From: Candidatus Micrarchaeota archaeon
GTDB taxonomy: Archaea > Micrarchaeota > Micrarchaeia > Anstonellales > Bilamarchaeaceae
Direction of reading: 5' to 3'
Length of the DNA: 64,000 bases
Assembly (NCBI GenBank): GCA_016932815.1
Contig: JAFGCC010000017.1
Coordinates: 3,581-67,580, forward strand
Shown: piece after piece, positions 1-64,000 of the stretch
How positions within the stretch are numbered: position 1 is the stretch's first letter
How the letters are laid out: each line of letters begins with the position of its first letter
The notes under the pieces: model-generated
What the model was told of the DNA's origin: nothing
Database searches by the model: none
Seen by the model: only the letters and a program-made list of their open reading frames with translations
Translations under genes and position numbers: made by a program

Positions 1-367
1 GATTGAAACAAGGAAAGCTGAAGCGCAGCTAAGGCTCGCAAGGGAAAAAGACAAGAGCGACCCGGATGTGCTGAAAATGGAGAAATTCGAGAGGGAAATC
101 TCCATGTGGGATTCTCAGCTCCAGCGCCTAATCAAGGGAGTAAGGCCGATGGCGGTGCTTGCATACGCAATGACCTCCTCCCCGGGGATCTCAAAGGAAG
201 CCGCGGTCGCAACCCTGCGCGCGCAGGTGCGCGAACTAAAAGTCCTCCTGCAGAACTCGCTAAACGTGCAGGTAGACCAGCTTGCTGCAGACGAGATGAA
301 GCGCTGTTTCGAGTGGGAATACGCATTCCCCTCAGGGCCCAAGGAATTGGAGGAAGCGCTAATATGA
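1..367 (+). CDS. 5'-truncated ORF (continues upstream of window); alpha-helical/coiled-coil hypothetical protein immediately upstream of HerA-like ATPase
   Basis: Frame containing ORF 68..367 is open from nt 2 (IETRKAEAQLRLAREKDKSDPDVLKMEKF...) with no in-frame stop upstream, so the ATG at 68 is probably internal; stop TGA at 365-367. Confidence 0.5.
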   Translation, partial: IETRKAEAQLRLAREKDKSDPDVLKMEKFEREISMWDSQLQRLIKGVRPMAVLAYAMTSSPGISKEAAVATLRAQVRELKVLLQNSLNVQVDQLAADEMKRCFEWEYAFPSGPKELEEALI

Positions 368-377
368 GGCGGTAAGT

Positions 378-1952
378 GTGGGAAGGCTCGCAGTAAGCAA
401 GGTGCCCAACAAGGATATCTCCAGCAGGAACCTCCTAGTGCATCCTCCGGAGCCGCCAATAGACATCCTCTGCAAGGACCCAACAAACTCAATTTACATA
501 GGAAGGACGAAGATGCTAAACGTCCCCTTCTACTGGAGCTACCAGGACGTTACCAACCCGCACATAGCGGCGGTGGGAATTACCGGTTCGGGTAAATCGT
601 ATTTCATCAAGACCTTTCTCAGCCGCGCTTCGTTTGTGTGGGACTCCAACGCCCTAATCATAGACTGGGCGGGGGAATACCGCGAATGGGTGCGCATGGC
701 GGGAGGAAAGGTAATAGCCCTCGGAAAAGGCTCCTACCTAAACCTCCTGGACCTAGGAGGGATGAAGCCCTATGACCGCATAAAGCAGGTAATGCGCACA
801 ATAGCAATCCTAACCGACATAGACCAGTATCCGGAGCAGAAGCGCCTGACCGAGCAGGCAATAGAAAAGGCATACACGGACAACAAGTTCAAGATGGACG
901 CAAGGGAGCAGCGGGACGAACTGGGAAGGCCCCTGCAGGCTCCCACCCTAAAAGACATAGTAAAAATACTCGAAGAAAAATCCTCGATGGGAACCTACGA
1001 GTTCCCAGCCGAGCTTGAAAACTCAATCTACCGCCTAAAGCAATTCACAAAGCCCGGTGAAGACTTCTTTGCCCAGCAGAGCACAGTAAGCTTAACGGAG
1101 CTAACAGAATCCGGGCTGGTCGCACTGGACCTATCCGGGCTTCCCGATGAGCGCTTCAGGGCGCTAGGGGCATTGGCGATGCTCCAGTTCATCAAGGAGC
1201 GCATGCGCGCAGCAGGCTGGGCGAAAGCCAAGGGCCTGCGCCTCATAGTCGTGCTAGATGAAGCGTGGAAAATCGGAAAAGACGAGAACTCCGATGCGGT
1301 CATGATTGTGCGTGAAGGGCGCAAGTATAACTTCGGATTAATAGTCGCATCGCAAAACCCCACGGACATAGCAGAGGCGGTCTTCTCGAATGTGGGAACA
1401 ACGTTCATACTAAAGGTAAAATTCGAAAAGTTCCTGGACTACCTCCAGGGCTCCCTCAATTTCAGCGAATTCATGAGGGAGGAAATCTCCAAGTTCGGGG
1501 TAGGCTCATGCGCAGTAAACATGTCGTTTTCGAGCGCGGCGCCCTATCCATCAACATTCCTGCTAGACAGGGTGGAAGGGGAAGAGCCCATGCGCGAATT
1601 CTTCCTGGAACTTGGAAAAGTGCTTACAAAGGAGCAGAGAGAGGAGATGGATATGGCAAGGAGTGTTTCGTTTAAGAAGGACAACCTGAAAATAAGGCTC
1701 CGCGAGTTCGGGCTCGGCGAAGCCAGGATAGAGGAAGTGGTTCGCCTCTTCGACCAGAAGAGCAGGCACATGGACATAGTGTCCTTTATCATCCTGCTTG
1801 AGCGCTTCGGGGTGGAGCGCTCCAACATAACCATGTTCCTAAAGGAAGTGGGGATAGAAGACACCACGATAATCAACATCTTCACGATGGCCGACAAGCG
1901 CAAGGCGGATATCCTAGACCGCGACATCACCCAGGTAATATTAGAGGAGTGA
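378..1952 (+). CDS. HerA/VirB4/FtsK-like P-loop NTPase (DUF87-type ATPase)
   Basis: Walker A 'VGITGSGKSY', Walker B 'LIVVLDEAWK', N-terminal 'IGRT..VPFYW' segment typical of HerA-family ATPases; track start is GTG (first in-frame ATG at 513); stop TGA overlaps start of next ORF. Confidence 0.75.
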   Translation: MGRLAVSKVPNKDISSRNLLVHPPEPPIDILCKDPTNSIYIGRTKMLNVPFYWSYQDVTNPHIAAVGITGSGKSYFIKTFLSRASFVWDSNALIIDWAGEYREWVRMAGGKVIALGKGSYLNLLDLGGMKPYDRIKQVMRTIAILTDIDQYPEQKRLTEQAIEKAYTDNKFKMDAREQRDELGRPLQAPTLKDIVKILEEKSSMGTYEFPAELENSIYRLKQFTKPGEDFFAQQSTVSLTELTESGLVALDLSGLPDERFRALGALAMLQFIKERMRAAGWAKAKGLRLIVVLDEAWKIGKDENSDAVMIVREGRKYNFGLIVASQNPTDIAEAVFSNVGTTFILKVKFEKFLDYLQGSLNFSEFMREEISKFGVGSCAVNMSFSSAAPYPSTFLLDRVEGEEPMREFFLELGKVLTKEQREEMDMARSVSFKKDNLKIRLREFGLGEARIEEVVRLFDQKSRHMDIVSFIILLERFGVERSNITMFLKEVGIEDTTIINIFTMADKRKADILDRDITQVILEE

Positions 1953-2494
1953 TCAAGATGGCGAGGATGTGCATAGTAAGCAGGAAGGAAGTCCCCGCAG
2001 GCGAGGGAACCCCAATCCGCGAGGACGCGATAATCCGCACAATACGCGTGATAAAGGGGAAGCTTGGAATCCTCCAGAACAACGAGCTGGTAGTATCAAA
2101 CGAAGCCCTCGAAGAATACACAAAAAAGAGGGAAAAGTTCGAGAAGATGGCGGTAATCCATGCAACAGTCGGAGCAATCCTGGTCGTTGCCTTCATATTC
2201 GGGCCCCTCCTCTTAGGCGCCCCGTTCAACCCCATGGGTGTATTGTTCTCGATAATACTGGGCCTGCTGGTTGCGGCACTGGCCCTCCTAAGCTACGTTC
2301 CCGCCCTAGAAGACGGGAAGGAGAGCACTGTTCCCACTCCCGGGCAGATTGTGAGCAGGCTAATGCCCCGCTCACTCGCAAAAAAGGCGCAGGAAGCGCC
2401 CAAGGCCGAGGCTCCCAAAGAAGCAGCAGCGCCCGCAAAGAAGGCCCCCCCAAAGCCCGCCAAGAAGCCTTATAAGAGGGGAAAGAGGAAGTGA
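1949..2494 (+). CDS. small membrane protein: 2 predicted TM helices plus Lys/Pro/Ala-rich basic C-terminal tail (histone-H1-like 'AKKAPPKPAKKPYKRGKRK')
   Basis: Hydrophobic stretches 'AVIHATVGAILVVAFIFGPLLLGA' and 'VLFSIILGLLVAALALLSYV'; GTG at 1949 overlaps ATPase stop, ATG at 1958; translational coupling. Confidence 0.6.
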   Translation: MIKMARMCIVSRKEVPAGEGTPIREDAIIRTIRVIKGKLGILQNNELVVSNEALEEYTKKREKFEKMAVIHATVGAILVVAFIFGPLLLGAPFNPMGVLFSIILGLLVAALALLSYVPALEDGKESTVPTPGQIVSRLMPRSLAKKAQEAPKAEAPKEAAAPAKKAPPKPAKKPYKRGKRK

Positions 2495-2500
2495 TGGACA

Positions 2501-3229
2501 ATGGCAGAAGAATCATCTTTGGCACCAAAAGTAGACGGCTTTAGAATGAAAGTGAAGCTCAAGGGAAAAGTCTCCGAGGTTGCAGCCGCCCTCAATTCGG
2601 TCTCATTCCTAAAAATCGCGCAGGAAAAAGAGGGCGTAGATGCCGCCTACGTTGAGAGCAGGAGCATAGACAAAACCCCCTACCTTTTCTCCCTAATGAA
2701 GTTCAAGCAGGACGAAATAGAGGTCGTATACACGGTCCCCTCAAACAATTCCCCTACCAAGAGGAAGCTTGACGTCCTGCGCTACCTGCTCAACCTGCTA
2801 ACCCTCGTTGAGCCCTACTATTCGATAGACAACAAGGTGGTATACCAGCTAATAGAAGAAACGATGATGCAGTTGGAAGAATACACCACCGGCGACTACA
2901 AGAAGCTCTACAAGGAGTACGACGTCCTAAAGCGCGAGGTGGAGAACCTTAGGCGCTCTTCTCGCATATACAAGACGCAGGTAAAGAGCCTCACAAAGGA
3001 GAACTATGAACTCAAGAACGAAAACGACGAACTCAAGGTGCGCTTCGAAAAGCTCCACGGAGGCGTTTCCGACAGCGTCCTGATGTCGAAGCTCCAGGAG
3101 TGGATTGCAGAGCACTCAGGCAGCGTAAACATCGTCGAGTTCGCAAAATACAACCGGGTTCCCGAAGCAAGGGTTGAAGACGCGCTAAACACGCTGGTTC
3201 GGCAGGGGTACCTGGAGCAGGTCCAGTGA
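2501..3229 (+). CDS. coiled-coil protein with C-terminal winged-helix-like domain
   Basis: Heptad-rich segment 'LKREVENLRRSSRIYKTQVKSLTKENYELKNENDELKVRFEKL' followed by 'VNIVEFAKYNRVPEARVEDALNTLVRQGYLEQV' (wHTH-like); stop overlaps next gene start. Confidence 0.55.
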   Translation: MAEESSLAPKVDGFRMKVKLKGKVSEVAAALNSVSFLKIAQEKEGVDAAYVESRSIDKTPYLFSLMKFKQDEIEVVYTVPSNNSPTKRKLDVLRYLLNLLTLVEPYYSIDNKVVYQLIEETMMQLEEYTTGDYKKLYKEYDVLKREVENLRRSSRIYKTQVKSLTKENYELKNENDELKVRFEKLHGGVSDSVLMSKLQEWIAEHSGSVNIVEFAKYNRVPEARVEDALNTLVRQGYLEQVQ

Positions 3230-5790
3230 GCAAAATGGATGGCATAGAAGGGCTTAGGATACGCAAGCGTTCTTTCTCGTTCGGGATAAAGCACAAGTAT
3301 TCCCCCGAACTCAAATTCAGGAAGGTCGAAAAGACCGTGGGAGAGAGGCTGCTAGAATCAATAAGCGCGCTCTCAAAGCCCAAGGAGAAAGTGGTGCTAG
3401 AAGGTGCGCAGGAGGCAAAGGAAGGGCTTGAAGAGGAATCCAATAACAACAACCACAAGCCCGCCCCAAAGCCGCTGATTAGCCCCCGCAATGTCCGCAG
3501 GATAGGGGGGGCAATCTTCCTCCTCCTTCTCCTCTCCGCTTCCGGGATAATCTACTTCCAGTCCATGGTTTCCGCCGCGGAGATTGTAGTGAACCCGCCC
3601 GTAACCTCTTTCGTTTCGGCAGAGGTCACCGCGCAGGACCTCCTTACTGCGAGCAAGGAGGGATTCTGGCGCCAGCCCTACCATAGCGCATATTTAAGGC
3701 TGGATGCGGAAGCGGGAGGAATAGATGAACTCCCGGTAACCGTGAACGTCTATGACAGGGTCGTTCCCTCATCCGTTTACCTTTTGCGCAGCTACCGCTA
3801 CCAGGCGGAGAACTACCCTCAATTCATCTCAGTACTCCGCGCAAACCTCTCTAGGTGGGGAATTAGCATAAACGAAGTGGGGCTAGACGAACTAGGCTCA
3901 CTGCCCTCCCAGTCATTGGTAATTGTCCCAAGCGGCTACATCCCTTCAGAAATGCTAATTGGGAGCGACACTAAGATAAGCGCCCTCCTCCAGAGAGGCG
4001 TTACAGTAATATACATGGGCCAGCCCTTCAACCGCATGTACAGCACAGAAGGAAGCGTGGTTCCGGGGAACACCGGATACCTCTCGCCCCTTCTGCTGCG
4101 CTTTGAAGAGGGCGTGTCCCTGCCCACCACTTCGGGCTTCCACCTAAAGAGCCCGCTATACTCGGTTGGCGACATCCGCGTAATGGGCTCTGCAAGCGTG
4201 GCCTATTTCGGCACGGGTGCAATGGTGTTCCTCCCCCAGACTCTTGATGGAGGCTGGTCTTCGCCGGAGTTCGCCGCAGACGACGTGCAGAAACTAATAC
4301 TTGAACTCCCCTGGCTCTCCCCGATAAGCACGGATTCGGGCAACCTCTCTTTTGTAAACGGGAGTGCCACTTCCGAATACTTTACCACCTCCTTCCTAGG
4401 AGACGGGGTGTATGCGCACTTACAAGCATACGACAATGCCACGGGCAACGGGTTCAATGAGGTAGTCTACCTGGAAAAGAGCACCCGCGGCGAAATCTAC
4501 ACTCTCGGGCACAGCATCTCGCCTTCGGCAATCGGCTCCACCCAGATGGACGTGGTAGTAGAGCTAAAAGAGGCGGGGGGAGAAGAGAGGCTCTTCTTCT
4601 CGGTGGTGCAGGACCTGCTTGAAGTTGGCCGCGAGCCAGTATCATCTAGCAAGCTCGCCCTCAATTCCGATGCGACTTTCTCATACACGTTTTCCCTCTC
4701 CCCGGGAGATTACATCCTCAACATCGTGGACAACGATGGCCGCAGGTATGCTAGGGCATACATGAGGGCAGGGGACGTTTCCATAGTAAGCGGGTATAGC
4801 CGCTACTCAAACGACCAGTACGAATTCAAGTTCTACGCGGACGGCAAGCCCCTCTCCCTCACAGGCGACGTATTCCTTGAGGGCTATTCCACCCCCACCC
4901 ACTTTGAGAATGCGCAGTCGGTGGTAGTGGATGCGGCAACCGTTGCGGGCGGCCCCCTCGCGGTAAACGAGGACCACGAGTTCCGCTTTGAAATAAAAGA
5001 ATACGAAACGACCGTAACAATCCGGAAGAGGGGGACTACCTCCATACTAACTAGCCCGTTCCTCCTAGGCGCAGTGGGAATCGCGGTTCTGGCTTTGGGA
5101 GTCGGTTTCCTCTTTGCGAGGAAGGGAGTGGCAATGTACGGCCTTGACATACCCGACTTCCCGCCCCAGAGCACGATAAAAGTGCCGCTTTCCAAGGAGA
5201 AGCTCCTTGGAGTCTTTACCAAGATAAACGAGCGCTACCGCTGGAAGAACACGCCGCTCAAACTAAGCGAAATCAAGCTGGGCTTCAAGGACCTCCTCCA
5301 TGAGGGCAAGCCGATATTCATCAGCGATTACAACCTAGAATACCTCCTCTCGCGCCTTGTGGGAATGGACCTGGTAAAAAGGGAAATCGACTATTACGGC
5401 CTATCTTCGTGGGAAGGGGAAACCGGAAAGAGCATCCGCTATCTTGCCTCCTTTAGGAAGCTCCGCGACATCTGCATAAACAACGCGGTGCCCTTTACCG
5501 CCATGGGCAAGGGCAAGGACTACGACTCTAAGATAACAGTGCTCGGCCAGGACATATTCGTCCACCTATACGACGATGCTAGCAGGGTAATACCAAACGC
5601 ATTGTCTTCGCTGCAAAACGGGATGAACATAGTCCTCTTTGAAGAGGAAGCGGAAAAGAGCGAGTTCTACGAATACCTCTCAAGCGGCTACCGCGGCGCA
5701 ACCGCGCTGAAACTTGAGGTGCAGGCAGGCTCAATCCTGATGAAGACCTGGGAAGAATTCGCGCAGATGATAAAGGAGATGAAAGTTTAG
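3226..5790 (+). CDS. large membrane protein: cytoplasmic N-term (~95 aa), TM, ~500-aa extracytoplasmic domain, TM, ~220-aa C-terminal domain
   Basis: TM candidates 'IGGAIFLLLLLSASGIIYF' and 'ILTSPFLLGAVGIAVLALGVGFLFA'; GTG at 3226 overlapping previous stop, ATG at 3235; last gene of coupled cluster. Confidence 0.6.
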   Translation: MSKMDGIEGLRIRKRSFSFGIKHKYSPELKFRKVEKTVGERLLESISALSKPKEKVVLEGAQEAKEGLEEESNNNNHKPAPKPLISPRNVRRIGGAIFLLLLLSASGIIYFQSMVSAAEIVVNPPVTSFVSAEVTAQDLLTASKEGFWRQPYHSAYLRLDAEAGGIDELPVTVNVYDRVVPSSVYLLRSYRYQAENYPQFISVLRANLSRWGISINEVGLDELGSLPSQSLVIVPSGYIPSEMLIGSDTKISALLQRGVTVIYMGQPFNRMYSTEGSVVPGNTGYLSPLLLRFEEGVSLPTTSGFHLKSPLYSVGDIRVMGSASVAYFGTGAMVFLPQTLDGGWSSPEFAADDVQKLILELPWLSPISTDSGNLSFVNGSATSEYFTTSFLGDGVYAHLQAYDNATGNGFNEVVYLEKSTRGEIYTLGHSISPSAIGSTQMDVVVELKEAGGEERLFFSVVQDLLEVGREPVSSSKLALNSDATFSYTFSLSPGDYILNIVDNDGRRYARAYMRAGDVSIVSGYSRYSNDQYEFKFYADGKPLSLTGDVFLEGYSTPTHFENAQSVVVDAATVAGGPLAVNEDHEFRFEIKEYETTVTIRKRGTTSILTSPFLLGAVGIAVLALGVGFLFARKGVAMYGLDIPDFPPQSTIKVPLSKEKLLGVFTKINERYRWKNTPLKLSEIKLGFKDLLHEGKPIFISDYNLEYLLSRLVGMDLVKREIDYYGLSSWEGETGKSIRYLASFRKLRDICINNAVPFTAMGKGKDYDSKITVLGQDIFVHLYDDASRVIPNALSSLQNGMNIVLFEEEAEKSEFYEYLSSGYRGATALKLEVQAGSILMKTWEEFAQMIKEMKV

Positions 5791-5791
5791 T

Positions 5792-6961
5792 TCAACCCTT
5801 CCCCTTTTCCTTCTCTTTCCCTTTCTCGTTTTCCAGTATCAGGGAGTAGAATTCCAGGAGCGCTTCCACCCTCCTATCCGAGTCGTACTCTTTTGCGATT
5901 TCCTTTCCCCTCTCTCCTAGTTCATCGCGGTTTTCCAGAGCAAGGAGCAGCTTTTCGCGGAAATCAACTTCTTCGCGGAAGAGGTATCCGGATTTCCCAT
6001 CTTCCACGAAATCGCTTGAGCCTGAGCGCTCAGGCGCAACCACCGGAAGCCCCGCGGACATGGCCTCAAGCGCCACTAGCCCCTGGGTATCAAAATAGGA
6101 TGGGAACGCAAACACGTCCCCCGCAGCATAATAGTCCGGCAGCTCCTTTTTGGGCACAAAGCCCGCAAAAATGAAGTGCTCCCCCAATCCCTTGATTTTG
6201 ACCATGTTCTTGTAGTGCTCTTCTGCTGGCCCCTGCCCCACTATCAGGAATGCCACATTCGGCTTCTTGTTTATGATTGATTCGGCTTCGTTTATCAGGA
6301 GTTCCAGGTTCTTCTCCTTTACAATCCTGCCAACGTGCAGGATGATTTTCTTCTTTCCCAAACGATACCTCTTCCTAACCCACTCCCCCTCCCCCTTGCT
6401 ATAAAACTTGTAATCCATCCCGGCGGGGATTATCACGGTATTGCTTATCCCGTGCTCCTCCAAGGTTTTCCTGGTGAATTCGCTTGGCACGATTACTTTC
6501 TTGAAGAATTTGTAATACCATCTTAGGTATTTCCATGCAACGTCCTCGAAGACTTTCTGCATTCCATGGCTGCTAGTAAGGTAATGGGTAGCGCTTGGGA
6601 CCATCGTATGGAAAGATGCGATGCAGGGCTTTTTTAGCTCCTTTGCGCAGTCTATTGCCGCAAGCCCGGTAGTCGCAATCCCGTGCGAATGTATGAGGTC
6701 AACACCCATCCCCTTAAGCAGCTTTTTGGCAGAGGGGAACGGGAACAGCGCAAGCCGATAATCCGGGTACGGCTTGAAGGATGCGGAAGTAAAGTAATAG
6801 ACGTTCTCATCCCTGTTCTCCTTTTTCTGCTTCTTGGTTCCGGGCGTGAGTATGATCACCTCGTGCCCCCTTTTCTCCAGGCCCTTCCTGAAATTGAGCA
6901 GGCAGGTAACCACCCCGTCGTTGTTGGGCAGGTAAGTGTCGGTAAAGTATGCGATTTTCAT
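5792..6961 (-). CDS. GT4-family glycosyltransferase
   Basis: C-terminal GT-B motif 'FDTQGLVALEAMSAGLPVVAPERSGSSDFVEDGKSGYLF'; low-complexity EKGKEKEKGKG tail. Confidence 0.8.
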   Translation of the reverse strand: MKIAYFTDTYLPNNDGVVTCLLNFRKGLEKRGHEVIILTPGTKKQKKENRDENVYYFTSASFKPYPDYRLALFPFPSAKKLLKGMGVDLIHSHGIATTGLAAIDCAKELKKPCIASFHTMVPSATHYLTSSHGMQKVFEDVAWKYLRWYYKFFKKVIVPSEFTRKTLEEHGISNTVIIPAGMDYKFYSKGEGEWVRKRYRLGKKKIILHVGRIVKEKNLELLINEAESIINKKPNVAFLIVGQGPAEEHYKNMVKIKGLGEHFIFAGFVPKKELPDYYAAGDVFAFPSYFDTQGLVALEAMSAGLPVVAPERSGSSDFVEDGKSGYLFREEVDFREKLLLALENRDELGERGKEIAKEYDSDRRVEALLEFYSLILENEKGKEKEKGKG

Positions 6962-7839
6962 TACATCTGCTCCAGCGCCTTCTCAATTGCGGGCTTTATG
7001 GAAATCTCCGATGCTTCTGTTTCTATGCTGTCGGTTACGAACACTTTCTCGCATTCTTCTCTGAGCTTCTTTAGCGAATCCTTGAGGAAGAACCCGTGGG
7101 TTGCAGCGCAGATTACCTTCTTTGCGCCGCCCTTTTTCACGTTCTCAACCGCCTTTAGCATGGTTGAGCCTGTGGAAATCATGTCGTCGATTATCAAGAC
7201 GCATTTTCCCCCTACGTCCTTTTCCATCTCCATCTTGCCTATCCCCCTGTAGATTTCGCCTTCTTCGCCTCCAGCGGCCCCTTCTCCTTCCCCGTATCCC
7301 GCCCTCACTTTCTTCATGCTGCTTCCCCCAAACTCTTTTACCAGGTAGTTTGCGCCTTCATCCGGGCTCATGATTTCCAGCTCCCCGCCCGCAATCTCCC
7401 GCGCCCTCCCTATTATTTCCTTGTTCATAGAGAGGTTGGTTATCTTCAACCCCCCGTATTCGAATTCCCCTTCCCTCTTTAGGAAGTGGCAGTCAAAAGT
7501 GATTAGGTGGCTTACCCCCTGCTCCCGAAGGGTTTCGCAGAGGATTTCCGCGCTCTTTACCTCCCCTTCCTTGAATGTCTTGTCCTGCCTCGAATAGGGG
7601 AGATATGGAACGACCAGCGTTATGCTCCGAGCCTTGTTCTCCCGCAATGCCCTCAATACCAGGAGTGTTTGGAATATCGCGGAATCCTGGTTTGGGTACA
7701 GCCTGGTAAACAGGATGGCGTTCTTCCCCATGGCTTCTTTAGCATTTGGAACCCTCACATACGAATCCCCATCTGGGAACTGCCTTATTTCCACATTTGG
7801 CTCATATATCCCTGAGAATGAGGGGCACACGACCTTCAT
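6961..7839 (-). CDS. prs: ribose-phosphate pyrophosphokinase
   Basis: PRPP-binding loop 'VLIIDDMISTGSTM'; N-terminal 'VRVPNAKEAMGKNAILFT'. Confidence 0.85.
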   Translation of the reverse strand: MKVVCPSFSGIYEPNVEIRQFPDGDSYVRVPNAKEAMGKNAILFTRLYPNQDSAIFQTLLVLRALRENKARSITLVVPYLPYSRQDKTFKEGEVKSAEILCETLREQGVSHLITFDCHFLKREGEFEYGGLKITNLSMNKEIIGRAREIAGGELEIMSPDEGANYLVKEFGGSSMKKVRAGYGEGEGAAGGEEGEIYRGIGKMEMEKDVGGKCVLIIDDMISTGSTMLKAVENVKKGGAKKVICAATHGFFLKDSLKKLREECEKVFVTDSIETEASEISIKPAIEKALEQM

Positions 7840-7905
7840 AGGCTAGAAAAAGGACGGAAAACGTTTAAAAGGAGGCAGGCGGGCCCGAAAATCCCAGATT
7901 AAGCG

Positions 7906-8808
7906 CTACTTCCTGCCCTCTAGGATTTTCTTTATGATTGCCATCCGAACCGGCACGCCGCACCTTGCCTGTTCAAGATACCTAGCCTGCGGGCTTGCTG
8001 CAACTTCGGGTGGAATCTCGTCTCTTTTGGGAAGAGGGTGCAAGAGAATCATCCCCTCTTTTGCGGCCTCCAGGTATCCGGGCTTTATCGTGTAGCCCTT
8101 TTTCGCCTCTTCTGCTTCACTCTTGTTTGCAAACCTCTCTTCCTGCACCCTGCAAACGTAAGCCACGTCCGCAGTTGAAAAATCTATCTTCGTAGTTTCC
8201 TCTATCTCCGCCCCGTATTTCTCCTTTGCTTCCTCTATTGCCTCTTTGGGCATCCCAAGCCCCGTTGGGGAAGCAAGCTTCACTTTTGCCCCGAACATCG
8301 CCAGGCCGTACATCAGGGGGCGCATGACCCTTGCGTATTTTAGGTCCCCCACCAGGTGCACTTCCAGCCCCTCAATTTTCCCCTTCATCTTCTTTATCGC
8401 ATACAAATCCAGGAGGGTCTGGGAGGGGTGCTGGTTTGAGCCGTCCCCCGCGTTTATCACAGGGGATTCTGCGTATTTTGCCGCAAGTTCCGCAGAACCC
8501 TCCTCAGGGTGCCGAATCACCAAAACATCCGCATAATTGTCTATCATCCTTATTGTGTCCTCAAAGCTCTCGCCCTTCTTTATTGAGCTCCTCTCAGCCG
8601 AAAAGTCAATTACGTCCAGCCCCAGGCGGTGGGATGCGGACTGGAAGGAGAGTTTCGTCCGGGTTGATGGCTCAAAAAACAGGGTTGCGACTATCCCGTC
8701 ATGCTTCTTTACTTTCCCCTCTTTTAGCTGCTCCTCCATTTTCCGCGCGTCTTCTAGATAGCGCTCTATCTCTTCTTTGCCCAGGTCCATGAATGATATT
8801 AGGTCCAT
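7906..8808 (-). CDS. pyrB: aspartate carbamoyltransferase catalytic subunit
   Basis: 'STRTKLSFQSA' (STRTR motif), 'HPSQ', 'LVGDLKYARV' more ATCase-like than OTC-like. Confidence 0.8.
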   Translation of the reverse strand: MDLISFMDLGKEEIERYLEDARKMEEQLKEGKVKKHDGIVATLFFEPSTRTKLSFQSASHRLGLDVIDFSAERSSIKKGESFEDTIRMIDNYADVLVIRHPEEGSAELAAKYAESPVINAGDGSNQHPSQTLLDLYAIKKMKGKIEGLEVHLVGDLKYARVMRPLMYGLAMFGAKVKLASPTGLGMPKEAIEEAKEKYGAEIEETTKIDFSTADVAYVCRVQEERFANKSEAEEAKKGYTIKPGYLEAAKEGMILLHPLPKRDEIPPEVAASPQARYLEQARCGVPVRMAIIKKILEGRK

Positions 8809-8935
8809 CTTTCCCGCCTTCTGCGCTTATGCCTCCAAAGGCATAAATACGCCTGCTATCCCTTCATGGATAAAGTATTTATTCCTAAGAGTATCTATAT
8901 CCTCCTCGGTTTCGGTTTTTCCGGGGGTTTTTTGC

Positions 8936-9514
8936 ATGGATTCGAACAAAATTTTGCTTTTTGAGGGCGTGGATGGCTGCGGAAAGGACACCCAGATTGC
9001 CCTGCTCAAGGAAAAGATGGATTTTGCCCACTTCAAGTATCCCACGCACAACTTTCCCATACTCTGGGAATTCCTGCAGAAAAAGCGCACACTATCCGAG
9101 AAGGCGCTCTTCCACCTCTTCCTAGCAGACATTGCAGAGGAGCAGGAAAAGCTCTCCTCCACGGCAGGATTGCGCGTAATAGACCGCTATGTCCTCTCCA
9201 CTATTGCCTATGATTCCCATTATTCGTACGAGGATGCAAAAAGAATCGTTTCCGCCTCATCCTTTATTGCGCCGGACATCGTGTTCCTCCTGGATTTGCC
9301 TCCGGAAGTTGCGCAGGAGCGCAAGATGAAGCAGAAGCAGTCCGAGGAAGTTGAGCCAGACCGCTACGACTTGGACGTTGCGCGCCTCTCCAGAGTGCGC
9401 GAGCGCTTCCTAAAGCTCGCAGGGGATTCCTTTTTGTGCAAAAAATGGGTTGTTCTTGATGCCACAAAACCGATAGAAGGGCTGCACAAGGAGATACTCA
9501 GCCACCTGCAATAA
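8936..9514 (+). CDS. tmk: thymidylate kinase
   Basis: P-loop 'FEGVDGCGKDTQ' characteristic of Tmk; track ORF 8777..9514 has a long N-terminal extension overlapping pyrB start, so ATG at 8936 chosen. Confidence 0.8.
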   Translation: MDSNKILLFEGVDGCGKDTQIALLKEKMDFAHFKYPTHNFPILWEFLQKKRTLSEKALFHLFLADIAEEQEKLSSTAGLRVIDRYVLSTIAYDSHYSYEDAKRIVSASSFIAPDIVFLLDLPPEVAQERKMKQKQSEEVEPDRYDLDVARLSRVRERFLKLAGDSFLCKKWVVLDATKPIEGLHKEILSHLQ

Positions 9515-9541
9515 TGCGTTTTCAAAAAGGAAGAGGATAAT

Positions 9542-9616
9542 TGCTCCCACCGGGATTCGAACCCGGGCTACCGGAGTGAAAGTCCGGTGTCCTTGACCGG
9601 GCTAGACAATAGGAGC
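9542..9616 (-). tRNA. tRNA-Glu (anticodon UUC)
   Basis: Minus-strand sequence GCTCCTATTGTCTAGCCCGGTCAAGGACACCGGACTTTCACTCCGGTAGCCCGGGTTCGAATCCCGGTGGGAGCA folds as cloverleaf: 7-bp acceptor stem, anticodon stem CCGGA/TCCGG with loop CTTTCAC, T-arm GGTTCGAATCC. Confidence 0.85.
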
Positions 9617-9792
9617 AATAGGTAGGGATTTAGAGTGATAGCATATATAAATCTCACGCTCATAGCCGGAAGCTTTCTGGGATTTTCCGGATGGAGCCCA
9701 TCTTCCGGTTTTCGTGTTCTTCTAGCACGGCAGGCTGGCGCAGTCAGTTCGTTTTTTAACGCTAATCCGCAATATCCCTATGAGGCAGGAAA

Positions 9793-10278
9793 ATGTCGCC
9801 GGGAAAAGAAAGGTTCCAGCTCACTTCCACCGAATGGAAAAACGTAAGCGGGGAGCTAGAAGCAAGGGGCTATTCGGACGGAAAGGACTATATGCTAATT
9901 GAGAAGCCGTTTACCTTCCAGGTGGTCGTGACCACTTCAAACGACGAGATAAAAGGCCTTCTCCAAAGAGCCGGCGCGGAAAACAAGGGGCAGGTGGAAC
10001 TCAAGATTATAGTCCCGGAGAGGACAGTGGATGAAATCGTGCTCTTAGGTGGAACCACCAAGGACGAGGCAATAGCCGCAATAGAAGAGAGCGAAGGCGG
10101 CTACAAATACCGCCACGGGGTGAATTTCAACATTGAAGAGCGCGGAGGGGAATTAAGGGTTTCCCCAACCGACGATACCAAAGCGTGGGGCGACCTCTCA
10201 GACCTCCTAACGGGGGACAACAACCCGGTAATGGCCTCAAGGGCGCAAGAGGGCAAGCGGAAGAAGGCAACAGTATAA
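9793..10278 (+). CDS. hypothetical protein
   Basis: 161-aa ORF, ATG start, no recognisable motif. Confidence 0.45.
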   Translation: MSPGKERFQLTSTEWKNVSGELEARGYSDGKDYMLIEKPFTFQVVVTTSNDEIKGLLQRAGAENKGQVELKIIVPERTVDEIVLLGGTTKDEAIAAIEESEGGYKYRHGVNFNIEERGGELRVSPTDDTKAWGDLSDLLTGDNNPVMASRAQEGKRKKATV

Positions 10279-10332
10279 TGGAATTCCCGGCACCATCCGC
10301 ATATTTTTTAAACTTCAAGCGGGTAAAAATAT

Positions 10333-11034
10333 ATGATATTCATGAATGCCCACCCGTTTTCATCTTACAGCGATGCCCCAGAAGGATACAGGATACTAAA
10401 GCGAGAATGGGCCATGGTGGAAAACGTGCTAAATGCAAAAGGCAAGTTCGGCCCAGGATTAGATGAAAACGGAAACGAAACCCGCGGGGACTACCGCACA
10501 GAAGAGCGCAATGAAAAAGTGGGCATGGCAAACGAAGACGTAATCATCCTGCGCACAGACGACCCGGAAGTAAAGAAGCTCCTAGGAGAGCTCAAGAGCA
10601 AATCCGAAGAGCCGCACCTCTCAAGAGTAACCCCCGAATCCACGCTTCTCCCCAAGCTTCCCTCAAACGCAATCAAGCCCCTAGGCGAGATAGAGCATTA
10701 CGAAGAATACGAAATGGCAACGGTAGCTCCCATGAGTGCAAGGGACGTAAGAAAGGCATTCGAACACTACAACCGCGAATACAGGGAGCTAAACGGATTT
10801 AGGAAAATGGATGGGCAGCTCACAGAAATCCTAGAAAAGCGCCACTACACCCTCCAGGAGATAAGGAGGGATGGGCAAACCCACACCATGATTATCCCAA
10901 GCGAAGACGCACAGAGGAGGGAGGAACTCGACCGCGCAATGAACTCCGGGGAAGTCCCCATCGGGAAGACCTATTCAACCGAAATCCCGCAGGCCGAATC
11001 CACGGATGCGGGGAAGAAGAAGCTTCGAAGATAA
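10333..11034 (+). CDS. hypothetical protein
   Basis: 233-aa ORF, charged, no recognisable motif. Confidence 0.5.
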   Translation: MIFMNAHPFSSYSDAPEGYRILKREWAMVENVLNAKGKFGPGLDENGNETRGDYRTEERNEKVGMANEDVIILRTDDPEVKKLLGELKSKSEEPHLSRVTPESTLLPKLPSNAIKPLGEIEHYEEYEMATVAPMSARDVRKAFEHYNREYRELNGFRKMDGQLTEILEKRHYTLQEIRRDGQTHTMIIPSEDAQRREELDRAMNSGEVPIGKTYSTEIPQAESTDAGKKKLRR

Positions 11035-11110
11035 ATGCGGCACGCATCCCATTTGCGCACCCATCTCAATATAGGCAGGTTTATAAACACCTTTATACAC
11101 ATTACAACAC

Positions 11111-11893
11111 ATGAAGGAGAGAGGGCTGCATAAGAATCCACATGCTCGTAGGGCAGCCCCCGCCAAAAACCGCGGCTTCAAAAAGCCCCTCCCGCTAATT
11201 TCAAGCCTCGCAACCGGGGCGCTCCTTGCAATAATTGGCTCCCAGATGTTCTGCAAGCCCAAGGAAATCCCCCAGAACCAGCCCCCAGGGCGCCCGGTCC
11301 CCGCAATGGCGGAGAATGAGGCTCACAACAGGATAGATTACCTAAAAACCCTGATTGCGCAGAGAAAGAAAATCATGCGCTCAGGCAGCCGCAGCGCATC
11401 CGCGCAGGATGATTTCGAATCCTACAATGAAAGCCTTGCTTATATGCGTGTCCCAGAATTAAAGAGGCAGTGGAAATACTACAATATGCTAGCTAGGGCC
11501 GGAGCCTCCCCCCTCACCCCTTCGGGTAAAATTGACTGGGAAGAAGCCGGGAAGAAGGCAAGGGAAGCAGAAGAGAGGAAGAACGCTGCGGGAAGGGAAA
11601 TCGCAAGGAGAAAAGAAGCAGGGGAAAACGTCCAAACTCCGAAGGAAGAAAACACCAACCCCGACCCGGAGTGGCTAGGGGAGCTGCAAACCAAGTCCCT
11701 AGAAGAGCTCGGAGCCCTCCTAAAAGAGGAAATCGATGCAGTAACCGATGCGGCAAAATACTATTCCGATTCGGTGCGCGAAGGCGACGAAGCTGCCGCA
11801 AGCGACGCATTAACTGAATTCGAGGAAGCCTCAAGGCACATGAGGGCAATCAAGGAAGAAGGAAACAGGAAAGCCCGCAGCGATTTGCACTAA
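11111..11893 (+). CDS. membrane-anchored hypothetical protein (paralog 1 of tandem pair)
   Basis: N-terminal TM 'LPLISSLATGALLAIIGSQMF', charged low-complexity middle, helical C-term; homologous to next ORF (shared 'SxDDxQDDF' and C-terminal 'TDxxxYY...EADAL' segments); TATA-like 'gtttataaacac' about 25 nt upstream. Confidence 0.55.
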   Translation: MKERGLHKNPHARRAAPAKNRGFKKPLPLISSLATGALLAIIGSQMFCKPKEIPQNQPPGRPVPAMAENEAHNRIDYLKTLIAQRKKIMRSGSRSASAQDDFESYNESLAYMRVPELKRQWKYYNMLARAGASPLTPSGKIDWEEAGKKAREAEERKNAAGREIARRKEAGENVQTPKEENTNPDPEWLGELQTKSLEELGALLKEEIDAVTDAAKYYSDSVREGDEAAASDALTEFEEASRHMRAIKEEGNRKARSDLH

Positions 11894-11977
11894 GGCGGGG
11901 AAGAGTGCAGGCGCCGTTCCGAATAGTCCCCCTCGATACGAATTTATTGGAAATTATGTATAAACGTGGGGTTTATA

Positions 11978-12796
11978 ATGGCTATCCCACCCTATTATCA
12001 ACATATGGTGAGCCGCAGCCTGAACAAAATTCCAAGCCCCACAAGGCACAATCCCCCCGCCCAGAAGGCTAGATGGAAAAAACGGGCCGCCATGCTGGCT
12101 CCCCTCGTGGCAGCTGCGCTCGTTATCACACTTGGCAAATCCCGCTTGGGCAGCCACTCCCAGGGAATTCCCCAGGAGCCTGGGGGCAAGCGCCCCGTTC
12201 CGGGGAGTGCCGAAGGAAATCCGGATAAGGGGGAGAGGGGCAGGAAGGTGAATGCCCTGAAGTCCCTGCTAAAAACGAGGAAGCAATTGCAGGAAGCCAA
12301 AAGGCGCTTATCATCGGATGATTCCCAGGATGATTTCAAATTATGGAAGCGGGACCTGATGTTCAAGTCCCTGGAGGAACTGAACATGGAGTGGTGCCAC
12401 CAGACCTGGAGGATTCTGCACCCCCAAGAGTGCGCGCCCGGCCAATCGGATTGCGAAAATAGGGAAGAATCCGCGCAGGACCCCTGGGCAAGCAGGGAAG
12501 CAGTAGAAGAGGAGATGATAAAGAGGTGGGGCGAAGGCGAGCGGCCAGAAGAAAAGGAAAAAACAAACGAGCAGCGCAACTGGGCCGCAGCCCTAAAAGA
12601 GAGGACCGATTCCGAGATAGAATACTTCCTAGACGGAGAGCTCCGGCTGGCTTTGCGCGCAACAGACTATTACAACCTGGCAATTGAAGTGGGAAATGAA
12701 GATGCGGAAGCCGACGCACTCGGATATTCCGAAGACTCCGCATGGAGGCTAAAAGCCCTGATGCGCGAAGCAAGCGGCAGGAACCTAATCCAATAG
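11978..12796 (+). CDS. membrane-anchored hypothetical protein (paralog 2 of tandem pair)
   Basis: Track start 11966 is GTG; ATG at 11978; N-terminal TM 'MLAPLVAAALVITLG'; similar to 11111..11893. Confidence 0.55.
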   Translation: MAIPPYYQHMVSRSLNKIPSPTRHNPPAQKARWKKRAAMLAPLVAAALVITLGKSRLGSHSQGIPQEPGGKRPVPGSAEGNPDKGERGRKVNALKSLLKTRKQLQEAKRRLSSDDSQDDFKLWKRDLMFKSLEELNMEWCHQTWRILHPQECAPGQSDCENREESAQDPWASREAVEEEMIKRWGEGERPEEKEKTNEQRNWAAALKERTDSEIEYFLDGELRLALRATDYYNLAIEVGNEDAEADALGYSEDSAWRLKALMREASGRNLIQ

Positions 12797-12806
12797 CCCC
12801 CAGGTT

Positions 12807-13775
12807 CTACTCGTTCTCCATCCCAAGAAGCATGATTTGCGCAAGCAAAGCCTCAATCTGTATGTGCTCGTTTGCCCCCTCAACCAGCCTAAAATCATAC
12901 TCCCCGACCTTGTCCACGAGCAAAACCTTCTTTTTCTCAGGTATCTCAAGGTTCACGATTTCCCTATAAATCTGCAGGATTATGTCCGAGCCGGACAGGC
13001 CATAGCGGGTGCTCAAATCCAGCAGCTTCCCCCGCGCATCAAGGAAGCGCCCGGAATAAGCCGCATCAACCATCTCCCGTATTTCCTTTGGGCGGGCCCT
13101 AGAAGAAATCTTGTAAACCAATTCCTCTGTAATCTTTTTTGAGTGTATCGCGGCCCCCTGCAATGCATTGGTGGCCTTCCTCATGTCCCCTCCGGAAACG
13201 TACGCAATTGCCTCTTCCGCCTTGGAATCAAGCTCAAGCCCCTCCCCGGATGCGATGTGCTTTAGCATCTTGTGGATTTGCGCATCGGTCAAAGGAAGGA
13301 AGCGGAACACCGCGCACCTGCTCTGCACAGGCTCGATTATTTTGGAGGAATAGTTGCAGGATAGTATGAAGCGGGTAACAGAAGAATACACCTCCATCGT
13401 CCTCCTGAGGGCGTGCTGCGCATCAGGAGTAAGGGCGTCCGCTTCATCTAGGAAAATCAGCTTGAACGGAACGTTCCCAATCGCAACGCTGCGCGCAAAG
13501 TCCTTGATTTTTCCGCGCACTATGTTTATCCCGCGCTCATCGGAGGCGTTCAATTCAAGGAGGCTCCCCTCGCTATGCTTTCCACACAAGTCGCGCGCAA
13601 GGGCAAGGGTTGCGGTGGTCTTGCCGATTCCGGGCGGCCCCGCAAAGAGCATGTTCGGCATGTTCCTAGCCTCAACAAAAGCCTTCAATGAATTTACCGT
13701 TTCTTCCTGCCCCACGACTTCGGAGAGGGTCTTGGGGCGGTATTTCTCCGTCCAAGGCAAAAATTCCGATTCCAT
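12807..13775 (-). CDS. rfcS: replication factor C small subunit
   Basis: 'LPWTEKYRPKTLSEVVGQ', 'LFAGPPGIGKTTA', 'LDEADAL', 'SCN' sensor; track ORF extends 71 codons further upstream, ATG at 13775 ('MESEFLPW') chosen. Confidence 0.85.
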   Translation of the reverse strand: MESEFLPWTEKYRPKTLSEVVGQEETVNSLKAFVEARNMPNMLFAGPPGIGKTTATLALARDLCGKHSEGSLLELNASDERGINIVRGKIKDFARSVAIGNVPFKLIFLDEADALTPDAQHALRRTMEVYSSVTRFILSCNYSSKIIEPVQSRCAVFRFLPLTDAQIHKMLKHIASGEGLELDSKAEEAIAYVSGGDMRKATNALQGAAIHSKKITEELVYKISSRARPKEIREMVDAAYSGRFLDARGKLLDLSTRYGLSGSDIILQIYREIVNLEIPEKKKVLLVDKVGEYDFRLVEGANEHIQIEALLAQIMLLGMENE

Positions 13776-13860
13776 AAATATGCACCCACTTTGATAATTC
13801 CGCTTTTTCGGTAAATAAGAATATAAAGATTGTCCATGAAGTTCCCATACAGTGGTCATT

Positions 13861-14547
13861 ATGGACAGAGTGGAAACAGGAATATCAGGCCTCGATGAAG
13901 TTTTGGACGGGGGAATCCCAGTGCACAGGCACGTTGCCCTAAACGGCGGCCCCGGAGCATGCAAAACATCATTTTCATTTGAATACATATACAGGGGGGC
14001 GCAGAAAGGCGAAAACGGAATCTACATCACCCTGGAAGAAACCCCCGAAGACATAATCGAGAACATGACAGAGAGCTTCCCTGGCTTCAAGGACATGCAG
14101 CAGCTAATAGACGATGGCAAGCTGGAAATCGTGAAGCCGGACAAGCTCCTCCTAGAAGACATCGCAGAACTCCTAGAAGACCGGATTGCCAAAAACGACA
14201 TCAAGCGCGCGGTAATAGACTCTGCTACCATGATAAAGCTCGCGTTCAAGGACCCATCCGAATACCGCCAGACCATGTTCGAGTTCTTCTCGCTATTGCG
14301 CAACCTGGACATAACCGCAATCATGGTCGTAGAAGCCCCGAACCAGGACCTCGCAAGCTCCGCATTCGAAATTGAGCACTTCGTCATGGACGGAATCATA
14401 AACCTCTACAACCTCGGAAAAGCCGACCAGAGGGTAAAGGCCGTGGAAGTCTACAAGATGAGGGGAACCAACCACAGGAGGGAAAAAATACCCTTCAAGG
14501 TAACCCCCAACGGCATAAAGGTCTTCGTGGGCGAGAAGGTCTTTTGA
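13861..14547 (+). CDS. KaiC/RadA-like RecA-superfamily ATPase (single domain)
   Basis: 'GGIPVHRHVALNGGPGACKTSFSFEY' Walker A in KaiC-like context; track start is GTG 13852. Confidence 0.7.
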   Translation: MDRVETGISGLDEVLDGGIPVHRHVALNGGPGACKTSFSFEYIYRGAQKGENGIYITLEETPEDIIENMTESFPGFKDMQQLIDDGKLEIVKPDKLLLEDIAELLEDRIAKNDIKRAVIDSATMIKLAFKDPSEYRQTMFEFFSLLRNLDITAIMVVEAPNQDLASSAFEIEHFVMDGIINLYNLGKADQRVKAVEVYKMRGTNHRREKIPFKVTPNGIKVFVGEKVF

Positions 14548-14596
14548 AGAAGCCCGCCCATCAAGCCAATAACGGCCCCGGAGCATCTTTTGCAAT

Positions 14597-14792
14597 GGGA
14601 CGTCCCTTTTATTTCCTTTTCCCCGAACCGCGGAGGGGGAGCGCCCCCTCCCTCTTAGAAATCTGCGGATTTCTTCTCGTGAGCAGAGCTCACGACAGTT
14701 TGAGGGTTCGCCTCTTTGAGGCGAGTTGGAACCGAAGGTTCCCAGACTTCCTGACCCTCCCCCCATGAGACATCCCTTTTATTTCCTTTTCC
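14597..14792. repeat. 26-bp imperfect direct repeat pair flanking a 144-bp hairpin-rich GC-rich segment
   Basis: 'gggacgtcccttttatttccttttcc' at 14597-14622 and 'gagacatcccttttatttccttttcc' at 14767-14792 (2 mismatches); between them perfect stems GAGGGGG-AGCG-CCCCCTC, GTGAGC-AGA-GCTCAC, GGTTC-GCCTC-TTTG-AGGCG-AGTTG-GAACC. Confidence 0.6.
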
Positions 14793-14860
14793 GTTCTATT
14801 ATTCAGAGATACTATAGATAATCTGCATGTTTTAGCGGTATCCCAAAAGGTGCATCCAAA

Positions 14861-17707
14861 ATGTATAATCACAAGGAAGTTGAAAAAGAAGTCCTGGATT
14901 TCTGGGAGAAAAACGGGATTTACGAGAAAGTCAAAGCCTCAAGAAAAGGCGGAGAGAGCTACTATTTCTGCGACGGCCCCCCCTACGCAACGGGCCAAAT
15001 CCACCCCGGAACCGGATGGAACAAGTGCACAAAGGATGCAATCTGCCGCTTCCAGAGGGGCAGGGGAAAAAGCGTAAGAGTCCAGCCCGGATTCGACACC
15101 CACGGCCTCCCAATAGAGGTGAAAGTGGAAAAAGAGCTTGGCATAAAGAACAAGCAGGAGATAGAAACCTACGGAGTTGGAAAGTTCATCTCCAAATGCA
15201 AGGAGTTCGCAACCAAGTACGTCGGGGTAATGGGAAACCAGTTCCGCTCCTTAGGAGTCTGGATGGACTGGGACAACCCATACATAACCTACAAGGACGA
15301 TTACATAGAAGCGTCATGGGACGTGATAGCAAAAGCGAACGAGGCAGGGCTTCTCAGCCAGGGAGTCTATGTCCTCCCCTACTGCTTTAGGTGCGAAACC
15401 ACCATGGCCAATTACGAACTTGAATACGCGGACGAAACAGACCCCAGCATATTCGTTCGGTTCCGCATAAAAGAGCGCGACAACGAATTCCTAATAATCT
15501 GGACGACCACCCCCTGGACGCTGGTTGCGAACATGGCGGTAATGGTGCACCCCAACCTTCCGTATGTGAGGATAAAAGTGGGAAACGAGGTCTGGATTGT
15601 CGCAAAGGACCGCCTAGACTACATATTGGAACTAACAGGCGAAACGGGAACGGTCCTAGAAGAATTCATCGGCAAGAAGCTTGAGAAAGTAGGATACGAG
15701 CACCCCCTCTGCCACGCAATTGAGAAGGAGGCGGACCGCCAGGTTGTCCTAAGCGACGAATACGTTACCCTGGAAGAGGGAAGCGGCCTTGTGCACTGCG
15801 CGCCCGGCCACGGGCCAGAAGACTTCATAATCGGAAAAAGGTTTGGCATCGAGCCTTTCTGCCCGGTAGATGGGCAGGGCAATTACACCAAGGAGGCAGG
15901 AGCCCTGGCCGGAAAGAACGTGCGCTCCCAGAATCCCGTGATAATCAAGATGCTAGATGAGGTGGGCCTCCTCCTCAAAGAAGGCAGGATAAAGCACCGC
16001 TACCCGCACTGCTGGAGGTGCAAGACGCCGCTTATTTTCCGCACCACAAAGCAGTGGTTCATAACGATTTCAAAGCTGAAAGACAAGATGCAGCAGGAAA
16101 TATCCAACACCGCGTGGCACCCCGAATTTGCAAGGAGCCGCTTCTCCGATTTCGTGCGGGACGCGCCAGACTGGTGCATCTCCCGCCAGAGGTACTGGGG
16201 AATCCCGCTTCCAATCTGGCAGTGCGAATGCGGGGAGCGCAAGGTCGTTTCCAGCAGGAAGGAGCTTGGCGAAATAGAGGAGCTCCACCGCCCCTACATA
16301 GATGAGAAGAAATTCAAGTGCGAAAAATGCAAGAAGGAGATGCACAGGGTTCCCGACGTATTGGACGTATGGTTTGATTCGGGCAACGCGGTCTGGGCAT
16401 CCCTGGACAAAAAAGAGCGCGAACAATACTCGCAGGCGGACTGCATCCTAGAAGGCCAGGACCAGATAAGAGGGTGGTTCTATTCGCTCCTGGGCTCAGG
16501 GGTAGTAAAATACGGCAAGTGCCCATACAAGCGCGTCTTAATGCACGGATTCTTCGTGGATGAAAAGGGCGAGAAGATGAGCAAGTCCGTTGGCAATTTC
16601 ATCCCGATTGAGGAGATCCTAGAAAAATACGGCGCGGATTCGTTTAGGCTCTGGGGGCTCTCCAACACCCTGCATGAAGAGCAGAAGTTCAACTGGATTT
16701 CGCTGAAAGAGGCCCACGGAACCCTGGATGTCCTCTTCAACATGTACGTTTATCTTAGCCGCTTCTATCCGGAAAAGAAGATAATGCAGGCCAACCTGGA
16801 AAAAGAAGACAAGTGGATACTATCCCGGCTCAACAACTGCCGCAAGCAGTTCAACGCGGCATTTGAGCGCTACGAGATGAACGATGGGGTAAAGGCCCTG
16901 AGGAATTTCCTTGTGGAGGATTTGAGCAAGTTCTACATGAAAGTGGTAAAAGAGAGGATTGCAAAAGGCGAAGGCGAAGGGGCATTGTTCGCGGTTTATT
17001 CCTCGCTCCTGGGAGTCCTTAAAATGCTCTCGGTAATCTCGCCTTTCCTCCCCGAATACGTCTACCAGCAGTTCTACAAGAAGCACGAGGGAGAAGAATC
17101 AATATCCTTATATCCGCTGGCGGAAACCCGTGATGGGGAGATAAACCCGCTCCTAGAAAAGCAGTTTGAGTGCGCAAAGGAACTGGTGTCCTCCTTCCTG
17201 GAGTTGCGCCAGCAGAACAAGGTAAAGCTGCGCTGGCCGCTCGCGTGCGCCCACTTCCAGTCCGATTCGCACGAAATGGTCGATTCGGTCAACAACCTCT
17301 CTTCAATAATCTGCAGGCTGGTCAACGTGAAAGAGGTATCAGCCAGCGAGGAGCCCCTGGAATTCCCCTGCGCGGACTGCCCAGGAGGCAGGATTTACCT
17401 TGACTGCACGATGACGCAGGAGCTCTACTCCGAGGCAATATCAAACGAGATAAGCCGCAGGATACAGATGCTCCGCAAGGGCCTCGGGCTAGTGGAAAAG
17501 GACAAGGTCAAAGTGAAGCTGGATGCCACAGGAGAATTCCGCACGATAGTGGAGGAGAAAATGGAATCCATGCTCGCTTCCACCAACTCCGAATCAATAG
17601 AGTTCGCAGACCTCGCAGAGACAGGTGCGAAATCCTGGGATATAGACGGAAGGAACGTAGCCCTGGAAGTAGAGAAGGTAGAACCCAAAAAAGGCTCCAA
17701 AAAGTAG
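14861..17707 (+). CDS. ileS: isoleucyl-tRNA synthetase
   Basis: 'PPYATGQIHPGTGWNK' (HIGH-region variant), 'WCISRQRYWGIPLP', 'KMSKS', Zn-knuckles 'CWRCKTP' / 'CEKCKKEMHR'. Confidence 0.9.
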   Translation: MYNHKEVEKEVLDFWEKNGIYEKVKASRKGGESYYFCDGPPYATGQIHPGTGWNKCTKDAICRFQRGRGKSVRVQPGFDTHGLPIEVKVEKELGIKNKQEIETYGVGKFISKCKEFATKYVGVMGNQFRSLGVWMDWDNPYITYKDDYIEASWDVIAKANEAGLLSQGVYVLPYCFRCETTMANYELEYADETDPSIFVRFRIKERDNEFLIIWTTTPWTLVANMAVMVHPNLPYVRIKVGNEVWIVAKDRLDYILELTGETGTVLEEFIGKKLEKVGYEHPLCHAIEKEADRQVVLSDEYVTLEEGSGLVHCAPGHGPEDFIIGKRFGIEPFCPVDGQGNYTKEAGALAGKNVRSQNPVIIKMLDEVGLLLKEGRIKHRYPHCWRCKTPLIFRTTKQWFITISKLKDKMQQEISNTAWHPEFARSRFSDFVRDAPDWCISRQRYWGIPLPIWQCECGERKVVSSRKELGEIEELHRPYIDEKKFKCEKCKKEMHRVPDVLDVWFDSGNAVWASLDKKEREQYSQADCILEGQDQIRGWFYSLLGSGVVKYGKCPYKRVLMHGFFVDEKGEKMSKSVGNFIPIEEILEKYGADSFRLWGLSNTLHEEQKFNWISLKEAHGTLDVLFNMYVYLSRFYPEKKIMQANLEKEDKWILSRLNNCRKQFNAAFERYEMNDGVKALRNFLVEDLSKFYMKVVKERIAKGEGEGALFAVYSSLLGVLKMLSVISPFLPEYVYQQFYKKHEGEESISLYPLAETRDGEINPLLEKQFECAKELVSSFLELRQQNKVKLRWPLACAHFQSDSHEMVDSVNNLSSIICRLVNVKEVSASEEPLEFPCADCPGGRIYLDCTMTQELYSEAISNEISRRIQMLRKGLGLVEKDKVKVKLDATGEFRTIVEEKMESMLASTNSESIEFADLAETGAKSWDIDGRNVALEVEKVEPKKGSKK

Positions 17708-17740
17708 CCCCAAAAAGCGAATTGAAAAAGAGCGCTATTT

Positions 17741-17935
17741 TTATGCGCTCTTGAATTTCTTCCTTTTGTCCATTGCGGACCAGCAGTCCTTGCAGATGTA
17801 TAGCTTTCCGCCCTTTCCTGCCCTCTTTGAGCTTTTTATGCAGGAAACGCAGCACATCTTTTTGCAGTAGTCGCATTTGTCGAGTTTTGCGATTTTCCCG
17901 CCGCATCTTTCACAAACCATAATCGCCATAAACAT
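17741..17935 (-). CDS. small zinc-ribbon protein
   Basis: 64 aa with CxxC..CDYC..CCVSC..CKDC cysteine pairs and Lys-rich ends. Confidence 0.55.
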   Translation of the reverse strand: MFMAIMVCERCGGKIAKLDKCDYCKKMCCVSCIKSSKRAGKGGKLYICKDCWSAMDKRKKFKSA

Positions 17936-18004
17936 ACCTCTGGTAATGTAGGTTTCTATTCTTGCTTCAAAAGGTATTTAAAAGGTTGCAGGATATTCCA
18001 CTTC

Positions 18005-18439
18005 ATGGAGGAGATAACCAAGAGCCTCATATTCGCATTCCTGCTCCTATTAATCCTCTACTTATTCGGAACGCTCGTCTACCACAACCTGGAAGGCTGG
18101 AGCTGGGTGGACTGCCTCTACTTCATGACCGCGACGTTCACAACCGTCGGGTATGGGGACCTTGTCCCAACAAGCGACGCGGCGAAAATCTTCACCGTAT
18201 TCTTTATGTGGACCGGGATTTCAATCGGCTTCTACATGATATACACGATTTCCAAGTACCGCGAGGAGAAAATAGACCACCCGTTCCTCTCGTTCATCGG
18301 AAGGATTACCGACCGGGATCCCCGCAAGTCCCACAAGAGGATTCCCATGGACATGAAGCGCGTAGTGTATCCCGCGTATACCGGCACCACGGTCCTGGGG
18401 AAAACCCGCGCGCCTAAGAAGTATAAAAAGAAGCAGTAA
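18005..18439 (+). CDS. two-TM potassium channel
   Basis: Selectivity filter 'TTVGYGD' between two hydrophobic helices; TATA-like 'gtatttaaaagg' upstream. Confidence 0.8.
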   Translation: MEEITKSLIFAFLLLLILYLFGTLVYHNLEGWSWVDCLYFMTATFTTVGYGDLVPTSDAAKIFTVFFMWTGISIGFYMIYTISKYREEKIDHPFLSFIGRITDRDPRKSHKRIPMDMKRVVYPAYTGTTVLGKTRAPKKYKKKQ

Positions 18440-18821
18440 TCCGCGCACTCCTTATTATCGCGCTGACTCCCGTGGAGAATGCAAAAGCGAGTATGAGCCC
18501 CATCCCGCTAAGATAGTAGATTGCCAGCCACAAAACCGGAAACGCCATCCCCTTTAGGAGCTCCCCCACAATCCCCTCTTCAAGCGCTTCTTTTTGTTTT
18601 TTGGAGAGGCCCTTTAGGAATATGAGCATTTCGCCCATGCACACAGCTCCCGCCCCGATTATTGCGAGGGAGAAATCCCCTCCCCCGATTATGGAGTATG
18701 CCCCAAAGAGCAGGATTAGCCCCCCAATCCAGCTAACAACCCCTCCTGCCGCCCCGACTCCCCCCTTTAGGATTCCCCCTGCCGCTTCCCCAACCTTTCC
18801 TGTTATCCCCTCTTCCCGCAT
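18414..18821 (-). CDS. Gly-rich integral membrane protein, unknown function
   Basis: 135 aa, multiple hydrophobic helices. Confidence 0.45.
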   Translation of the reverse strand: MREEGITGKVGEAAGGILKGGVGAAGGVVSWIGGLILLFGAYSIIGGGDFSLAIIGAGAVCMGEMLIFLKGLSKKQKEALEEGIVGELLKGMAFPVLWLAIYYLSGMGLILAFAFSTGVSAIIRSARITASFYTS

Positions 18822-18863
18822 AATTTCGCCTTCCAGAGTGCCCCGGCTCCATCTCCCCGGGCT

Positions 18864-20105
18864 TCACCATACTTTTGAGTAGCGCTTCCCGACTTTTTCC
18901 TCAATGCGCAGCAACCGGTTGTATTTTGCGGTCCTCTCTCCTCTTGCGGGCGCTCCGGCTTTTATCTGGGTTGCCCCAATTCCCACGCAGAAATCCGCTA
19001 TAAACGAGTCCCCGGTTTCACCGGAGCGGTGGCTCACTACGACCTGCATTCCCGCATCCATCGCCATCTGCGCGGCTTTGCGTGCCTCGGTTACGGTTCC
19101 CACCTGGTTGACCTTGAGGAGGAGTGCATTAACCGCCTTCATTTCCACGGCTTTCTCCACTCTTGCGGGGTTGGTGACCAGCAAGTCGTCTCCCACCACC
19201 TGTATTTTTCCCCCGTATCTGGAGGTGAATTCCGCGAACCCTTCAAAGTCCTCCTCAAAGAGCGGGTCTTCTATGCTAAGAATCTTGTATTTTTCCAGAA
19301 GCCCCCCATAATAATCGACTAGTTCCCCCCTCTCAAGGTAGTTCCCGTCCATGAAATATTTCTCGTCTTTCTCCCTGTAGAATGAAGATGCCGCAGCGTC
19401 CATCCCGATTCCCATCTCTTTTGAATACCCGCATTCCCCAATGGATTCGGAAATCGCATCAAGCGCTTCGGAACTTAAGCTCATGTGCGGGGCGAATCCC
19501 CCCTCGTCCCCCACGTTCCGGGAACCCTTGCCGTACTTGCGCGTAAGCCTTCCTTTTAATTCCGCATAAACCTCGCACGATGCGCGCAGGCCTTCTGAGA
19601 AGCATTCAAAGCCAAAGGGGATAATCATGAATTCCTGTATGGAGAGCCCGTTTCCCGCATGCTGGCCCCCGTTTATTATGTTGAGCATGGGAACGGGAAG
19701 CCTGTCGCCCCCCAGGAATTCAAAGAGCTCCATCTTCCGTGAATCCGCAGCCGCCTTGAGGTTCGCCATGGAAACGCCCACAATCGCATTCCCCCCAAGC
19801 TTCTCCTTGTTCTTAGTCCCATCCAATTCAATCATCTTCGCATCCACGTCTTCCTGCGGGCTTGCTTCCATCCCGTATAGCGCGGGCCCAATCGTTTTGT
19901 TTATGTTTTCAACCGCTTTCAGTACGCCCTTGCCCTTGAACCTTTCTCCCCCATCGCGGAGCTCTATGGCCTCGTGCATTCCCCTTGATGCCCCAGAAGG
20001 GCTCGAAGCCCTCCCGAAGCCGCTCTCGGTTGCAACTTCCACCTCAACTGTGGGGTTGCCCCGCGAATCAATGACCTCCCTTGCGAATACGGATTTTATT
20101 TTCAT
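18864..20105 (-). CDS. eno: enolase
   Basis: 'SHRSGETGD', 'IKAGAPARGERTAKYNRLLRIEE', N-terminal 'REVIDSRGNPTVEVEV'. Confidence 0.9.
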   Translation of the reverse strand: MKIKSVFAREVIDSRGNPTVEVEVATESGFGRASSPSGASRGMHEAIELRDGGERFKGKGVLKAVENINKTIGPALYGMEASPQEDVDAKMIELDGTKNKEKLGGNAIVGVSMANLKAAADSRKMELFEFLGGDRLPVPMLNIINGGQHAGNGLSIQEFMIIPFGFECFSEGLRASCEVYAELKGRLTRKYGKGSRNVGDEGGFAPHMSLSSEALDAISESIGECGYSKEMGIGMDAAASSFYREKDEKYFMDGNYLERGELVDYYGGLLEKYKILSIEDPLFEEDFEGFAEFTSRYGGKIQVVGDDLLVTNPARVEKAVEMKAVNALLLKVNQVGTVTEARKAAQMAMDAGMQVVVSHRSGETGDSFIADFCVGIGATQIKAGAPARGERTAKYNRLLRIEEKVGKRYSKVW

Positions 20106-20170
20106 GCTTCTTCAATTGGAAGGAAAAAATTATAACGCCCATCTCTCACAGCCGCGACCATTGAAATACA

Positions 20171-20183
20171 CGTTTAAATATCC
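20171..20183 (+). promoter_or_regulatory. TATA-like box upstream of protease gene
   Basis: 'cgtttaaatatcc' about 25 nt upstream of ATG 20204 (leaderless-type spacing). Confidence 0.4.
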
Positions 20184-20203
20184 TTGCCCACCCGTTAAAC
20201 AGC

Positions 20204-21322
20204 ATGCAGCAAAAAGCGGAACTTCTGCGCAAGCCCAAAAAGGCATCTCCCCCTAAAGCGGGGTTTAATCCCGCAAGAAGGAGATTCCTCAAGGCAGCGG
20301 CAATTGCCGCAGCAGGGCTTGCCTCTGCTGCGGGTGGAGGCTGCACCTCGCTGCCGATAATCGGGGATGCGATTAGGCGCTCAAAGACGGAAAGGATATT
20401 CTTGAGGGACCTAGGCCGCCCCCGGATGCAGGAACCTCAGCAACTCCCGGACATAACAGAAGATTGCGAGCTGCTCAGGCAAAATTACAACATGCTAACT
20501 CCAAAGGAGGCATTCCAAATAGAAAGATGGCACGAGGAATGGGTGTCCCTCACAACCTTTTTGCGCCCCCTTCCTTCCCCTCCCCGGAACGGCTTGGATG
20601 ATTTGCAGCGCATCGTATTTCCCATCTGGAGGGATGAGGCAAGGGGAAGCGGCACGCTTATCACCCCAAGGCACGTTCTCACCGCAGAGCATGTGGTTGA
20701 TGAGGGGTTTTTTGACACAATTATCCAAGTTAGCCGCCATCCGGACACCGAGCAGGGGCATGGTGAATGCGCGATTAATACTGCAAGATGGCCGGAGATG
20801 GATTTGGCGCTGCTTACGCTGCCCCCAAACTCATTTAGGATGGATAGCAGGAGGGCGCTTGCGAGGTTGCATCCTGGTGGCTCCGAACCCGGCAGCCCGG
20901 TGTATGCCCTTGGGTACCCGGGCAGGGAGCGCAAGCTCCATGGGTATGACACGTCCCTGACTAGGGTGGATTGCACAACCCTCTCATATATTGAGGAAAC
21001 TTCAACACTACTCTTGGATACTATCGGGGAACGGGTATTTCTGGAAGAAAAAGCAATCTTTCGCAAATATCGCATAAGAGGCTTCATGGCCCAGAATGGC
21101 CTAAGCGGCGGCCCGGTTGCTTCCCCAGACGGAAGGATACTTGGAGTATGCACCAATAGCAATAGGGTGGAGGTAGCTGGCTCCGAACCTGATGAGCTGC
21201 TAATTGCATCCGGAACAAGTGCAATCCGCGCATTGGTTGTGGATTACCTGATAGAAAATGTTGCAGTGCCAATCATCGAGACTGCGCAGGCAATCCGGGA
21301 TAGGCTCTCCAAAACAGGATAA
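20204..21322 (+). CDS. secreted trypsin-like serine protease with twin-arginine signal
   Basis: 'RRRFLKAAAIAAAGLASAAGGGC' Tat motif plus possible lipobox Cys; 'TLITPRHVLTAEHVV' His region, 'GLSGGPV' Ser region. Confidence 0.7.
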   Translation: MQQKAELLRKPKKASPPKAGFNPARRRFLKAAAIAAAGLASAAGGGCTSLPIIGDAIRRSKTERIFLRDLGRPRMQEPQQLPDITEDCELLRQNYNMLTPKEAFQIERWHEEWVSLTTFLRPLPSPPRNGLDDLQRIVFPIWRDEARGSGTLITPRHVLTAEHVVDEGFFDTIIQVSRHPDTEQGHGECAINTARWPEMDLALLTLPPNSFRMDSRRALARLHPGGSEPGSPVYALGYPGRERKLHGYDTSLTRVDCTTLSYIEETSTLLLDTIGERVFLEEKAIFRKYRIRGFMAQNGLSGGPVASPDGRILGVCTNSNRVEVAGSEPDELLIASGTSAIRALVVDYLIENVAVPIIETAQAIRDRLSKTG

Positions 21323-21367
21323 TCCGGGATGTTCGGCAAGACCAAACGCTTGGGCAGCAGCCGGTTT

Positions 21368-22495
21368 CTAGCTGCGGGCACCCCAATTCCCAATTAGTTC
21401 CGCATAAACCCTCCCGCAGTTTAGGAGGCTGGACTTTTCCACGTATTCATCCGCAGAATGGTAGTTGCGCCCAATTGGTCCGTAGCTTGCAACGGGAAAC
21501 AGCTGCCCGAAAACGTTATCATCCGCAACCGATTTCCCCACGCAATAGGATGAAGTTCCCACTACTAATTCAACAGCCTGCTTCAATGCCCCAACCCCCG
21601 CATTCTCCGGAGGAGTATAGTGGGGCATATTGTAGGGAAGCCCGCGGTCAAAGATGGAAACGCTGCAATCCCGGTAGCGCGAGCGCAGGAAGGATTCAAG
21701 CCCACCTCTCATGCTCTCCGCGTTCTCCCCGGAAACAAGGTGCGCGTCAATTTGGAACCACGCATTCTCAGGAAGCGAAAGAGAGGTGTTCGCACCCGAA
21801 ATCTCGCGCACGAACATAGAGCCATCCCCCAGGGGCGTGCCCCTTTTAAGCGGGAATTCCCTCAACGCGAGAACAAGCTCGGACGCTTTTTCTATTGCGC
21901 TAATTCCCTGCTCCACGTGCGCACCGTGCGAGGAAATTCCGCGCACGTCCACGCGATATACCGCCCTGCCCCTTCTTCCAAGCATTATGCTTCCCTCTTG
22001 CTCCCCATGCTCAATTGGCTCAGCGGAAACCATGAACCTTATCCCCCCGAATAATTCCGGGCGGGATGAAAGAAGGTATGCCCCCGCAGAATCATTCTCC
22101 TCATCGGATGTGAGCACAACGCACACGGGTTCAGCAGTAGCTTCGATTGCGGAGAGGAATGCCGCAATCCCGCCTTTCATGTCCGATGCCCCAAGCCCGT
22201 AGAGCTTCCCATCCCTTTCGGTTAGTTCGTGCGGGTTGGAAGACCACTCCCCGTATGCGGGAACGGTATCCAGGTGCCCGAAGAATGCAAGCGAAGGGTT
22301 CTCCCCCCTGCGAGCCACTATATTCGGCCTTCCGCCCTCAAGCTCCACAACCGAAACCTCAAAGCCCAGCCTCCTCAAATGCCCTATGCAGTATTCACCC
22401 ATCGCAGATTCATTTGGGAATTCCGAAGGGATTGCGACCATGTTCCCCAGGTGTTCAATAGCATCCATGTGCAAATCACCTAAACTGCACGACAT
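21368..22495 (-). CDS. M20-family metallopeptidase (ArgE/DapE-like)
   Basis: 'FFGHLDTVP', 'SDMKGG', 'EENDSAG' motifs; true start may be the second Met (22468). Confidence 0.75.
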   Translation of the reverse strand: MSCSLGDLHMDAIEHLGNMVAIPSEFPNESAMGEYCIGHLRRLGFEVSVVELEGGRPNIVARRGENPSLAFFGHLDTVPAYGEWSSNPHELTERDGKLYGLGASDMKGGIAAFLSAIEATAEPVCVVLTSDEENDSAGAYLLSSRPELFGGIRFMVSAEPIEHGEQEGSIMLGRRGRAVYRVDVRGISSHGAHVEQGISAIEKASELVLALREFPLKRGTPLGDGSMFVREISGANTSLSLPENAWFQIDAHLVSGENAESMRGGLESFLRSRYRDCSVSIFDRGLPYNMPHYTPPENAGVGALKQAVELVVGTSSYCVGKSVADDNVFGQLFPVASYGPIGRNYHSADEYVEKSSLLNCGRVYAELIGNWGARS

Positions 22496-23525
22496 TCAGG
22501 TTTTCAAAATCTCCCTGCTCAGCAGACATCCGCTCGGATTCTAGCACGCAGTGCTTGTTTAAGCATCCCGCAATCTCCCCTCCCGCCTGTAAAAACGTGC
22601 GCGTGGGAGCCGGGTGCGCCGCACGCGCTTCCGCATACGCAATAACCCCAAGCCTTCCCAAATCCGCATCCACGTTTTCCAAGAATATGCGCGCCATTAT
22701 GCTGCATAGGTTCTTGCCCCGGTGCTCCGGGCTGGTTGCGGCTTCGCTCAATTCTATTAGGTGCACGGTTCCCGCACCTTCAACCTCTATTGCAACGTGC
22801 TCTGCTGCAAGTGCCGAAACCACCTTCCCGCTGGAACTGGACGTTGCAACCAGCACGGGCGTGCTCTCCACCATGCGTGCCACGTTCTCCTCATTTAGGC
22901 TGATTAAATACTGTGTAAATACCGAGTATAGCTCTACTAACGAAGGAACGTCCCCCATCTGTGCGCTGCGTATTGCGTAATCCCCGTTTTCCACAGGCGC
23001 ATGAAGCCCGGTTTCCGCAATCCTCCGCAAGCCCTGCTCGTGCAGGAGCACATCCTTTGGGCTAATGCGAGAAGGCTCGTTCATCGCAAGGTAGACCATC
23101 ATCATTTCGCCCGCTTCGCAGGCAAATGGGAGCACCCCCTCAACCACGTTCACATACCCATTGGCCGTTCCGCTGAAATTGCGGATAAAGGATGCAAGCT
23201 CCCTTCCTTCGCCGGATTGCTCAAGGCTCCCAAATGATGGGAGGAAAAATCGCAAGGTTGCCCTGTCCGCGCCGTTCTCCCTTGCCATCTCGCGCGCACT
23301 ATCTAATATGCCGACTAGTTCCCGCGTGCGGGTAATGAGCCTTGGGATTATCCCCTTAACCCTGCCATTGGCAGAATCCAGCCGGATTCCCGCCGCCCCT
23401 ATTGAAGGGGAGGAATTGCCTTCATGCTGCCTCCGAAATACCGCGGCGCGCCTCTGTGCGCTTGCAGGATTGCCCTCCCCGCGAATTCCAGTATTAATAT
23501 GCCTGAGGTTTCTCATTTGAATCAA
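22476..23525 (-). CDS. hypothetical protein (possible acyl-CoA N-acyltransferase-like C-terminus)
   Basis: 349-aa ORF; no firm motif. Confidence 0.4.
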   Translation of the reverse strand: MIQMRNLRHINTGIRGEGNPASAQRRAAVFRRQHEGNSSPSIGAAGIRLDSANGRVKGIIPRLITRTRELVGILDSAREMARENGADRATLRFFLPSFGSLEQSGEGRELASFIRNFSGTANGYVNVVEGVLPFACEAGEMMMVYLAMNEPSRISPKDVLLHEQGLRRIAETGLHAPVENGDYAIRSAQMGDVPSLVELYSVFTQYLISLNEENVARMVESTPVLVATSSSSGKVVSALAAEHVAIEVEGAGTVHLIELSEAATSPEHRGKNLCSIMARIFLENVDADLGRLGVIAYAEARAAHPAPTRTFLQAGGEIAGCLNKHCVLESERMSAEQGDFENLNVVQFR

Positions 23526-23591
23526 CGTATGGTTTAAAATCCTAATCGTATTATAAATAAACTAACAAAATCTAACAAAAACACGCAAGAG

Positions 23592-24245
23592 ATGTTAAAT
23601 ATGAGTATTTCCAAGACGGTAGAGGAGCTCGTAAACGAGCAGCCGCTGCTCCTATGGAGCATAGAAGCGGGAATAGCCAACTATTCGGCTGCCGCAGAAT
23701 ACCTCAAGCCTTCTGTGGAGAGGCGCACCGGGAAGAAGGTAAGCACCGAGAGCATCCTGATGGGCCTGCGCAGGATAAATCTAGTGCACGCAAGGGATGC
23801 GGGAGTGGAACTGCGCGAAATCCTCCAAAAATGCAAGTACAGCATAGAAAACAATTTCACGGACCTCGTGCTCGATTATGCCCTAGAAGACATCCCCCGG
23901 TTATCCGGGCTCCTAGAAGGCTTGGAGAGCGGGGAGAACGTTTCCATCATAACCGGGTTCAAGTACGCATCCGTGGTTACCGATTCCCCGGAGCTAATAA
24001 AACGCATTGAGGCTTCCGGAATACGGGTTGTGGGGAAAACCCAGGAGCTTGCAATATTCCGGATAAAGCTCCCAAGGGGCGCCCTGAAAGCTCCGGGCGT
24101 AATCTCGCTTTTTACTTCCGAATTCGCAAAGAAGGGCGTCAACATAATAGAGCTCGAATCCTCCTACCTTGAAATCGGCTACGTAATAAGCGAGAAGGAA
24201 ATAGGAAAAGCCCTTGAAGCCTTCAATTCGCTAAGGATTCGGTAA
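23592..24245 (+). CDS. hypothetical protein (possible ACT-like regulatory fold)
   Basis: 217-aa ORF with TATA-like 'tattataaataaa' upstream; weak resemblance only. Confidence 0.4.
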   Translation: MLNMSISKTVEELVNEQPLLLWSIEAGIANYSAAAEYLKPSVERRTGKKVSTESILMGLRRINLVHARDAGVELREILQKCKYSIENNFTDLVLDYALEDIPRLSGLLEGLESGENVSIITGFKYASVVTDSPELIKRIEASGIRVVGKTQELAIFRIKLPRGALKAPGVISLFTSEFAKKGVNIIELESSYLEIGYVISEKEIGKALEAFNSLRIR

Positions 24246-24338
24246 TTCCCCCTCAAAAGCGTCCAGTTCCCTAAGGGGGCAGGGAGAATGGCCGCAGTGC
24301 CCCCCTATTTTATCCTTTTAGGTTCCCCAACCTAACCA

Positions 24339-25517
24339 ATGAAGGCAGAGATTTCATCGGAAATCCAGCTTGCGCACCTATTGCACAATATGGGCATCCC
24401 AGCCGAAGCCGTATTGGTACTGCTGGATGGGAATCTGGTTCCCGAAACCGCAATTGCGAAAAAGGGGCAGGAAGCCGAAATCCTTTTCTACAAGCACGTC
24501 CCCCCGCTCCTTAGCCCGCAGGAGCCCTCCGGCCACTGGAAGAATGCGAAGCCATCTGTGCATTGCACGCACAAATCCCAATCCCCTTCCAAAACGGGAG
24601 GCAAAAAAGGCGCATCCCCCGCCTGCCCATCCGTTCCAGTAATCTACCTTCCATACGCAAAGGAGCATTTATGCAAAAAGCATTTCTGCGGACTATTCGA
24701 AAAAAGGGTAAAGCGCACAATCCGCAACTACTCCATGCTCAATGCGGGCGAAAAAGTGGGAATAGCGCTTTCGGGAGGAAAGGATTCGTTTGCCCTCCTC
24801 CACGCATTAAACGCGGTGCGAAAATCCCTCCCGTTTGAACTAACCGCACTCACAATAGACGAGGGAATCCCAGGCTACCGCGATGCGGCAATAGAGAACG
24901 CATCCAGAAGGTGCAGGGAGCTGGATATTGAGCAGCACGTTTTCTCGTTCAAGGAAGAATACGGGACCACGATTTCGGAAATAGGGAAAAAGGGAAAGGA
25001 AAACCTCTGCTCCTACTGCGGGGTTTTGCGCAGGAAAATCCTCAACATAAAAGCAAGGGAACTAGGAATAGGCAAGATTGCAACCGGCCACAATTTAGAC
25101 GATGTTGCGCAGACTGCCTTCCTAAACCTAATCCGCAACGAGCCCTTGCGCTTTGCAAGGTTCAACGAGCCAATCTCAAGCAGCGACAAGTTCGTGCAGA
25201 GGATTCGCCCCCTGCGCGAAATCCGCGAAAAGGAGGTTGCAGCATACGCCCTCCTCAACGGCCACAGCTACAATTCCGGCTGCTGCTGCCCGAATGCGAG
25301 AAACGCGCTCCGCTGGTCTGTGCGCCACAGCCTCAATTCGTTGGAGGATTCGTATCCGGGCACAAAGAGCAAGGTCGCTTCCAGCTTCAATTCCCTCCAG
25401 AAAATAGTGAGGGATTCTCTAAGGGGGAAAAGCGGGGAGCTGCTATTTTGCAAAGAATGCGGCGAGCCATCCTCAACTGAATTGTGCATGGCGTGCAGGA
25501 TGCTAGGCGGGCTCTAG
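24339..25517 (+). CDS. TtcA/NcsA/TtuA-family tRNA thiolation PP-loop ATPase with N-terminal ThiS/MoaD-like extension
   Basis: PP-loop 'ALSGGKDSFALL', N-terminal 'CKKHFC' and C-terminal 'CKECGEP...CMAC' Zn-finger cysteines; residues about 1-60 'IQLAHLLHNMGIPAEAVLVLLDGNLVPETAIAKKGQEAEILFYKHV' resemble ThiS beta-grasp. Confidence 0.7.
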   Translation: MKAEISSEIQLAHLLHNMGIPAEAVLVLLDGNLVPETAIAKKGQEAEILFYKHVPPLLSPQEPSGHWKNAKPSVHCTHKSQSPSKTGGKKGASPACPSVPVIYLPYAKEHLCKKHFCGLFEKRVKRTIRNYSMLNAGEKVGIALSGGKDSFALLHALNAVRKSLPFELTALTIDEGIPGYRDAAIENASRRCRELDIEQHVFSFKEEYGTTISEIGKKGKENLCSYCGVLRRKILNIKARELGIGKIATGHNLDDVAQTAFLNLIRNEPLRFARFNEPISSSDKFVQRIRPLREIREKEVAAYALLNGHSYNSGCCCPNARNALRWSVRHSLNSLEDSYPGTKSKVASSFNSLQKIVRDSLRGKSGELLFCKECGEPSSTELCMACRMLGGL

Positions 25518-25524
25518 CCCAGCA

Positions 25525-26775
25525 TCATTTGCCCTCAACCGCGCGGGTGCACACTTCCAGGTACCTGCTTATTACCCTGGGCCAGCTTAATTCATCCCTT
25601 ATCCTCTGGCGGACGTGCTCCGGTACGGATTCTTTATCCCTTATCGCCCGCTCCGCGCGTTCCGCAATCGCATAAGGGTCGCCGAACCCGTTAACGTATT
25701 CTCCAATCCCAAAATCAAGGAAAACCTCGCTAACTCCCATAGACGGGCTTATTAGCGCAGGGGTTCCGGAACTTACCGCTTCAAGCGGCACGTTCCCAAA
25801 AGTCTCAAAATGCGATGGGCTTATGACAATGCTGGCAGAGCGGTAGAACTCCGCCAATTCCGGCGTGCCCAATGGTTCTATAATGGCCCCGCCCCGCCCC
25901 CTAAGCTCCCTTATTAGCCCGTCTGCGGGGTCGTCAATCCGCGTTACCATGTGGATGCGGTGCCGGCTTCCCCGCTCTTTTAGGGCATCGGCCAGCTTAA
26001 GGAGGAAGTCCGGGTTCTTTACCGGGGTGTTCCTGCCCACAAACGCTATGGGCACGGTTTTCTCCGAAGGGCCCTTTGCAGCAAGGAATTCCGCAGGCAC
26101 TCCATTGTATATCACTTCGCTATCGGGGATTTCCCTCCCGAAAATGGACCGTGCAGTATCCCGGGCGAGTTTTGAGGGGAAGATATAGGATATCCCAGGG
26201 TCGTAGAAATCCTGTTCCATGAGCCTGAGGACAGACTGGATTTTTTCCGGGAGGTGCTTTATCTCCATGCTCAGGACGCCCGCATAGCTGAGCACTGTGG
26301 GCTTATTGTGCATTCGCGCCGCCTGGAGCAATGCCCAGGGAACAAAATAGGTTCCCCCCAGCATGACAACATCCGCATCTTTAACTATCTTTGCCATCTC
26401 CATTACCATGGGCTCAAAGCGGGATTTCACTTCATCTAGGCTTTCTACTTCCATGTAAATGTCATTGGGATTCCGCGTCTTGAGGGTTTCTAGGAGGGGC
26501 AAGGTATGCCTGGTCATCCTGCCATCTATGGACATTCCCCTTGCACTAGGGTGCGTATCAATTATGGTAAGGCGTTTTTCCCAGGAGAGGCACCTGGCCA
26601 TCTCCCTGGTCTGCCGGAGTATGCCCCCAACAAACTTGCCCCTGCCGGCTCTTTTTGCAAACTGGTTGGCTGAAGGATTAGTGTTTCCGACTATGTGCAG
26701 TTTCTTTGCCATGGGGCTGGCCATGTTTAACCAACTATCCTTTCTCACAGGCAGGGCATGCTTTAGTGCGGGCAT
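25525..26775 (-). CDS. GT4-family glycosyltransferase
   Basis: 'SHFETFGNVPLEAVSSGTPALI' motif. Confidence 0.75.
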   Translation of the reverse strand: MPALKHALPVRKDSWLNMASPMAKKLHIVGNTNPSANQFAKRAGRGKFVGGILRQTREMARCLSWEKRLTIIDTHPSARGMSIDGRMTRHTLPLLETLKTRNPNDIYMEVESLDEVKSRFEPMVMEMAKIVKDADVVMLGGTYFVPWALLQAARMHNKPTVLSYAGVLSMEIKHLPEKIQSVLRLMEQDFYDPGISYIFPSKLARDTARSIFGREIPDSEVIYNGVPAEFLAAKGPSEKTVPIAFVGRNTPVKNPDFLLKLADALKERGSRHRIHMVTRIDDPADGLIRELRGRGGAIIEPLGTPELAEFYRSASIVISPSHFETFGNVPLEAVSSGTPALISPSMGVSEVFLDFGIGEYVNGFGDPYAIAERAERAIRDKESVPEHVRQRIRDELSWPRVISRYLEVCTRAVEGK

Positions 26776-26924
26776 GGCCCGGGCCGTATTTGTTTTAATT
26801 GCAGAGGGTATTTAACCGTGAGGTGCCTCCCGCATGGCATCTCCCGGCAGGCAGGCGCGCTAAAAACCCTCCTTTGCGCAGGCTCCCAGATAGCATTAAT
26901 TACGTTTCCCGCCCATTTCCCCCC

Positions 26925-28508
26925 ATGGATTCCGTAGCCTACCCAAAGCTCGATTTTGCATGGAAGCAAACGTGCAAAGTGCTTTTCGGAGAAGAGCTTG
27001 GGGAACTAAGGGACTATGAAAAATGGCTCCTTTCCAACGTGGCATCGCCCAGGGAGGAACAATCCTCGCTCTCAGGCAGGAACGTGTATCTGGGAACGCA
27101 TGACTACTGCAAGGGCAGGTTCATCGGGTTGGGGGAAGCGGATTTCAACAAGAAATACGGGCCTCTCTCCATAAACGAAATCAAGGACATAGATTCAATC
27201 GTTTCCGCAATAAGCGAGCGCGCATTTTATGCAGGCAACATAGTGCTCGGAAACTCCAAGTTCATAGAAGGATGCGCAAACGTATTCGAGTGCCATTACG
27301 TATATGGCTCCAACAACGTAGACCACGCAAAAAACGTTGCGTATTCCTCGAATGTGAAGGAAGCCGAAAACCTGTTTGGGTGCAACACAATCGGGGAAAC
27401 GAAATTCGGGATAAAAAACTACGAAACATATAAGATAACCCGCTCGTTCGAACTCTGGAAATCATCCAACACAAGCGGCGCGTATTTCGTTTTCGGCCTG
27501 GATGGATGCTCGGACTGCATGTTCTCTTTCAATCTGCAGAACGCCTCCTACTGCATAGGCAACCTGCACCTTGGAAAGGAAAAATACGATTCCATAAAGA
27601 AAAAGCTTCTCTCCGAAATATCAGGAGAATTGAAAAAGAAGAAAACCTTCCCCTCGTTCCTGGATTTGGCAAAAGAGAGCATCCAGGATTCGGATTCACC
27701 AATCCCCGCATTCTCCCTTCCCCCCGCAAGGGAAGAGGAGACCGACAAGGAGGCAATAGAGGACGCATTCCGGAAAACAACGAAAATAGTGCTGGGCCGC
27801 GAACTCTCCAACATGGATTCGTATGCGGATTATTTCCTTTTGCACACCTGGAAAATGGACAAGGAGAACTCCTGCGTTTCCGGCAGGAAGCTATGGGTTA
27901 CGCACTATGCATCATTGGAGAGCGTTCCCAGAAACCGCCTCCTAAAGTGGGATGAGTCTTTTGAAATCGGCAGGAGGGTAAAGCTCGAAGAGGGCGAACT
28001 GGATTCCGTTTCCTCAATAGGGAAAAACCTCCACAAAATCGCCTTTTTCTGCCCGGAGCTGGAAGCGGGCGAGAACAAGAACAACATAGACACGCCCGTG
28101 CATGGAAAAAGCGTGAATTCGTACCGCAGCTCGCTTACCGGGCTTGGGAAGAACTACGTTTTCTCTTCATGGGCAAGAAGGTGCAACAACGTAATCGGGT
28201 GCACCCTCCCCTACCTCTCCGATTTCGCAATCAACACCTACTACTCCTCGCGCATCACGCGCGGGTTTGAGGTGGATGGCTCCAGAGACTGCATGGACCT
28301 CTACTTTTCGCACAACTGCGAAGCATTGCAGGAGGGGATGTTCTGCTTCAACGTGAAAAACCTTAGGAGGGCAATAGGGAACGCACAGTATTCTCAGAAT
28401 GAATACAAGAAGTTCAAGGGCGCAATCCTGGAGCAGGCCGCAGATGAACTAGAGAGAACCAAATCCCTAAAATGGGATATCTACAATATTGGATGCGCGG
28501 GAAAATAG
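26925..28508 (+). CDS. Cys-rich hypothetical protein with internally repetitive Cys/Asn-rich segments
   Basis: Track start 26799 is TTG; ATG at 26925; repeated motifs 'GCANVFECHYVYGSNNV', 'FGCNTIGETKFG', 'GCSDCMFSFNLQNASYCIGN', 'RRCNNVIGCTLPY', 'HNCEALQEGMFCFNVKN'. Confidence 0.5.
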   Translation: MDSVAYPKLDFAWKQTCKVLFGEELGELRDYEKWLLSNVASPREEQSSLSGRNVYLGTHDYCKGRFIGLGEADFNKKYGPLSINEIKDIDSIVSAISERAFYAGNIVLGNSKFIEGCANVFECHYVYGSNNVDHAKNVAYSSNVKEAENLFGCNTIGETKFGIKNYETYKITRSFELWKSSNTSGAYFVFGLDGCSDCMFSFNLQNASYCIGNLHLGKEKYDSIKKKLLSEISGELKKKKTFPSFLDLAKESIQDSDSPIPAFSLPPAREEETDKEAIEDAFRKTTKIVLGRELSNMDSYADYFLLHTWKMDKENSCVSGRKLWVTHYASLESVPRNRLLKWDESFEIGRRVKLEEGELDSVSSIGKNLHKIAFFCPELEAGENKNNIDTPVHGKSVNSYRSSLTGLGKNYVFSSWARRCNNVIGCTLPYLSDFAINTYYSSRITRGFEVDGSRDCMDLYFSHNCEALQEGMFCFNVKNLRRAIGNAQYSQNEYKKFKGAILEQAADELERTKSLKWDIYNIGCAGK

Positions 28509-28510
28509 AT

Positions 28511-29743
28511 TTATCTTCCCAGTTCCATCCGTATCCTCTTGTAGAGGTTGTCCTTGATAGTCTTCACAAGGAAGGAGTTCAGTTTCGAATCGTCCCTTTT
28601 GCGAGCCAGTTTGGTGAGTAAGAGGTACTCCTCTTTGGTATTCGCATAGATGTTCATCAGCGGAAAACCATTGTTCATTAGTACGTAATTCCAGATGAGC
28701 CTCGTTGTTCTGCTGTTCCCATCATCAAACGGGTGAATATGCTGGAATTCATTGTGCACGAATGTCGCAAATTCAACGATTTCTGCAATTCCATGGCCGC
28801 GCGAGTTGAAATCGTTTATCCTTTTGACCAGTACGTCCAGTTTGGGAAGAATCTCGGAGAAATGGGCCACTTTATACGCAAGGTTTCCGCGTATTGATAC
28901 ATCGGATGCCCTGATTCCTTCTTTTACCCCCAGGTTGTGGATTACATTCCTGTGAAGGTCCAGAATGAACTCAATGCTGAGGGGTTCGCTGATGTTGGAA
29001 ACCAGTTGGTTGATTGCATTGTAATAGTTCTTTACTTCGTTTGCTTCCCTGAGTTTTTTATCCTCTGGTACAATGTCCTCTAAAACCAGTTCCCTGGTTT
29101 CATCCAGCGTGAAGGTGTTGCCCTCAAGCTGGGTGGATGCGGAAGCGAATTCGATTCTCAGTTCCTCTTCAACATCTCCTAGCAGGAGATTGCGCTCAGT
29201 TTCTTCCACTTTTTTGAGCAGCTTTTTTATCTCTCCATAGTCCTCTTTTGCCATGCCGCCCTTACTTTCTTTTGTTCTGGGTTTCTCCCCAAAGAAGCTG
29301 AGGACTTCCTGCAGTATGGGGTCCCTTATGAATTTTATTTTCAATGGCTTTTTTGACGTTATCAGCGCCAGGTTTATGCGGTTGAGGTACGTTAGGTATT
29401 TCCTTGCTGTCTTGTAGCTTATGCCTTTGAAGTCCTTCAGGAACACTTCCTCTTTTGCCATGCCTTTTTTTAGTATCTTGGATAGCTCTACTGACAGAAA
29501 AATATTGTAATTTATCCCCCTGCCCCTACAGAATTTCATTATGTTAAAAACATTCCATGTTTTCGGGTTTTCCCTGTTTGGCTGGTATTCCCCTTTTTCT
29601 CTTTCTACTAGGCCTTCCCCTTCGAGTTCCTTCAAACGCTGGCGCGTTGATGATGGGCTTGAACCGATTTCCTCTGCAATGCGTTTGAGCTTGCTCTTTT
29701 TGAGGTTGAATAGGGCGAATAGGGCGTCCCATTTGCTTTTCAT
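28511..29743 (-). CDS. Fic/Doc-family protein with N-terminal winged-helix domain
   Basis: Fic motif variant 'HPFDDGNSRTTRLI' (canonical HPFx[DE]GNGRxxR with G->S); N-terminal 'SSPSSTRQRLKELEGEGLVEREKG' wHTH-like. Confidence 0.75.
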   Translation of the reverse strand: MKSKWDALFALFNLKKSKLKRIAEEIGSSPSSTRQRLKELEGEGLVEREKGEYQPNRENPKTWNVFNIMKFCRGRGINYNIFLSVELSKILKKGMAKEEVFLKDFKGISYKTARKYLTYLNRINLALITSKKPLKIKFIRDPILQEVLSFFGEKPRTKESKGGMAKEDYGEIKKLLKKVEETERNLLLGDVEEELRIEFASASTQLEGNTFTLDETRELVLEDIVPEDKKLREANEVKNYYNAINQLVSNISEPLSIEFILDLHRNVIHNLGVKEGIRASDVSIRGNLAYKVAHFSEILPKLDVLVKRINDFNSRGHGIAEIVEFATFVHNEFQHIHPFDDGNSRTTRLIWNYVLMNNGFPLMNIYANTKEEYLLLTKLARKRDDSKLNSFLVKTIKDNLYKRIRMELGR

Positions 29744-29763
29744 GTTTTTGCTTAGGCTCTAAA

Positions 29764-29803
29764 TGTTTATAAATATTCCTATATTAGCTCATTTATAAAT
29801 AAA
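29764..29803. promoter_or_regulatory. AT-rich divergent promoter region with two TATA-like elements
   Basis: 'tttataaata' at 29766-29775 and again at 29792-29801 between divergently oriented Fic gene and MBL gene. Confidence 0.4.
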
Positions 29804-29964
29804 TATTTACTTCTTTTCCTTTATTGGAGAGAAAATAAAGATTTTCCGTTATTCAGCGTGCAGAACTCATAGGTGAAACAATCGCAGGATTGCTATTGCC
29901 TAAATCTTTGGGATTCATGATGTGAGCGTATCAAACTTATTAATGTTGCCGAAGATAATAAGCC

Positions 29965-30729
29965 ATGAAACTGACCTTCTTGGGAACAGGCGGCGGCAGG
30001 ATAAACCTGATAAAGCAAATCCGCGCAACCGGCGGAATCTGCATCTCCGGGCCAAAGAACATACACATCGACCCAGGCCCCGGAGCCTTAGTTCGCATGA
30101 GGAACAAGGGAATGGACCCGCTCAAGACCGACATAATGGTCGTAACCCACTCGCACATTGACCACATAGGGGACGCAGGCGTCCTAATAGAAGGGATGAG
30201 CCACTACGCGCTCAAAAAGAAGGGCACGCTGATAGCATCCGAAGACGCCCTAGGTGGGGAGATAAAGGGGCAGAAGATAAGCGGGTTCCACCTCTCCCGC
30301 CTTGAAACTGTGGTGAGGGCGAAGCCCGGGGAAACATTTGAGTTCGAAGGGGGGAAAATCAGCTTCAAAAAGGCAGTCCACGACGATTTCCCCGCATTCG
30401 GCTTCGTATTGGAAATGGGCGGGAAAAAGATAGGATACACAGGAGATACCGAATACTTTGAGGAAATGCCCGAAGAATACGCGGGCTGCGACCTCCTAAT
30501 AATCAACGTGATGAAGCCCTTTGCAGACGAGTACAAGGGGCATTTGACAGCAGAAGACGCCTCGAAACTCATAGGGAGGGTGCAGCCCAAGCTCGCAATC
30601 CTTACCCACATGGGCCTCAAGATGCTCCGCTACCCCGCAGAAAAGCGCGCATCCGAAGTGGAAGCCGAAACAGGCGTAAGGGTAATTGCGGCAGAAGACG
30701 GGATGGAAATTGGGGAATCGGAATTCTAG
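29965..30729 (+). CDS. MBL-fold metallo-hydrolase
   Basis: 'VVTHSHIDHIGDAG' metal-binding motif. Confidence 0.75.
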   Translation: MKLTFLGTGGGRINLIKQIRATGGICISGPKNIHIDPGPGALVRMRNKGMDPLKTDIMVVTHSHIDHIGDAGVLIEGMSHYALKKKGTLIASEDALGGEIKGQKISGFHLSRLETVVRAKPGETFEFEGGKISFKKAVHDDFPAFGFVLEMGGKKIGYTGDTEYFEEMPEEYAGCDLLIINVMKPFADEYKGHLTAEDASKLIGRVQPKLAILTHMGLKMLRYPAEKRASEVEAETGVRVIAAEDGMEIGESEF

Positions 30730-30846
30730 TTTCCTTTTTTATTGAATTGTAAATCGCATACGCATCCGAGGGCATTACCGGCAATTTACAATAGCTAAAA
30801 AAGTTTGCGAACTTTTTTTATACATTTCCATCCATGAAAATACACT

Positions 30847-31674
30847 ATGAATAATCTTAAAGCCGCAAAACGCCCGCAAAAGGAGAAGGTTCCATCAGTA
30901 AGGGAAGCGAGGAATCTCTTTTCCAGCAGGAGGGCGGCATTGAGCAGGAATGCAGGCATTTTCAGGGGGGAATTCTCAGATAAGCTCTCCGCGCTTTCTG
31001 CATCCTCAACCATAATCGGGAGGAGGCTCACAGCGCACGGGACGAAAATCCCCCTGCGCGGGGAACTTGGCAGGAGTTCCGAATGCCCTTCGTTTTTGAG
31101 CAACGGCGAGTTGGGCACTCTCCTTGGAAGTTCAGCGGAACTCAGGGAGCGCATAGAATCCGCCAACGCAATCTCCCCCCTGGAAAAGGCCGAATTCCTA
31201 AGCGAAATCGCGGAATTTGCAGGATACGGGCAAATGTTCATAGAAGAAAGCAAAAGAAAGGAAGCGGAAACCTCAAGCGAGTGCGAATATCTTGATTCGC
31301 TTCCGAAGGAAGCCACTTCCCCCAGGTTCATCCAGAATCCGCGTGAGGCCCCCTTCTGGCCCCTCCTTCCCGCAGGGCTCATGATGGCATTTGGGCAGTT
31401 GTTCTACAACCTCCCCAAATCCGATTCGATTACCGTTGGCCTAATAGGTGCAGGCATAGGCGCATTTGCCCTTCTATGCGAGTCCGCCTACCTTTTCTGC
31501 TCTGGGAAAGTGAGGCTCATGAAGGAGCTTGAGCAAGTTCTCTTCCGCTCTGCGCTATTTGAGGCCATGAAGCAGGACGCCCTTTCGTTCCTGGAGAAGA
31601 TTGAGGGATTGCAGGGCAACCTCAATGCGGCTTTGGATATGCTGCGCGGGAGCCAAACTAACCAACAGGTGTGA
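30847..31674 (+). CDS. membrane protein, paralog 1 of tandem triplet (helical N-domain + 2 C-terminal TM helices)
   Basis: Shares architecture and motifs ('LP...FS.E...L', 'FWxxxxGxxFxxxG') with the next two ORFs. Confidence 0.55.
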   Translation: MNNLKAAKRPQKEKVPSVREARNLFSSRRAALSRNAGIFRGEFSDKLSALSASSTIIGRRLTAHGTKIPLRGELGRSSECPSFLSNGELGTLLGSSAELRERIESANAISPLEKAEFLSEIAEFAGYGQMFIEESKRKEAETSSECEYLDSLPKEATSPRFIQNPREAPFWPLLPAGLMMAFGQLFYNLPKSDSITVGLIGAGIGAFALLCESAYLFCSGKVRLMKELEQVLFRSALFEAMKQDALSFLEKIEGLQGNLNAALDMLRGSQTNQQV

Positions 31675-31677
31675 AAA

Positions 31678-32604
31678 ATGGCAGCGCTCATGAAAAGGGA
31701 AACCAAGAACCTCCCACTCCCTGGCAAGAAAACCCCGCCTAGGAAAGTGGCGGAGATTTTCTATGCGCGCAGGCAGGAGCTTAACGCGAAGGCGCACGCG
31801 CTTCCCAAGGCATTCTCAGAAGAGGTGGGCGCATTATACAATAACGCACGCAAAATGAGGCAGATGCTAAAAGAGCAGGGAATCAAAGTCCGCAGCCCCG
31901 AAGAAGTCCTAAGCTATTTCGGAACCGAGGCGCTTGTAAAGCTCGAACAAAGCGGCACAGAAATTTCCAATCCCGAAGAGGCCGCGAAATCTCTGGGGAG
32001 GGAAGCCCTCCTTAGCGCTTCGGCTTCCAATAAGCTCAATAGGAGCACCGTTCTCCAATTCGATAAGATAACCTCCCAAGAAAGGCTCGGTGAAGCAGAG
32101 AAGCTAGTCTACGGCCTTTTCCTTGCGGACCTGGTTTCGGCCCACAACTTCACTTTAGCGCATGCGGTTAAGTTCAAAGCGCAGAATGAAATCTCCGAAG
32201 AGTGCAGGAAACTCAATTCGCTTCCGCACCAAACGCGGCTCCCGCATTTTTGGGGGATGATGTTCGGGGCAGTTTCTGCCGCTTTCGCCGCTTTTGCGGC
32301 AACGTTCATGAACAAGTTCCAATTGGGGGCCTCCCTTCGCGAATCCCTCACTTCCGGGGCAGCCGTTTTTGGGGCGGTTTTAGGCGGAGGCGCGCTGGTT
32401 GCGGGAAAATTCTTCCGCACCGACAAAAAGCTCCTGCACGAGCGCCTGGGAAAGGTTTCCGGGAACCTCGAGGCCCTTAACCGGAAGTGCGATGAATCCT
32501 ATGGAATCCTGCAGTCGATGGCGCTCTTGCAGAGGAACCTGCTCCTAACAATCGGGGAACTAGGCAAGCGCAGCGCAAACAAAACCCCCCAAGCAAAAAA
32601 CTGA
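31678..32604 (+). CDS. membrane protein, paralog 2 of tandem triplet
   Basis: 'PPRKVAEIFYARRQELNAKAHALPKAFSEEVGALYNNARKMRQMLKEQGIKV' aligns with 32711 ORF 'PPRQIAKLFSERRKELGKQAQSLPKEFSAEVERLFSNSKGLRGKLKGLGTKV'; only 3 nt after paralog 1. Confidence 0.6.
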   Translation: MAALMKRETKNLPLPGKKTPPRKVAEIFYARRQELNAKAHALPKAFSEEVGALYNNARKMRQMLKEQGIKVRSPEEVLSYFGTEALVKLEQSGTEISNPEEAAKSLGREALLSASASNKLNRSTVLQFDKITSQERLGEAEKLVYGLFLADLVSAHNFTLAHAVKFKAQNEISEECRKLNSLPHQTRLPHFWGMMFGAVSAAFAAFAATFMNKFQLGASLRESLTSGAAVFGAVLGGGALVAGKFFRTDKKLLHERLGKVSGNLEALNRKCDESYGILQSMALLQRNLLLTIGELGKRSANKTPQAKN

Positions 32605-32710
32605 GGGCGGAACTTCCCGCGAATTCAGGGCTTCCGGCAATCTCCCTGCAATTAGGGGCAGGAACCCCTGTAGGATACCTTTTTATACATTCGTATCCAC
32701 AATTTATAAC

Positions 32711-33577
32711 ATGAGTTTAGTTCCGGGAATGAAACTCCAGTTGCGCGGCCTGCCCAACCAGGAGATGCCGCCCAGGCAGATTGCGAAGCTCTTCTCCGAA
32801 CGAAGGAAAGAGCTTGGCAAGCAGGCGCAGAGCCTGCCCAAAGAATTCTCGGCTGAGGTGGAGCGGCTATTTTCCAATTCAAAGGGCTTAAGGGGAAAAC
32901 TCAAGGGGCTTGGAACCAAGGTTCCCAATTCAACGCAAATCGCAGAAGTCTTCGGAAAGAAAGCCCTCCTTAGCGACGATGCCCTTGAGAACCTGGTGCT
33001 TGAATCCTCAACCCAGTGGTCAAAGGTGAAGCGGAAAGATGCCTTCTCTCCCACTCAAAAAGCAGCCCACTTAAGCAAGGTTGCAGAACTCCTTGCCGCC
33101 CATGACGTATTTCTCGCAAGCAGGATAAGGGCAGGCCTGCAAACCCGGATTGTGCAGGATTGCGAACACACGGAGTCCTTTCCAGATGAAATCAAGGCGC
33201 CAAGCATATGGGGAAAAATAAAGGGTGCCGCCCTCTTTACAATCGGATTTACTGGGGCCTTTTTAGGATTCATGTCCTTCTTCGATGTCCCGATGAGGAC
33301 GCGCGTCATCGCAACCGCAATAGCTTTTATTTCATCCGCAATAGCGGGCGCAAAAGCCGCGGCAGGCAGGTTCTCCTACGAGAAGGCGGAAATGCACTTC
33401 AAGCTGAAAAGGGTTTCCGGCAAGATTGCGGAGCTTGATGAGATGAGGGGTCACCTCGCGCTGGTTGTGGGAGCGATGAACGTCATCCAAGAAGACCTCG
33501 CTGCGGCAATTGATAAGCTTGCAAACGCACCGGAAACTTCCGGGCCCAAAATGAACAAAGGGGATTCCGAAGCTTAG
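32711..33577 (+). CDS. membrane protein, paralog 3 of tandem triplet
   Basis: As above; own TATA-like 'ctttttatacat' upstream. Confidence 0.6.
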   Translation: MSLVPGMKLQLRGLPNQEMPPRQIAKLFSERRKELGKQAQSLPKEFSAEVERLFSNSKGLRGKLKGLGTKVPNSTQIAEVFGKKALLSDDALENLVLESSTQWSKVKRKDAFSPTQKAAHLSKVAELLAAHDVFLASRIRAGLQTRIVQDCEHTESFPDEIKAPSIWGKIKGAALFTIGFTGAFLGFMSFFDVPMRTRVIATAIAFISSAIAGAKAAAGRFSYEKAEMHFKLKRVSGKIAELDEMRGHLALVVGAMNVIQEDLAAAIDKLANAPETSGPKMNKGDSEA

Positions 33578-33662
33578 CCCCGGCAGGAAAGCCCTCTTTT
33601 AAAATTATCCTTATACAGCTATTACTCCCTGTTATCATAAGCAGGCCCGCAGGTGGATTTTA

Positions 33663-36017
33663 ATGCTCGCAAAAAGGTTCGGAACGGAAATAGAGGAAAA
33701 ATGGCAGGAGGAATGGGATAGGAGGGGAACATACACGTTCAACGGCCTAGATGAGAGGGAGCCCTACTCAATCGACACCCCGCCTCCTTTTACAAGCGGG
33801 GAATTGCACATGGGCCACGCACTCTCATACTCCTATTTCGACTTCGTAGCCCGCTACAAGAGGATGCGTGGCTACAACGTATTCTACCCGCAAGGCTGGG
33901 ACACCCAGGGCTTCCCTACTGAAACCAAGGTGGAAAAGAAATACGGGAGGCTCCCAAGAGAGGAGTTCCGCAAAAAATGCGAAGAGTGGAGCGCCCAGAT
34001 GATAGACAAAATGAAGGAGTCCATGATTAAGCTGGGTTTCTCCCCGGACTGGAAGCACCAGTACCGCACACTCGATAAAGAATACCACCGGAAAGTCCAG
34101 CTCTCCTTACACATAATGTATGACAAGGAGATGGTGTATAGGGGCGAGCACCCGGTTTTCTGGTGCTACAAATGCAGGAGCGCCCTTGCAAAATCCGACA
34201 CCGAGGATTTGGAGCGCGAAACACTCCTAAACCACATCAAGTTTACCGGCCCGGAGGGGGAAGAGCTAATAATCGCAACCACCCGCCCCGAACTAATGTA
34301 TGCATGCGTGGCGGTGATGTTCCACCCCGAAGATGAGCGCTACAAGCACCTGGAGGGAAAAGAGATTACAACTGCCCTCGGAAAGAAGGTAAAAGCAATC
34401 GCCGATAAAGACGTGGACAAGGAATACGGGAGCGGCCTGCTCATGGTCTGCACTTTCGGGGACAAGCAGGACATAGTCTGGGCATACCGCCACAAGCTCC
34501 CAATCCTCTCGATTCTCGATGAGAACGGCAAGCTCAAAGGGACCGGGGAGTTCGACGGCCTAAAGCCCAAGGACGCAAAGGAGAAAATCATAGAAAAGTT
34601 CAAAGAAGAAGGGAAACTAGTGAAGCAGGAGAAACTTCCCCAGGTCGTAAAAGTCCACGATAGGTGCAAAACCCCGGTAGAATACGCGCTATCACGGCAG
34701 TGGTTTGCCGACATCACAAAGCACAAAGAAGAAATCAAGCAGATGGCGCGCAAGGTAAAGTGGTTTCCGGAATTCGGCATAAGCTACCTTGACAACTGGG
34801 CGGATTCCGTTGAATGGGACTGGGTAATTTCGCGCCAGAGGCACTTTGGGACTCCAATCCCCTTCTACTACTGCGAAAAATGCAATGCAACAGAAAAAGC
34901 CGATTCGCTTCCTTTCTACCTGGAATCCGCACCGGAAAAAGAGTGCAGGTGCGGAGGGAAGATGAAGCCCGAGGAATCCGTATTGGACTGCTGGGTGGAT
35001 TCTTCAATTACCCCGCTCATAATTGCAGGATGGCCGGACAGGAAAGGCTGGGAGAAGCTCTACCCCGCTTCGCTTCGCCCCCAGGGAGTCGAAATTGTGC
35101 GCACCTGGGCATTCTACACCATCTACCGCTCAGGGCTTGGAGTAACTGGGGAGAAGCCCTGGGACTCAATTTTGCTCAACGGGAACGTCCTTGCGCCGGA
35201 CGGGAGGAAGATGAGCAAGTCGTTAGGGAACGTGATTTCGCCCATGGAGCTCCTAAAAGAATACCCCGCAGATGCATTGCGGCAGTGGGCGGCACTAAGC
35301 GGCGCAATGGCAAAGGACCGCCCGTTTTCCTATGAGGATATAAAGTTCGCAAAATCATTCCTGAATAAAGTGTGGAACGCATCCAGGTTCGTGCAGGGGA
35401 ACTTAGAGGGGTATGATGGCTCAAAGCCGCAAAAGCTTGGAACCGTGGACAAATGGATGATGGAATCGCTGAATCTCGCAATAGAAGAATGCACGGATGC
35501 CATGGAAGGCTTTGAATTCAACCGCTCAATGAGGAAGCTCCACGATTTCTTCTGGCATGATTTCTGCGACGATTACCTAGAATACGTGAAATACCGCATG
35601 TACGGTTCGGACGCAGAATCCAAGAAGGCCGCGCAATACGTATTGCACGAAGCCCTCTTTTCGTTCCTCAAGCTCCTAACGCCAATCTCGCCCCACATCT
35701 GCGAGGAAATCTACCACGAACTCTTTGGGGGCAAGGAAGGGAACACGATTACGTTTGCCCCCTGGCCCAAGGCGGGAGAAAGGTTCAGGGAAGAATACGA
35801 AAAGGTTGAGCCCATGCGCACCCTTATCTCCAAAATACGGCAGGAGAAATCATCCTCCCAGCTTTCGCAGGGAGCAGAAATCGTGCTCACTTCCCCCAGG
35901 ATTGAATTGGAACCAGAACTCCTAGATGAAGTGAAAAACATCGCCCGCATAAAGGAAATAAACGAAGGCGAATTCGGGATAAAAGCCGTTGAAGATAAAA
36001 AGGAAGAATCAAAGTGA
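33663..36017 (+). CDS. valS: class I aminoacyl-tRNA synthetase, most likely valyl-tRNA synthetase
   Basis: 'PPPFTSGELHMGHALSY', 'KMSKSLGN', 'WVISRQRHFGTPIP'; length 784 aa is short for ValRS, LeuRS not fully excluded. Confidence 0.7.
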   Translation: MLAKRFGTEIEEKWQEEWDRRGTYTFNGLDEREPYSIDTPPPFTSGELHMGHALSYSYFDFVARYKRMRGYNVFYPQGWDTQGFPTETKVEKKYGRLPREEFRKKCEEWSAQMIDKMKESMIKLGFSPDWKHQYRTLDKEYHRKVQLSLHIMYDKEMVYRGEHPVFWCYKCRSALAKSDTEDLERETLLNHIKFTGPEGEELIIATTRPELMYACVAVMFHPEDERYKHLEGKEITTALGKKVKAIADKDVDKEYGSGLLMVCTFGDKQDIVWAYRHKLPILSILDENGKLKGTGEFDGLKPKDAKEKIIEKFKEEGKLVKQEKLPQVVKVHDRCKTPVEYALSRQWFADITKHKEEIKQMARKVKWFPEFGISYLDNWADSVEWDWVISRQRHFGTPIPFYYCEKCNATEKADSLPFYLESAPEKECRCGGKMKPEESVLDCWVDSSITPLIIAGWPDRKGWEKLYPASLRPQGVEIVRTWAFYTIYRSGLGVTGEKPWDSILLNGNVLAPDGRKMSKSLGNVISPMELLKEYPADALRQWAALSGAMAKDRPFSYEDIKFAKSFLNKVWNASRFVQGNLEGYDGSKPQKLGTVDKWMMESLNLAIEECTDAMEGFEFNRSMRKLHDFFWHDFCDDYLEYVKYRMYGSDAESKKAAQYVLHEALFSFLKLLTPISPHICEEIYHELFGGKEGNTITFAPWPKAGERFREEYEKVEPMRTLISKIRQEKSSSQLSQGAEIVLTSPRIELEPELLDEVKNIARIKEINEGEFGIKAVEDKKEESK

Positions 36018-36070
36018 CCGAAGAGTCCCCACTGCAAGCAGTAGGGTATGCCTCGTTCGGTCACTACTTT

Positions 36071-36118
36071 ACAAATTGTGGGCGCTGCAAGCAACGGGGT
36101 ATCAAACCCACAATTTGT
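36071..36118. terminator. perfect 12-bp inverted repeat (hairpin) between convergent genes
   Basis: ACAAATTGTGGG ...24 nt... CCCACAATTTGT, located between valS stop (36017) and minus-strand ORF stop (36127). Confidence 0.45.
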
Positions 36119-36126
36119 GAATGAAG

Positions 36127-36894
36127 CTAGCGCTTCATTTTCTGCGGGCCAGCATTCTTTGCCCCATCCATCTTCTGGGTTTTTGGTTTTGGGAATTTGC
36201 CCCTCAGATTGGTAGCCCTGTCCATAACCATCCTTATAGCCGCTTTGATATTGAGTTTTGTGGCCTCGGAGGTTCCGGGGTTGGATGCGGCCTTTTCCAT
36301 AGCCGCAAAGTCTTCTGCCCCCCAGTTATCCCCGGTTAATTCGGCAGTTAAGAGTTTCCCCTGCTCCTTCTGTTTCCTCTCCGCCGCATATTCCCTGGTT
36401 TCCACTTCCGTTAGTATCTCACTACTATTCTTCCCCATGAGCTTAAGTGAGGAAATGATCACGCATATCTTGCTCTGGCCCTTATTCCTCTTATCAGGCG
36501 GAGGCATTCGTTCGAGTGCCCGCTGCACATTCCCAGCCTCCAAATCGTCGTAAACCTCCCAGGCGGCATCTATAACCTCCTGAAATTCGCAGATTTTCCT
36601 AAGGAGCGCTACGCTCTTGTATCCGGGCATTCCGCTTTTGTCCCAGAGTGATGATAGCATCCCCTCTTCCTCTGCATTCCCATTAATCATTGCAAAGGGC
36701 AGGAATCCAGTAAGGTTCGTTGCATCCATCTCCAGGAACAAGCGCTCTTCAATCGCATCTGCTGAGGCTTCCCTCACTTCTTTGCCGTATCCGGGATTGC
36801 ACGCATTCTCAATCAATGCGCCAATCCTCTTGTCTGCGGGAATTTGCGTGTTCCTGGCGAATGCCTTAATCTCCTCAATAGTAATATCGTCCAT
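36127..36894 (-). CDS. hypothetical protein
   Basis: 255-aa ORF, no motif. Confidence 0.5.
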   Translation of the reverse strand: MDDITIEEIKAFARNTQIPADKRIGALIENACNPGYGKEVREASADAIEERLFLEMDATNLTGFLPFAMINGNAEEEGMLSSLWDKSGMPGYKSVALLRKICEFQEVIDAAWEVYDDLEAGNVQRALERMPPPDKRNKGQSKICVIISSLKLMGKNSSEILTEVETREYAAERKQKEQGKLLTAELTGDNWGAEDFAAMEKAASNPGTSEATKLNIKAAIRMVMDRATNLRGKFPKPKTQKMDGAKNAGPQKMKR

Positions 36895-36974
36895 GTATTA
36901 ATTGGGCATGGAACACTTTATAAATATGTGTTAATTAGCGTATTCCTGTGGAGAGAGCCTCCCAAGGGAAAAAC

Positions 36975-37502
36975 TCAGTCTTTTTTCTCAACGCGCGCCA
37001 CAATCCGCCCGCTTATTGTGTGGACAGGCTCATCATCGATGCATCCGGGATTGACTTCCGGAGCGCAGCTAATATACTCCAGGGAAACGGTAATCCTCTC
37101 GGTGTCCCCCACCGAGCCAACCATGTTGTTAAGTTCCACTTCAACTACCGTAGTGTTACCCTGCCCCAGCACTCCGTCTTCAAGGTCGAAGTCGGAAGCT
37201 TCCAGGGAATAAACCTCCTGGTCTGAAGTTGTCACGTTAAGGCTCTCAGGCATTATGTCGTAGCCCAGCCCGTTGCTAATGCGGAATTTGAGCACGAAAT
37301 CCCCGTCATTGTCCACCGAGAGCACGTGCCCGGTGCAGCTTAGGTCCGGCTGCAACGTGCATTCTTCTGAAACGAGATAAGATGGGTTGAAGGCGCCAGT
37401 TGCCAGCAGTGCCCCGATTACAAGTATCAGGGCAACGAGTGCCCACCCGTAAGTCATCAGGTATTCCATTACCGCCTGGCCCTTCATCGTCTTCATGGGC
37501 AT
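36975..37502 (-). CDS. type IV pilin-like protein with archaeal class III signal peptide
   Basis: 'MPMKTMKG|QAVMEYLMTYGWALVALILVIGALLA': basic N-region, Gly at -1, Glu at +5, then hydrophobic helix. Confidence 0.6.
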   Translation of the reverse strand: MPMKTMKGQAVMEYLMTYGWALVALILVIGALLATGAFNPSYLVSEECTLQPDLSCTGHVLSVDNDGDFVLKFRISNGLGYDIMPESLNVTTSDQEVYSLEASDFDLEDGVLGQGNTTVVEVELNNMVGSVGDTERITVSLEYISCAPEVNPGCIDDEPVHTISGRIVARVEKKD

Positions 37503-37566
37503 CCTTTCGGGGAAAATACTTTAAAAGGCTTTATGTTAAATAGCTCACTACAAGGGCAGGGATGAG

Positions 37567-39207
37567 ATGGCTGACAAGAAACCTCAATTGGTAGATGCCG
37601 GAAGCTACTACAAAATCGCCAACGACTACTACGAGAAAGGCGATTACGAGAAGGCGATTGAGAACTACAACATGGCCATACTCCTAAATCCCCTCTTCTC
37701 GGAAGCCTACTTCAACCGCGCACTAAGCTATTACCAGCTAAAAAACTACGAAAAAGCGGTAGCAGACTACACAGAAGCTTCGGAGCTAGACCCCAAGAAC
37801 CCCATTATATTCAACAACAAGGGGGACGCGTATTACAGGAGGCAGGATTACCACGGAGCAATAAAGGATTATGACAAGGCAATCATGCTAAACCCCAATT
37901 ACCTAAAAGCGTACTACAACCGCGCCCTCTCCTATGCATCCCTGGAAGACTACGAGAAGGCGGTTGAGGATTTTAGCAAGGTAGTCCAATTGAAGCCCGA
38001 CTTTTCCGAAGCCTACCACCTGCGCGGATTAGCATACGAATACGCGGGGGACGTGGATTCGGCGATTTCCGATTACGAAAAAGCCCTTGAATTAAACCCT
38101 TCATTGGCGGAAGCAAAAAGCCACCTAGAATCCGCAAAGAGCAAGAAGCAGAGCGGGGGAAGCGGAGGCGAAGGCGGAAAAGAAGGCGGAACTTCCGAAA
38201 TCAAGGTCCTAAGAAAGCCCCAGATGAACTTCAAGGACGTTGCGGGAATGGAGAAGATGAAAGAGGAAATCCGCGAGGCCGTAATCTACCCCATGGCAAA
38301 GCCGGAACTTGCAAGGAGGTACGGGAAGCTTGGGGGAGGCGGCATAATCATGTACGGCCCCCCCGGCTGCGGGAAAACCTACATAGTAAAAGCCGCGGCA
38401 GGAGAGTGCGATGCCGCATTCATAAACGCAAAGCTCTCAGACTTACTGGACATGTACGTGGGAAACACCGAAAAGAACATCCACAAGGTCTTTGAGACTG
38501 CGCGCAAGAACACCCCCTGCATCCTCTTCTTCGATGAAATAGACGCAATCGGCGGAAGGAGGGACCAGCAGGAGGGAGCGCAGTATATGCGCATGGCCGT
38601 AAACCAGATGCTCTATGAGATGGACGGGGTTGAAGCAAACAACCAGAACGTGCTCGTAATTGCCGCAACCAACGCGCCCTGGGACGTTGACCCCGCACTA
38701 AGGAGGTCCGGGCGTTTTAGCAAAACCCTCTACGTCCCGGAGCCGGATTTCGGCTCCCGCTCGGCAATAATCAGGATTCACGCCAAAAAGCGCCCCTTAG
38801 CAAGGGGGATTCCCTACTGGAGGCTTGCCCTTGCAACCTCCGGATATGCTTCTGCCGACCTCAAGGCGGTAGTGGATGAGGCTGCTGCAATCCCCTGGAG
38901 GGAGGCATTCAAGTCCGGAAAAGAGAGGAAAGTTAAAAGCAGCGACTTCATAAAGGCGATAAGGAAGAAGAAGAGCTCGCTTCCCCCCTGGTATGAGCAG
39001 GCCAAAAAGCAAATCGGCAAGCAGGAGGAAGTCACAATCGTAGACGGCAAAGAGCACAAGAAAGTGAGTGACAGCAAGATGGGCCCCGGTGAAAAGGAGG
39101 CCTTCAAGGACCTGCTCAACGTAATTAACAGCCGCAACAAGTGGTACAGCAAGGCATGGTTTTCCTTCCTAAAGCACACCGCGCTGCTAATCCCAATTCC
39201 AATCTAG
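37567..39207 (+). CDS. TPR-repeat / AAA+ ATPase fusion protein
   Basis: N-terminal about 180 aa of TPR repeats ('AYYNRALSY', 'AYFNRALSYYQLKNYEKA'), then AAA module 'IIMYGPPGCGKTY', 'ILFFDEIDA', second region of homology 'ATNAPWDVDPALRRSGRF'. Confidence 0.8.
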   Translation: MADKKPQLVDAGSYYKIANDYYEKGDYEKAIENYNMAILLNPLFSEAYFNRALSYYQLKNYEKAVADYTEASELDPKNPIIFNNKGDAYYRRQDYHGAIKDYDKAIMLNPNYLKAYYNRALSYASLEDYEKAVEDFSKVVQLKPDFSEAYHLRGLAYEYAGDVDSAISDYEKALELNPSLAEAKSHLESAKSKKQSGGSGGEGGKEGGTSEIKVLRKPQMNFKDVAGMEKMKEEIREAVIYPMAKPELARRYGKLGGGGIIMYGPPGCGKTYIVKAAAGECDAAFINAKLSDLLDMYVGNTEKNIHKVFETARKNTPCILFFDEIDAIGGRRDQQEGAQYMRMAVNQMLYEMDGVEANNQNVLVIAATNAPWDVDPALRRSGRFSKTLYVPEPDFGSRSAIIRIHAKKRPLARGIPYWRLALATSGYASADLKAVVDEAAAIPWREAFKSGKERKVKSSDFIKAIRKKKSSLPPWYEQAKKQIGKQEEVTIVDGKEHKKVSDSKMGPGEKEAFKDLLNVINSRNKWYSKAWFSFLKHTALLIPIPI

Positions 39208-39263
39208 GCGCACCCGGTTCCGGCTAAGGTTTATATATACCAATCGCATTTTTCCTAATTAGC

Positions 39264-40493
39264 ATGATAATAAAGAACGCCCGCTTCTACCAAAACGGGA
39301 AGCTGGCAAACAAGGACATACAAATCGAGGGGGGCTCAATTAGCGCAATAGGGAGCTTCAAGGGAAAAGGGATAGATGCCTCAGGCTTGTTCGTTTTCCC
39401 GGGGCTAATAGACCCGCACGTGCACCTTAGGGACCCCGGGCTCACGCAAAAAGAGGATTTCCACAGCGGAACCCGCGCAGCGCTCAGGGGCGGATTTACC
39501 ACAGTATTGGATATGCCCAACACGATTCCCCCAACCACTACAAAGAAAGCATTGCTAGAAAAAAGGAAAATCGCAGGCAAAAAAGCAGTTTGCGATTACG
39601 GGCTGCATTTTGGGGCAACAAAAGACAACTTTTCCGAAGTGGAAGCCGCAAAGCCCCCTTCCCTCAAGCTGTATATGGGCGAATCAACGGGCTCCTTGCA
39701 GGTAGGAAGCTATGCGGCAATGGAGAAGCATTTTTCCACCTTCCCAAAAGACAAGCCAATCATCCTGCACGCAGAAGATGCGGACACCATAAAATCCATG
39801 GAGGCAGCAGGCCTTGGGAGGGGGCCTATGGCAGAGCGCATCGCGGTACTCAAGGCAAACGAGGCCGCGCAGAAAGCAAAAAGGGTAATCTACTTTGCGC
39901 ACACTACGACCGCGGAAGCGGCCTCCCTTGCAAAATCCCGCAGGGATTCCCTTGTGGAGGTTTCGCCCCACCACTTATTCCTCTCAACGGACAAGGATTT
40001 GAGATACCTTAGGAGGCGCTCCAATGTGTATCCCCCTTTGCGCACCGAAGCGCAGAGGACCGCCCTCTGGAAGATGCTTCCAAGAGTGGATACCGTTGGA
40101 AGCGACCATGCGCCCCACACCCTAGAGGACAAGGCCGCAGGCGCGGCGGGATTCCCAGGCCTTGAAACTTCCTTATCCCTATTCCTCGATGCCTACAACA
40201 AGAGCATCCTGCCCCTTCCCTGGATAGTAGAAAGAATGGCGCAGAATCCCGCCAGGATTTTCAATCTTAAGAAAAAAGGGCAGATTGCAAAAGGCTTCGA
40301 TGCGGATTTCACTTTAGTTGATTTGCGCGAGGAATGGACTGTGCGCGGAAGGGATTTGGAATCCAGGTGCGGCTGGACTCCCTTTGAGGGATTCAGGCTC
40401 AAAGGAAGGGTGAAAAAGGTAATCCTGCGCGGCAATCTGGTTGTGGATGATTCGAAGATAGTAGATGAAGTTAAGGGTGAGGAAGTCCTCTGA
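39264..40493 (+). CDS. pyrC: dihydroorotase
   Basis: 'GLIDPHVHLRDPG', 'GSDHAPH'. Confidence 0.85.
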   Translation: MIIKNARFYQNGKLANKDIQIEGGSISAIGSFKGKGIDASGLFVFPGLIDPHVHLRDPGLTQKEDFHSGTRAALRGGFTTVLDMPNTIPPTTTKKALLEKRKIAGKKAVCDYGLHFGATKDNFSEVEAAKPPSLKLYMGESTGSLQVGSYAAMEKHFSTFPKDKPIILHAEDADTIKSMEAAGLGRGPMAERIAVLKANEAAQKAKRVIYFAHTTTAEAASLAKSRRDSLVEVSPHHLFLSTDKDLRYLRRRSNVYPPLRTEAQRTALWKMLPRVDTVGSDHAPHTLEDKAAGAAGFPGLETSLSLFLDAYNKSILPLPWIVERMAQNPARIFNLKKKGQIAKGFDADFTLVDLREEWTVRGRDLESRCGWTPFEGFRLKGRVKKVILRGNLVVDDSKIVDEVKGEEVL

Positions 40494-40502
40494 TTTCCCG
40501 AT

Positions 40503-41132
40503 TCAGGGATTGATTGTTTTTAGGGGCAGGGACAACACCCCCCGGTTGTCATAGGGAATAAGGGAAAATCCGCAGGACATGTAATAATCCTCCAGCTCAT
40601 CATTTGCGCCCATTATGATTAGCTTGTTTATCCCGTGCTTTTTGGCGATATGCGAGCCAAGCAAAACCGCAATTTGCAGGAATCCGTATCCGCGCATTTT
40701 TGGATTCGGCACAGTATACTCCCCCAGCTCAGACGGTTTCAAGCCCGCTAGCGAGAGAAACGAATGCAACTGCGCTATTTCGAGTGTGTCCCCTTCCGCA
40801 TATGCTACAAACCTCATGAATGCCCCCCTTCCCGGCATCGGAGCCTTCATTATGGCATATGCATCCTGGAACACATAATTGCCCAAGCCGGAATCCTCCT
40901 CCAGGGAAACAGGATAGGCCTTCTTAAGGTGCAGCCGGAATGTTTCCCCCCTGCGGTTTTCTAGGAGGTGTGCCGACTTAAAATAAAGCCTTTTATTGGT
41001 TGGGGCATTGGCTTTCGAAGATAGCTCCGAGCGTATCCTAAAGAGCACCCGTGAAATGAATGCCGGCTTTGGGGCAGGAGGCTGCATAATCAATTTGCGT
41101 GTTAAATAGTTTATAAATGAGTATGGTGGCAT
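40503..41132 (-). CDS. possible GNAT-family acetyltransferase
   Basis: Weak acyl-CoA N-acyltransferase-like pattern; start uncertain. Confidence 0.35.
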   Translation of the reverse strand: MPPYSFINYLTRKLIMQPPAPKPAFISRVLFRIRSELSSKANAPTNKRLYFKSAHLLENRRGETFRLHLKKAYPVSLEEDSGLGNYVFQDAYAIMKAPMPGRGAFMRFVAYAEGDTLEIAQLHSFLSLAGLKPSELGEYTVPNPKMRGYGFLQIAVLLGSHIAKKHGINKLIIMGANDELEDYYMSCGFSLIPYDNRGVLSLPLKTINP

Positions 41133-41172
41133 TGCACAAAAAGAACCAGGAATGCGACTGCCCCCAGGAGGG

Positions 41173-41625
41173 TTATGTCTGGCTGGGATTAGGCTGCGGA
41201 GAAAGAACGATTAGCCCGCCCTGATTGAACATCTCAATGCGGTACTTTTTCCCGCCTGCACCCGGGCCTTCATGCAAAATCGGCTCGGAATCCGGGTCGA
41301 ACTCCATGGCAAATACCGTAGGATTGACGATTTCGTTTTCTATGCCCGCTTCCCGCAGCCTAAAGACCACTTCATTCCCATCAAGTGTTATGCTGTCCAC
41401 GTTCTCCGGCACGTATATCTCGGTAATCATCGCGGAGCCGTCTCCCATGTAGCCTACGGCATTAACTAAAAACGCAAGCCGCGCAACGGAAAAATGCACC
41501 TGCAAAACCGAAAGGTCCGCCTTGATAGTGTCCATCCGAAAGTACATCATGTACAATAGGGGAATTAGCAGGAGGAGTATGAATCCCACGACCATCAGCA
41601 GTTCGTTGCTTACTTGCCCTCTCAT
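41173..41625 (-). CDS. small pilin-like/membrane protein with class III-type signal
   Basis: 'MRG|QVSNELLMVVGFILLLLIPLL' with Glu at +5; overlaps next gene by 4 nt (operon with CBS protein). Confidence 0.45.
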   Translation of the reverse strand: MRGQVSNELLMVVGFILLLLIPLLYMMYFRMDTIKADLSVLQVHFSVARLAFLVNAVGYMGDGSAMITEIYVPENVDSITLDGNEVVFRLREAGIENEIVNPTVFAMEFDPDSEPILHEGPGAGGKKYRIEMFNQGGLIVLSPQPNPSQT

Positions 41626-42752
41626 AGCAGGTTACCCGTTGTATTGTGTATCTTCTTGTCGCGCTTATAGTTCTTCTTTTTCTCCAGAAGCCTTTTTATC
41701 TCCGCCACATTCTTGTTGACAACTTCCTTTAGGGCGTATCCTTCGGAATGCACCACGTTCATCCCGTGCTCAATCTCGAGCTTCGTGCTCATCTGGTATG
41801 TGGATTTGCCCTTCTTAAAATGCACGTGCACGTCCCCCAGCTCGAAAGTGCCAAGGAATTTTTTCAGCACGCCCTTGATGGATGCCTTCACGTCCGCATA
41901 ATAGAACATGTCGTCTTCGGGAAGCCCGCTAACAAACACGCTTGGGCCCTTGGAAACGAGGCTCAGGACGAACTTCATGACATCTATTGCGGTAAGCAGG
42001 CCCTTTGCCTCCTTCCCGTCCATAACCGTGAGCTTGGAGAGGTTCTGCTTTGCCATTATCCCTACCGCCTTCTCCAGCGGGTCCGAGGGGCGCACGGTGG
42101 CGACCTTTTCCCTCATGAATTCGCGGACCAGCCTGTCCTCTGGCTTTTCTATCTCGGAGGTAAGCATGAACCTCGGGTGGTTTTCCCTGTTTACCCTCAT
42201 CATGGACAAATCGAACGTGGAAAGGTTGCCGACTAGCTTGCTCCCCTTTGTCACGCCCAGATGGTGGACGCCGAGCTTCCTCATTATTCCCTTGGCAACC
42301 CCGACGGTTTCGCAATCCTCGATAGTGTATAGCGGAGCCGCCATCATCGCGGATACGGTGGTTTTTGGGACCATGCGCCTCTTTACCATCTCGTTCATGA
42401 CGTCTGCGCGGCTCACTACCCCTTTTATCCTGTTCTTGCTTATGACCGGGACCGCCTTGAAGTGGCCTGCCAGGAATGCGCGCATGGCATCTTCCACGGT
42501 GGATTCCTCGGAAAGCGAAGGCGCTCTTACCGCGGCATTCAGGGCCTTGGCCTTGCTCGCGTCGCTTACGCTCCTTACTGTGCGGTCATCTATCAAGCCG
42601 TAGTACTTCCCTTTCTGGGTAACCACGACCACCGTGCCGGTTTTTAGTATGCAGTTTAAGGCTTTTGAGAGCGGTTCCCCGCCATCTAATACGTCCGCTT
42701 TGAGTTCCCTCATAATCTCACCATTGCTTGACAGATAGAATACAGAAAACAT
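41622..42752 (-). CDS. CBS-domain protein (four CBS motifs) with C-terminal domain of unknown function
   Basis: Repeated 'V..im...v.tv.p' CBS-like segments. Confidence 0.65.
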   Translation of the reverse strand: MFSVFYLSSNGEIMRELKADVLDGGEPLSKALNCILKTGTVVVVTQKGKYYGLIDDRTVRSVSDASKAKALNAAVRAPSLSEESTVEDAMRAFLAGHFKAVPVISKNRIKGVVSRADVMNEMVKRRMVPKTTVSAMMAAPLYTIEDCETVGVAKGIMRKLGVHHLGVTKGSKLVGNLSTFDLSMMRVNRENHPRFMLTSEIEKPEDRLVREFMREKVATVRPSDPLEKAVGIMAKQNLSKLTVMDGKEAKGLLTAIDVMKFVLSLVSKGPSVFVSGLPEDDMFYYADVKASIKGVLKKFLGTFELGDVHVHFKKGKSTYQMSTKLEIEHGMNVVHSEGYALKEVVNKNVAEIKRLLEKKKNYKRDKKIHNTTGNLL

Positions 42753-42780
42753 TTATAAGTCTTGCAAGCTAATTTTGCAT

Positions 42781-43458
42781 ATGGACCTCCCCTCCATAGT
42801 CCGCAAGCCCAGCTGGAGGCAGCTCTTATGCGAATTGGTGGCCTCTGAACAGCTCGACCCATGGGACATAGACATAACCAAGGTTGCAGACGGGTTTTTC
42901 AAGATGGTCAAGGAAATGGAGAAGACGGATTTCCACATACCAGCCAACATAATCCTCGCCTGCGCAATCCTCCTAAAATACAAGAGCAACGCGCTTCGGG
43001 TTTTCGAGGAGCCGGCCGAGGTTTTTGAAGAGCCGGAACCCCTTGTTCTCGAGGATGAGGGCGAGATTCCCGCACTCAGGATAAAAGCGAGGATTCCCCC
43101 GAAAGCGCACATCACCCTCAACGAGCTAATAGATGAGATGGAGCGGGCGATGAAGTATGATGACTTTGAGAGGGCGCCCAAGGTGCGCCCAAAGCACCGG
43201 GAAACGGTGGAGATAACGCTTCCCGATTACGATATCGAAAAGGAAATGGAGCAGCTCTATTCGAGGATGAAAGGGGAGGCGGACTCAGAAGGCCTCGTGC
43301 TCTTTTCCACCCTGGTCTCCGAGAGAACCCCCACAGAAACCGTGCTTACCCTCGCACCGCTCTTGCATCTTGCGCAGGAGAAGGCAGTCGGGCTCAAGCA
43401 GGACATGATGTGGGGAGAGATTTTCATAAAGGTGAACGGATGGAACCCAGGCGCCTGA
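42781..43458 (+). CDS. scpA: segregation and condensation protein A
   Basis: 'SEQLDPWDIDITKVADGF' motif; track start is TTG 42775. Confidence 0.75.
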   Translation: MDLPSIVRKPSWRQLLCELVASEQLDPWDIDITKVADGFFKMVKEMEKTDFHIPANIILACAILLKYKSNALRVFEEPAEVFEEPEPLVLEDEGEIPALRIKARIPPKAHITLNELIDEMERAMKYDDFERAPKVRPKHRETVEITLPDYDIEKEMEQLYSRMKGEADSEGLVLFSTLVSERTPTETVLTLAPLLHLAQEKAVGLKQDMMWGEIFIKVNGWNPGA

Positions 43459-43592
43459 ACCGCAGGGGGGTTGCATCCCCCTCTCTGAGAAACCTTCGGT
43501 TTCTTCTCTTGGGCACAGCCCAAGGCAGTTCCGGTTCCTCCGGACTCCCCCTGCGCGCAGGCACGTGCCTGGAATTCTTTGAGGTGGGCTAA

Positions 43593-44276
43593 ATGGAACC
43601 CAAAAGATTGATAGAAGCCGCGCTCTTTATGAGCGGCAGGGAGATGTCCGTTCCGGAATTGAAGAAACTAACCGGAATCGCTTCTGCGGGGCACGTGAAG
43701 GAAATCGTGGAGGAATTGGCGGGGGATTATGATTCGATGGGCAGCTCAATTGAGGTTTTCGAAGGCGACAACGCCTACATACTTCGCGTCCGCGACGAAT
43801 ATTCCGGAAGCGTGAGGCAGTTTGCCCAGGACGTTGCGATAAGCAAGTCGGCTCTCCGCACCCTCTCTTATATCGCAAAGCACAACGGAATCCTGAAATC
43901 CGAAGTGGTCAGGAGAATCGGGAGCGTGATTTACGACGACGTTAAAGAGCTGGTTGAAAACGGGTTTGTCTTCCAGCGCAAATACGGGAGGAGTTCCAAG
44001 CTGTTTTTGACCGACAAGTTCCGCGCGTATTTTGAAAAAGGCGCGGGAACGGTTTCCACTTCACCTAAGAAGGCGGTTGCAGGAAAAGAATCCTCAGGGG
44101 ATTCAGAGGCGGCTCCCCCGGAAGCCGCTCCCGCTTCCAAAGATTCAGCAGAAGGCGCCGCACCTTCGGAAGACTCCGGGGAAACAACTGATGAAGATTC
44201 CCCTGCAAAGGAAGGGGATTTCTCGTTTTCCGACATGGACGAGTCGGCGGAAGAAGATGAAAAATTCGAGGATTGA
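43593..44276 (+). CDS. scpB: segregation and condensation protein B with acidic C-terminal tail
   Basis: 'LIEAALFMSGREMSVPELKKLTG' and second wH 'LRTLSYIAKHNGILKSEV'; D/E-rich tail. Confidence 0.75.
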   Translation: MEPKRLIEAALFMSGREMSVPELKKLTGIASAGHVKEIVEELAGDYDSMGSSIEVFEGDNAYILRVRDEYSGSVRQFAQDVAISKSALRTLSYIAKHNGILKSEVVRRIGSVIYDDVKELVENGFVFQRKYGRSSKLFLTDKFRAYFEKGAGTVSTSPKKAVAGKESSGDSEAAPPEAAPASKDSAEGAAPSEDSGETTDEDSPAKEGDFSFSDMDESAEEDEKFED

Positions 44277-44349
44277 GCCCCAATCCGGGTTGCCCTCCTT
44301 TCTGGAAAATGCCCCCCCCTTTGCTTACGGGTTTTCCCCGCTTGAGGCG

Positions 44350-45354
44350 TCAAACCTTCATTTTCCGTATTTTTATTCCCGCCTGCCTGAATAAATTCTC
44401 AGGGGCTTCGGTAATAGGGTAATCCGCGTTGTAGATTACTTCGGTTATTCCCGCGTTTATTATCATTCTCGTGCAGTATAGGCAGGGGACGAAAGTGCAG
44501 TACATGACTCCCCCCTTGAGGCTTATCCCGTGGTAGGCTGCCTGCACTATTGCGTTTTCTTCTCCGTGTGCGCAGTAGCACTCATCGAGCTTGGAGCCGG
44601 ATTTCGCAAAGGAGTTGCATCTTGGGCACCCGCCTTCGTTGCAGTTTTTGGTGCCTCTCGGAGTCCCGTTGTATCCGGTGGAGATTATCCTCTTATCCTT
44701 TACGATTATTGCGGCAACCTTCCTTTTCATGCAGTTGCTCCTTGAGGCGACCTCCCTTGCGATGTTCATGAAGTATTCGTCCCAGCTAGGGCGCTCGTCC
44801 TTGAACTCAGTTGAGAATTCGGATAGGAGGTGGCCGATTTTTTCTTCTAAGCTCTCCATAGAGGAGTCGTTTATGAGCTTCCTATCTGCAACCTCGAATG
44901 CGTCTTTTAGGCTCTGTTTCGTTTTTTCCTCGTTTTTCAATTCCAGTTCCTCTATTTTCGTGAATGCTTCGAGGGTTTTGGGGTCGCTCTCCCTGCCCCG
45001 CTCCTTCATCCTCTCAAAGCGGGTTTCCGCAGGCGCGGTAACGTAAATTATGAATGAGTTATTGAGGCTCTTTATTTTCTTTGCCTCCGCCTCGTTCCTA
45101 ATTGAGTCTATTGCGTAGTTTCTGTCTTTTCCCAATTTTTCTATCGTTTTTTCTGCAAGTGCGCTTGGGCCGAGCTTTTCCCTCAACTCGTTTCCCTTTT
45201 CAATGAGGTTTGCGCGGGTTACCTCTTTTCCTTCTGCTGCAAGCTCTTCCCTTATTACATCCGATAATGAGAGGCATTCAAATCCCTTTGCCTTGAGGCA
45301 TTCTGCAACGGTTCCTTTCCCAGCGCAATTTTCACCCGTAAGCCCTATGATCAT
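44350..45354 (-). CDS. fusion protein: N-terminal P-loop nucleotide kinase-like domain + C-terminal dCMP/cytidine deaminase domain
   Basis: N-term 'MIIGLTGENCAGKGTV' P-loop; C-term deaminase zinc motifs 'CAHGEENAI' and 'PCLYCTRMI'. Confidence 0.7.
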   Translation of the reverse strand: MIIGLTGENCAGKGTVAECLKAKGFECLSLSDVIREELAAEGKEVTRANLIEKGNELREKLGPSALAEKTIEKLGKDRNYAIDSIRNEAEAKKIKSLNNSFIIYVTAPAETRFERMKERGRESDPKTLEAFTKIEELELKNEEKTKQSLKDAFEVADRKLINDSSMESLEEKIGHLLSEFSTEFKDERPSWDEYFMNIAREVASRSNCMKRKVAAIIVKDKRIISTGYNGTPRGTKNCNEGGCPRCNSFAKSGSKLDECYCAHGEENAIVQAAYHGISLKGGVMYCTFVPCLYCTRMIINAGITEVIYNADYPITEAPENLFRQAGIKIRKMKV

Positions 45355-45445
45355 GCTTCCACCCAGCCACAGGGCAGGATATATCTGCCAACATTTTAAT
45401 CTTTGTTGCCTTTCCTCCGGATTTTCTCTTTAATCGGGCAAAATC

Positions 45446-46207
45446 ATGCAAAACAATAAAAAAACCCATAATCATATGTTTATCCATTGGTGGATTGGCA
45501 TGGAAGGAAAGCGAAGGTCCCGCGGTGGCGGTCAACGGAATTCCGGCTCGGTTCCGGTGAAGGTGGAAGAGGGAATCGCCTCTAAAATTCCGGAACCGGT
45601 GGAACGTTCTGAGAATGGGAAAATGGATGCCGTTCCGCAGGTTGAAACTCCTACTTATAGCATGGGCGAATTAGGTCAATATCTCGATAATGCTAAGCCT
45701 TACATCGTTACTCCTTCATATACGAATCCTCCAAGGGAGGACCTCGGTGGAGTTTCGGACTACCTAACCAAGAACTACAAAGTGCGTGTAAATCTTACCA
45801 AAGATGACATCAGCTCCGTGGAAATTCTAGACAAAACTGGGTTGATGATTACAGGTATTGGAGTTCTTGGGAAACCTGAAGAACTGACTATAATGGCTAT
45901 TGATTTCGGAGAGAACAATCCGCTAATCAAGGGGGAGGCTTTATTCTTTGCTACGCCAGAGGGGGTAAGCATGTATTTCTTCGACAAATCTACTGGTGAG
46001 TTCTCCCATGGATTAGCTAATCTATATGGGGAGGGCCTGTCCCGCGGACCCACGAAGGTAGGATTGGACATCACTAAGGAAAGCATCGCACTGCTTGTTA
46101 TCCCCGATGCTGGCAATACTGCTGCTCAAGTGGAGATAGGGTTGGTCAATAACTCTGAATATAAGATGGGATATTCATATACTGGAATCTTTGGAGTAAA
46201 TAGGTAA
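45446..46207 (+). CDS. hypothetical protein A (cassette copy 1); compositionally atypical
   Basis: 253 aa; core homologous to 49565..50428 ('AIDFGENNPLIKGEALFFATPEG' vs 'AIDLGKDNPVVQGELLVFATPQS'; '...TGIFGVNR' vs '...TAIFGLTRPP'); N-terminal 'SVPVKVEEG'. Confidence 0.6.
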   Translation: MQNNKKTHNHMFIHWWIGMEGKRRSRGGGQRNSGSVPVKVEEGIASKIPEPVERSENGKMDAVPQVETPTYSMGELGQYLDNAKPYIVTPSYTNPPREDLGGVSDYLTKNYKVRVNLTKDDISSVEILDKTGLMITGIGVLGKPEELTIMAIDFGENNPLIKGEALFFATPEGVSMYFFDKSTGEFSHGLANLYGEGLSRGPTKVGLDITKESIALLVIPDAGNTAAQVEIGLVNNSEYKMGYSYTGIFGVNR

Positions 46208-46230
46208 TATCTCTTCATGGTGTTGTTTTC

Positions 46231-47883
46231 ATGGCGCTCTCAGCAAGAAAAAAGCAAGGTGGGGTGGGGGAACAAACTAAGACCTCCGACAATCCGGTTA
46301 GATTGCTTGAGAATGTAAAAGCAGCAACCGGAGAGGACCTAAACGAAGCACAAATCCTAAATGATGCACAGCTTTGGGAACAATACCTCAATCCCTCACA
46401 AGAACGCATCGAGGAAGAAAAGAGCAAATTATATTCCAACCTTGCGGATGCAGGATTTTCCACCGAAGATGCGAGTAGGATATCAGAACAATATGGGCGC
46501 CTGCGCGCAAAAGCGGCAAAAGGGTCTCTGAGCAATGAAGAGCTGAGCGCTCTCTCACAGATTGCAGGTGTCGCAAAGGAGGCAAAAGAATCTGCTGCAA
46601 ACACCTCCGAAGAACGAGCAACAGCACTAGTTTCCCTATGGTCCCAAGCACAGTCAAAAACGGCGGACACAAGCTACTACGATTCAGAAGCAATAAAGAT
46701 GCGGGACATCTTCTATGCGATGCTAACTGAAAGCAACCCGAACCAGCAGAAAATAAACGAGCTGGCAAAGAACGACGAAAGCGTCCGCAGCGTGTTCATG
46801 ATGGACGCTTCCTTTGCAAGGGAATTATACTCCAAGGGGACCTCCGCAGACAAGGTGTGGCAAGCCCTAATACAAAGGCAACAGGAAACCACAACCGCAT
46901 TCATGAAAGATGGCGCGAACAGTAAGCTCCTGCATGACGCGGAAATTGAAGACCTTCGCGCAGTCCTGGGAGAACAGCGCAACGATGCAAACCAGAGGAT
47001 TGGTTATATTGAAGCGGGAGATTACGCCTCCCTTGGCAAGATGGACGAAATTAACCGGATGTATTCAAACGACGTAGTGCTGCGCATGCAGAACAAGCTC
47101 GGCCTAGCAAGCGAGTCGGGGAATTTCACCGACTTCCAGATGGCGCAGATGCAGTCCGTATTGGCAGATGTCGCACTTATAATGTCAAATGCCAGCCCGC
47201 TTGGGGCGGTTGAAGAAGACTCCTCTGCGGAAGTGGGAATAGCAACATTGGATTCATTCATAAACGAGCAGCAGAGGGCAATGGACGAAACGCAGACCCT
47301 GCAGTCGCTAGACGAGCAAGTCTCAGAACTAATGGCATTGGCAAGGGAAACTGTGTCCGGTGGAGTGCTAACCGAAGAAGCGCAGGAGAAGCTGGGAGAG
47401 CTTGGGCTTCCAATGGGTGCCAATAGCGCGGATGCCGAGAAATTCGTAAGGGGGGCAAGGGAACGCGCGAACGAAGAGATATCGCGGGTGCAGGAATTAA
47501 GGAGCGTCCAGAATGGCGGCGCATACGAGGTTTCCGCATTCTACTCCGAAGAGCGCGCCCTAGAAACAATTGATTCGGTAAAGAGCATAATCCGCGAAGC
47601 GCCCACAGAATTCTCGATTCTTGCCGCAGAGGAATTCAAGGGGGATGAACTAATAAACATCGGGACGGTTGAAGAGGTTCTTGGGCAAGCGGATTTCGGG
47701 AATGCCAAATCCCCCGAAACAGTCGTCTTAACTGCCCTTAGCAATCCCAACGACTCTGGGATGCGCGAGAAAATGGAGCAGGTGCTCTCAAACCCATTCA
47801 ACGTGGGGATACGGGAAGCGCTGCTCGAAGCTTATGCGCGCGCAGCTTCAGAACTCTCGCAGAAGCGCATCTCCGCAGGGTAG
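46231..47883 (+). CDS. hypothetical acidic alpha-helical protein B (cassette copy 1)
   Basis: 550 aa; homologous along its length to 50480..52186 (e.g. C-termini 'NPFNVGIREALLEAYARAASEL' vs 'NPLNVGIRAALLEAYARAVTEL', 'RVQELR' in both). Confidence 0.6.
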   Translation: MALSARKKQGGVGEQTKTSDNPVRLLENVKAATGEDLNEAQILNDAQLWEQYLNPSQERIEEEKSKLYSNLADAGFSTEDASRISEQYGRLRAKAAKGSLSNEELSALSQIAGVAKEAKESAANTSEERATALVSLWSQAQSKTADTSYYDSEAIKMRDIFYAMLTESNPNQQKINELAKNDESVRSVFMMDASFARELYSKGTSADKVWQALIQRQQETTTAFMKDGANSKLLHDAEIEDLRAVLGEQRNDANQRIGYIEAGDYASLGKMDEINRMYSNDVVLRMQNKLGLASESGNFTDFQMAQMQSVLADVALIMSNASPLGAVEEDSSAEVGIATLDSFINEQQRAMDETQTLQSLDEQVSELMALARETVSGGVLTEEAQEKLGELGLPMGANSADAEKFVRGARERANEEISRVQELRSVQNGGAYEVSAFYSEERALETIDSVKSIIREAPTEFSILAAEEFKGDELINIGTVEEVLGQADFGNAKSPETVVLTALSNPNDSGMREKMEQVLSNPFNVGIREALLEAYARAASELSQKRISAG

Positions 47884-47968
47884 CCGTGACCTAAGTAACC
47901 CTTATTGTTACCCTCTTGGGCAAACAAATAAAAAACAGAAGAATGATATTGCTCATCGAGTGGATTAG

Positions 47969-49468
47969 ATGGCAGGAAAGCTCAAGGACCGCCCTCAGGA
48001 TGAGAATAAAGCTACTGCTGTTCCGGTTAAACTTGAATCCGAGGGAGCGTTAGGCCAGACACCGGAGCCTTCAGTTCCGGTAAAAGTCGAGAACGAGGAT
48101 ATAGAAAACCTGGTCCGCGCCCGTGTAAATAGTGTCCTCTCGGAAAATCCTGGGATGCGCTGGGAATCCGCTGTGCGTATGGCTACAGTTGAATGTAAAA
48201 TTAAGCTTGCGCAGATAAAGAACCTTCAGGTTACTGATAAGTTTAGCGAGGCTGAGAAGAGTTCCCAGATGGAGCATCTCACTAAGATGATTGATGCCCT
48301 CAATTCCGTGCCAGAATTTGCCCATACAAAATCACCAGTTCCCAAAAAGGCTTCTTTAGGACATCACTTTGAATACGTGACTTTCGCAGATCCTTCTCTC
48401 CTAGAACAGGATATTGCGACTGCAGAACGGCTTAGAATATCCCGCCAACCCTTTGTAGGGGTGCAATCTCCAGATGCGCTTGGCAGATTCATTTCAAAGC
48501 CCATTGAATGGCGCTATCCAAGATTTGGCAATTTTCAGCTTGATATTGTTGAATCAAAACCTGACAAAACGCATTTCCGCATTGGTTTTCCGGGTGGAGA
48601 GAAGGATGTTGCCTTCTCTGTTCCTCTTGAGCAGGTGGACGTGCTTGCGTTTAACTCAACGAAAGACACGCCTTTTAGAGTTACCGGGTGTGTGCTCAGG
48701 GGGAAGGACACACTATTCATCGCGCTGGAAACCCCTTCTGGCATTGTGGTGAAATCCTTGGTAATAGACCACGTGCGCAACGGAGCCAGAAGCATCGGGT
48801 TTGGAGTTACCAAGAAAGAAGGAACCCTCCTAGTTACAATTTCTCCGAAAAAATTATACGAGGGAAATTTCGTATACAGGTTGTCTTTTGGGCCTAATGG
48901 CGCCTCAACAGAGTATTACCGCTACACGAAGGATGTCCCTTCCGACACCAGAGTTAAAGAAGTGGGGTCTGGGGGCAAGCGGGAATTCGGTTTGTTCCGT
49001 CAAGAATTTGATTGCCTTTCCGAGTTGAGCCAATTTCAGATTTCAGATTTGGCAAAGACACTAGACTTGGCAGGTTACCAGTATGCTGATGCTATGAGCA
49101 TTATGGATTCAATTGTTGAGGAAGGGCGCGCATCTTACACAATAGCAAGAGCAGGAGGCGATAATCCAATGAATGCCAGAAATGTTGCGAGAGAAGCACA
49201 AACGAAACTTCTCATAAGCGTCTATAATTCATTAGAGCCTTCTTACCAAAAAAGATTCGAATCCGAAGCTATGCTTTTTCTGAGACAGAACGAAATCGCC
49301 GCGCGCATAACCCGGTTGGATGAAACATATTCCGCGCTTTTGGGATTGGATACCCTGTATCTCTCGAGTGAAGAGGACCAGAGGGAAGCGGTGTCCAAAT
49401 ACAATTTAATGGCCCCTCATGAAGCGGACGAATTTTTTTCCAGATTTAGTGGTTTTGGCACAAAATGA
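47969..49468 (+). CDS. hypothetical protein C (unique, between cassette copies); compositionally atypical
   Basis: 499 aa; N-terminal tandem 'AVPVKLESE' and 'SVPVKVENE' motifs matching N-terminus of protein A. Confidence 0.6.
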   Translation: MAGKLKDRPQDENKATAVPVKLESEGALGQTPEPSVPVKVENEDIENLVRARVNSVLSENPGMRWESAVRMATVECKIKLAQIKNLQVTDKFSEAEKSSQMEHLTKMIDALNSVPEFAHTKSPVPKKASLGHHFEYVTFADPSLLEQDIATAERLRISRQPFVGVQSPDALGRFISKPIEWRYPRFGNFQLDIVESKPDKTHFRIGFPGGEKDVAFSVPLEQVDVLAFNSTKDTPFRVTGCVLRGKDTLFIALETPSGIVVKSLVIDHVRNGARSIGFGVTKKEGTLLVTISPKKLYEGNFVYRLSFGPNGASTEYYRYTKDVPSDTRVKEVGSGGKREFGLFRQEFDCLSELSQFQISDLAKTLDLAGYQYADAMSIMDSIVEEGRASYTIARAGGDNPMNARNVAREAQTKLLISVYNSLEPSYQKRFESEAMLFLRQNEIAARITRLDETYSALLGLDTLYLSSEEDQREAVSKYNLMAPHEADEFFSRFSGFGTK

Positions 49469-49564
49469 CCTGCGAACAGGAATATGCCCTAAAAACCACT
49501 TTTTCGGGCTAAAGCATAAGTTTATATATAAAGTTTCCCCTAATCTTAGCATACAGGTGTCCAT

Positions 49565-50428
49565 ATGGCGAGGGTTTCAAAACTAGAATCCAAGGGCGAA
49601 GCGCCCCAGGTTTCCCAGGGCAAAAGAGCACCATTCAAACTTGCAAGCAGGCTCTTAGAGAAGCTTACCAAGCGTTCCGTAGAGAAAGGGACCTCGCTGA
49701 GGGAAGAAGCCAGATTGCCATCCGGGCCTACGGAGAGGCGAAAATTCCTGAAAATACTCGGGGGTGCCGCCGGGGCAGCCGTTTTACTAGGCCCTTCAGT
49801 GCTCAAGGCGAATGAGAAGGCCGCCAAAGCATCTTCCAACCAAGCTGAGGTGGACTCGGTAATTGATATCCGGGATATTATGCCCTATATCGACAATGCC
49901 AAGAAGTATGAAGTTCCCCTTAGCTCAGGCCAGAAGGTAAACGCTTTCCAAACGCTCTACAAGACTAAAGAGCACCAGTTCATCGTGACGCGTGGGGAGA
50001 CTAGGGGAATCGACATCAAAGTGATAAAAGGAGATGGGGTCGTTGGAGGCGCTGCTTTTCTCGGAGATCATCTAGACGAGTTGAACATCCTCGCTATCGA
50101 TCTTGGGAAAGACAATCCCGTAGTCCAGGGAGAACTTCTGGTTTTTGCGACTCCCCAGAGCGTAGGGTTGGTATATTGCAAGAAGCAGGATAACACTTAT
50201 CTATCCGGAGCCGTCAACTTGTACGGGAAAGGTTTGTCCAGGGGCAGTGCAAAACTAGGCGTTGATTTTGATGAAGAAACAATTGCGATAATGGTTGTGC
50301 CGGACAAGGGGGACAGGATAGCGCAGGTGCAATTGCCATTTGTAGATGGCGGGGAATACAAGGTCGGTAACTTCTATACTGCGATATTCGGTTTGACGCG
50401 GCCCCCTACCAGTCTTGCAAGTCTTTGA
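49565..50428 (+). CDS. hypothetical protein A' (cassette copy 2) with twin-arginine signal peptide
   Basis: 'ERRKFLKILGGAAGAAVLLGPSVLKANEKAAKA' Tat-type signal; core homologous to protein A. Confidence 0.6.
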   Translation: MARVSKLESKGEAPQVSQGKRAPFKLASRLLEKLTKRSVEKGTSLREEARLPSGPTERRKFLKILGGAAGAAVLLGPSVLKANEKAAKASSNQAEVDSVIDIRDIMPYIDNAKKYEVPLSSGQKVNAFQTLYKTKEHQFIVTRGETRGIDIKVIKGDGVVGGAAFLGDHLDELNILAIDLGKDNPVVQGELLVFATPQSVGLVYCKKQDNTYLSGAVNLYGKGLSRGSAKLGVDFDEETIAIMVVPDKGDRIAQVQLPFVDGGEYKVGNFYTAIFGLTRPPTSLASL

Positions 50429-50479
50429 CATTGCGGGTTGTTTTTAAATTTTGATTGAGAAAGTCTTTCGGGTGCATTC

Positions 50480-52186
50480 ATGGCGGGAATTAAAACAAAA
50501 AAGAAGCATGGCGCGAGTGATGAAGGAACAGTTTCGTCTGGATATTCCGAAAGCCTGGTGCTTAACAGTGTAGATCAGTTTACGAGAGGAGAGATGGACC
50601 TCCAGGCAATCCAGCAGGATGAAGGGAAGCGCCAGGAAATCCTAAAGCCCTCAGAAGAGCAACTGGAGAAAGAAGCAGAACAGGGAAAAGAACTCCTAAA
50701 AGATGCGGATTTCTCAAACTCGGAAGCTAGAAAGCTCGCAGATTCGTATGTTAAGCTGAGAATGGGAATGGCGCAGGGCCAGCCCACACAGGAAGAGGCA
50801 GCATCATTGTCCAAAATCTCCGCCGCCCGCGTTTTGTTGGCGCCCAAAGAGGGCGAAACGGATGAAGTGCGCGAGGAAGCCCGCAAGCAATGGGTGCAAA
50901 TGCAGGCTGAGGCAGTTGAAAACGGGCATTCGGATGTGCGCACTGTCCGCAACATGGATATTTTTTATGCAATAGCTACCTCGGAGGAAGTCTCTCCGAA
51001 GGCACTGCATAAACTTGCAAGGAAACATCATGGACTGAAGAACCTCTTTAGGAGGAGTGCTCGGCTCGCAAGGCACCTGCACGAAGATGGGGAGAACTAT
51101 CATGCGATGAGGGTGCGCCTCAACGAAGAGAGGCGCAACAGGTTCAGGGAACTCTGGAAAGACAGGGAAGTGCAGAAGGACCTAATGGCCGCAGGCTACA
51201 CCGAAAAGCGGGTGGAGGCAAGCATCCGCGCCCGCGAGGGGGCCGAGGAAGCAACCGAGATTGCATTGAGGAATGGGGACACCGAAAGGACCCAGGAACT
51301 TAACGAAAACCTGAAAGCCAACTCGGACAGCCCCGAGGGAATAATCCAGGGCACAGTGGAAATAATGGGGAGCGCAACTTACCTCAAAGACAACGAGCGC
51401 GCCAGCCTCCTAACCGCCCTGGAAGACGTTACCTCCCTGATGGCGGCGGCCAGCACCAGGCTGAGCGGGCTTGGGGAAGCCGAATCCCCGGCGGAAGCGG
51501 GAATGGAAGCATTGGACTCGTTTATAACAGAAGAGCAGAGGGCGCAGGACGAAACGAAGAACTGGGAGGAGCTAGACGAGCAGATAGACGAGCTCCTAAG
51601 CAAGAAGGCAAAGGAACTGGACGAGCAAACCCGGGAGGATTTGGGGGCATACCTGGTCCCGGAAGGCGCAAGCGCAAAAGAGGCGGCAGAATACTTAAAA
51701 GAGGCAAAAGAGCGCGCACAGGAGGAAACCGGGAGGGTGCAGGAACTAAGGACCCCGGAGAACTTCGTGCAGGACAAGGAGGGCAACTGGACGCTGGAGG
51801 AAGACACGCGCGAAGGCGCACAGTACCAGAAAATGCCCGCGTTCTACCCAGCAGAAAAGGCAGTAGAGATGATAAACGCCGCAAAGCCCATGATTGAGCA
51901 GTCCAAGGCGGAATTCTCCATACTAGCGGCAAGGGAGTTCGCAGGAGACGGCATAAGGCACCTTGGAACCGCAAGGGAGGTGCTCGAAATTGCCGATTTC
52001 GAAGATGAAGCCGCGCCCGAAACCGTGGTAATGCAGGCACTAGGCAACCCAGGAAACGAGGAGTTGAACAGGAAAATGGAGGAAGTGCTCGCAAACCCCC
52101 TGAATGTGGGAATACGGGCCGCACTCCTGGAAGCATACGCGAGGGCCGTCACCGAACTAGCTGAAAAGCGCGAGATGGCGGGATAG
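50480..52186 (+). CDS. hypothetical acidic alpha-helical protein B' (cassette copy 2)
   Basis: 568 aa; homolog of 46231..47883. Confidence 0.6.
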   Translation: MAGIKTKKKHGASDEGTVSSGYSESLVLNSVDQFTRGEMDLQAIQQDEGKRQEILKPSEEQLEKEAEQGKELLKDADFSNSEARKLADSYVKLRMGMAQGQPTQEEAASLSKISAARVLLAPKEGETDEVREEARKQWVQMQAEAVENGHSDVRTVRNMDIFYAIATSEEVSPKALHKLARKHHGLKNLFRRSARLARHLHEDGENYHAMRVRLNEERRNRFRELWKDREVQKDLMAAGYTEKRVEASIRAREGAEEATEIALRNGDTERTQELNENLKANSDSPEGIIQGTVEIMGSATYLKDNERASLLTALEDVTSLMAAASTRLSGLGEAESPAEAGMEALDSFITEEQRAQDETKNWEELDEQIDELLSKKAKELDEQTREDLGAYLVPEGASAKEAAEYLKEAKERAQEETGRVQELRTPENFVQDKEGNWTLEEDTREGAQYQKMPAFYPAEKAVEMINAAKPMIEQSKAEFSILAAREFAGDGIRHLGTAREVLEIADFEDEAAPETVVMQALGNPGNEELNRKMEEVLANPLNVGIRAALLEAYARAVTELAEKREMAG

Positions 52187-52292
52187 GGGGCTTCCGGGCA
52201 AAAGCCCCAGGATGGGGGCATTGCGCCCAATTAGGATAAAGGCGGAATTACGGGGGTGGGAGTGTTTGTAACCATGGTTACAATACCCCTAA

Positions 52293-52303
52293 TATATAAA
52301 TAT
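52293..52303 (+). promoter_or_regulatory. TATA-like box upstream of hisS
   Basis: 'atatataaata' about 60 nt upstream of ATG 52363. Confidence 0.35.
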
Positions 52304-52362
52304 TGTCTTTGTCTTAATTCATGCTCTAACAGCTTCAAATATCACAAAACCGAGGTAAATAC

Positions 52363-53580
52363 ATGAACAGGGCCAAAGGAATGAGGGATTTCCTCCCTCC
52401 GCAGATGATCCAGAGGGAGAAAATCTTCTCCATAATATCAGAAACATACAGGGAATTCGGCTTCCAGCCCCTGGAAACCCCCGCGCTGGAAACGCTGGAC
52501 ACGCTAAAAGCCAAGAGCGGAGACGAAATCGCAGGCCAGCTATTCGAAATCAAGGACTCGGAACTGGCAATGCGCTTCGACCTCACAGTCCCATTATCCA
52601 GGGTGGCGGCAAACAGCTCCTTCCCAAAGCCGTTTAAAAGATACCAAATCGGCCCGGTGTGGAGGAGGGAGGAGCCCCAGAAGGGAAGGTTCCGCGAATT
52701 CTGGCAGGCGGATGCCGACATAGTGGGGACAGCGTCCATGCGCGCGGAAGCGGAAATCCTCGAGATGGCATCAATAGCCCTAAACCGCCTAAAACTCAAG
52801 GATTTTGAGATACTCTTCAACAACCGCAAAATCCTCAACTCCCTATTAGATTACTTTGGAATAGCAGAAAAGAGGAACGAGGTTTTCCGCACACTTGACA
52901 AAATAGACAAAATAGGCTACAGGTCGGTTTACGAAACACTAGAGCCAATCCTGGGCGAGCACGCAGGCCAGATGCTCCCCCTCTTCAACCTCAAGGGAAG
53001 CAACGACGAAAAACTAGAAGAACTAGAAAAGTACGCCCCAGAGGGCGTAGGGGAAATCCGGGAATTACAGGAATTATTCCCCAATTTCACCTTCGAGCCC
53101 TCGCTGGTAAGGGGCCTGGGCTACTATTCGGGCTCGGTCTATGAATTCAAGGGGACCGGAAGCTACAAGGGAAGCTTCGCAGCGGGAGGAAGATACGACG
53201 GCCTCCTTGAGCTATACGGCCAGGGCGCACCCGCAGTCGGCGTGAGCCTGGGAGTAGAGAGGATACTCCTCCTCCTAGGAGAAGACGACGTGATGAAAAC
53301 ATACACGCAAGCGTTCGTCGCAACCCTCCCCGAAGCCTACAACGAGGGCCTAAAGGCGGTAAAGGCGCTAAGGAAAGAGGGAATCCCCGCAGAAACCGAC
53401 CTAATAGGCAGGAGCCTCGGAAAGCAGATGGATTACGCAAGGGCCCTCCGCATCCCATGGGTAATAATAATCGGGAGCAAGGAGATGGAATCAGGCAGGC
53501 TCACGCTAAAGGACATGAAAAGCGGGGAGGAAAAACCCGCGAAAATAGAGGAAGCGGTAAAGCTAATAGGTGCAAAATAG
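52363..53580 (+). CDS. hisS: histidyl-tRNA synthetase
   Basis: 'KGMRDFLP' start, class II motifs 'FRYERPQKGRFREF'-like ('VWRREEPQKGRFREFWQAD'), 'GGRYD'. Confidence 0.9.
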   Translation: MNRAKGMRDFLPPQMIQREKIFSIISETYREFGFQPLETPALETLDTLKAKSGDEIAGQLFEIKDSELAMRFDLTVPLSRVAANSSFPKPFKRYQIGPVWRREEPQKGRFREFWQADADIVGTASMRAEAEILEMASIALNRLKLKDFEILFNNRKILNSLLDYFGIAEKRNEVFRTLDKIDKIGYRSVYETLEPILGEHAGQMLPLFNLKGSNDEKLEELEKYAPEGVGEIRELQELFPNFTFEPSLVRGLGYYSGSVYEFKGTGSYKGSFAAGGRYDGLLELYGQGAPAVGVSLGVERILLLLGEDDVMKTYTQAFVATLPEAYNEGLKAVKALRKEGIPAETDLIGRSLGKQMDYARALRIPWVIIIGSKEMESGRLTLKDMKSGEEKPAKIEEAVKLIGAK

Positions 53581-54942
53581 ATGCCACAAAGACTCCTTAG
53601 CAAGCTAGAGAGGATGAGGATACAGGAGGCAATAGTGGCACCCCTGTTCTTCACTTCCCTCCCCCTCCTATTCATAATCCTCTTCCTATCTATTATGCGC
53701 ACAAGCCTCTTTCCCGAAGGAACGGGCGAAGAGCACATGATTTTTGAGATGGTATTCCTCTTCCTCCTGGCAATCCTGGCAAGGAGCGTGGTTACCTACC
53801 TCAAGCAGCCAACGGTATTGGTCCTAATGCTCTTAGGAGTGATAATGGGGCCATCCTTCCTGGAGATGGCGTGGGCGCCCTTATCGGAAGCGCTCCCCTT
53901 CCTGCCGACTGCGCACCCGGACGTTTTCCTTCACGAGGAACTAATAGACATATTCGCCAAGTTCGGAGCCATAATCCTGATGTTCAAAGTGGGCCTGCAT
54001 TCTAGCATCTCAAAAATATTCACAAAGGAGAATTTCCTAGTCGCAATCCTGGGCATAATCTTCCCCTTCGTTGCAGGCTACCTCTTTGCAATAAGTTCCG
54101 GAGGCTCCTTCTCATACGCGCTTTTCCTGGGGGCAGCCCTTACCGCAACGAGCGTTGGCATAACAGTTGCAATCCTAAAGGAGATGGGGCTCCTGGAAGA
54201 AAAATTCTCCCAGATGATAATGGGGGCCGCGATAATAGACGACATACTCTCGCTCTTAGTCCTATCATTGGTTACCAACATGCCCTCAAGCCTGGATGCT
54301 GCTGCGCTTGAGCCATTCCTATCGGTAATAGCCTACGCCGTAATCTTCCTTGTGGGAGGCTCGCTTGCAGGCCGCTATTTTGTGAAGAAGAAAGTGGACA
54401 TAATGAAGATAACAGACAAGACGCTCCTCTACGTGTTCGCCTTCGTTTTCTTATACGCATACATAGCCGAATTCATAGGATTATCAAGCATAGTCGGCGC
54501 CTTCCTAGCAGGAGTCCTCCTAAACTACAGCCGCAACGCAGAGCACATCTCCGAGCAGTCCAAATCCCTGGAGCTCCTGTTCACCCCGGTATTTTTCATC
54601 TCCCTTGGAATGCTAGTGGATGTCGGCTCGGTCATCTCTTTCATCTGGCCCATACTAATCCTATCCGCCGTGGCAATCGCCACAAAGGTCGCAGCCTGCG
54701 GGCTTGGGGCGATATTCTCCGGCCTTGGAAAAGCGGAATCCCTCCTAGTCGGCTTCGGCATGGCCCCAAGAGGGGAAATCGCACTAATCATAGCGATGTT
54801 CGGCCTCTCAAGCGGGGCACTTAGCGTATCCGAATATTCGGTAATATCCGCCATGGCCTTCCTTACCACAATCGCAGTCCCATTCGTGTTCTCATCGATG
54901 ATACAAAAGCCGTGCGAGCTTCAGAGGGGTGTTCCCGCTTGA
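53581..54942 (+). CDS. cation:proton antiporter (CPA family)
   Basis: 453 aa, about 12 hydrophobic helices; ATG immediately follows hisS stop. Confidence 0.75.
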   Translation: MPQRLLSKLERMRIQEAIVAPLFFTSLPLLFIILFLSIMRTSLFPEGTGEEHMIFEMVFLFLLAILARSVVTYLKQPTVLVLMLLGVIMGPSFLEMAWAPLSEALPFLPTAHPDVFLHEELIDIFAKFGAIILMFKVGLHSSISKIFTKENFLVAILGIIFPFVAGYLFAISSGGSFSYALFLGAALTATSVGITVAILKEMGLLEEKFSQMIMGAAIIDDILSLLVLSLVTNMPSSLDAAALEPFLSVIAYAVIFLVGGSLAGRYFVKKKVDIMKITDKTLLYVFAFVFLYAYIAEFIGLSSIVGAFLAGVLLNYSRNAEHISEQSKSLELLFTPVFFISLGMLVDVGSVISFIWPILILSAVAIATKVAACGLGAIFSGLGKAESLLVGFGMAPRGEIALIIAMFGLSSGALSVSEYSVISAMAFLTTIAVPFVFSSMIQKPCELQRGVPA

Positions 54943-55460
54943 CTCTTAGCACCCCAAGAATCTACATACAGGGGAAAAAGGCCTACCGCAAGGACCTTGG
55001 CACCCTCCGCCCGATGGGAAGCGCAATAAAGGTGGCAAAGAAGCTGCGCGAGCGCCTTGGAACAGAACTCCTCCACATAATAGACCTGGACGCAATGAAG
55101 GGGAACAAGTCCAACTACGACATCTACGACCACCTCACTTTCATAATGTACATCCAGGTGGAGGTGCGCCCAGACCCCAGGATGATAAACCCCCTTCTGG
55201 AGATGGGCGCACGCGTGGTAATAGAGCTCCCAACCGAGCTCGACCTCAAGCAGTTCGCAGAAAAAAAGCGCCTCCTAATAGGCAAGATAGCGCCCAATTA
55301 CAAAGGCTCCCTTGACGACGTTTTCGACGTGTATCTGGATGGGGAATCCGAGCCGAAGGTAAAAGAGCTCCAGAAAAAGAACAAGCGCGTTCTTGTCAAT
55401 AAAAGGCAGAACGCCAAAAACAAGAAAGTTTTCGCGAGAATCGGCTCCCCGGAAATATGA
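54912..55460 (+). CDS. HisA/HisF-like (beta-alpha) half-barrel-like protein, unknown function
   Basis: 'RIYIQGKKAYRKDLG...AIKVAKKLRERLGTELLHIIDLDAMKG' resembles the N-terminal half of HisA ('RIIPAIDL..G..VR....DPVE.A.....GA..LHLVDLDGA'); start uncertain (GTG 54912 / TTG 54939 overlapping antiporter end, ATG 55014). Confidence 0.35.
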   Translation: MRASEGCSRLTLSTPRIYIQGKKAYRKDLGTLRPMGSAIKVAKKLRERLGTELLHIIDLDAMKGNKSNYDIYDHLTFIMYIQVEVRPDPRMINPLLEMGARVVIELPTELDLKQFAEKKRLLIGKIAPNYKGSLDDVFDVYLDGESEPKVKELQKKNKRVLVNKRQNAKNKKVFARIGSPEI

Positions 55461-55490
55461 GCCTCCCCCCTTCGCTGGAACATACAATAC

Positions 55491-55503
55491 CTTTATAAAC
55501 AAA
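55491..55503 (+). promoter_or_regulatory. TATA-like box upstream of rpl10e
   Basis: 'ctttataaacaaa'. Confidence 0.35.
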
Positions 55504-55551
55504 CCCTCTCATAAATTCCTAACGAATTAACATTTAAGCAGAGTGATTTAC

Positions 55552-56073
55552 ATGGCATTAAGACCGGCAAAATGCGTCCGCGACGGCAATAAAGTTGCAT
55601 GGACGCGCCATTCGAAGAGGAGGCCCAGGCGCTCGTACATCAAGACGATGCCCCACAAGGAACTAAACCAGCACAGGATGGGAACCGAAAGCGCGGAATA
55701 CGGCGCAGTCTACCACCTGGCACCCAAGGACCAGCTAATCCTCCGAGACAACGCAATCGAGGCCGCAAGGCAGTCCGCGAACAAGGTGCTTGAGAGCAAG
55801 CTCCCCGGAGCATACTACTTCATCGTAAGGGTTTACCCGCACCACATAATCCGCGAAAACAAGATGGTCTCAGGAGCGGGAGCAGACCGTATCCAGAAGG
55901 GGATGAGGAGGGCATTCGGAAAGCCCACCGACCGCGCAGCAAGGCTCAAGAAGGACCAGCCGCTCTTTACCGTGTACGTGCACGAGGGGAAGGCACAGGA
56001 ATCCGCAGTAAGGGAGGCCTTCAGGCGCGCTAGGATGAAGCTTTCCGGCAGCTATTCCATGATTGCCGGATGA
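55552..56073 (+). CDS. rpl10e: ribosomal protein L10e (uL16)
   Basis: 'MALRPAKCVRDGNKVAWTRHSKRRPRRSYIKTMP', 'SGAGADRIQKGMRRAFGKP'. Confidence 0.85.
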   Translation: MALRPAKCVRDGNKVAWTRHSKRRPRRSYIKTMPHKELNQHRMGTESAEYGAVYHLAPKDQLILRDNAIEAARQSANKVLESKLPGAYYFIVRVYPHHIIRENKMVSGAGADRIQKGMRRAFGKPTDRAARLKKDQPLFTVYVHEGKAQESAVREAFRRARMKLSGSYSMIAG

Positions 56074-58066
56074 GGTGGCCCTTTTGATAAACGTCGGGGA
56101 AGATGACTTTCTCATTGCAACCGACATAGACCGCCTAATAGACATCCTCTCTACCCGCAAGGACGTGGAAGTCGGGAACCTCTCGCGCGAATTGAAGATG
56201 AACCGCAAGGAGGTGGAGAAATGGCTCCACGTCCTAGAAGAAGAGGGTTTAGTGGATTTGGTAAACCGCGTGGGCTCGCTCCACGTGGTCTGGATAATGG
56301 GCTCTCCGCACCCACAGGAGCATTCCCGCAGGAAAAAAGCGCCCCAGGCCCGCCCGCGGGAACCTGCCCCCGCGCGCAGGGAAACCCCCGTGCGCGAGGA
56401 AACGCCCGCCGCAATAGAGCTTGCAACAGAGATAGGCGCAATGCGCTCAGTCGCCCCCCCGCTCCCTTCAGGGGGAAGCGGAAAATCATTATTTTCGGGA
56501 ATCTTCCGCGGCAGAAGGCTCAGGAAGAAATCATCCGCAAAGGCTCCGCCTAGGATAAGCATTGAGGATGAGGAATCTGGGGCGGAACCGGAGGCGGAAG
56601 AGCCCGCACCGATAGCCCGCGAGTACGTTCCTACGCACAGGATTGCGAAAGTGGAAATCCAGAGGACCGAACCAGCCGGGCTTGAAGACGACATCCTAGA
56701 AGACGAACTACTGCAGGATGAAGAAGAGAAACTCCTTCCCCTGCGCAAAAGCCATGCCCCAAGCCGGGCGGAGCCCATCCCCACTATCATGGCACACGAA
56801 ATTGCGCCAGAACCGGAAGCGAGGATGAAAAAGAAACTAGAAAAAAGCGAATTCCTAAAACTCCCGCGCAGCCAGACTGGCAAGCTAAGGGCGCGCTTGG
56901 AAGATTACCTCCAATTAATCCGCGAAGGCAAAAGGGAACTCAATTCCCTGGAAACCGAAAAAGAGAAAATACACCGTGAAGGCTTCCTGTCCCTTGAAAA
57001 GGATTTTGAGGCAAGCCTGGACAACATAGAATACGCACTTCTTGAAAAGGAAAAAAGAATCCTTGAAGCAAAGGAGCGCTTCTCATCAATCCCGGAAAAA
57101 ATAGGCACGCTAAACGAGATACAGGAGTCCCTTAGCGGATTCGATTCCGATGCAAGGGAGCTCCTCTCAAAAACCAGGGAAGACCTGGACTCGCGCTGGA
57201 GCAGGCTCCAGGAAGTGGGGGAAGAACTCTCAGAAGAACTCGCAAAAGGCGAAGACGAAGCGATGCACGAGCGCAGCAGGATGATGCAATTGCGCGATAT
57301 GCTCCAGTCTATTGACCACGCAGAATCCCAGCTTAGGGAAACCCTCGTTTCAAGCAGGAGCGTAATAGAGGAGATGGAGGAGAAAGTGCGCGATGTTGAG
57401 GATTCGCTTGAAACGCTTTCCGATTCCCGCGCGCTCCTAGAAGAGAGGATTGAGGGAATCCGCTCAGCCCTTGAGCGCAAGATGAGGGGCCTAGACGAAT
57501 TGCGCACCCAGATGGAACAAATCGAGGAAGTGGAATCCTGGTTCCGCGAATACTCAGAAGACTACGAATCCAAGATGGACGAGCTCCAGCAATACGTGCA
57601 GGAGAGCGAGGAAGAGCTCTCCCACATAAAGAAGGCAGCGGAGCTTGAATACGTAAAGCGCTACCTTGGGGAGCTAGAAGGAACAGAGCAGAAATACCGC
57701 GACAACCTTGGCGCACTGGAGATGGAGGAAGCGAGCATAGACGAGAAAATCTCCGAAGTCCGCTCCCGCATAAAGCAGCTAATGCGCGAGAGTTCCGAAC
57801 TAATGTCCAAGTACCGCCAGATGACAGAGGGCGGAGCAGGGTTTGAGGAGATGGTCGCAACCGCGAAATCCAAATCACGCGTACAGCTTAGGACGATTGA
57901 GGAAAAAGCCAGGCAGCGCGGAAAGCTCCCAAGTTCCATAGCGCCCAGCCTGAAAAAGGCTGCGCCCAAAACCGCGAAATCCGCGCCCAGGCCAAAGGCC
58001 CGCACAAAGAAGCGTGCAAGTGCCAAAAAACCTTCGGGCAGGAGCGGAAGGAAATCCCGCAAATAG
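56063..58066 (+). CDS. long coiled-coil protein with N-terminal wHTH-like domain, Pro/Arg-rich linker and Lys/Arg-rich C-terminal tail
   Basis: N-term 'LSRELKMNRKEVEKWLHVLEEEGLVDLV' wHTH-like; >350 aa of heptad-rich E/K/R/L sequence; tail 'KARTKKRASAKKPSGRSGRKSRK'; start probably non-ATG (TTG 56063) overlapping rpl10e stop. Confidence 0.5.
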   Translation: MPDEVALLINVGEDDFLIATDIDRLIDILSTRKDVEVGNLSRELKMNRKEVEKWLHVLEEEGLVDLVNRVGSLHVVWIMGSPHPQEHSRRKKAPQARPREPAPARRETPVREETPAAIELATEIGAMRSVAPPLPSGGSGKSLFSGIFRGRRLRKKSSAKAPPRISIEDEESGAEPEAEEPAPIAREYVPTHRIAKVEIQRTEPAGLEDDILEDELLQDEEEKLLPLRKSHAPSRAEPIPTIMAHEIAPEPEARMKKKLEKSEFLKLPRSQTGKLRARLEDYLQLIREGKRELNSLETEKEKIHREGFLSLEKDFEASLDNIEYALLEKEKRILEAKERFSSIPEKIGTLNEIQESLSGFDSDARELLSKTREDLDSRWSRLQEVGEELSEELAKGEDEAMHERSRMMQLRDMLQSIDHAESQLRETLVSSRSVIEEMEEKVRDVEDSLETLSDSRALLEERIEGIRSALERKMRGLDELRTQMEQIEEVESWFREYSEDYESKMDELQQYVQESEEELSHIKKAAELEYVKRYLGELEGTEQKYRDNLGALEMEEASIDEKISEVRSRIKQLMRESSELMSKYRQMTEGGAGFEEMVATAKSKSRVQLRTIEEKARQRGKLPSSIAPSLKKAAPKTAKSAPRPKARTKKRASAKKPSGRSGRKSRK

Positions 58067-58145
58067 CGGCACTCCCCGCCATTCAAATTTTTTGCACTCC
58101 ACCCTACGTCGTAGCACTCAACGCGCGCGCGTTATTTATTTTAAA

Positions 58146-58159
58146 AAGATATATAAATG
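58146..58159 (+). promoter_or_regulatory. TATA-like box about 28 nt upstream of giant ORF start
   Basis: 'aagatatataaatg'; in-frame TAG at 58184-58186 then ATG 58187. Confidence 0.45.
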
Positions 58160-58186
58160 CTATTTCCGTTGTTTTTTTGTGGGTAG

Positions 58187-61100
58187 ATGAGTGAAGGTTG
58201 TGCAAAATCAGGATTACTTAGTTCCATTGCCATAATCCTACTACTCTTCCTATCCGGCAGCGCAGGCGTTTTCTGCCCCATAGAAAACGTGGACGCAAAC
58301 GGCACTTCCTGCAACTACCAGGTAATCCCGATACTAGTCCCAATTGAGGAAACCCTGCTTACTACCGACGACTTCGTGCAGGGCCCAGCTGAAATCGGCC
58401 AGCCTGTTAGGTGGCGGAGGATCTTCACCCCATCTCGCACCTCCAACTCCATGGAGATTGAGCTGCACGCAAACGCATTCGACATCGCACTCAACGCCCC
58501 GGTCAACGGCACCCACTTCTGGCTCTCCCCATCTTCCTGGTCGATTGAGCGCTATGCGTCTTCCCCCAGGGGCGACAAGGGAATTTTCAGGATGATTTTC
58601 AATGCGGGCCTCCCTTCCGGGAGCACAGGCGAAGTGGAAGCCGAATACTACACCGAAGCCCCCGCAATAAACGTGACGCCCCTCTCCCACGACAAAATCG
58701 CAGTGAGGGTTTCTTCCCAGACCCACTACCAGAACATCCTAGCATACGCGGACGTCCCGGACACCCAATACCGCGAGGGCGGCATCTCGCTATACCTCAC
58801 GACCAACGGCACCTTTGAGCAGGCGCAAATAACGAACTATTCTGACACCAACGGGAACGGGTTCATAGACCGCATATACTGGATAGTCCCCCACCTTAGC
58901 GAGCAGACCTACGAGATAGTCCTAATAAGCGGCGCAGAGCACCTGGATGAAAACCGCACGTTCGTAGAAGACGCCTACGAGTACGTGCGCACCAGGGGCG
59001 ACAACCTCTCAATCCAAATCCCGGATGGCCACTACCTGCGCGCGGCATTCGAGCGCCCCCTCAATTCTTCTGCCGACATAACGATTTACGCTTCAAGCAA
59101 TTCCTCCAACGCCTCTGTTGCGGTCTATGAAAGAAACGAGTCCACCCTGCTTGCCGATTTCGGAACCATAAGCCAATACGGCAAATACCAGGTGTTCCTC
59201 ACCCTCCTAAATGGGACGCAGGACACTTTCGACTTGCGGGTGTCCGGAGGGGAAGTCGTTTTCGATTACGTCACCGACCCGCCCTACAACGACACGATGA
59301 TGTCGCTCAACCCCAACTTCCGCTGGGTGCTGGATGGGGATTTCACAGACGAGATGGGCAATCTGGACGGAACTCCGGGGCAGGCACCCGATTACGTTGC
59401 CACGATAATCCCCCACAGCGAGCATCCCCAGTGCGGAGATTTCACGCCCAACGACGAGATGCACGTAGCCGACGACCCCCTCATAAACACGGGAAGCGGC
59501 TACGTGGGGGAAGTGCGCTCAATCTCGGTATGGTTCATAGCCGACACAATCCCCACCAACGACGGGAACGTAATCTGGGGGGAGGGAGGGGGAAGCAACT
59601 CCCTCTCAGTCTATACTTATGATGATGGCGGAACCACGAAAGTCTACTGTGCCGCAGTAGAAGGCGGAAACGAAGACTGGGTGGAATACCCAATAACCGC
59701 CGGAGAACTCTACCACCTAGGCTGTACCTACGACTTCCCCAATGATGAAATAAACATGTACCTAAACGGAACGCTCGTTGACACCGACAACTCGCTCTCA
59801 ATAGGGGCTTCTCTTAATTCCCACGGAGCCAACAACGCCCTGGGCGGCCAGGACGGGAACACCGACAACCACCTGGGAACCCAGATGAGCGACAACTTCG
59901 ATGGGAGGATTGCGGATTTCGCCTACTGGAGCGGAGGAACCGTCCTGAGCGCGGAGAACATGAGCGCCATCTTCAATTCCGGAATGTACGGCTCGCCCAG
60001 CGGGGAAGTGGAATGGAACGTGTCCTCGCTCGACCTTGGCACGGCTTACACTTCCGAACCCCCCACGGGAGCGGCGAGCATAACCTCAAATGGCACAAAC
60101 AGCAACGCCACAGTCTCATGCGTGTATGGGAACTGCACCAAGATTGCGGACAGCTGGATAGACGGCACGAACATGTCCGATTCCCAGTCATTCGATGTAA
60201 ACTTCACCTGCAACTCCACAACCGCAGGCAGTTTCTCCGCATTGTTCAACGCAACCTCCGATGAAGACGCAACGCCCAGCCAGATAAACGTTTCATGCAC
60301 GCTGATGCAGCCTTCAGTTGAATGGAACATGTCGGAGCTGGAGATTGGAACCGCAGAGCCGGATGAGGGTTCGCTCCATGGCTCAGCCAACATAACCTCC
60401 AACGGCACAAACAGCAACGTCGCACTATCCTGCGTGTATGGAAACTGCACAGAAATCACCGAAGACTGGCTTGACACTACCGACATGCACGATGGCGAAA
60501 CCTTCATGGTGAATTTCACCTGCTCCAATTCCTCTATCGGGAATTTCTCGGCAATCTTCAACCTCACTTCCGATTGGGATGCCTCCCCGGAGCAGGTAAA
60601 CGTGACCTGCACTATTGACTATTATCCCTCAATCCACATAATATCCGCAGTCCACCTAGATGAAAACAGGCTATTCATAGAAGACGTTTACGAGAAGGTA
60701 AAAACGATAGATTCCCTGAGGGCGAGAATCCCGCCCACACACTACCTAAGAGTCGTTTTCGACAGGGAGCTTGACGCTTCCAAGGACATAACGATTTACG
60801 CGGCGCACCCCCCGGGCCCCGGCACCCCATACGTTGACGTTTATGAGGAAGGGGGTTCCACGGCCATCGCCTCTTTCGGGGAAATCTCGCAGTATGGGAA
60901 ATACCAGACGTTCCTAACCCTGCTAAATGGCACCCAGGACACTTTTGATTTGCGGGTAATAGGCGCGCAAGTCGGTTTCGATTACGTCACCGACCCCCCA
61001 CAGTGGGATTATAATTTCAGCAAATGCAAAAACATCACCCTCACAAACGTGGGCACCACCAACCTTACCGATTTCACCATTTACGTGAACGTGAGCTACG

Positions 61101-64000
61101 ATTCGGACATGCGCTCGGACTACGGGGACATCCGCTTCGTGGATTCTCCCTGCGACAGCGGAGGCAACCCCTTCAACTACGAAATAGAATACACCGATGC
61201 AAACCACGCAGACACCTGGGTGCGCCTCGATTACCTCCCTCCCGAAGGCAGGATAATTTCCATGTATTATGGAAACGACAGCACGGCCTCAAGCCAGAAC
61301 CCCGCAACCGCCTGGAACTACACCTACACGAGCATCTACCACCTAAACCACACAAGCGGAAATGCAATAGACACAATGGGGAACCATTCCGCCACGGAGG
61401 TGGTGGACCCGGACTCCAACATGGACGTCCTTGGAATGTTCGGGCGGGCGGATTATTTTGATGGCAGCGACTACCTTGACAACAACCCCAAGTGGTCGGT
61501 AACCGCCCCGTTTGCCTACGAAGCGTGGATACGCGCCGATACTTCCTCCTCCGACATGATAATCCTAGAAGACGGAGCGCAGGTGCAGGGTGCGGGAATC
61601 GGGGTAAGCTCTTCTGGCTACTTCGTTTTCGGAGGCTACTATTCATCCTCCTACCGCTCTGCCAATTCCACTGCCGCAGTAGACGACAACCAATGGCACT
61701 ACGTAGTGGGGGTAAACGAGCCTGGCTACAATATGCTAGCATACGTGGACGGAGTTCTCGTGGCGAACACCTCAGGCATTGCAGGCGGCCTCAACCCCGG
61801 CTCCAACGGGGCCGCAATAGCGTTTGTCAACAACATAGACTCCACGTTCCCTTCCGGAGGAACCTATTTCACCGGATACCTAGATGAAATCCGCGTCTCC
61901 ACAAACGTGCTGCGCACATCCGACTGGATAAACCAGACCTACCTGGCAGTCGTAAACCAGAGCGGCATCGTGGCTTTCGGGGCCGAGCAGGCCCGCGACG
62001 GCTCTGGGGCCTCGGTTTCCTGGAACGTGTCTTCGCTTGATTTGGGAGTTGGCGCGCAATCAGGCGGCCCAATTGCGGGTTCTGCGAACATAACCTCAAG
62101 CGGGACCAACAGCAACATCACAGTATCCTGCGATTCCGGCAACTGCTCAACTATCAGCGAAGACTGGATAGACAGCACCAACATGACTGATGGCCAGTCA
62201 TTCATTGCAAACTTTAGCTGCTCCAACTCAACAGCAGGGAATTTCTCGGCAACCTTCAACCTGAGTTCCGCGCAGGACACCTCAATTGAGCAGATAGTGG
62301 TAAACTGCACAATCGTCACTCCCCCCGGGATAACGATAAACTCGCCTTCGGGAATTCTCGCGGACGTTACCCCCGCCCTCAACATTACCCTTGACCAGGC
62401 TGCCGACACGCTCTGGTACAACGTGGATGGCGGGGCAAACTCCACAATCTGCACTTCCTGCGGCGGGGAGCAGGCAACGTTCCTCCACCTTGCAGAAGGC
62501 AGCTACACAATCCACGTGTATGCAAACAACACCGTAGGCCAGAATTACGAAAACTCTTCATTTACAGTAGACATGAATGGCAACTACTTTGACAGCTTCG
62601 AAGACAATTCGAGTGTGGAAACCTACGAAGGGGTAACCTACAACCCCGGGAACATAAGTTTCGAAGGCTCCGGCTCTTCCCCCCCGGATTCCTGGTGGGA
62701 TCCAAGCTTTTCGCGGTGCCGCAACATCACCGTAACAAACGTAGGCTCAAGCACCCTCACGAACTTCCCCCTGTATGTGAATGTGACCTACGATTCCGAC
62801 ATGAAAGCGGATTATTCGGACTTGCGCTTTGTGAATACTTCCTGCAACAACAACGGAAGCGCGCTTGATTTTGAAATAGAATACTCAAATGCCAGCCACG
62901 CGGCAACATGGGTGGAAATCCCCAGCCTCCCCGCGGGGGGCACCACGATTTCAGTCTACTACGGCAATTCCAGCGCATCCCCGGCCCACAACCCCTCAGG
63001 AGTCTGGGATTCCAACTACGCTGCAATCTACCACTTCAACCACACAACCGGGGCCCTTGCCGACACCAAGGGGGCATTCAACGTTCCGGATGGGATGTCC
63101 CCGGATTCCAACAAGGACGTAATGGGCGTAACCGGAAGGGCGGATTATTTTGATGGCGGGGATTATTTCGGCCCGCAGAGCTGGGACCTAGACGATACCG
63201 GAACGGGCTTTGCCTACTGCGCCTGGGTGCGCTTTAGCAGCACCAGCCTGATGGTGGTGGCTGAAGACGGGGCCTACGTAAGCGGGGCAGGGATAGGGAT
63301 GACCGGGGGCAACCTCCGCTTCGGGGTAAGCATATCCTCCACCCACTACCCAATAGACAGCACGAGCACTTACAACGACGATTCATGGCACTATATGTGC
63401 GGAGTTTCCACAGGGACCCAGACCCAGCTTTATGTGGACGGCGAACTGGATGGGCAGGAAACCCGCACCGCTGCAATAGGAACCGATGCTGGAGGAGTCG
63501 GCTACGGCCTAGGCGGGAGCGCCGGAAATGCGGTATCCGGAGATGGCAGCAGCAACTACTACTACACAGGCTACATGGACGAACTCTGGATGTCCTACAC
63601 CTCAAGGAGCGCCGACTGGATAAACCAGACCTACCAGGCAATAGCCAGCCAGGCTTCGATAGTAAGCATAGGGGGCGAGGAATCCTCCGCAGGCTCCTCT
63701 GGAGGCTCCGGCAATTTCACCTCATACTCGATAAACACGACCGGCCTAATAGGCAGCTTCTTGGATATAACCTGGAACGAAGTAGGAACGGATTCGACCA
63801 ACAACATCTCAGTGAAAATCAGCGTGGACAACGGCAACAACTATTATGCGGCAACCAACGGCTCAAGCTTATCCGGCTTCACGCCCGGAAGCGCCATAAT
63901 CTACCGCGCCATCTTCACAACCGACAGCGCGGCAACGATTGCATTAACCGACATGAACATCACATGGGCAAGCGAGGCGGTCTCATGGAACCAGTCCTCA
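58187..64000 (+). CDS. giant secreted/surface protein, 3'-truncated by window end (>1938 aa), with signal-peptide-like N-terminus, DUF2341-like and LamG/ConA-like lectin modules and internal repeats
   Basis: No stop in frame from 58187 to 64000 (ORF absent from track because unterminated); N-term 'LLSSIAIILLLFLSGSAGVF'; >60 N-x-S/T sequons; LamG-type signature 'YLDEIRVSTNVLRTSDWINQTY' / 'YMDELWMSYTSRSADWINQTY'; DUF2341-like 'CKNITLTNVG..NFTIYVNVSYDSDMRSDYGDIRFVD...YEIEY...WVRLDYLPPEGRIISMYYGN'. Confidence 0.75.
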   Translation, partial: MSEGCAKSGLLSSIAIILLLFLSGSAGVFCPIENVDANGTSCNYQVIPILVPIEETLLTTDDFVQGPAEIGQPVRWRRIFTPSRTSNSMEIELHANAFDIALNAPVNGTHFWLSPSSWSIERYASSPRGDKGIFRMIFNAGLPSGSTGEVEAEYYTEAPAINVTPLSHDKIAVRVSSQTHYQNILAYADVPDTQYREGGISLYLTTNGTFEQAQITNYSDTNGNGFIDRIYWIVPHLSEQTYEIVLISGAEHLDENRTFVEDAYEYVRTRGDNLSIQIPDGHYLRAAFERPLNSSADITIYASSNSSNASVAVYERNESTLLADFGTISQYGKYQVFLTLLNGTQDTFDLRVSGGEVVFDYVTDPPYNDTMMSLNPNFRWVLDGDFTDEMGNLDGTPGQAPDYVATIIPHSEHPQCGDFTPNDEMHVADDPLINTGSGYVGEVRSISVWFIADTIPTNDGNVIWGEGGGSNSLSVYTYDDGGTTKVYCAAVEGGNEDWVEYPITAGELYHLGCTYDFPNDEINMYLNGTLVDTDNSLSIGASLNSHGANNALGGQDGNTDNHLGTQMSDNFDGRIADFAYWSGGTVLSAENMSAIFNSGMYGSPSGEVEWNVSSLDLGTAYTSEPPTGAASITSNGTNSNATVSCVYGNCTKIADSWIDGTNMSDSQSFDVNFTCNSTTAGSFSALFNATSDEDATPSQINVSCTLMQPSVEWNMSELEIGTAEPDEGSLHGSANITSNGTNSNVALSCVYGNCTEITEDWLDTTDMHDGETFMVNFTCSNSSIGNFSAIFNLTSDWDASPEQVNVTCTIDYYPSIHIISAVHLDENRLFIEDVYEKVKTIDSLRARIPPTHYLRVVFDRELDASKDITIYAAHPPGPGTPYVDVYEEGGSTAIASFGEISQYGKYQTFLTLLNGTQDTFDLRVIGAQVGFDYVTDPPQWDYNFSKCKNITLTNVGTTNLTDFTIYVNVSYDSDMRSDYGDIRFVDSPCDSGGNPFNYEIEYTDANHADTWVRLDYLPPEGRIISMYYGNDSTASSQNPATAWNYTYTSIYHLNHTSGNAIDTMGNHSATEVVDPDSNMDVLGMFGRADYFDGSDYLDNNPKWSVTAPFAYEAWIRADTSSSDMIILEDGAQVQGAGIGVSSSGYFVFGGYYSSSYRSANSTAAVDDNQWHYVVGVNEPGYNMLAYVDGVLVANTSGIAGGLNPGSNGAAIAFVNNIDSTFPSGGTYFTGYLDEIRVSTNVLRTSDWINQTYLAVVNQSGIVAFGAEQARDGSGASVSWNVSSLDLGVGAQSGGPIAGSANITSSGTNSNITVSCDSGNCSTISEDWIDSTNMTDGQSFIANFSCSNSTAGNFSATFNLSSAQDTSIEQIVVNCTIVTPPGITINSPSGILADVTPALNITLDQAADTLWYNVDGGANSTICTSCGGEQATFLHLAEGSYTIHVYANNTVGQNYENSSFTVDMNGNYFDSFEDNSSVETYEGVTYNPGNISFEGSGSSPPDSWWDPSFSRCRNITVTNVGSSTLTNFPLYVNVTYDSDMKADYSDLRFVNTSCNNNGSALDFEIEYSNASHAATWVEIPSLPAGGTTISVYYGNSSASPAHNPSGVWDSNYAAIYHFNHTTGALADTKGAFNVPDGMSPDSNKDVMGVTGRADYFDGGDYFGPQSWDLDDTGTGFAYCAWVRFSSTSLMVVAEDGAYVSGAGIGMTGGNLRFGVSISSTHYPIDSTSTYNDDSWHYMCGVSTGTQTQLYVDGELDGQETRTAAIGTDAGGVGYGLGGSAGNAVSGDGSSNYYYTGYMDELWMSYTSRSADWINQTYQAIASQASIVSIGGEESSAGSSGGSGNFTSYSINTTGLIGSFLDITWNEVGTDSTNNISVKISVDNGNNYYAATNGSSLSGFTPGSAIIYRAIFTTDSAATIALTDMNITWASEAVSWNQSS
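58938..59283 (+). repeat. intragenic repeat R1 copy a (about 115 aa 'HLDENRTFVEDAYE...TFDLRVSGGEVVFDYVTDPP')
   Basis: Same module recurs at 60652-61000 with high nucleotide identity at its 3' end ('caggacacttt(c/t)ga(c/t)ttgcgggt...ttcgattacgtcaccgacc'). Confidence 0.7.
60005..60303 (+). repeat. intragenic Cys-rich repeat R2 copy a (about 100 aa)
   Basis: 'EWNVSSLDLG...NITSNGTNSNATVSCVYGNCTKIADSWIDGTNMSD..FDVNFTCNSTTAGSFSALFN..INVSCTL'. Confidence 0.7.
60316..60614 (+). repeat. intragenic Cys-rich repeat R2 copy b
   Basis: 'EWNMSELEIG...NITSNGTNSNVALSCVYGNCTEITEDWLDTTDMHD..FMVNFTCSNSSIGNFSAIFN..VNVTCTI'. Confidence 0.7.
60652..61000 (+). repeat. intragenic repeat R1 copy b
   Basis: 'HLDENRLFIEDVYEKV...TFDLRVIGAQVGFDYVTDPP'. 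Confidence 0.7.
61000..61960 (+). repeat. intragenic module R3 copy a: DUF2341-like + LamG-like
   Basis: 'WDYNFSKCKNITLTNVGTTNLTDFTIYVNV...' through '...DEIRVSTNVLRTSDWINQTYLAV'. Confidence 0.65.
62035..62320 (+). repeat. intragenic Cys-rich repeat R2 copy c
   Basis: 'SWNVSSLDLG...NITSSGTNSNITVSCDSGNCSTISEDWIDSTNMTD..FIANFSCSNSTAGNFSATFN..IVVNCTI'. Confidence 0.7.
62695..63650 (+). repeat. intragenic module R3 copy b: DUF2341-like + LamG-like
   Basis: 'WWDPSFSRCRNITVTNVGSSTLTNFPLYVNV...' through '...DELWMSYTSRSADWINQTYQAI'. Confidence 0.65.

Follow-up and report, generated by a model that had tools for sequence, protein, structure and literature searches.

Here we show that a five-gene operon on the chromosome of a Micrarchaeota archaeon (DPANN) encodes a two-piece relative of the conjugation/DNA-import motor together with three partner proteins lacking any known match, and that this combination is essentially universal in the sampled Micrarchaeota, which are tiny symbiotic archaea. 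We interpret this motor as a split CedB, with gene 1 supplying its front half (TM helices and N-terminal domain) and gene 2 its ATPase half. We tentatively read the operon as an envelope-spanning translocation machine of Ced/type IV secretion descent that has become fixed in the chromosome, a reading which we regard as quite possible but short of probable. The original prediction had proposed a DNA-translocation or surface-assembly apparatus; its ATPase does prove to be Ced-related, and DNA, as in the related Ced and conjugation systems, would be the most likely cargo. No description of the five-gene operon was found in the literature searched.

Gene order and conservation of the operon

All five open reading frames lie closely packed on the + strand and span positions 2-5790 of the window (the whole 64,000-nucleotide stretch that was analysed), with the following features.

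2..367, + strand: gene 1 ('orf0'), its C-terminal 121 codons, truncated at the 5' end by the start of the window (translation)
378..1952, + strand: gene 2, P-loop ATPase of the HerA/VirB4/CedB class, 524 aa
576..602, + strand: Walker A motif GITGSGKSY, ATPase residues 67-75 (G67, G70, G72, K73 and S74 invariant)
1248..1268, + strand: Walker B motif VVLDEAW, ATPase residues 291-297 (V292-W297 invariant)
1575..1949, + strand: conserved helical C-terminal extension of the ATPase, ~125 aa (ortholog alignment)
1958..2494 (alternative GTG start 1949), + strand: small 2-TM membrane protein
about 2138-2314, + strand: 2-TM hairpin of the small protein (hydropathy)
2315-2491, + strand: variable basic tail of the small protein
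2501..3229, + strand: soluble coiled-coil/winged-helix protein
residues 1-~120 of that protein, + strand: conserved N-terminal domain
2858-3070, + strand: coiled coil, residues ~120-190
3089-3226, + strand: C-terminal winged helix, residues 197-242
3235..5790 (alternative GTG start 3226), + strand: large protein with 2 TM helices, 851 aa from ATG 3235
before 3493, + strand: basic cytoplasmic N-terminus of the large protein
3493-3576, + strand: TM1 of the large protein, residues 90-117 (hydropathy)
3577-5034, + strand: ectodomain of ~490 aa, with an alpha/beta domain and beta-sandwich domains
5035-5136, + strand: TM2 of the large protein, residues 604-637 (hydropathy)
5137-5787, + strand: conserved cytoplasmic C-terminal domain of the large protein

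The gaps between genes measure 10, 6 and at most 5 nt in the window, with medians of 2, 4, 5 and 12 nt over orthologous loci, and spacing of so few nucleotides suggests co-translation. The 4-nt overlaps originally described at 1949 and 3226 exist only with the GTG starts; orthologs and the NCBI annotation, where the large protein is MBN2122108.1 (851 aa), use ATG 1958 and ATG 3235, which leave 5-nt gaps, and an SD-like GAGGAG lies 8 nt upstream of ATG 1958. The genes are tightly coupled whichever starts are chosen, and their order and spacing are conserved in relatives, bearing out the proposal that the one-strand cluster is a single operon. It does continue upstream as expected, but only for the remaining ~150 codons of gene 1: the next gene in close relatives is purB, and upstream of gene 1 there was nothing of the pilin, VirB6-like protein or NurA that had been suggested as further components.

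The same five genes occur in the same order in essentially all of 80 species-representative Micrarchaeota genomes whose contigs are long enough to contain them (two of the set gave no match to the small protein), so the arrangement is not due to chance. The order is fixed across these 80 species, and the flanking genes vary. The operon is single-copy, phylum-wide and set in a housekeeping context, with purB on one side, GT4/prs/pyrBI on the other, and tRNA synthetases and enolase nearby; GC content is uniform and divergence across the sampled species looks vertical. ATPase identity across Micrarchaeota is 64-91%, on par with core metabolic enzymes and equal to or above that of purB and pyrB (it exceeds purB in 36 of 39 paired genomes), and some ATPase orthologs carry inteins around Walker A and Walker B. 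Both traits would be expected of core housekeeping genes more than of a system for DNA uptake. Within the operon, conservation declines from the ATPase (70%) through gene 1 (58%), the coiled-coil protein (45%) and the small protein (34%) to the large protein (31%), a gradient in keeping with an engine conserved in the cytoplasm and an outer part exposed to the surroundings.

A probable split CedB/VirB4-type motor

Judged by its sequence, gene 2 is a P-loop ATPase of the HerA/VirB4 superfamily whose nearest characterised families are CedD, CedB and VirB4, in agreement with the HerA/FtsK/VirB4 class originally assigned to it. Pfam DUF87 (55.3 bits vs a gathering threshold of 23.2; 1.3e-14), AAA_10 (47 vs 27.5) and P-loop_TraG (32.1 vs 25.8) all score above their cut-offs, and the two Walker motifs read from the window, together with an R-x-G-R-K...SQ motif, are invariant in 13 orthologs, as befits the FtsK-HerA superfamily/DUF87. 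With the ATPase as a tblastn query, 2571 of 2803 plasmid matches fell on conjugative plasmids, mostly in traC (the TraC alignment covers ~80% of the query), and the VirB4 C-terminal domain in the PDB (4ag5) aligned over residues 55-342. The best NCBIfam matches were CedD (7e-23; 81.1 bits vs a cut-off of 600), CedB (2e-20; 72.7 vs 700) and the VirB4-like CD1110 (4e-18; 65 vs 325), all far under cut-off and spanning only the C-terminal ATPase halves of those models. The ATPase thus reaches about a tenth of the scores required of CedB and CedD equivalogs, and it also misses the VirB4 family models (TIGR00929, 39.6 bits vs 643; TraC, 58 vs 567); that every Ced and VirB4 model score lies so far below its family cut-off counts against a machine derived from Ced or type IV secretion.

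Gene 2 comprises the ATPase half only, with no TM helices and no N-terminal domain. Its C-terminal extension matched no Pfam family, the (HhH)2 repeats of Topo V being matched weakly (E 0.034), and an HhH-like repeat pattern there is an unsupported guess. A paralogous 370-aa DUF87 ATPase of Micrarchaeota is the last gene of an operon that also encodes a pair of giant surface proteins with Laminin_G_3, and a 1004-aa PA14-like protein precedes a distant relative of the ATPase.

The other half appears to lie in gene 1, which is ~270 aa at full length in orthologs (e.g. L001:833-1648) and consists of a 2-TM hairpin (helices at 8-27 and 32-53) followed by a probable cytoplasmic VirB4/CedB-type N-terminal domain. 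In hhalign, its profile aligned with the N-terminal ~290 aa of fused relatives of 870-940 aa (Prob 92.4%, 231 collinear columns); these match the CedB model across profile positions 13-587 (E 1e-34 to 1e-42) and sit in operons with CedA1 (PF27251)/CedA genes. When an AF2 model of gene 1 was searched with Foldseek, R388 TrwK/VirB4 accounted for six of the seven top PDB matches (prob 0.98-1.0, E 0.03-0.1). CedB and CedD join TM helices, a VirB4-like N-terminal domain and an ATPase (PMC11868833), and since gene 1 appears to encode the 2-TM anchor and N-terminal domain of this type, the motor is best described as CedB in split form. The link to Ced is therefore stronger than the original prediction could know.

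Partner proteins and the proposed machine

The small, coiled-coil and large proteins have no detectable known relative in searches that included Pfam, NCBIfam and PADLOC, consistent with the earlier remark that the partners have no obvious match in known Ced, Ted and conjugation systems. Hydropathy assigns two TM helices each to the small and large proteins, as first described, and none to the ATPase or the coiled-coil protein. No operon protein has more than two, and a protomer set totals six TM helices plus the ectodomain, a topology backed by charge and sequon bias.

The N-terminal domain of the small protein is cytoplasmic and ancestrally a CxxC...C..H zinc ribbon, a conserved feature of orthologs that has degenerated in the window copy, where the motif is lost. 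From the zinc ribbon and the basic tail, its termini are predicted to be cytoplasmic, opposite to those of VirB2-type pilins. The histone-H1-like Lys/Pro/Ala tail, once put forward as a DNA-binding segment, is indeed present in the window, but its length varies between 2 and about 100 aa, and about one ortholog in four has virtually no tail; not being conserved, it does not qualify as a core element for binding DNA.

The coiled-coil protein, which is soluble and, as first described, ends in a winged helix, is more persistently associated with the ATPase than any other partner, adjoining it in the distant lineages L084 (E 3e-37) and L087 (E 2e-29), where the small and large genes are missing. 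Its coiled coil gives sub-threshold matches to ZapB, DivIC and YabA, and its winged helix resembles that of the CdvB C-terminus (2xvc, E 1.5e-3) and, in 36 of 45 orthologs, that of ESCRT-II EAP30. The likeness to protein-binding winged helices (CdvB, ESCRT-II) is at least as great as that to DNA-binding ones, leaving the type ambiguous. With neither a conserved tail nor a clear winged-helix type, no partner has a demonstrable DNA-binding domain, which counts against the translocation machine that we propose. The large protein does have an extracellular domain between its two TM helices; this ectodomain is fast-evolving and rich in glycosylation sites, and the most conserved region of the protein is its cytoplasmic tail.

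In the machine that we propose, gene 1 would provide the membrane hairpin and VirB4-like N-terminal domain, and would hold beneath the membrane a presumably hexameric ring of the gene 2 ATPase. Three lineage-specific partners would join this ring: the Zn-ribbon 2-TM protein, the coiled-coil/winged-helix protein as a putative dimeric adaptor, and the large 2-TM protein, which may dock on the motor by its conserved cytoplasmic tail and would span the cell envelope with its glycosylated beta-sandwich ectodomain. ATP hydrolysis would then push a polymer, most likely DNA and possibly DNA acquired from a host or partner cell, through the single membrane. Against Ced/type IV secretion ancestry also counts the content of the operon and ±10 kb around it in loci L001-L003, where Pfam and NCBIfam detected no multi-TM pore resembling VirB6 or CedA, no pilin of the VirB2/CedA1 kind, and neither a coupling protein nor a relaxase; VirB3 and VirB8 were absent from the same regions (Pfam, NCBIfam, precomputed Pfam), and PF27251 (CedA1), which the precomputed Pfam includes, matched no operon gene in these loci. 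CedA or CedA1 genes may lie elsewhere in those genomes, beyond the ±10 kb examined.

Alternative readings and known systems

A core cellular role is a serious rival, given how strongly the operon is conserved and that it lies among housekeeping genes. It might encode a housekeeping pump that moves DNA during chromosome segregation or cell division and is comparable in function to FtsK or Streptomyces CmdB. Its ATPase, anchored in the membrane, would clear chromosomal DNA from the division site or partition it there, and the coiled-coil/winged-helix protein would link the ATPase to the division apparatus. We consider this unlikely. The single-copy, phylum-wide distribution, an ATPase at least as conserved as purB and pyrB, and the inteins speak for it, as do the ZapB-, DivIC-, YabA-, CdvB- and EAP30-like features of the coiled-coil protein and the chromosome-segregation and septation defects that follow deletion of cmdABCDEF (PMC2782261). 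However, the matches to ZapB, DivIC and YabA are generic heptad matches; the ATPase fails as an FtsK/SpoIIIE protein, having no TM helices and a motor-domain score below threshold (PF01580, 16 bits vs 24, residues 47-81 only, i.e. the P-loop); its nearest relatives lie in Ced-like operons and not in division clusters; no ftsZ, cdv, par or seg gene is adjacent in loci L001-L003; and a glycosylated, fast-evolving ectodomain of ~490 aa is not obviously required for an internal pump.

It is likewise doubtful that the operon assembles or secretes a surface structure (a filament, an adhesin or an S-layer-associated complex), its VirB4-like ATPase extracting or inserting membrane or surface proteins and the large protein serving as structural part or substrate platform. 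VirB4 has an established role in pilus biogenesis, where it extracts pilins (PMC13463995), and the Laminin_G_3 operon of the DUF87 paralog, the PA14-like gene ahead of the distant relative, and a GT4 glycosyltransferase adjacent at 15 of 57 loci would suit such a role. Yet no operon gene is pilin-like, with no PF27251 match recorded, the small protein is predicted to have the reverse orientation of VirB2-type pilins, and the large protein is not itself secreted, since it has TM anchors at both ends.

A HerA-type repair helicase module (HerA-NurA-like) or HerA-based anti-phage defence is very improbable and largely refuted. The ATPase and the HerA-NurA end-resection complex belong to one superfamily and have the Walker B/arginine-finger region in common. 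Among PDB sequences, the C-terminal part of the ATPase matches HerA structures best, and the PADLOC models HerA, DndH and mad8 match the ATPase. The likeness is nevertheless superfamily-level only, with HerA equivalog models giving 37-47 bits vs cut-offs of 800-970 (about 5%) and no HerA HAS-barrel match. There is no HerA-NurA clustering, the upstream neighbours being gene 1 and purB, and no NurA, Mre11, Rad50, Sir2 or DUF4297 neighbour in loci L001-L003. None of the four partners matches PADLOC, and the machine is embedded in the membrane through gene 1. Phylum-wide fixed synteny in a housekeeping context is unlike defence islands; for Sir2-HerA, DUF4297-HerA and Dnd/DndH systems, there is neither a cognate effector nor defence-island context, PADLOC matching the ATPase alone. 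That the operon is the transfer machinery of an integrated element, whether viral or of the conjugative kind that VirB4/TraC-like ATPases typify, is extremely improbable and for practical purposes refuted, given the housekeeping flanks, uniform GC content, presence with vertical-looking divergence in all sampled species, lack of any integrase, relaxase or replication gene at the locus, and lack of any relative in 2.9 million viral contigs searched with family-specific patterns.

Returning to a machine of Ced/type IV secretion descent, its closest characterised counterparts are CedB and CedD of the crenarchaeal Ced DNA import system (Sulfolobales), which belong to the same ATPase clade at profile level and have the same module set (PMC11868833); both systems are chromosomal, not plasmid-borne, and relaxase-free. 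In Micrarchaeota, however, TM helices and N-terminal domain are encoded separately from the ATPase, which carries an extra C-terminal domain of ~125 aa, and three unrelated partners stand in place of CedA (a pore with 6-7 TM helices), CedA1 (a VirB2-like 2-TM pilin) and CedA2; the operon is constitutively syntenic across a DPANN phylum, whereas Ced is encoded at dispersed UV-inducible loci. Gene 1 and the ATPase have their nearest unsplit relatives in the fused CedB-like ATPases of uncultured archaea (L086, L089), single polypeptides that also bear a winged helix, fused at the C-terminus, and a PD-(D/E)xK-like domain. Alongside CedA1-domain genes, their operons hold a 60-65-aa TM protein and a ~430-aa protein, and none of the Micrarchaeota partners is detectable in them.

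Likeness to VirB4 (TrwK/TraC) extends from the ATPase domain, which aligns with TraC and 4ag5, to the gene 1 model, which resembles the N-terminal region of TrwK and whose TM hairpin plus N-terminal domain recalls VirB3-VirB4 fusions; the Micrarchaeota operon differs in its split motor, its housekeeping chromosomal context and its lack of VirB6, VirB8, VirB2, VirD4 and relaxase. The Streptomyces operon cmdABCDEF, which encodes the VirB4-like CmdB and five membrane proteins, is similarly chromosomal and lineage-conserved and pairs its ATPase with uncharacterised membrane proteins (PMC2782261), but it is bacterial, has a developmental phenotype with chromosome segregation, and homology of the membrane partners is not expected. 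An analogy, not a whole-system homology, is offered by the Patescibacteria (CPR), where a phylum-wide chromosomal type IV secretion system is likewise VirB4-centred, relaxase-free and lineage-wide in ultra-small host-dependent cells (PMC12102498). This bacterial system keeps recognisable MPF-FATA components (VirB6 and others), whereas the Micrarchaeota operon keeps the ATPase modules only. The Patescibacteria system, which is reportedly essential to growth as an epibiont (PMC12102498), provides a precedent for a relaxase-free chromosomal machine in Micrarchaeota.

Operon layout and chromosomal setting

The operon in the window comprises five genes on one strand, whose boundaries were obtained by ORF calling.

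Genes of the operon (ORF calling, with translation for gene 1)
2-367, plus strand: gene 1, 5'-truncated ORF cut by the window start
378-1952, plus strand: ATPase, 524 aa
1949/1958-2494 (alternative starts), plus strand: small protein
2501-3229, plus strand: coiled-coil protein, 242 aa
3226/3235-5790 (alternative starts), plus strand: large protein, 851/854 aa

According to the junction sequences, intergenic gaps in the window measure 10, 6 and ≤5 nt. The tight coupling described in the original prediction holds under either choice of start, but its 4-nt overlaps require GTG starts, whereas the starts in orthologs and in the NCBI record correspond to the ATGs at 1958 and 3235. A Shine-Dalgarno-like GAGGAG motif lies 8 nt upstream of the ATG at 1958, and the NCBI record of the large protein (MBN2122108.1, JW721_03560) is identical to the window ORF from residue 4. 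Because a convergent GT4 glycosyltransferase gene has its end at 5792, the operon ends at 5790. At its other end it continues upstream of the window, as anticipated; in the orthologous Micrarchaeota loci L001-L003, from orthologs 78-91% identical to the window ATPase and used here for upstream and flanking context, the missing part is the remainder of gene 1, a protein of ~270 aa with two N-terminal TM helices, preceded by purB. Hydropathy assigns two TM helices each to the small and the large protein (90-117 and 604-637 in the latter) and none to the ATPase or the 242-aa protein.

PRPP synthetase and pyrB follow directly downstream in the window, with pyrI annotated between the two in orthologous loci. 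Other genes include two class I tRNA synthetases, enolase, a Na/H exchanger and one tRNA, GC is even across the window, and the remainder of the window is ordinary chromosome. The GC minimum (0.448 vs ~0.52-0.55 elsewhere) falls at 28001-30000 and overlaps a 410-aa ORF on the minus strand (28511-29743). At a Pfam threshold of E <= 1e-5, five large ORFs of 499-667 aa go unmatched (26799-28508, 46231-47883, 47969-49468, 50480-52186 and 56063-58066), three of them nearly consecutive on the plus strand. The protein encoded at 37567-39207 joins TPR repeats at its N-terminus to a domain of AAA ATPase type.

A probable CedB/VirB4-type motor divided over two polypeptides

The assignment of the ATPase to the HerA/FtsK/VirB4 class is borne out by Pfam models DUF87, AAA_10 and TraG P-loop, all above thresholds, and by the predicted Walker A (GITGSGKSY) and Walker B (VVLDEAW) motifs, both present and invariant in orthologs. 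Its top NCBIfam matches are CedD (7e-23), CedB (2e-20) and VirB4-like CD1110 (4e-18), all confined to the C-terminal ATPase halves of the models and far under the cut-offs, with HerA models scoring lower still. Among PDB sequences, the VirB4 C-terminal domain (4ag5) covers residues 55-342, and HerA structures cover the Walker B/arginine-finger part. Conjugative plasmids accounted for 2571 of the 2803 matching records in a plasmid search, with traC the gene mostly matched. The conserved, helical C-terminal extension of ~125 aa matched no family; its reading as an (HhH)2 DNA-binding domain was rejected as unsupported, since the search gave no more than a Topo V match (E 0.034) and scattered matches of single members.

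The 121-aa gene-1 fragment recovered only fragments as a query, and a chimera of full-length gene 1 and the large-protein C-terminus recovered both families. A profile search for ATPase relatives, exhaustive over 1.84 billion cluster representatives, yielded, beyond the Micrarchaeota cluster, relatives of 480-515 aa, a 370-aa paralog group, and eight proteins of 690-940 aa in which the ATPase part begins near residue 285. The gene-1 profile aligns collinearly with the N-terminal ends of the long proteins (hhalign Prob 92.4%, 231 columns). These proteins in turn match positions 13-587 of the CedB model, including its N-terminal domain (E 1e-34 to 1e-42), and the known architecture of CedB and CedD is TM, VirB4-like NTD and ATPase (PMC11868833). 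Gene 1 and the ATPase are therefore very probably a CedB/VirB4-type motor divided over two polypeptides.

Two of the long fused proteins sit in operons with genes for PF27251 (CedA1)-domain proteins, one an 84-aa pilin-like and the other a 291-aa multi-TM CedA-like protein. These operons, at L086:6659-12396 and L089:168-5578 of uncultured archaea, look like undescribed Ced-like systems; besides the PF27251 proteins (84 aa; 291 aa, multi-TM) they encode a TM protein of 60-65 aa, a protein of ~430 aa that belongs to no family, and a polypeptide of 888-913 aa in which TM, NTD and ATPase are fused and followed by a C-terminal winged helix and a PD-(D/E)xK-like domain. A module shared with this C-terminal winged helix and nuclease-like part of the fused relatives was rejected for the coiled-coil protein, the ATPase C-terminus and the large protein alike (hhalign Prob < 1%). 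In a Micrarchaeota MAG (GCA_028866715.1; L090:1-8113), a second, shorter DUF87 ATPase paralog (370 aa; MDE1868435.1) is the last gene of an operon that also codes for three proteins lacking annotation and a pair of giant Laminin_G_3 surface proteins (>747 and 1073 aa), and that may represent a related surface-protein machine.

Partner proteins and conservation across Micrarchaeota

Small-protein orthologs share a TM hairpin preceded by a CxxC...C..H zinc ribbon at the N-terminus; the window protein has lost the ribbon cysteines (1958-2140), which most orthologs keep. The histone-H1-like basic tail to which the original prediction gave weight is not conserved: its length ranges from 2 to ~100 residues, and roughly one species in four has next to none of it. 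Given a cytoplasmic ribbon and tail, the topology would be opposite to that of VirB2-type pilins, and precomputed Pfam annotations of the orthologous loci record no PF27251 match. A candidate fusion of the small and coiled-coil proteins in locus L080 was rejected on account of a stop codon.

The coiled-coil protein begins with a well-conserved domain, continues with a heptad region and ends in a genuine winged helix (window 3089-3226). Sub-threshold matches of the latter include the CdvB (archaeal ESCRT-III) C-terminal winged helix (PDB 2xvc, E 1.5e-3), the ESCRT-II EAP30/Vps36 winged helix in 36/45 orthologs, and TrmB, MarR and PCI; the ESCRT-like matches may point to binding between proteins or to a cell-division link. 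The coiled-coil protein is also the partner linked most persistently to the ATPase, which it follows in distant lineages. At L084 (7196-10198) gene 1, the ATPase and the coiled-coil gene occur without small and large genes at the locus, and at L087 (3673-6070) only the ATPase and coiled-coil genes of the five are found. Since these distant lineages keep the ATPase and coiled-coil protein, that pair represents the older core, to which the small and large membrane proteins seem to have been added in Micrarchaeota.

In the AF2 model of the large protein, a disordered basic N-terminus is followed by TM1, an alpha/beta domain, several beta-sandwich domains and TM2, and then by a cytoplasmic helical (wH-like) domain and an alpha/beta domain. 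The ectodomain has pLDDT mostly of 75-93. Within the protein, conservation is highest in the cytoplasmic C-terminal domain. Profiles of gene 1, the large and the coiled-coil protein found no significant family in PDB, Pfam, NCBIfam or PADLOC.

Every ATPase homolog at 64-95% identity carries a Micrarchaeota, Micrarchaeia, Bilamarchaeaceae or Anstonellales label. When one genome per GTDB species was scanned, 328 stretches proved to encode a relative; the best 80 are all Micrarchaeota, and on these 80 loci the five proteins were placed by tblastn. The order gene 1, ATPase, small, coiled-coil, large was identical wherever the contig was long enough, the small protein was missing from the matches in only two loci, and median gaps over orthologous loci were 2, 4, 5 and 12 nt. 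The flanks are variable (purB adjoins the operon in 30/64 loci, GT4 in 15/57) and the order is fixed, and the five-gene block is therefore a self-contained unit. A conserved tie to nucleotide-metabolism genes, being only partial on the purB count, was dropped as functional evidence.

Median identity per protein, computed against one reference genome
ATPase: 70%
pyrB: 68%
purB: 66%
Gene 1: 58%
Coiled-coil protein: 45%
Small protein: 34%
Large protein: 31%

Few gene sets in Micrarchaeota are as conserved as this operon, whose ATPase exceeds purB. Two ATPase orthologs outside the window (P0252 and P0253) contain inteins, one directly after Walker A (following GITGSGKS, in a 1196-aa protein) and the other just ahead of Walker B (preceding VVDEAWK, in a 1026-aa protein). 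Inteins are usually located at highly conserved sites in important proteins.

Proposed function and comparison with known systems

The system is very probably a split CedB/VirB4-type membrane machine. In the best-supported picture, gene 1 would anchor the ATPase ring beneath the membrane, and each protomer would gain four further TM helices from the small and large proteins. The coiled-coil adaptor would engage the motor together with the conserved cytoplasmic tail of the large protein, whose variable, glycosylated ectodomain would cross the envelope. We infer that the proteins form a complex, as well as its oligomeric state, cargo and direction; judging by homology with Ced, which imports DNA (PMC9905601; PMC11868833), and with conjugation, DNA would most likely be the cargo. 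The statement as a whole, including translocation of DNA or another polymer, is tentative, falling a little short of an even chance. The apparatus for DNA translocation or surface assembly first proposed is partly supported, and the underlying observation is confirmed and extended.

The operon could conceivably encode a lineage-specific trans-envelope import machine of Micrarchaeota, and perhaps of DPANN relatives keeping the ATPase and coiled-coil core, although we consider this doubtful. Such a machine, a Ced or conjugation apparatus domesticated and rebuilt with a new channel and outer part, would combine the split motor with three new proteins, pull nucleic acid or other host-derived polymer from host or environment into cells of reduced metabolism, and be indispensable to symbiotic life. 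Two other readings are each improbable: a division- or segregation-linked DNA pump, for which Streptomyces cmdABCDEF offers a precedent (PMC2782261), and a surface-assembly or secretion machine, hinted at by the paralogous Micrarchaeota DUF87 operon with giant LamG proteins. A straightforward assignment to Ced has three points against it: the CedA pore and CedA1 pilin that define Ced are both absent from the operon, family scores are sub-threshold, and the level of conservation looks like housekeeping. Both alternatives therefore stay in play. Repair of the HerA-NurA kind, defence against phages and a mobile element can effectively be discounted; L001-L003 have no gene for NurA, a pilin or a VirB6-like protein upstream of the operon, and the viral contigs searched contained no relative of the ATPase.

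All five proteins carry only the database names "hypothetical", "ATP-binding" or "DUF87", and the searched literature contained no paper linking Micrarchaeota, Micrarchaeum or Mancarchaeum to Ced, VirB4, HerA, DUF87 or FtsK. The operon bears on how DPANN acquire host material and on the roles of their many conserved "hypothetical" membrane proteins. Read as a split CedB/VirB4 motor joined to a new set of channel and ectodomain proteins, it offers a testable candidate host-interaction or DNA-handling machine. It would extend the Ced/Ted/T4SS family beyond TACK archaea and show the motor reused with wholly different membrane partners; were chromosome segregation its role, it would supply a long-sought FtsK-like activity in archaea.

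Closest in working are Ced/Ted and VirB4-based machines, yet on the membership tests the operon qualifies as none of them. It is best filed among VirB4/CedB-driven membrane machines, set apart by its split motor, its new partners and its vertical inheritance throughout a DPANN phylum. In ecological terms it is closely analogous to the chromosomal T4SS, likewise lacking a relaxase, that Patescibacteria have retained as a whole (PMC12102498). The chromosomal T4SS of Saccharibacteria is reported to be indispensable to their symbiotic life, and the Micrarchaeota operon would, if the import reading is true, be its archaeal counterpart.

Follow-up and report, generated by a model that had tools for sequence, protein, structure and literature searches.

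A Gly-Gly-less domain of sulfur carrier descent fused to a predicted NcsA/TtuA-type tRNA thiolase in a candidate micrarchaeon

That ThiS-type sulfur carriers partner with tRNA thiolases has been established experimentally in Haloferax, Thermus and yeast. TtuA of the thermophile Thermus thermophilus acts on U54 and contains a PP-loop, a [4Fe-4S] site made by three cysteines and two zinc fingers, as seen in its complex with the carrier TtuB (5GHA, 5ZTB). TtuB is a separate protein of 65 aa that reaches the cluster's free iron and binds it through the thiocarboxylate on its terminal glycine (PMC7138817). The NcsA-SAMP2 pair of H. volcanii and the eukaryotic Ncs6/Ctu1-Urm1 pair likewise combine this enzyme family with a ThiS-type carrier, and both SAMP2 and Urm1 are free, E1-activated, GG-ended proteins that are also conjugated to other proteins. 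Carrier-independent enzymes are known as well: M. maripaludis NcsA (MmNcsA) is active in vitro with Na2S, ATP and Mg (PMC10067955), and TtuA works on sulfide without TtuB, the free iron being the site occupied by the TtuB C-terminus (PMC7138817, PMC11323500). Fusions that join a carrier-type beta-grasp to a partner enzyme or tRNA-modification factor have been described as MoaD-MoaE, Ubl-E1 and, in Thaumarchaeota, Ubl-Cgi121 (KEOPS), whose partners differ from the thiolase considered here (PMC2948915, PMC1779556). Neither of these two papers mentions a fusion to a PP-loop thiolase of the TtuA/NcsA type, and our literature searches found no described Ubl-NcsA/TtuA fusion.

The locus analysed here lies in a 64,000-nucleotide stretch of a Candidatus Micrarchaeota archaeon contig (the window). 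A single gene on the forward strand (24339..25517, stop codon included) encodes a protein of 392 aa in which a Ubl-derived domain is followed by an NcsA/TtuA-type thiolase. Its product is identical to an NCBI entry (P0001) named 'TIGR00269 family protein [Candidatus Micrarchaeota archaeon]'; public records carry only this family name and do not mention the extra domain. The protein has the PP-loop, the three-cysteine [4Fe-4S] site and the two zinc fingers of TtuA but differs from the TtuA-TtuB system in that the carrier is covalently attached at the N-terminus of the enzyme, lacks the Gly-Gly end and lacks one strand. Unlike SAMP2 and Urm1, the fused domain is not free and is capable neither of E1 activation nor of conjugation. 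An AlphaFold model of the full-length protein had a mean pLDDT of 90.2 and a pTM of 0.90, the latter mostly reflecting the large domain.

The start of translation is very probably at 24339. The same start methionine is present in 40/40 homologues, with conservation from residue 1 on, and an in-frame TAA lies two codons 5' of the ATG (24333..24335, forward strand). At homologous loci in-frame stops occur 10-12 codons upstream with no upstream conservation, and upstream in-frame stops were seen in three lineages. No conserved internal start codon was found among the homologues, there is no Met codon between residues 19 and 131 of the ORF, and the sole in-frame GTG before C76, at V74, is not conserved. 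The initial annotation had questioned the start and offered one near the CKKHFC motif as an alternative; the shared methionine, the upstream stops and the lack of a conserved internal start favour 24339, and homology to unfused enzymes begins earlier than that motif, at C76, the first zinc ligand. An A/T-rich, TATA-like element, ctattttatcctttta (24305..24320, forward strand), lies with its centre some 29 nt before the ATG, and similar A/T-rich boxes lie 22-36 nt 5' of the start at two related loci (L002 and L004). Judged by known archaeal promoter geometry, this element would serve as the promoter, and its position suggests a leaderless or near-leaderless mRNA.

Residues 76-392 are, as predicted from sequence and model, a complete TtuA/NcsA-type PP-loop, [4Fe-4S] tRNA 2-thiouridine synthetase. 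The PP-loop ATP-pyrophosphatase core (residues 139-312; 24753..25274, forward strand) was delimited by Pfam ATP_bind_3 (PF01171; residues 140-311, E 7.6e-16) and by invariant columns, and its SGGKDS motif (residues 145-150; 24771-24788, forward strand) is invariant in 58 homologues. The C-terminal TIGR00269 model scored 75 bits, above its cutoff of 62.75. The NCBIfam equivalog models for NcsA (203 bits, cutoff 500) and for Pyrococcus-type TtuA (192 bits, cutoff 450) stayed far below their cutoffs, and TtuA_LIM_N (residues 100-117) and the C-terminal zn-ribbon_14 (residues 370-392) matched below threshold. The N-terminal zinc finger spans residues 76-115 (C76, C96, C112 and H115; 24564..24683, forward strand) in invariant or nearly invariant columns, and the C-terminal zinc ribbon spans residues 371-386 (C371, C374, C383 and C386; 25449..25496, forward strand) in invariant ones. 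A PP-loop thiolase with SGGKDS, as proposed at the outset, is borne out by the Pfam PP-loop match and the TIGR00269 score.

Structural and pairwise searches led to the same enzymes. With the full model as query, the best Foldseek match was P. horikoshii TtuA (PhTtuA; 5mkp, E 1.4e-21, target-normalised TM 0.87), followed by M. maripaludis NcsA (6scy) and T. thermophilus TtuA (5gha), and for residues 96-392 no solved structures are closer than the first two, 5MKP and 6SCY. PhTtuA aligns, from its residue 6-9, with the ORF from C96 onward. Phmmer gave E 1.6e-49 to PhTtuA and 1.7e-45 to MmNcsA, with SGGKDS and the cluster cysteines aligned. Two of the predicted Fe-S ligands, C224 and C227, lie in CSYCG (25008-25019, forward strand), which lines up with CSYCG in PhTtuA and with CSFCG in MmNcsA; the cluster ligands of MmNcsA are Cys142, Cys145 and Cys233 (PMC10067955). 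The predicted third ligand of the [4Fe-4S] cluster is C317, the last cysteine of a C-C-C run (residues 315-317; 25281..25289, forward strand), and its counterpart in the alignment with PhTtuA and MmNcsA is their CP cysteine; C224, C227 and C317 are all invariant in the 58 homologues. The additional pair, C315 and C316, is typical of fused proteins, with CCCP in 35/40 of them versus 0/77 unfused ones, whereas the 6SCY and 5MKP enzymes carry only one cysteine at the third ligand position and no appended beta-grasp. By phyletic reasoning the enzyme is probably an NcsA that forms s2U34 in the tRNAs for Glu, Gln and Lys, rather than one acting on U54. The window also contains a gene for tRNA-Glu(UUC), a typical U34 substrate, at 9541-9617.

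Residues 1-53 (24339..24497, forward strand) are a SAMP2/TtuB/ThiS-type beta-grasp of four strands and one helix, and profile searches, the AlphaFold model and synteny agree on this assignment. In the comparison of a profile of 29 homologous N-domains with PDB sequences, the top matches were exclusively beta-grasp sulfur carriers, led by P. furiosus SAMP2 (E 0.0013) and continuing with PF1061, Mth1743 and H. volcanii SAMP2. SAMP2 was also the best sequence family match: 24/29 members matched Pfam SAMP2, below threshold, and 9/29 matched ThiS. Because the window protein itself scored only 19.3 bits against Pfam SAMP2, below the gathering threshold of 27, the homology to sulfur carriers rests on intermediates. 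When searched against 1.84 billion representative proteins, the N-domain profile returned about 55 small matches (55-94 aa) at E <= 1e-3, 42 of them with a GG end, and 7/8 of the closest small proteins tested passed the Pfam thresholds for SAMP2 and/or ThiS. In the reverse direction, an HMM built from the 42 GG-ended small proteins alone matched residues 4-50 of the ORF with E 3.3e-11. Matches of the N-domain profile to multiple stretches of the long repetitive proteins P0124-P0126 were judged repeat artefacts. HMM searches of the six-frame translation of the window matched only 24339-25517 and found no second free Ubl gene.

The predicted structure of this domain points in the same direction. 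The AlphaFold model gives it a pLDDT of at least 95 and places a helix at residues 11-17 among strands at 2-4, 26-29, 32-34 and 45-49, and the best PDB match of the N-domain model in Foldseek was TtuB as found in the TtuA-TtuB complex (5gha_E; prob 1.00, TM 0.66, rmsd 1.9 A over 50 columns), with further matches to SAMP2, ThiS, Mth1743 and MoaD. The fusion of a ThiS/MoaD-like beta-grasp to a TtuA/NcsA-type thiolase, as initially proposed, is therefore upheld by profile, fold and synteny evidence, and the profile comparison of the N-terminal region, for which HHpred had been suggested, placed beta-grasp sulfur carriers at the top. The domain has four strands versus five in the carrier beta-grasp, one strand of the N-terminal hairpin being missing; in the profile alignment its residues 3-49 correspond to SAMP2 positions 17-63. 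The TAA at 24333-24335 means that no longer N-terminus can provide the missing strand. Read-through of the upstream MAAVPPYFILLGSPT, which is followed by a stop and a proline, was considered as its source and rejected, as the TAA precedes the conserved methionine, homologous loci have other stops upstream and show no conservation there, and the stretch overlaps the TATA-like box. No conserved cysteine was found in the N-domain among the homologues, and a persulfide carrier role for an N-domain cysteine was set aside, position 21 being Cys in some members and Pro in the window protein.

The end of the domain also departs from that of a working carrier. The former carrier tail, identified by alignment with unfused Ubls, is K-H-V-P (residues 52-55; 24492..24503, forward strand), and across the fused proteins KHVP, KHGA or KHGW stand opposite VFGG or ISGG of free Ubls. 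K52 and H53 are invariant in the clade, and the columns of the carrier's terminal Gly-Gly are occupied by V54-P55 here and by G-A or G-W in distant clade members. Among free relatives, the closest have C-termini of the form ...KHGG, ...AHGG or ...VHGG. At the level of the alignment, the Gly-Gly end of the carrier has been lost from the fused domain. These data show that the N-domain descends from a sulfur carrier yet is without the defining feature of one. The linker that follows, PPLLSPQEPSGHWKNAKPSVH (residues 54-75; 24498..24563, forward strand), is conserved only in the nearer part of the clade, with a mean pairwise identity of 41.5%. Its pLDDT, 85-90 in the full-length model, falls to 65 and 42 in models of the N-domain without the enzyme, and this confidence in the presence of the enzyme only may be a hint of docking.

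The initial annotation had counted about 110 extra residues and had placed a KTGGKKG motif in the linker, from which sulfur delivery in cis or proteolytic release at the di-glycine was proposed. An extra N-terminus is present, but it consists of 75 added residues plus a separate insertion of 19 (residues 77-95), and KTGGKKG, although it is in the sequence (residues 85-91; 24591-24611), is located inside the first zinc knuckle and not in a linker before the enzyme. The low-complexity insertion (24567..24623, forward strand) is lineage-specific, being found only in P0001-P0006, where its length and sequence vary, and pLDDT drops below 50 at residues 82-87. KTGGKKG, with its GG at residues 87-88, lies about 30 residues beyond the end of the beta-grasp and is unique to the window protein among the homologues. 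We rejected it as a processing site because it is not conserved and is within the zinc knuckle. Since V54-P55, G-A or G-W take the columns of the Gly-Gly and one strand is missing, the protein offers neither a free glycine for thiocarboxylation nor a plausible site for cleavage, and cis delivery through the internal di-glycine and release at it are both unsupported. The wider sulfur pathway was sought among the other window ORFs of at least 90 aa (57 others, excepting five of 94-189 aa at 58.3-63.6 kb); no JAMM, E1 (ThiF), rhodanese or cysteine desulfurase was found in those up to position 58066.

The same fusion was sought in relatives, as had been proposed, and was found in 40 distinct proteins from NCBI, JGI, ENA and Logan assemblies, which are independent datasets; a scan of a genome collection with a single protein as query returned three fused species representatives. 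Assemblies with the fusion include GCA_018812715.1, GCA_040753215.1 and GCA_046538155.1. A tree of the catalytic part only unites the 40 fusion proteins in one clade, within which identity between catalytic domains falls to about 45%. Averaged over pairs, the N-domain is 56% identical and the catalytic part 64%, and nine N-domain columns are invariant, including P35-E36-T37, G19, G31 and K52-H53. These comparisons show that the fusion belongs to a single clade and has been conserved in it.

Gene order at related loci shows that the fusion arose by the joining of neighbouring carrier and ncsA genes. The common order is enolase - X - ncsA - metallo-beta-lactamase - ValRS. At the unfused locus L008, X is a separate ThiS-family gene of 62 aa that ends in VFGG and lies directly upstream of ncsA, and the loci with the fusion (in the window and at L002, L016 and L017) have no separate X, the fused domain sitting exactly where the syntenic unfused loci have it. 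Unfused DPANN pairs (L008, L012 and L015) have the same genes in the same order, and L008 also the same synteny, but they consist of two genes with a full-length, GG-ended Ubl, whereas the fusion is one gene with a truncated, GG-less Ubl. A Ubl ORF lies directly 5' of ncsA in 4/6 distinct unfused loci examined, in keeping with the ThiS-family/PP-loop gene neighbourhood reported in archaea by Makarova and Koonin in 2010 (PMC2948915). In a sister lineage (L006) the carrier is a separate copy of 59 aa that overlaps ncsA and is already truncated and without GG (...KHGAFNEV), and P0127 is a second, divergent GG-less copy of 59 aa; the split form without GG is carried by assembly GCA_030628865.1. 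A programmed frameshift at the L006 overlap was considered and rejected, as the site is unlike known shift sites and P0127 supports two real genes. From these relatives an order of events can be read, at the level of sequence, in which an adjacent GG-ended carrier became a truncated, GG-less separate gene and was then fused in frame.

We consider it somewhat probable that the former sulfur carrier has been kept as a permanent, probably docked, module while the enzyme takes its sulfur by another route. By analogy with characterised members of the family, the PP-loop would use ATP to adenylate C2 of the target uridine, a [4Fe-4S] cluster on C224, C227 and C317 would bind a sulfur species at its free iron, and the cluster-bound sulfur would displace the uridine adenylate. 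Residues 1-53 are what is left of the enzyme's own SAMP2/TtuB/ThiS-type carrier, whose gene stands directly upstream of ncsA in unfused relatives, and which in this lineage lost one strand of the N-terminal hairpin and the Gly-Gly end and later became joined in frame to the enzyme. As the N-domain has no free C-terminal glycine, E1 cannot adenylate or thiocarboxylate it, and it cannot shuttle sulfur. The domain would remain under selection as a permanent module that probably docks at the site of the former free carrier, where the invariant Lys52-His53 tail would face the active-site channel and the domain may have a stabilising or gating effect on the active site and the oxygen-labile cluster. 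Sulfur would then arrive by an E1-independent route, most likely as hydrosulfide directly on the cluster; this is the route by which the 6SCY and 5MKP enzymes thiolate tRNA in vitro with inorganic sulfide. If the KH-V-P tail went into the active site in the manner of a carrier tail, the chain beyond it might block tRNA binding, and the mode of docking may therefore differ from that of TtuB. A more specific proposal, which we regard as unlikely, is that the former carrier has become part of the catalytic machinery. The Lys52-His53 tail would lie in the channel through which the thiocarboxylate of a carrier gains access to the free iron, and would act together with the clade-specific CCC motif at the third ligand, either as a removable fourth ligand or gate of the cluster or as a new internal relay of persulfide or hydrosulfide.

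Other readings of the domain were weighed against the same data. Descent from a carrier could mean that the protein is a precursor from which a JAMM-type or other protease frees the carrier, which is then thiocarboxylated and delivers sulfur; JAB-mediated release has been proposed for fused ThiS/MoaD by Iyer et al. in 2006 (PMC1779556), and the window protein does have an internal GG at residues 87-88. This GG, however, occurs only in the window protein and in a variable loop, a cut there would cost the enzyme its zinc ligand C76, and the columns homologous to the carrier's GG hold no glycine in the main clade and have proline as the next residue. The free-standing copy of the sister lineage is likewise without GG, and no MPN/JAMM or E1 domain was present among the window ORFs scanned, so that we hold release of a carrier to be very improbable. 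The domain could instead be a TGS-like beta-grasp that aids tRNA binding or selection without touching the active site. TGS is the beta-grasp of ThrRS, RelA/SpoT and Obg-family proteins, and the host enzyme acts on tRNA; RelA TGS regions appeared weakly in the PDB profile search (E about 0.75-0.9), TGS structures stood at ranks 11, 18, 41 and 42 of the fold search, and one family member had a Pfam TGS match. The best matches in both sequence and structure are nevertheless all sulfur carriers and none is TGS, synteny demonstrates descent from the cognate carrier gene, unfused NcsA/TtuA bind tRNA without such a module, and the N-domain is not notably basic, which makes a tRNA-binding role improbable.

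A built-in negative regulator, in which the fusion mimics covalent attachment of the carrier and the enzyme is gated or inhibited until a signal arrives, seems to us doubtful to about the same degree. H. volcanii NcsA (HVO_0580) is SAMPylated by SAMP2 (PMC2948915) and T. thermophilus TtuA is modified by TtuB (PMC11323500), but a linear N-terminal fusion does not share the geometry of an isopeptide bond to lysines of the active site, there is no obvious signal or enzyme for release, and the idea overlaps with the gating version of the retained, docked module. The carrier chemistry is clearly lost, and DPANN archaea, with their reduced genomes, readily undergo such losses, so the domain might also be a selectively neutral relic, left by a chance read-through fusion and now without function. 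Against this, the domain is kept in 40/40 clade members despite the divergence of the catalytic part, its identity is not far below that of the enzyme, its fold is confidently predicted, K52-H53, P35-E36-T37, G19 and G31 do not vary, and in the sister lineage the GG-less copy survives as an intact gene of its own, of which two divergent versions exist; we regard a functionless relic as quite improbable. As the contig is metagenome-assembled, a mis-called start, a sequencing error that deleted a stop or a chimeric assembly could in principle have produced the architecture. Such an artefact is extremely improbable and is effectively refuted by the comparative data, given the same architecture in all 40 distinct sequences of the several assembly sources, their common start methionine, the upstream in-frame stops and the absence of Met codons between residues 19 and 131.

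The retained carrier module, as opposed to these alternatives, bears on several questions. A natural fusion of a SAMP2/TtuB-type carrier with an NcsA/TtuA-type enzyme is a 'Rosetta stone' that gives independent confirmation of the partnership between the two families. A carrier that is without its reactive end yet under selection offers a clean case in which a Ubl sulfur carrier has become a non-catalytic, attached subunit, and it raises the question of what the body of a carrier does on the enzyme besides sulfur delivery, such as protecting the cluster or gating the active site. The finding also bears on how sulfur is supplied for tRNA thiolation in genome-reduced DPANN archaea; if the reading of the Lys52-His53 tail and the CCC motif were true, a genome-reduced archaeon would thiolate its tRNA without any E1-carrier pathway.

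The fused ORF (window 24339-25517, + strand, 392 aa) encodes a protein identical to the public entry 'TIGR00269 family protein [Candidatus Micrarchaeota archaeon]', a name that gives the family only; the N-terminal domain is unmentioned in public annotations. This identity places the source among the DPANN archaea. The same fusion was found in forty distinct proteins of 367-409 aa, with identity down to about 43%, drawn from NCBI, JGI, ENA and Logan assemblies, so the relatives that the initial annotation had wished to see do exist. The start codon also held up by comparison: all 40 proteins share a common start Met and are conserved from residue 1, and an in-frame TAA lies two codons 5' of the window ATG. 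Forty independent sequences contradict an artefactual fusion, the chance of which we consider negligible, and the whole gene is a real and significant observation.

Judged by its sequence, the enzyme part is a complete, ordinary NcsA/TtuA-type thiolase with a complete active site. Pfam placed a PP-loop domain (PF01171) at residues 140-311 (E 7.6e-16) and, below threshold, the TtuA N-terminal LIM-type zinc finger at 100-117 and a C-terminal zinc ribbon at 370-392. The protein passes the TIGR00269 model, and its best NCBIfam models were NcsA, at 203 bits, and Pyrococcus-type TtuA, at 192 bits, each far short of its equivalog cutoff. An AlphaFold model of the full-length protein, built on 58 homologues, had a mean pLDDT of 90.2 and matched P. 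horikoshii TtuA best (5MKP, target-normalised TM 0.87), with further matches to M. maripaludis NcsA (6SCY) and T. thermophilus TtuA (5GHA, 5ZTB). When phmmer aligned residues 96-390 with PhTtuA (E 1.6e-49) and with MmNcsA (E 1.7e-45), the SGGKDS motif, the cysteines of CSYCG and the distal cysteine of 'CP' fell in the same columns. S145-S150, C224, C227 and C317 are invariant among the 58 homologues, as are zinc ligands C371, C374, C383 and C386, and C76, C96, C112 and H115 are fully or almost fully conserved.

The cluster of MmNcsA is ligated only by Cys142, Cys145 and Cys233, and its fourth iron holds an exogenous ligand, probably hydrosulfide (PMC10067955). At the third cluster ligand the fused proteins carry 'CCCP' (C315-C317, window 25281-25289) in 35 of 40 cases, as opposed to none of 77 unfused relatives; a shorter 'CCP' occurs in seven of those 77, including the sister with a GG-less split Ubl, and three of the fused proteins carry just one Cys there. 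This triple-cysteine motif may reflect co-adaptation of the sulfur-handling site. On phyletic grounds, U34 is a more likely target than U54. The U34 tRNAs thiolated by NcsA-type enzymes include tRNA-Glu(UUC), and a tRNA-Glu(UUC) gene at 9541-9617 (- strand) is the sole tRNA and sole Rfam match in the window. Elsewhere, a stretch of about 1.3 kb (58727-60045) is free of ORFs of at least 90 aa, of tRNAs and of gathering-level Rfam matches.

The proposal that a ThiS/MoaD-like beta-grasp precedes the thiolase was borne out by profiles run in both directions and by fold comparison. Residues 4-41 gave a weak Pfam match to SAMP2 (PF21965; E 0.0055 with the N-terminus scanned alone), and 29 homologous N-domains matched SAMP2 in 24 cases, Ub-Mut7C in 11 and ThiS in nine. 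With a profile of these 29, the leading matches in the PDB sequence set were all beta-grasp sulfur carriers: P. furiosus SAMP2 first (E 0.0013), followed by PF1061, Mth1743 and H. volcanii SAMP2. A search of 1.84 billion representative proteins with the same profile retrieved, besides the fusions, about 55 small proteins (55-94 aa; library-wide E <= 1e-3); 42 of 57 small-protein matches end in Gly-Gly, commonly HGG, SGG or TGG, and seven of the eight closest ones tested pass Pfam's own SAMP2 and/or ThiS thresholds. An HMM built solely on the 42 GG-ended proteins matched residues 4-50 of the fused ORF (E 3.3e-11) and nothing else in a six-frame translation of the window. The same library search found P0132, a 275-aa protein outside the window whose four tandem Ubl-like repeats, each ending VLPKVGKNG, give it a poly-Ubl architecture.

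Residues 1-62 modelled alone (pLDDT 86) matched best the TtuB crystallised together with TtuA (5GHA_E; probability 1.00, TM 0.66, rmsd 1.9 A over 50 columns), followed by SAMP2, ThiS, Mth1743, TT1568 and MoaD. The models have four strands and one helix, and profiles consistently align the domain from SAMP2 position 16-17 onward; thus the canonical N-terminal hairpin lacks one of its strands. Profiles and predicted fold together identify the N-terminal domain as a real, though truncated, sulfur-carrier-type beta-grasp, by descent a member of the ThiS/SAMP2 superfamily. It does not merit the annotation 'sulfur carrier', since it fails the superfamily's defining functional feature.

When fused and unfused Ubls were aligned, the carriers' terminal V-F-G-G or I-S-G-G fell opposite K52-H53-V54-P55 of the window protein and K-H-G-A or K-H-G-W of distant clade members; the main clade has glycine at neither GG-equivalent position, and a further proline, P56, comes next. 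The N-domain thus offers no free glycine carboxylate that an E1 could adenylate and convert to a thiocarboxylate, the chemistry through which TtuB reaches the free iron in the cluster of TtuA (PMC7138817). The aligned fused homologues have no conserved cysteine in this domain. The initial annotation counted about 110 extra N-terminal residues and looked to KTGGKKG for cis sulfur delivery or release at the di-glycine. The extension is real, but because homology with unfused enzymes starts at C76, the first zinc ligand, it consists of 75 added residues and, separately, an insertion of 19. This low-complexity, Pro/Ser/Lys-rich insertion (residues 77-95, window 24567-24623) contains KTGGKKG and splits the first zinc knuckle, C76...C96. 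It is confined to the six closest homologues (P0001-P0006), among which its length and sequence vary, and it is the sole low-confidence stretch of the full-length model. Some unfused Micrarchaeota NcsA proteins (P0081, P0082, P0087, P0094) likewise have insertions in the first zinc knuckle.

Proteolytic release of a carrier from the fusion is accordingly very improbable: the region's sole GG (87-88) is unconserved and lies between two zinc ligands, and the GG-equivalent columns read V-P, G-A or G-W. Neither the JAMM protease that the initial annotation suggested seeking nor E1, rhodanese or cysteine desulfurase domains were found among the scanned ORFs of the 64-kb window, which says little about the whole genome. 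With the GG columns lost, no conserved Cys and an unconserved GG 87-88, the alignments indicate that the N-domain cannot be a classical carrier or part of a cleavable precursor. The earlier interpretation was thus half right, correct about a beta-grasp fused to a thiolase but not about carrier chemistry or cleavage.

The order enolase - ncsA - metallo-beta-lactamase - ValRS - TPR/AAA - amidohydrolase - CBS - ScpA/B is common to the window, where some inserted genes interrupt it, to three relatives with the fusion (L002, L016, L017) and to the unfused locus L008. In L008 a separate 62-aa ThiS-family gene (MLLILDDKKKKMDFKGTASQLLKKLKIRREEVVIKINDKLAPETTEVNGKDKVEIIKVVFGG) lies between enolase and ncsA, its stop codon abutting the ncsA ATG. 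Ubl ORFs also lie immediately 5' of ncsA in L012 (Ca. Ainarchaeum) and L015 (Nanoarchaeia), and these adjacencies agree with the archaeal ThiS-family/PP-loop neighbourhood noted by Makarova & Koonin (PMC2948915). In a neighbour-joining tree of the catalytic part alone, all 40 fusion proteins form one clade whose sister is the unfused P0042. The P0042 locus (L006, GCA_030628865.1) has a separate 59-aa ORF (MIIKIRKSGEINEILEQLNICADEVVVKINNKIKPETEKVKKGEVLEISYIKHGAFNEV) at 5844-6023, which shares about 11 nt with ncsA in a different frame and is already short and already without GG. It ends KHGAFNEV; a divergent second 59-aa copy, P0127, ends KHGAFNEM, which shows that the ORF is a real gene and no error. 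Neither has a Pfam match, and both are probably unannotated as Ubls. Given the synteny and this sister locus, the simplest series of events runs from an adjacent full-length GG-carrier through a truncated, GG-less separate partner to in-frame fusion; the last step could be reversed, by fission in the sister lineage.

Compared with its syntenic counterparts L002, L008 and L017, the window carries additional inserted genes upstream of ncsA (20204-24245: trypsin-like protease, M20 peptidase, GNAT-like acetyltransferase, 217-aa unknown) and downstream (25525-29743: GT4 glycosyltransferase, 569-aa unknown, Fic-domain protein). Runs of long ORFs without a Pfam match at E <= 1e-4 occupy 45446-52186 (including 46231-47883, 550 aa; 47969-49468, 499 aa; 50480-52186, 568 aa), 1949-5790 (including the longest, 3226-5790, 854 aa), 10333-12796 and 30847-33577. 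L016 has an RFC small-subunit gene with an intein (PF14890; 247-2535) and an IS605 OrfB/Cas12f-like TnpB gene directly 3' of the fused ncsA (11115-11708).

Mean pairwise identity among 38 full-length fused proteins was 56% over residues 1-53, as against 64% in the enzyme part and 41.5% in the linker. Nine positions of the 29-sequence domain alignment never vary (M1, L15, G19, G31, P35, E36, T37, K52 and H53), and the N-domain reached a pLDDT of 95 or more in the full-length model. Because of this near-enzyme-level identity, the invariant residues and the confident fold, the N-domain is, as far as conservation can tell, still functional; the same conservation contradicts a neutral relic, which is quite unlikely. 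A TGS-like tRNA-binding module, for which there are weak TGS similarities only, is doubtful, and a built-in inhibitory mimic of SAMPylation is unlikely. The linker (residues 51-80) reached a pLDDT of 85-90 only with the enzyme in the model, compared with 65 and 42 when modelled alone, a hint that it lies packed against the catalytic domain.

Taken one by one, the components are already known: the NcsA/TtuA enzymes, the SAMP2/TtuB carriers, the adjacency of their genes, and fusions that join a Ubl to a different partner such as MoaE, E1 or Cgi121 (PMC2948915, PMC1779556). The searchable literature yielded no account of a Ubl joined to NcsA/TtuA, nor of a GG-less carrier that such an enzyme has kept. 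Unlike TtuB and SAMP2, the carrier-derived N-domain lacks a usable GG and is covalently part of the thiolase. Sulfide-driven thiolation has been achieved in vitro with MmNcsA, active with Na2S, ATP and Mg (PMC10067955), and with TtuA without TtuB (PMC7138817, PMC11323500). Since the fused enzyme has no usable carrier, its sulfur most likely arrives as hydrosulfide; it would adenylate the target uridine and then transfer the cluster-bound sulfur. We infer where the N-domain docks on the enzyme: the former carrier would stay on permanently as a module, at or close to the site where it once docked, its invariant K-H tail (K52-H53) directed to the active-site channel; from there the module may stabilise or gate both the labile cluster and the active site.

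Follow-up and report, generated by a model that had tools for sequence, protein, structure and literature searches.

The segment at 45.4-50.4 kb of the window, by which we mean the whole 64 kb stretch of Micrarchaeota DNA analysed here, contains genes whose codon usage departs from that of their neighbours. This raises the question of whether such a trough marks foreign DNA or is a property of the genes themselves. The preliminary description had regarded genes A, C and A' and the 5' part of B as a single compositional island, with lateral acquisition or a distinct expression regime as its cause. In our view, the trough rather probably reflects codon usage characteristic of a rare family of gene pairs, present in archaeal relatives of this Micrarchaeota organism.

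Composition and codon usage

The following features of the locus were delimited (L numbers denote related contigs described below; Cdom is the conserved C-terminal domain of B-type proteins):
45355..45499, + strand: divergent intergenic region and type-1 leader of A (leader conserved with L005 and paralogous to the region upstream of C)
45500..46207, + strand: gene A, 235 aa (codon statistics; orthologue in L005)
46231..47217, + strand: gene B, N-terminal helical domain of type N1, codons 1-329 (domain alignment, trees)
47218..47883, + strand: gene B, Cdom of the pair-1 clade (domain alignment, trees)
47884..47968, + strand: leader of C, a paralogue of the type-1 leader of A (alignment)
47969..49468, + strand: gene C, 499 aa, in-frame fusion (blastp, alignment, trees)
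49511..49564, + strand: promoter and leader of A' (nearly identical in L005, recognisable in L002)
49565..49834, + strand: gene A', N-terminal region (orthologous to relatives; hydropathy, signal profiles)
49835..50428, + strand: gene A', beta domain of type 1 (alignment, trees, AF2 model)
50480..51478, + strand: gene B', N-terminal domain of type N1 (alignment, trees)
51479..52186, + strand: gene B', Cdom (orthologous to the Cdom of relatives; trees)

The GC contents given earlier for A, C and A' were reproduced by measurement (45.4%, 46.5% and 50.8%, respectively; 46.5% for A when counted from 45500). The flanking genes, previously put at 56-58% GC, proved to be poorer in GC, with 53.0% for hisS, 48.0% for the dCMP-deaminase fusion and 55.1% for B' (48-55% overall). 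The bulk GC of the segment is modestly low (48.4% vs 52.1% for the window), in the bottom 3.8% of windows of the same length, and the bulk GC at 26.3-31.3 kb of the window is equally low.

The effect is carried by the synonymous sites. GC3 was 0.457 in A and 0.452 in C, with ordinary GC1 and GC2, compared with 0.635±0.041 (minimum 0.552) in the 45 other genes of the window. The corresponding GC3 z-scores were -4.4 for A, -4.5 for C, -2.1 for A', -1.9 for B and -0.1 for B'; GC3 is thus mildly lowered in A' and in the 5' part of B, and B' is normal. The z-scores of codon-usage log-likelihood were -9.8 (A), -11.0 (C) and -5.2 (A'), whereas those of credible genes elsewhere in the window ranged from about -3.5 to +4.6. 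T-ending codons make the main difference (T3 of 0.32 in A and 0.29 in C vs 0.135±0.05 in the reference), which fits the earlier impression of frequent A/T-ending codons (tta, aat, gct, act). The claim that only the 5' part of B is low also holds, since the low GC3 (0.40-0.45) is confined to its first ~150 codons. Sliding GC and GC3 profiles and codon usage therefore set A and C apart as outliers from the 45 window genes, with 64 kb of the contig as the reference. The low-GC3 genes are real, but they do not form one island: two separate troughs (about 45085-46680 and about 47884-51080) are divided by codons 150-550 of B, which are near native, and the depression in bulk GC is modest. Oligonucleotide signatures, which had been proposed as a further check, did not deviate from the window. 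The dinucleotide delta* was native (20-63, the mean of the window being 56±26), and tetranucleotide correlations (r 0.75-0.78 vs 0.855±0.085) were no outliers either.

GC at four-fold sites was 0.42 in A and 0.48 in C, compared with 0.45 in non-coding DNA and a four-fold reference of 0.64, which is a neutral-like composition. The ratio C/(C+T) was higher at conserved than at variable residues both in the flanking genes (0.78 vs 0.69, p=0.03) and in A' and B' together (0.75 vs 0.59, p=0.006), a trend of the accuracy type. At orthologue-conserved residues of A, it was only 0.43 vs 0.78 in the flanks, so that only a small share of the bias is accounted for by relaxed constraint where residues vary.

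Hallmarks of mobility were not found in the respective searches. There are no integrase or transposase genes in the cassette (no Pfam matches), the only tRNA of the window lies at 9541-9617 and none at the cassette boundary, and boundary or flanking direct repeats were not detected, the repeats seen being those between the C-domains of B and B'. The earlier remark that no tRNA, integrase or boundary repeat is visible was thus borne out.

The gene family and its three copies

The genes belong to an orphan family which is rare (12 matches among 1.84 billion representative proteins). It consists of an A-type protein with a beta domain of about 170 aa, in which only Gly and Pro positions are invariant, and an acidic, all-helical B-type protein (460-580 aa), whose gene starts 23-60 nt downstream and which combines a variable N-domain with a conserved C-domain of about 240 aa. 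In this Micrarchaeota genome there are three mosaic copies in tandem, namely A-B, C (the fusion gene) and A'-B'. Searches with all five proteins against Pfam, PHROGs, PADLOC and NCBIfam gave nothing except a near-threshold match to a Tat signal, and PDB sequence-profile searches gave no match. Foldseek searches of the PDB with the AF2 models of A' and B' found none at E<=1e-3; A' at best matched generic fragments of the beta-propeller or PCNA-like type (TM<=0.3). When viral contigs, GTDB species genomes and a first metagenome collection were scanned with the B alignment, no member was found, and a second metagenome scan yielded one locus, L010. No description of the family was found in literature searches.

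Three kinds of locus were considered and rejected. A diversity-generating retroelement or other repeat-mediated variation would require parts that were not seen (no reverse transcriptase, no pair of template and variable repeats), and a provirus is contradicted by the lack of PHROG and viral-contig matches. A silent-cassette locus for antigenic variation does not agree with the conserved leaders and Shine-Dalgarno-like motifs of A and C or with the purifying selection on A-B. It also fails on identity, as the centre modules are 24-38% identical to the resident copies and the best nucleotide repeats reach 73-76%.

The start of gene A had been placed at 45446, which lies inside the leader; the conserved leader and the start of the orthologue assign it to 45500, and the Logan gene call begins at the equivalent position. 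An A-rich promoter-like element (CAATAAAAAAAC) and, ahead of the ATG, a GGTGG Shine-Dalgarno-like motif are present in this upstream region. In the A protein, a short basic N-terminus with a VPVKVE motif leads into a type-1 beta domain; the protein lacks a signal peptide and shares 39% identity with A' over 176 aa. Gene A is among the strongest codon anomalies (GC3 0.46, T3 0.32). Only 23 nt separate A from B and the two probably share one transcript, yet their T3 is sharply unlike (0.32 vs 0.14). The Cdom of B is near native (GC3 0.59, T3 0.13). Nucleotide-level repeats between B and B' are confined to the start and end of this domain, the best being 73-76% identical.

Gene C encodes an A-like basic N-terminus (residues 1-125), a type-2 beta domain (residues 126-332) of the kind found on the A genes of relatives (blastp E 1e-11 to 1e-15) and an N2 helical domain (residues 353-491) of the kind found on their B genes (E 1e-15 to 1e-17). 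It has neither a signal peptide nor a Cdom. This domain order indicates that C arose as a fusion of an A-type beta domain and a B-type N-domain. Its composition (GC3 0.45, T3 0.29) resembles that of A, and its leader is a conserved A-type leader with a Shine-Dalgarno-like motif. A protein search for an orthologue returned C alone.

A' is preceded by a canonical archaeal BRE/TATA promoter (AAAGCATAAGTTTATATATAAAG) and an AGGTG Shine-Dalgarno-like motif. Its N-terminus comprises, in this order, a conserved basic segment, a twin-arginine motif (RRKFLK, residues 58-63; ERRKFLK, residues 57-63), a hydrophobic stretch (64-80) and LKA|NE. The RR pair is invariant in 7 homologues and lies 40-57 residues from the N-terminus, behind the basic segment, in A' and its homologues. 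The profile TIGR01409 scored 16.4 bits on A', just under its cutoff of 16.7, with the motif unusually distant from the N-terminus, and TIGR02811 matched 3/7 family members (best E 3.4e-6). We infer that A' is exported or membrane-anchored by a predicted twin-arginine signal, and B' may act with it as one functional unit, perhaps as a bound partner. The beta domain of A' is 38% identical to that of A, has a type-2-like C-terminal tail (…SLASL) and a GC3 of 0.54; its AF2 model is all-beta (pLDDT 60-87). The N1 domain of B' is only 24% identical to that of B, and GC3 in the first ~200 codons of B' is 0.48-0.63. The Cdom of B' is native in composition (GC3 0.66, T3 0.04), is 74% identical to that of L003, 62% to L004 and 59% to L002, and was modelled by AF2 with pLDDT 70-89. 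Judged by alignments and trees, A'-B' is chimeric, with orthologous ends (Tat-like signal region and Cdom) around a deeply divergent centre.

Related loci

In the relative represented by Logan SRR24270834 (contigs L005+L003), the gene order is dCMP-deaminase, A, B, A', B', hisS. In L002, it is dCMP-deaminase, a 66-aa ORF, A°, B°, hisS; the only basis for seeing a remnant in this ORF is a weak alignment. Orthologues of A'-B' occupy the same place beside hisS in three relatives, and both flanks of the cassette are collinear with those of relatives. The orthologue of A in L005 shows 74% protein identity (dS 1.49, dN/dS 0.108) and that of B 72% (dS 1.35, dN/dS 0.125), so that the synonymous sites of both are at or near saturation. 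The flanking genes are 77-94% identical, mostly with dS of 0.7-1.0.

The anomaly of A is repeated in the SRR24270834 genome (T3 0.34 and GC3 0.49 vs 0.09 and 0.72 in the flanks), and the bias of its A' is weak (GC3 0.64, T3 0.18). The GC3 of the A-type gene is the lowest or near-lowest at each related locus (L002, L004, L006, L007, L008, L009, L010), although these loci differ in background GC and in neighbourhood. The T3 of A-type genes was 0.29-0.37 vs 0.09-0.22 in the flanks in the window, SRR24270834, L002, L006, L007 and L009, and likewise in L010; the exception is A' (0.18-0.22 in the window and SRR24270834 genomes). In the comparison set of nine related contigs from seven other organisms, which are not phylogenetically independent, GC3 of the A-type genes, and usually of the B N-domains too, was below that of the flanks in 7/7 organisms and five neighbourhoods; in L006, L007, L009 and L010 the pair stands in other genomic contexts. 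Within B-type genes, the N-domain had a lower GC3 than the Cdom in 9/10 cases (e.g. 0.325 vs 0.558, 0.374 vs 0.627 and 0.252 vs 0.442).

Origin of the bias and of the mosaic

Synteny and substitution rates show that A-B stood at its present position in the ancestor common with the SRR24270834 relative and is under purifying selection. The bias is therefore maintained and gene-specific and is not that of unameliorated foreign DNA. Since the anomaly survives synonymous saturation, it represents a gene-specific equilibrium, which corresponds to the second alternative of the preliminary description; that part of the alternative stands, the separate regime itself being putative. The bias may result from weak selection for the C/G-ending codons preferred by the genome in fast-evolving modules, and such weak codon selection would mean that they are expressed or translated under a regime of their own. 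A possible further contribution comes from centre modules exchanged repeatedly between related lineages. A and C are probably signal-less paralogues.

Recent acquisition of the entire 45.4-50.4 kb segment as a foreign island is very improbable. The atypical GC3 and codon usage of A and C and the orphan status of the proteins speak for it, but the findings on A-B and on the ends of A'-B' already contradict it there. A-B is orthologous and syntenic in the relative, at or near saturation at synonymous sites and biased in the same way, and A'-B' has orthologues beside hisS in three relatives; the dinucleotide signature and the composition of B' and of the B C-domain are native, and mobility genes, tRNA and boundary repeats are absent. 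Lateral acquisition is therefore not supported for A and the 5' end of B, together half of the signal originally flagged, and the import of modules is plausible for C and the A'-B' centre. Here the structure of C and the orthologous ends and divergent centre of A'-B' imply that modules were shuffled or imported by recombination, and it is the module phylogeny, not composition, that makes import plausible. C and the A'-B' centre (beta domain and B' N-domain, about 47.9-51.5 kb) may have entered by homologous recombination from a divergent allele or paralogue of another Micrarchaeota lineage, with part of the low GC3 brought from the source, a possibility which deserves attention even if we rather doubt it. 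C is missing from the otherwise collinear L005+L003 locus, and its modules are 26-31% identical to those of relatives, which share 37-57% among themselves. The type-1 centre of A'-B' is 38% and 24% identical to resident A-B between orthologous ends (Cdom 74%), the similarity between the pairs at the nucleotide level is limited to the Cdom edges, which are potential recombination junctions, and a distant clade joins N1-type and N2-type N-domains to one shared Cdom (71% identical; P0014, P0012). However, no donor sequence was found in any collection searched, an old paralogue lost in relatives or acceleration after duplication would yield the same pattern, and composition does not help to decide, as low GC3 is found throughout the family.

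We give as little credence as to the recent foreign island to A and C being decaying, non-functional duplicates whose synonymous sites drifted to an AT-richer mutational equilibrium. Their GC3 is about equal to the GC of non-coding DNA and C is without signal, C-domain and orthologue, but the low dN/dS of A, its conserved leader and Shine-Dalgarno-like motif, the conserved A-type leader of C and the intact 499-codon ORF of C, whose beta domain has kept each of the six invariant Gly/Pro positions, oppose decay. Least credible of all is an artefact of assembly or binning that produced a chimeric contig. The source is a metagenome-assembled genome and related Logan contigs break inside the locus, but A-B-C-A'-B'-hisS recurs in exactly this form on L001, an independent Logan contig of 14.7 kb, the gene order of a second organism differs only in lacking C, and both flanks are collinear with relatives.

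A bolder proposal, which we regard as unlikely, is that the locus lets an exported protein pair of DPANN archaea switch modules by recombination. Two constant ends would be retained, the A' Tat signal region, whose TATA promoter is strongly conserved, and the C-domain of B'. The contiguous stretch between them (A' beta domain and B' N-domain) would be swapped, the choice being between two ancient types; A-B and the fusion C, both upstream and signal-less, would be a resident archive or by-products of swapping, and the persistently AT-rich third positions would mark the exchanged, diversifying segment.

Comparison with known systems

The locus is a cautionary case, in which a codon trough resembling that of horizontal transfer turned out, after comparison with syntenic relatives, to be a stable trait of the family. 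It shares atypical GC3 and codon usage and orphan genes with horizontally acquired genomic islands. It differs from them in having no integrase, tRNA or direct repeat, in its native dinucleotide signature and in that most of the segment is syntenic in relatives, only C being absent there.

Variable loci with low GC and atypical codons within native genomes include the O-antigen and surface polysaccharide clusters and the Rhs C-terminal tips with their downstream ORFs. As in these, the trough is limited to variable modules while the conserved B C-domain and the A' signal region are native, the chromosomal position between housekeeping genes is fixed, and module types differ among relatives. Unlike them, the locus has no known toxin, glycosyltransferase or Rhs/YD domains, its bias is family-wide across distant lineages and not strain-specific, and the conserved part of B is large and C-terminal. 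Polymorphic toxin/immunity loci such as CDI (cdiA-CT/cdiI) and Rhs also carry orphan modules. The likeness to them lies in a conserved, here putative, trafficking N-terminus followed by a swappable C-terminal domain, in an adjoining partner gene that changes with this domain and in extra signal-less copies nearby (A, C). In contrast to these systems, the signal-less copies lie upstream, each with its own conserved leader, a catalytic motif is not evident in the beta domain with its Gly/Pro invariance, there is no small immunity gene but a partner of ~550 aa (460-580 aa) with its own conserved domain, and Pfam, NCBIfam and PADLOC gave no matches.

Tat substrates can be exported in complex with a signal-less partner ('hitchhiking'; PMC10924467), and Tat-dependent surface fimbriae ('tafi') occur in archaea (PMC11821415). 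A' and its homologues similarly combine an invariant RR with a hydrophobic stretch and an AxA-like site, and the adjoining B is signal-less; by this analogy, B might conceivably be co-exported with A'. Unlike those systems, the family has no cofactor-binding or pilin/TasA-like domains, the RR lies 40-57 residues in, the TIGR01409 score is below the cutoff and the paralogues A and C lack a signal.

The genes underlying the trough thus form a very rare, uncharacterised two-gene module of this Micrarchaeota archaeon and related uncultured archaea, in which one partner bears a probable Tat signal, the centre occurs in two ancient alternative types, one copy is fused in frame and another is chimeric. 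Such proteins are candidates for a role at the cell surface or in host contact in DPANN archaea, aspects of their biology on which, to our knowledge, little is known. Within the family, the type of beta domain co-varies with the type of N-domain, which may simply reflect their adjacency on the DNA.

Organization of the cassette

The segment consists of five ORFs on one common strand. It is flanked upstream by minus-strand genes for ScpA, ScpB and a kinase-dCMP-deaminase fusion and downstream by hisS and a Na+/H+ exchanger gene. The gene order is identical in an independent Logan assembly contig (L001). Exact protein matches place the window on a contig of a "Candidatus Micrarchaeota archaeon", with the NCBI locus tags JW721_037xx. 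The A-type genes encode beta-domain proteins (A and A', 39% identity over 176 residues), and the B-type genes acidic helical proteins (B and B', 34% identity over the full length). Searches of Pfam, PHROG, PADLOC and NCBIfam with all five ORFs assigned them to no family.

Cassette genes and their codon usage, with 45 other window genes as the reference for GC3 and T3 (GC and T fraction at third codon positions) and the window codon usage as that for the codon-likelihood test
A: 45500-46207 (ORF reaches back to 45446), + strand, 235 aa; GC3 z −4.4; T3 0.32; codon-likelihood z −9.8
B: 46231-47883, + strand, 550 aa; GC3 z −1.9; T3 0.14; codon-likelihood z −1.9
C: 47969-49468, + strand, 499 aa; GC3 z −4.5; T3 0.29; codon-likelihood z −11.0
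A': 49565-50428, + strand, 287 aa; GC3 z −2.1; T3 0.22; codon-likelihood z −5.2
B': 50480-52186, + strand, 568 aa; GC3 z −0.1; T3 0.10; codon-likelihood z +1.6
Reference genes: GC3 mean 0.635±0.041, minimum 0.552; T3 0.135±0.05; codon-likelihood z of credible genes about −3.5 to +4.6

Composition and codon usage

The preliminary description had presented A, C, A' and the 5' part of B as a compositional island between GC-rich flanks. At the codon level the island is genuine in A and C and less marked in A' and the 5' part of B, but the contrast with the flanks was overstated. The GC contents given for A, C and A' were correct (45.4, 46.5 and 50.8%), whereas those of hisS (53.0%), the deaminase fusion (48.0%) and B' (55.1%) had been set too high. 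The bulk GC of 45446-50428 is 48.4% vs 52.1% for the window, about 2 SD under windows of the same length, and equally low bulk GC is found at 26-31 kb. The lowest spot of the window (29001-30000, 41.6% GC) holds a gene for a winged-helix HTH and Fic/DOC domain protein (28511-29743, minus strand, 44.4% GC), a second low-GC gene unrelated to the cassette.

The strong signal of the cassette lies at synonymous sites, GC1 and GC2 being ordinary. A and C have GC3 values of 0.457 and 0.452, and codon usage shifts specifically to T-ending codons. Their four-fold sites (GC 0.42 in A, 0.48 in C) are close to non-coding DNA (0.45) and well below the four-fold reference (0.64). Along the genes, the signal forms two troughs split by the near-native remainder of B. 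One extends from the deaminase gene (its first 90 codons) through A to B codon 150, and the other from C through A' to B' codon 200. The deaminase gene is a conserved housekeeping gene transcribed divergently from A; its 5' end (45085-45354, minus strand) has a GC3 of 0.45-0.47 vs 0.60-0.70 elsewhere in the gene, so the trough crosses a gene boundary.

GC-normalised signatures of the cassette were not deviant (dinucleotide-signature distance delta* 20-63 vs 56±26; tetranucleotide r about 1.2 SD low). The tetranucleotide comparison, which the preliminary description had proposed against the rest of the genome, was run against the window, and the cassette was no outlier. The statement that no tRNA, integrase or boundary repeat marks the cassette was upheld by our searches, which found none of them. 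The only real signature outlier in the window is a giant ORF at 58-64 kb (delta* 113-137 vs 56±26; tetranucleotide r 0.53-0.63). This ORF (58187-64000, plus strand, running past the window end; >1938 aa) has an N-terminal signal or transmembrane segment and is very rich in N-x-S/T sequons, with long internal repeats; its sequons and repeats suggest that it probably encodes a glycosylated surface protein. Another ORF (17962-18417, plus strand) has GC1 0.75, GC3 0.39 and a codon-usage z of −9.8. Rfam gave no match there, and there is probably no gene in that frame.

Comparison with relatives

L005 and L003, both Logan contigs of the sample SRR24270834, share an exact 28-nt overlap. Joined, they show the order CBS, ScpA, ScpB, deaminase (minus strand), A, B, A', B', hisS, Na/H, which is that of the window minus C. 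The contigs break within the 5' end of A' (L005 end, L003 start). The break resembles an assembly-graph branch, and there may be strain heterogeneity at this junction.

Divergence between the window and SRR24270834
Housekeeping genes: protein identity 77-94%; dS mostly 0.7-1.0; dN/dS 0.05-0.19
A: protein identity 74%; dS 1.49; dN/dS 0.108
B: protein identity 72%; dS 1.35; dN/dS 0.125

Purifying selection acts on the A-B pair, which nevertheless evolves at two to three times the rate of the adjacent genes. Since its orthologues are syntenic in the SRR24270834 organism, it was in place before the two organisms diverged. The codon anomaly of A is alike in both genomes (T3 0.34 and GC3 0.49 in the relative's A; 0.09 and 0.72 in its flanks). 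In a third contig, L002, only one pair occupies this site, and a 66-aa ORF lies in place of A-B. This ORF (L002 3757-3957) has weak similarity to the A N-terminus (QRNS.VP.K) and, judged from this weak alignment, may be what is left of an A-B pair after a deletion.

In four further contigs (L006, L007, L009 and L010), the genomic surroundings of the pair are unrelated to these. T3 of the A-type genes was 0.29-0.37 vs 0.09-0.22 in the flanks (window, SRR24270834, L002, L006, L007 and L009), with the exception of A' (0.18-0.22 in the window and SRR24270834 genomes). The L010 A-type gene follows the same T3 pattern. GC3 was lower in the N-domain than in the C-domain of nine of the ten B-type genes, often by at least 0.2.

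Mosaic structure

The beta domains split into two deep types. The B N-domains likewise form two, the long N1 and the short N2, which has an AGYS motif. In the relatives, signal-bearing A-type genes have beta type 2, and their B partner in the closer relatives has N2. The distant B proteins are not uniformly N2: P0014 is N1-type and P0015 has no assigned type. P0014 and the N2-type P0012 (L007), both of a distant clade, have C-domains that are 71% identical. In more than one lineage, therefore, a single C-domain is either the recombination partner of both N1 and N2 or the module against which they are homogenised. The window A-B pair and its L005 orthologue combine type 1 with N1, and A is without a signal peptide.

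C is an in-frame fusion of a beta domain and an N-domain. The relatives' type-2 beta domain is matched by its residues 126-332 (E 1e-11 to 1e-15) and their N2 domain by residues 353-491 (E 1e-15 to 1e-17), and the C-domain would start exactly where C ends. The leader and N-terminus of C are paralogous to those of A. The A'-B' pair is chimeric, as judged from sequence comparison: the promoter, signal region, C-terminal tail and B' C-domain (74% identity to L003) are orthologous to those of the relatives, and the beta domain and N-domain belong to type 1 but share just 38% and 24% identity with those of the resident A-B. At the nucleotide level, B and B' resemble each other only at both C-domain edges.

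Origin of the codon bias

Lateral acquisition and a distinct expression regime had been offered as explanations of the bias. The former does not hold for A-B and is possible for C and the A'-B' centre; the latter fits best. Having outlasted synonymous turnover in different genomic backgrounds, the bias is an equilibrium property of the genes rather than unameliorated foreign DNA. The resemblance of A and C third positions to non-coding DNA suggests little selection for the C/G-ending codons preferred by the genome. C-ending codons are preferred over T-ending ones more strongly at conserved than at variable residues, both in the flanks (0.78 vs 0.69; p=0.03) and in A'+B' (0.75 vs 0.59; p=0.006). 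The C-domain, which is the most conserved module, also has the most native composition. However, C-ending codons make up just 43% at the conserved residues of A, and B begins 23 nt downstream of A yet is far less biased, so relaxed constraint explains the bias only in part. The best available label would be a regime of expression or translation specific to these genes.

Lateral input to C and the A'-B' centre is plausible. C has no orthologue, and its modules lie outside the clade of the close relatives (26-31% identity vs 37-57% within the clade); the A'-B' centre differs from the resident A-B far more than the A-B orthologues differ among themselves. These observations would fit a recombinational import of divergent alleles through the conserved junctions, but also old paralogues retained here and lost from the relatives, or a strong acceleration following duplication. 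Composition does not discriminate among the three, and no donor sequence turned up in the collections searched.

Distribution and possible function

The gene family proved extremely rare. Among 5.8 billion proteins, word-indexed searches gave three non-self homologues of B', one of A' and none of C. When 1.84 billion representatives were searched exhaustively with an HMMER profile, only 12 matched at E<=1e-3. No member was found in viral contigs, GTDB species genomes or the first metagenome scan; the last scan added one locus. Atypical-codon, fast-evolving, modular loci are a known phenomenon which the cassette fits, here in the setting of an uncharacterised, very rare archaeal gene family.

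A' and the A-type proteins of the relatives share a conserved basic N-terminus and an invariant RR, after which come a hydrophobic stretch and an AxA-like site. The Tat-signal model TIGR01409 scored 16.4 bits, just below its cutoff of 16.7, and TIGR02811 matched three of seven members (best E 3.4e-6). A' would accordingly be a candidate for export or anchoring via a Tat-type signal. The A-type beta domain is all-beta (about 170 residues; AF2 pLDDT 60-87). The B-type proteins are all-helical with a net charge of about −36; their N-domain is variable and their C-domain conserved (about 240 residues; pLDDT 70-89). Neither model had a PDB match.

An A-type gene precedes a B-type gene at every recovered locus. 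This adjacency, the fusion in C and the opposite net charge suggest that the two proteins may act jointly, although the co-variation of beta and N-domain types could simply result from their physical linkage. The Tat pathway is known to co-export partners that have no signal of their own (PMC10924467), and archaeal surface fibres dependent on Tat exist (PMC11821415).

Promoter and intergenic features

A' has a BRE/TATA box and a short leader (AAAGCATAAGTTTATATATAAAG…AGGTGTCCAT-ATG), located at window 49511-49564, L005 7349-7402 and L002 about 4020-4075. Their near identity across organisms close to synonymous saturation suggests a strongly constrained promoter or 5' UTR. T-runs between A' and B' (50429-50479; GTTGTTTTTAAATTTTG) resemble an archaeal termination or attenuation signal within the presumed operon.
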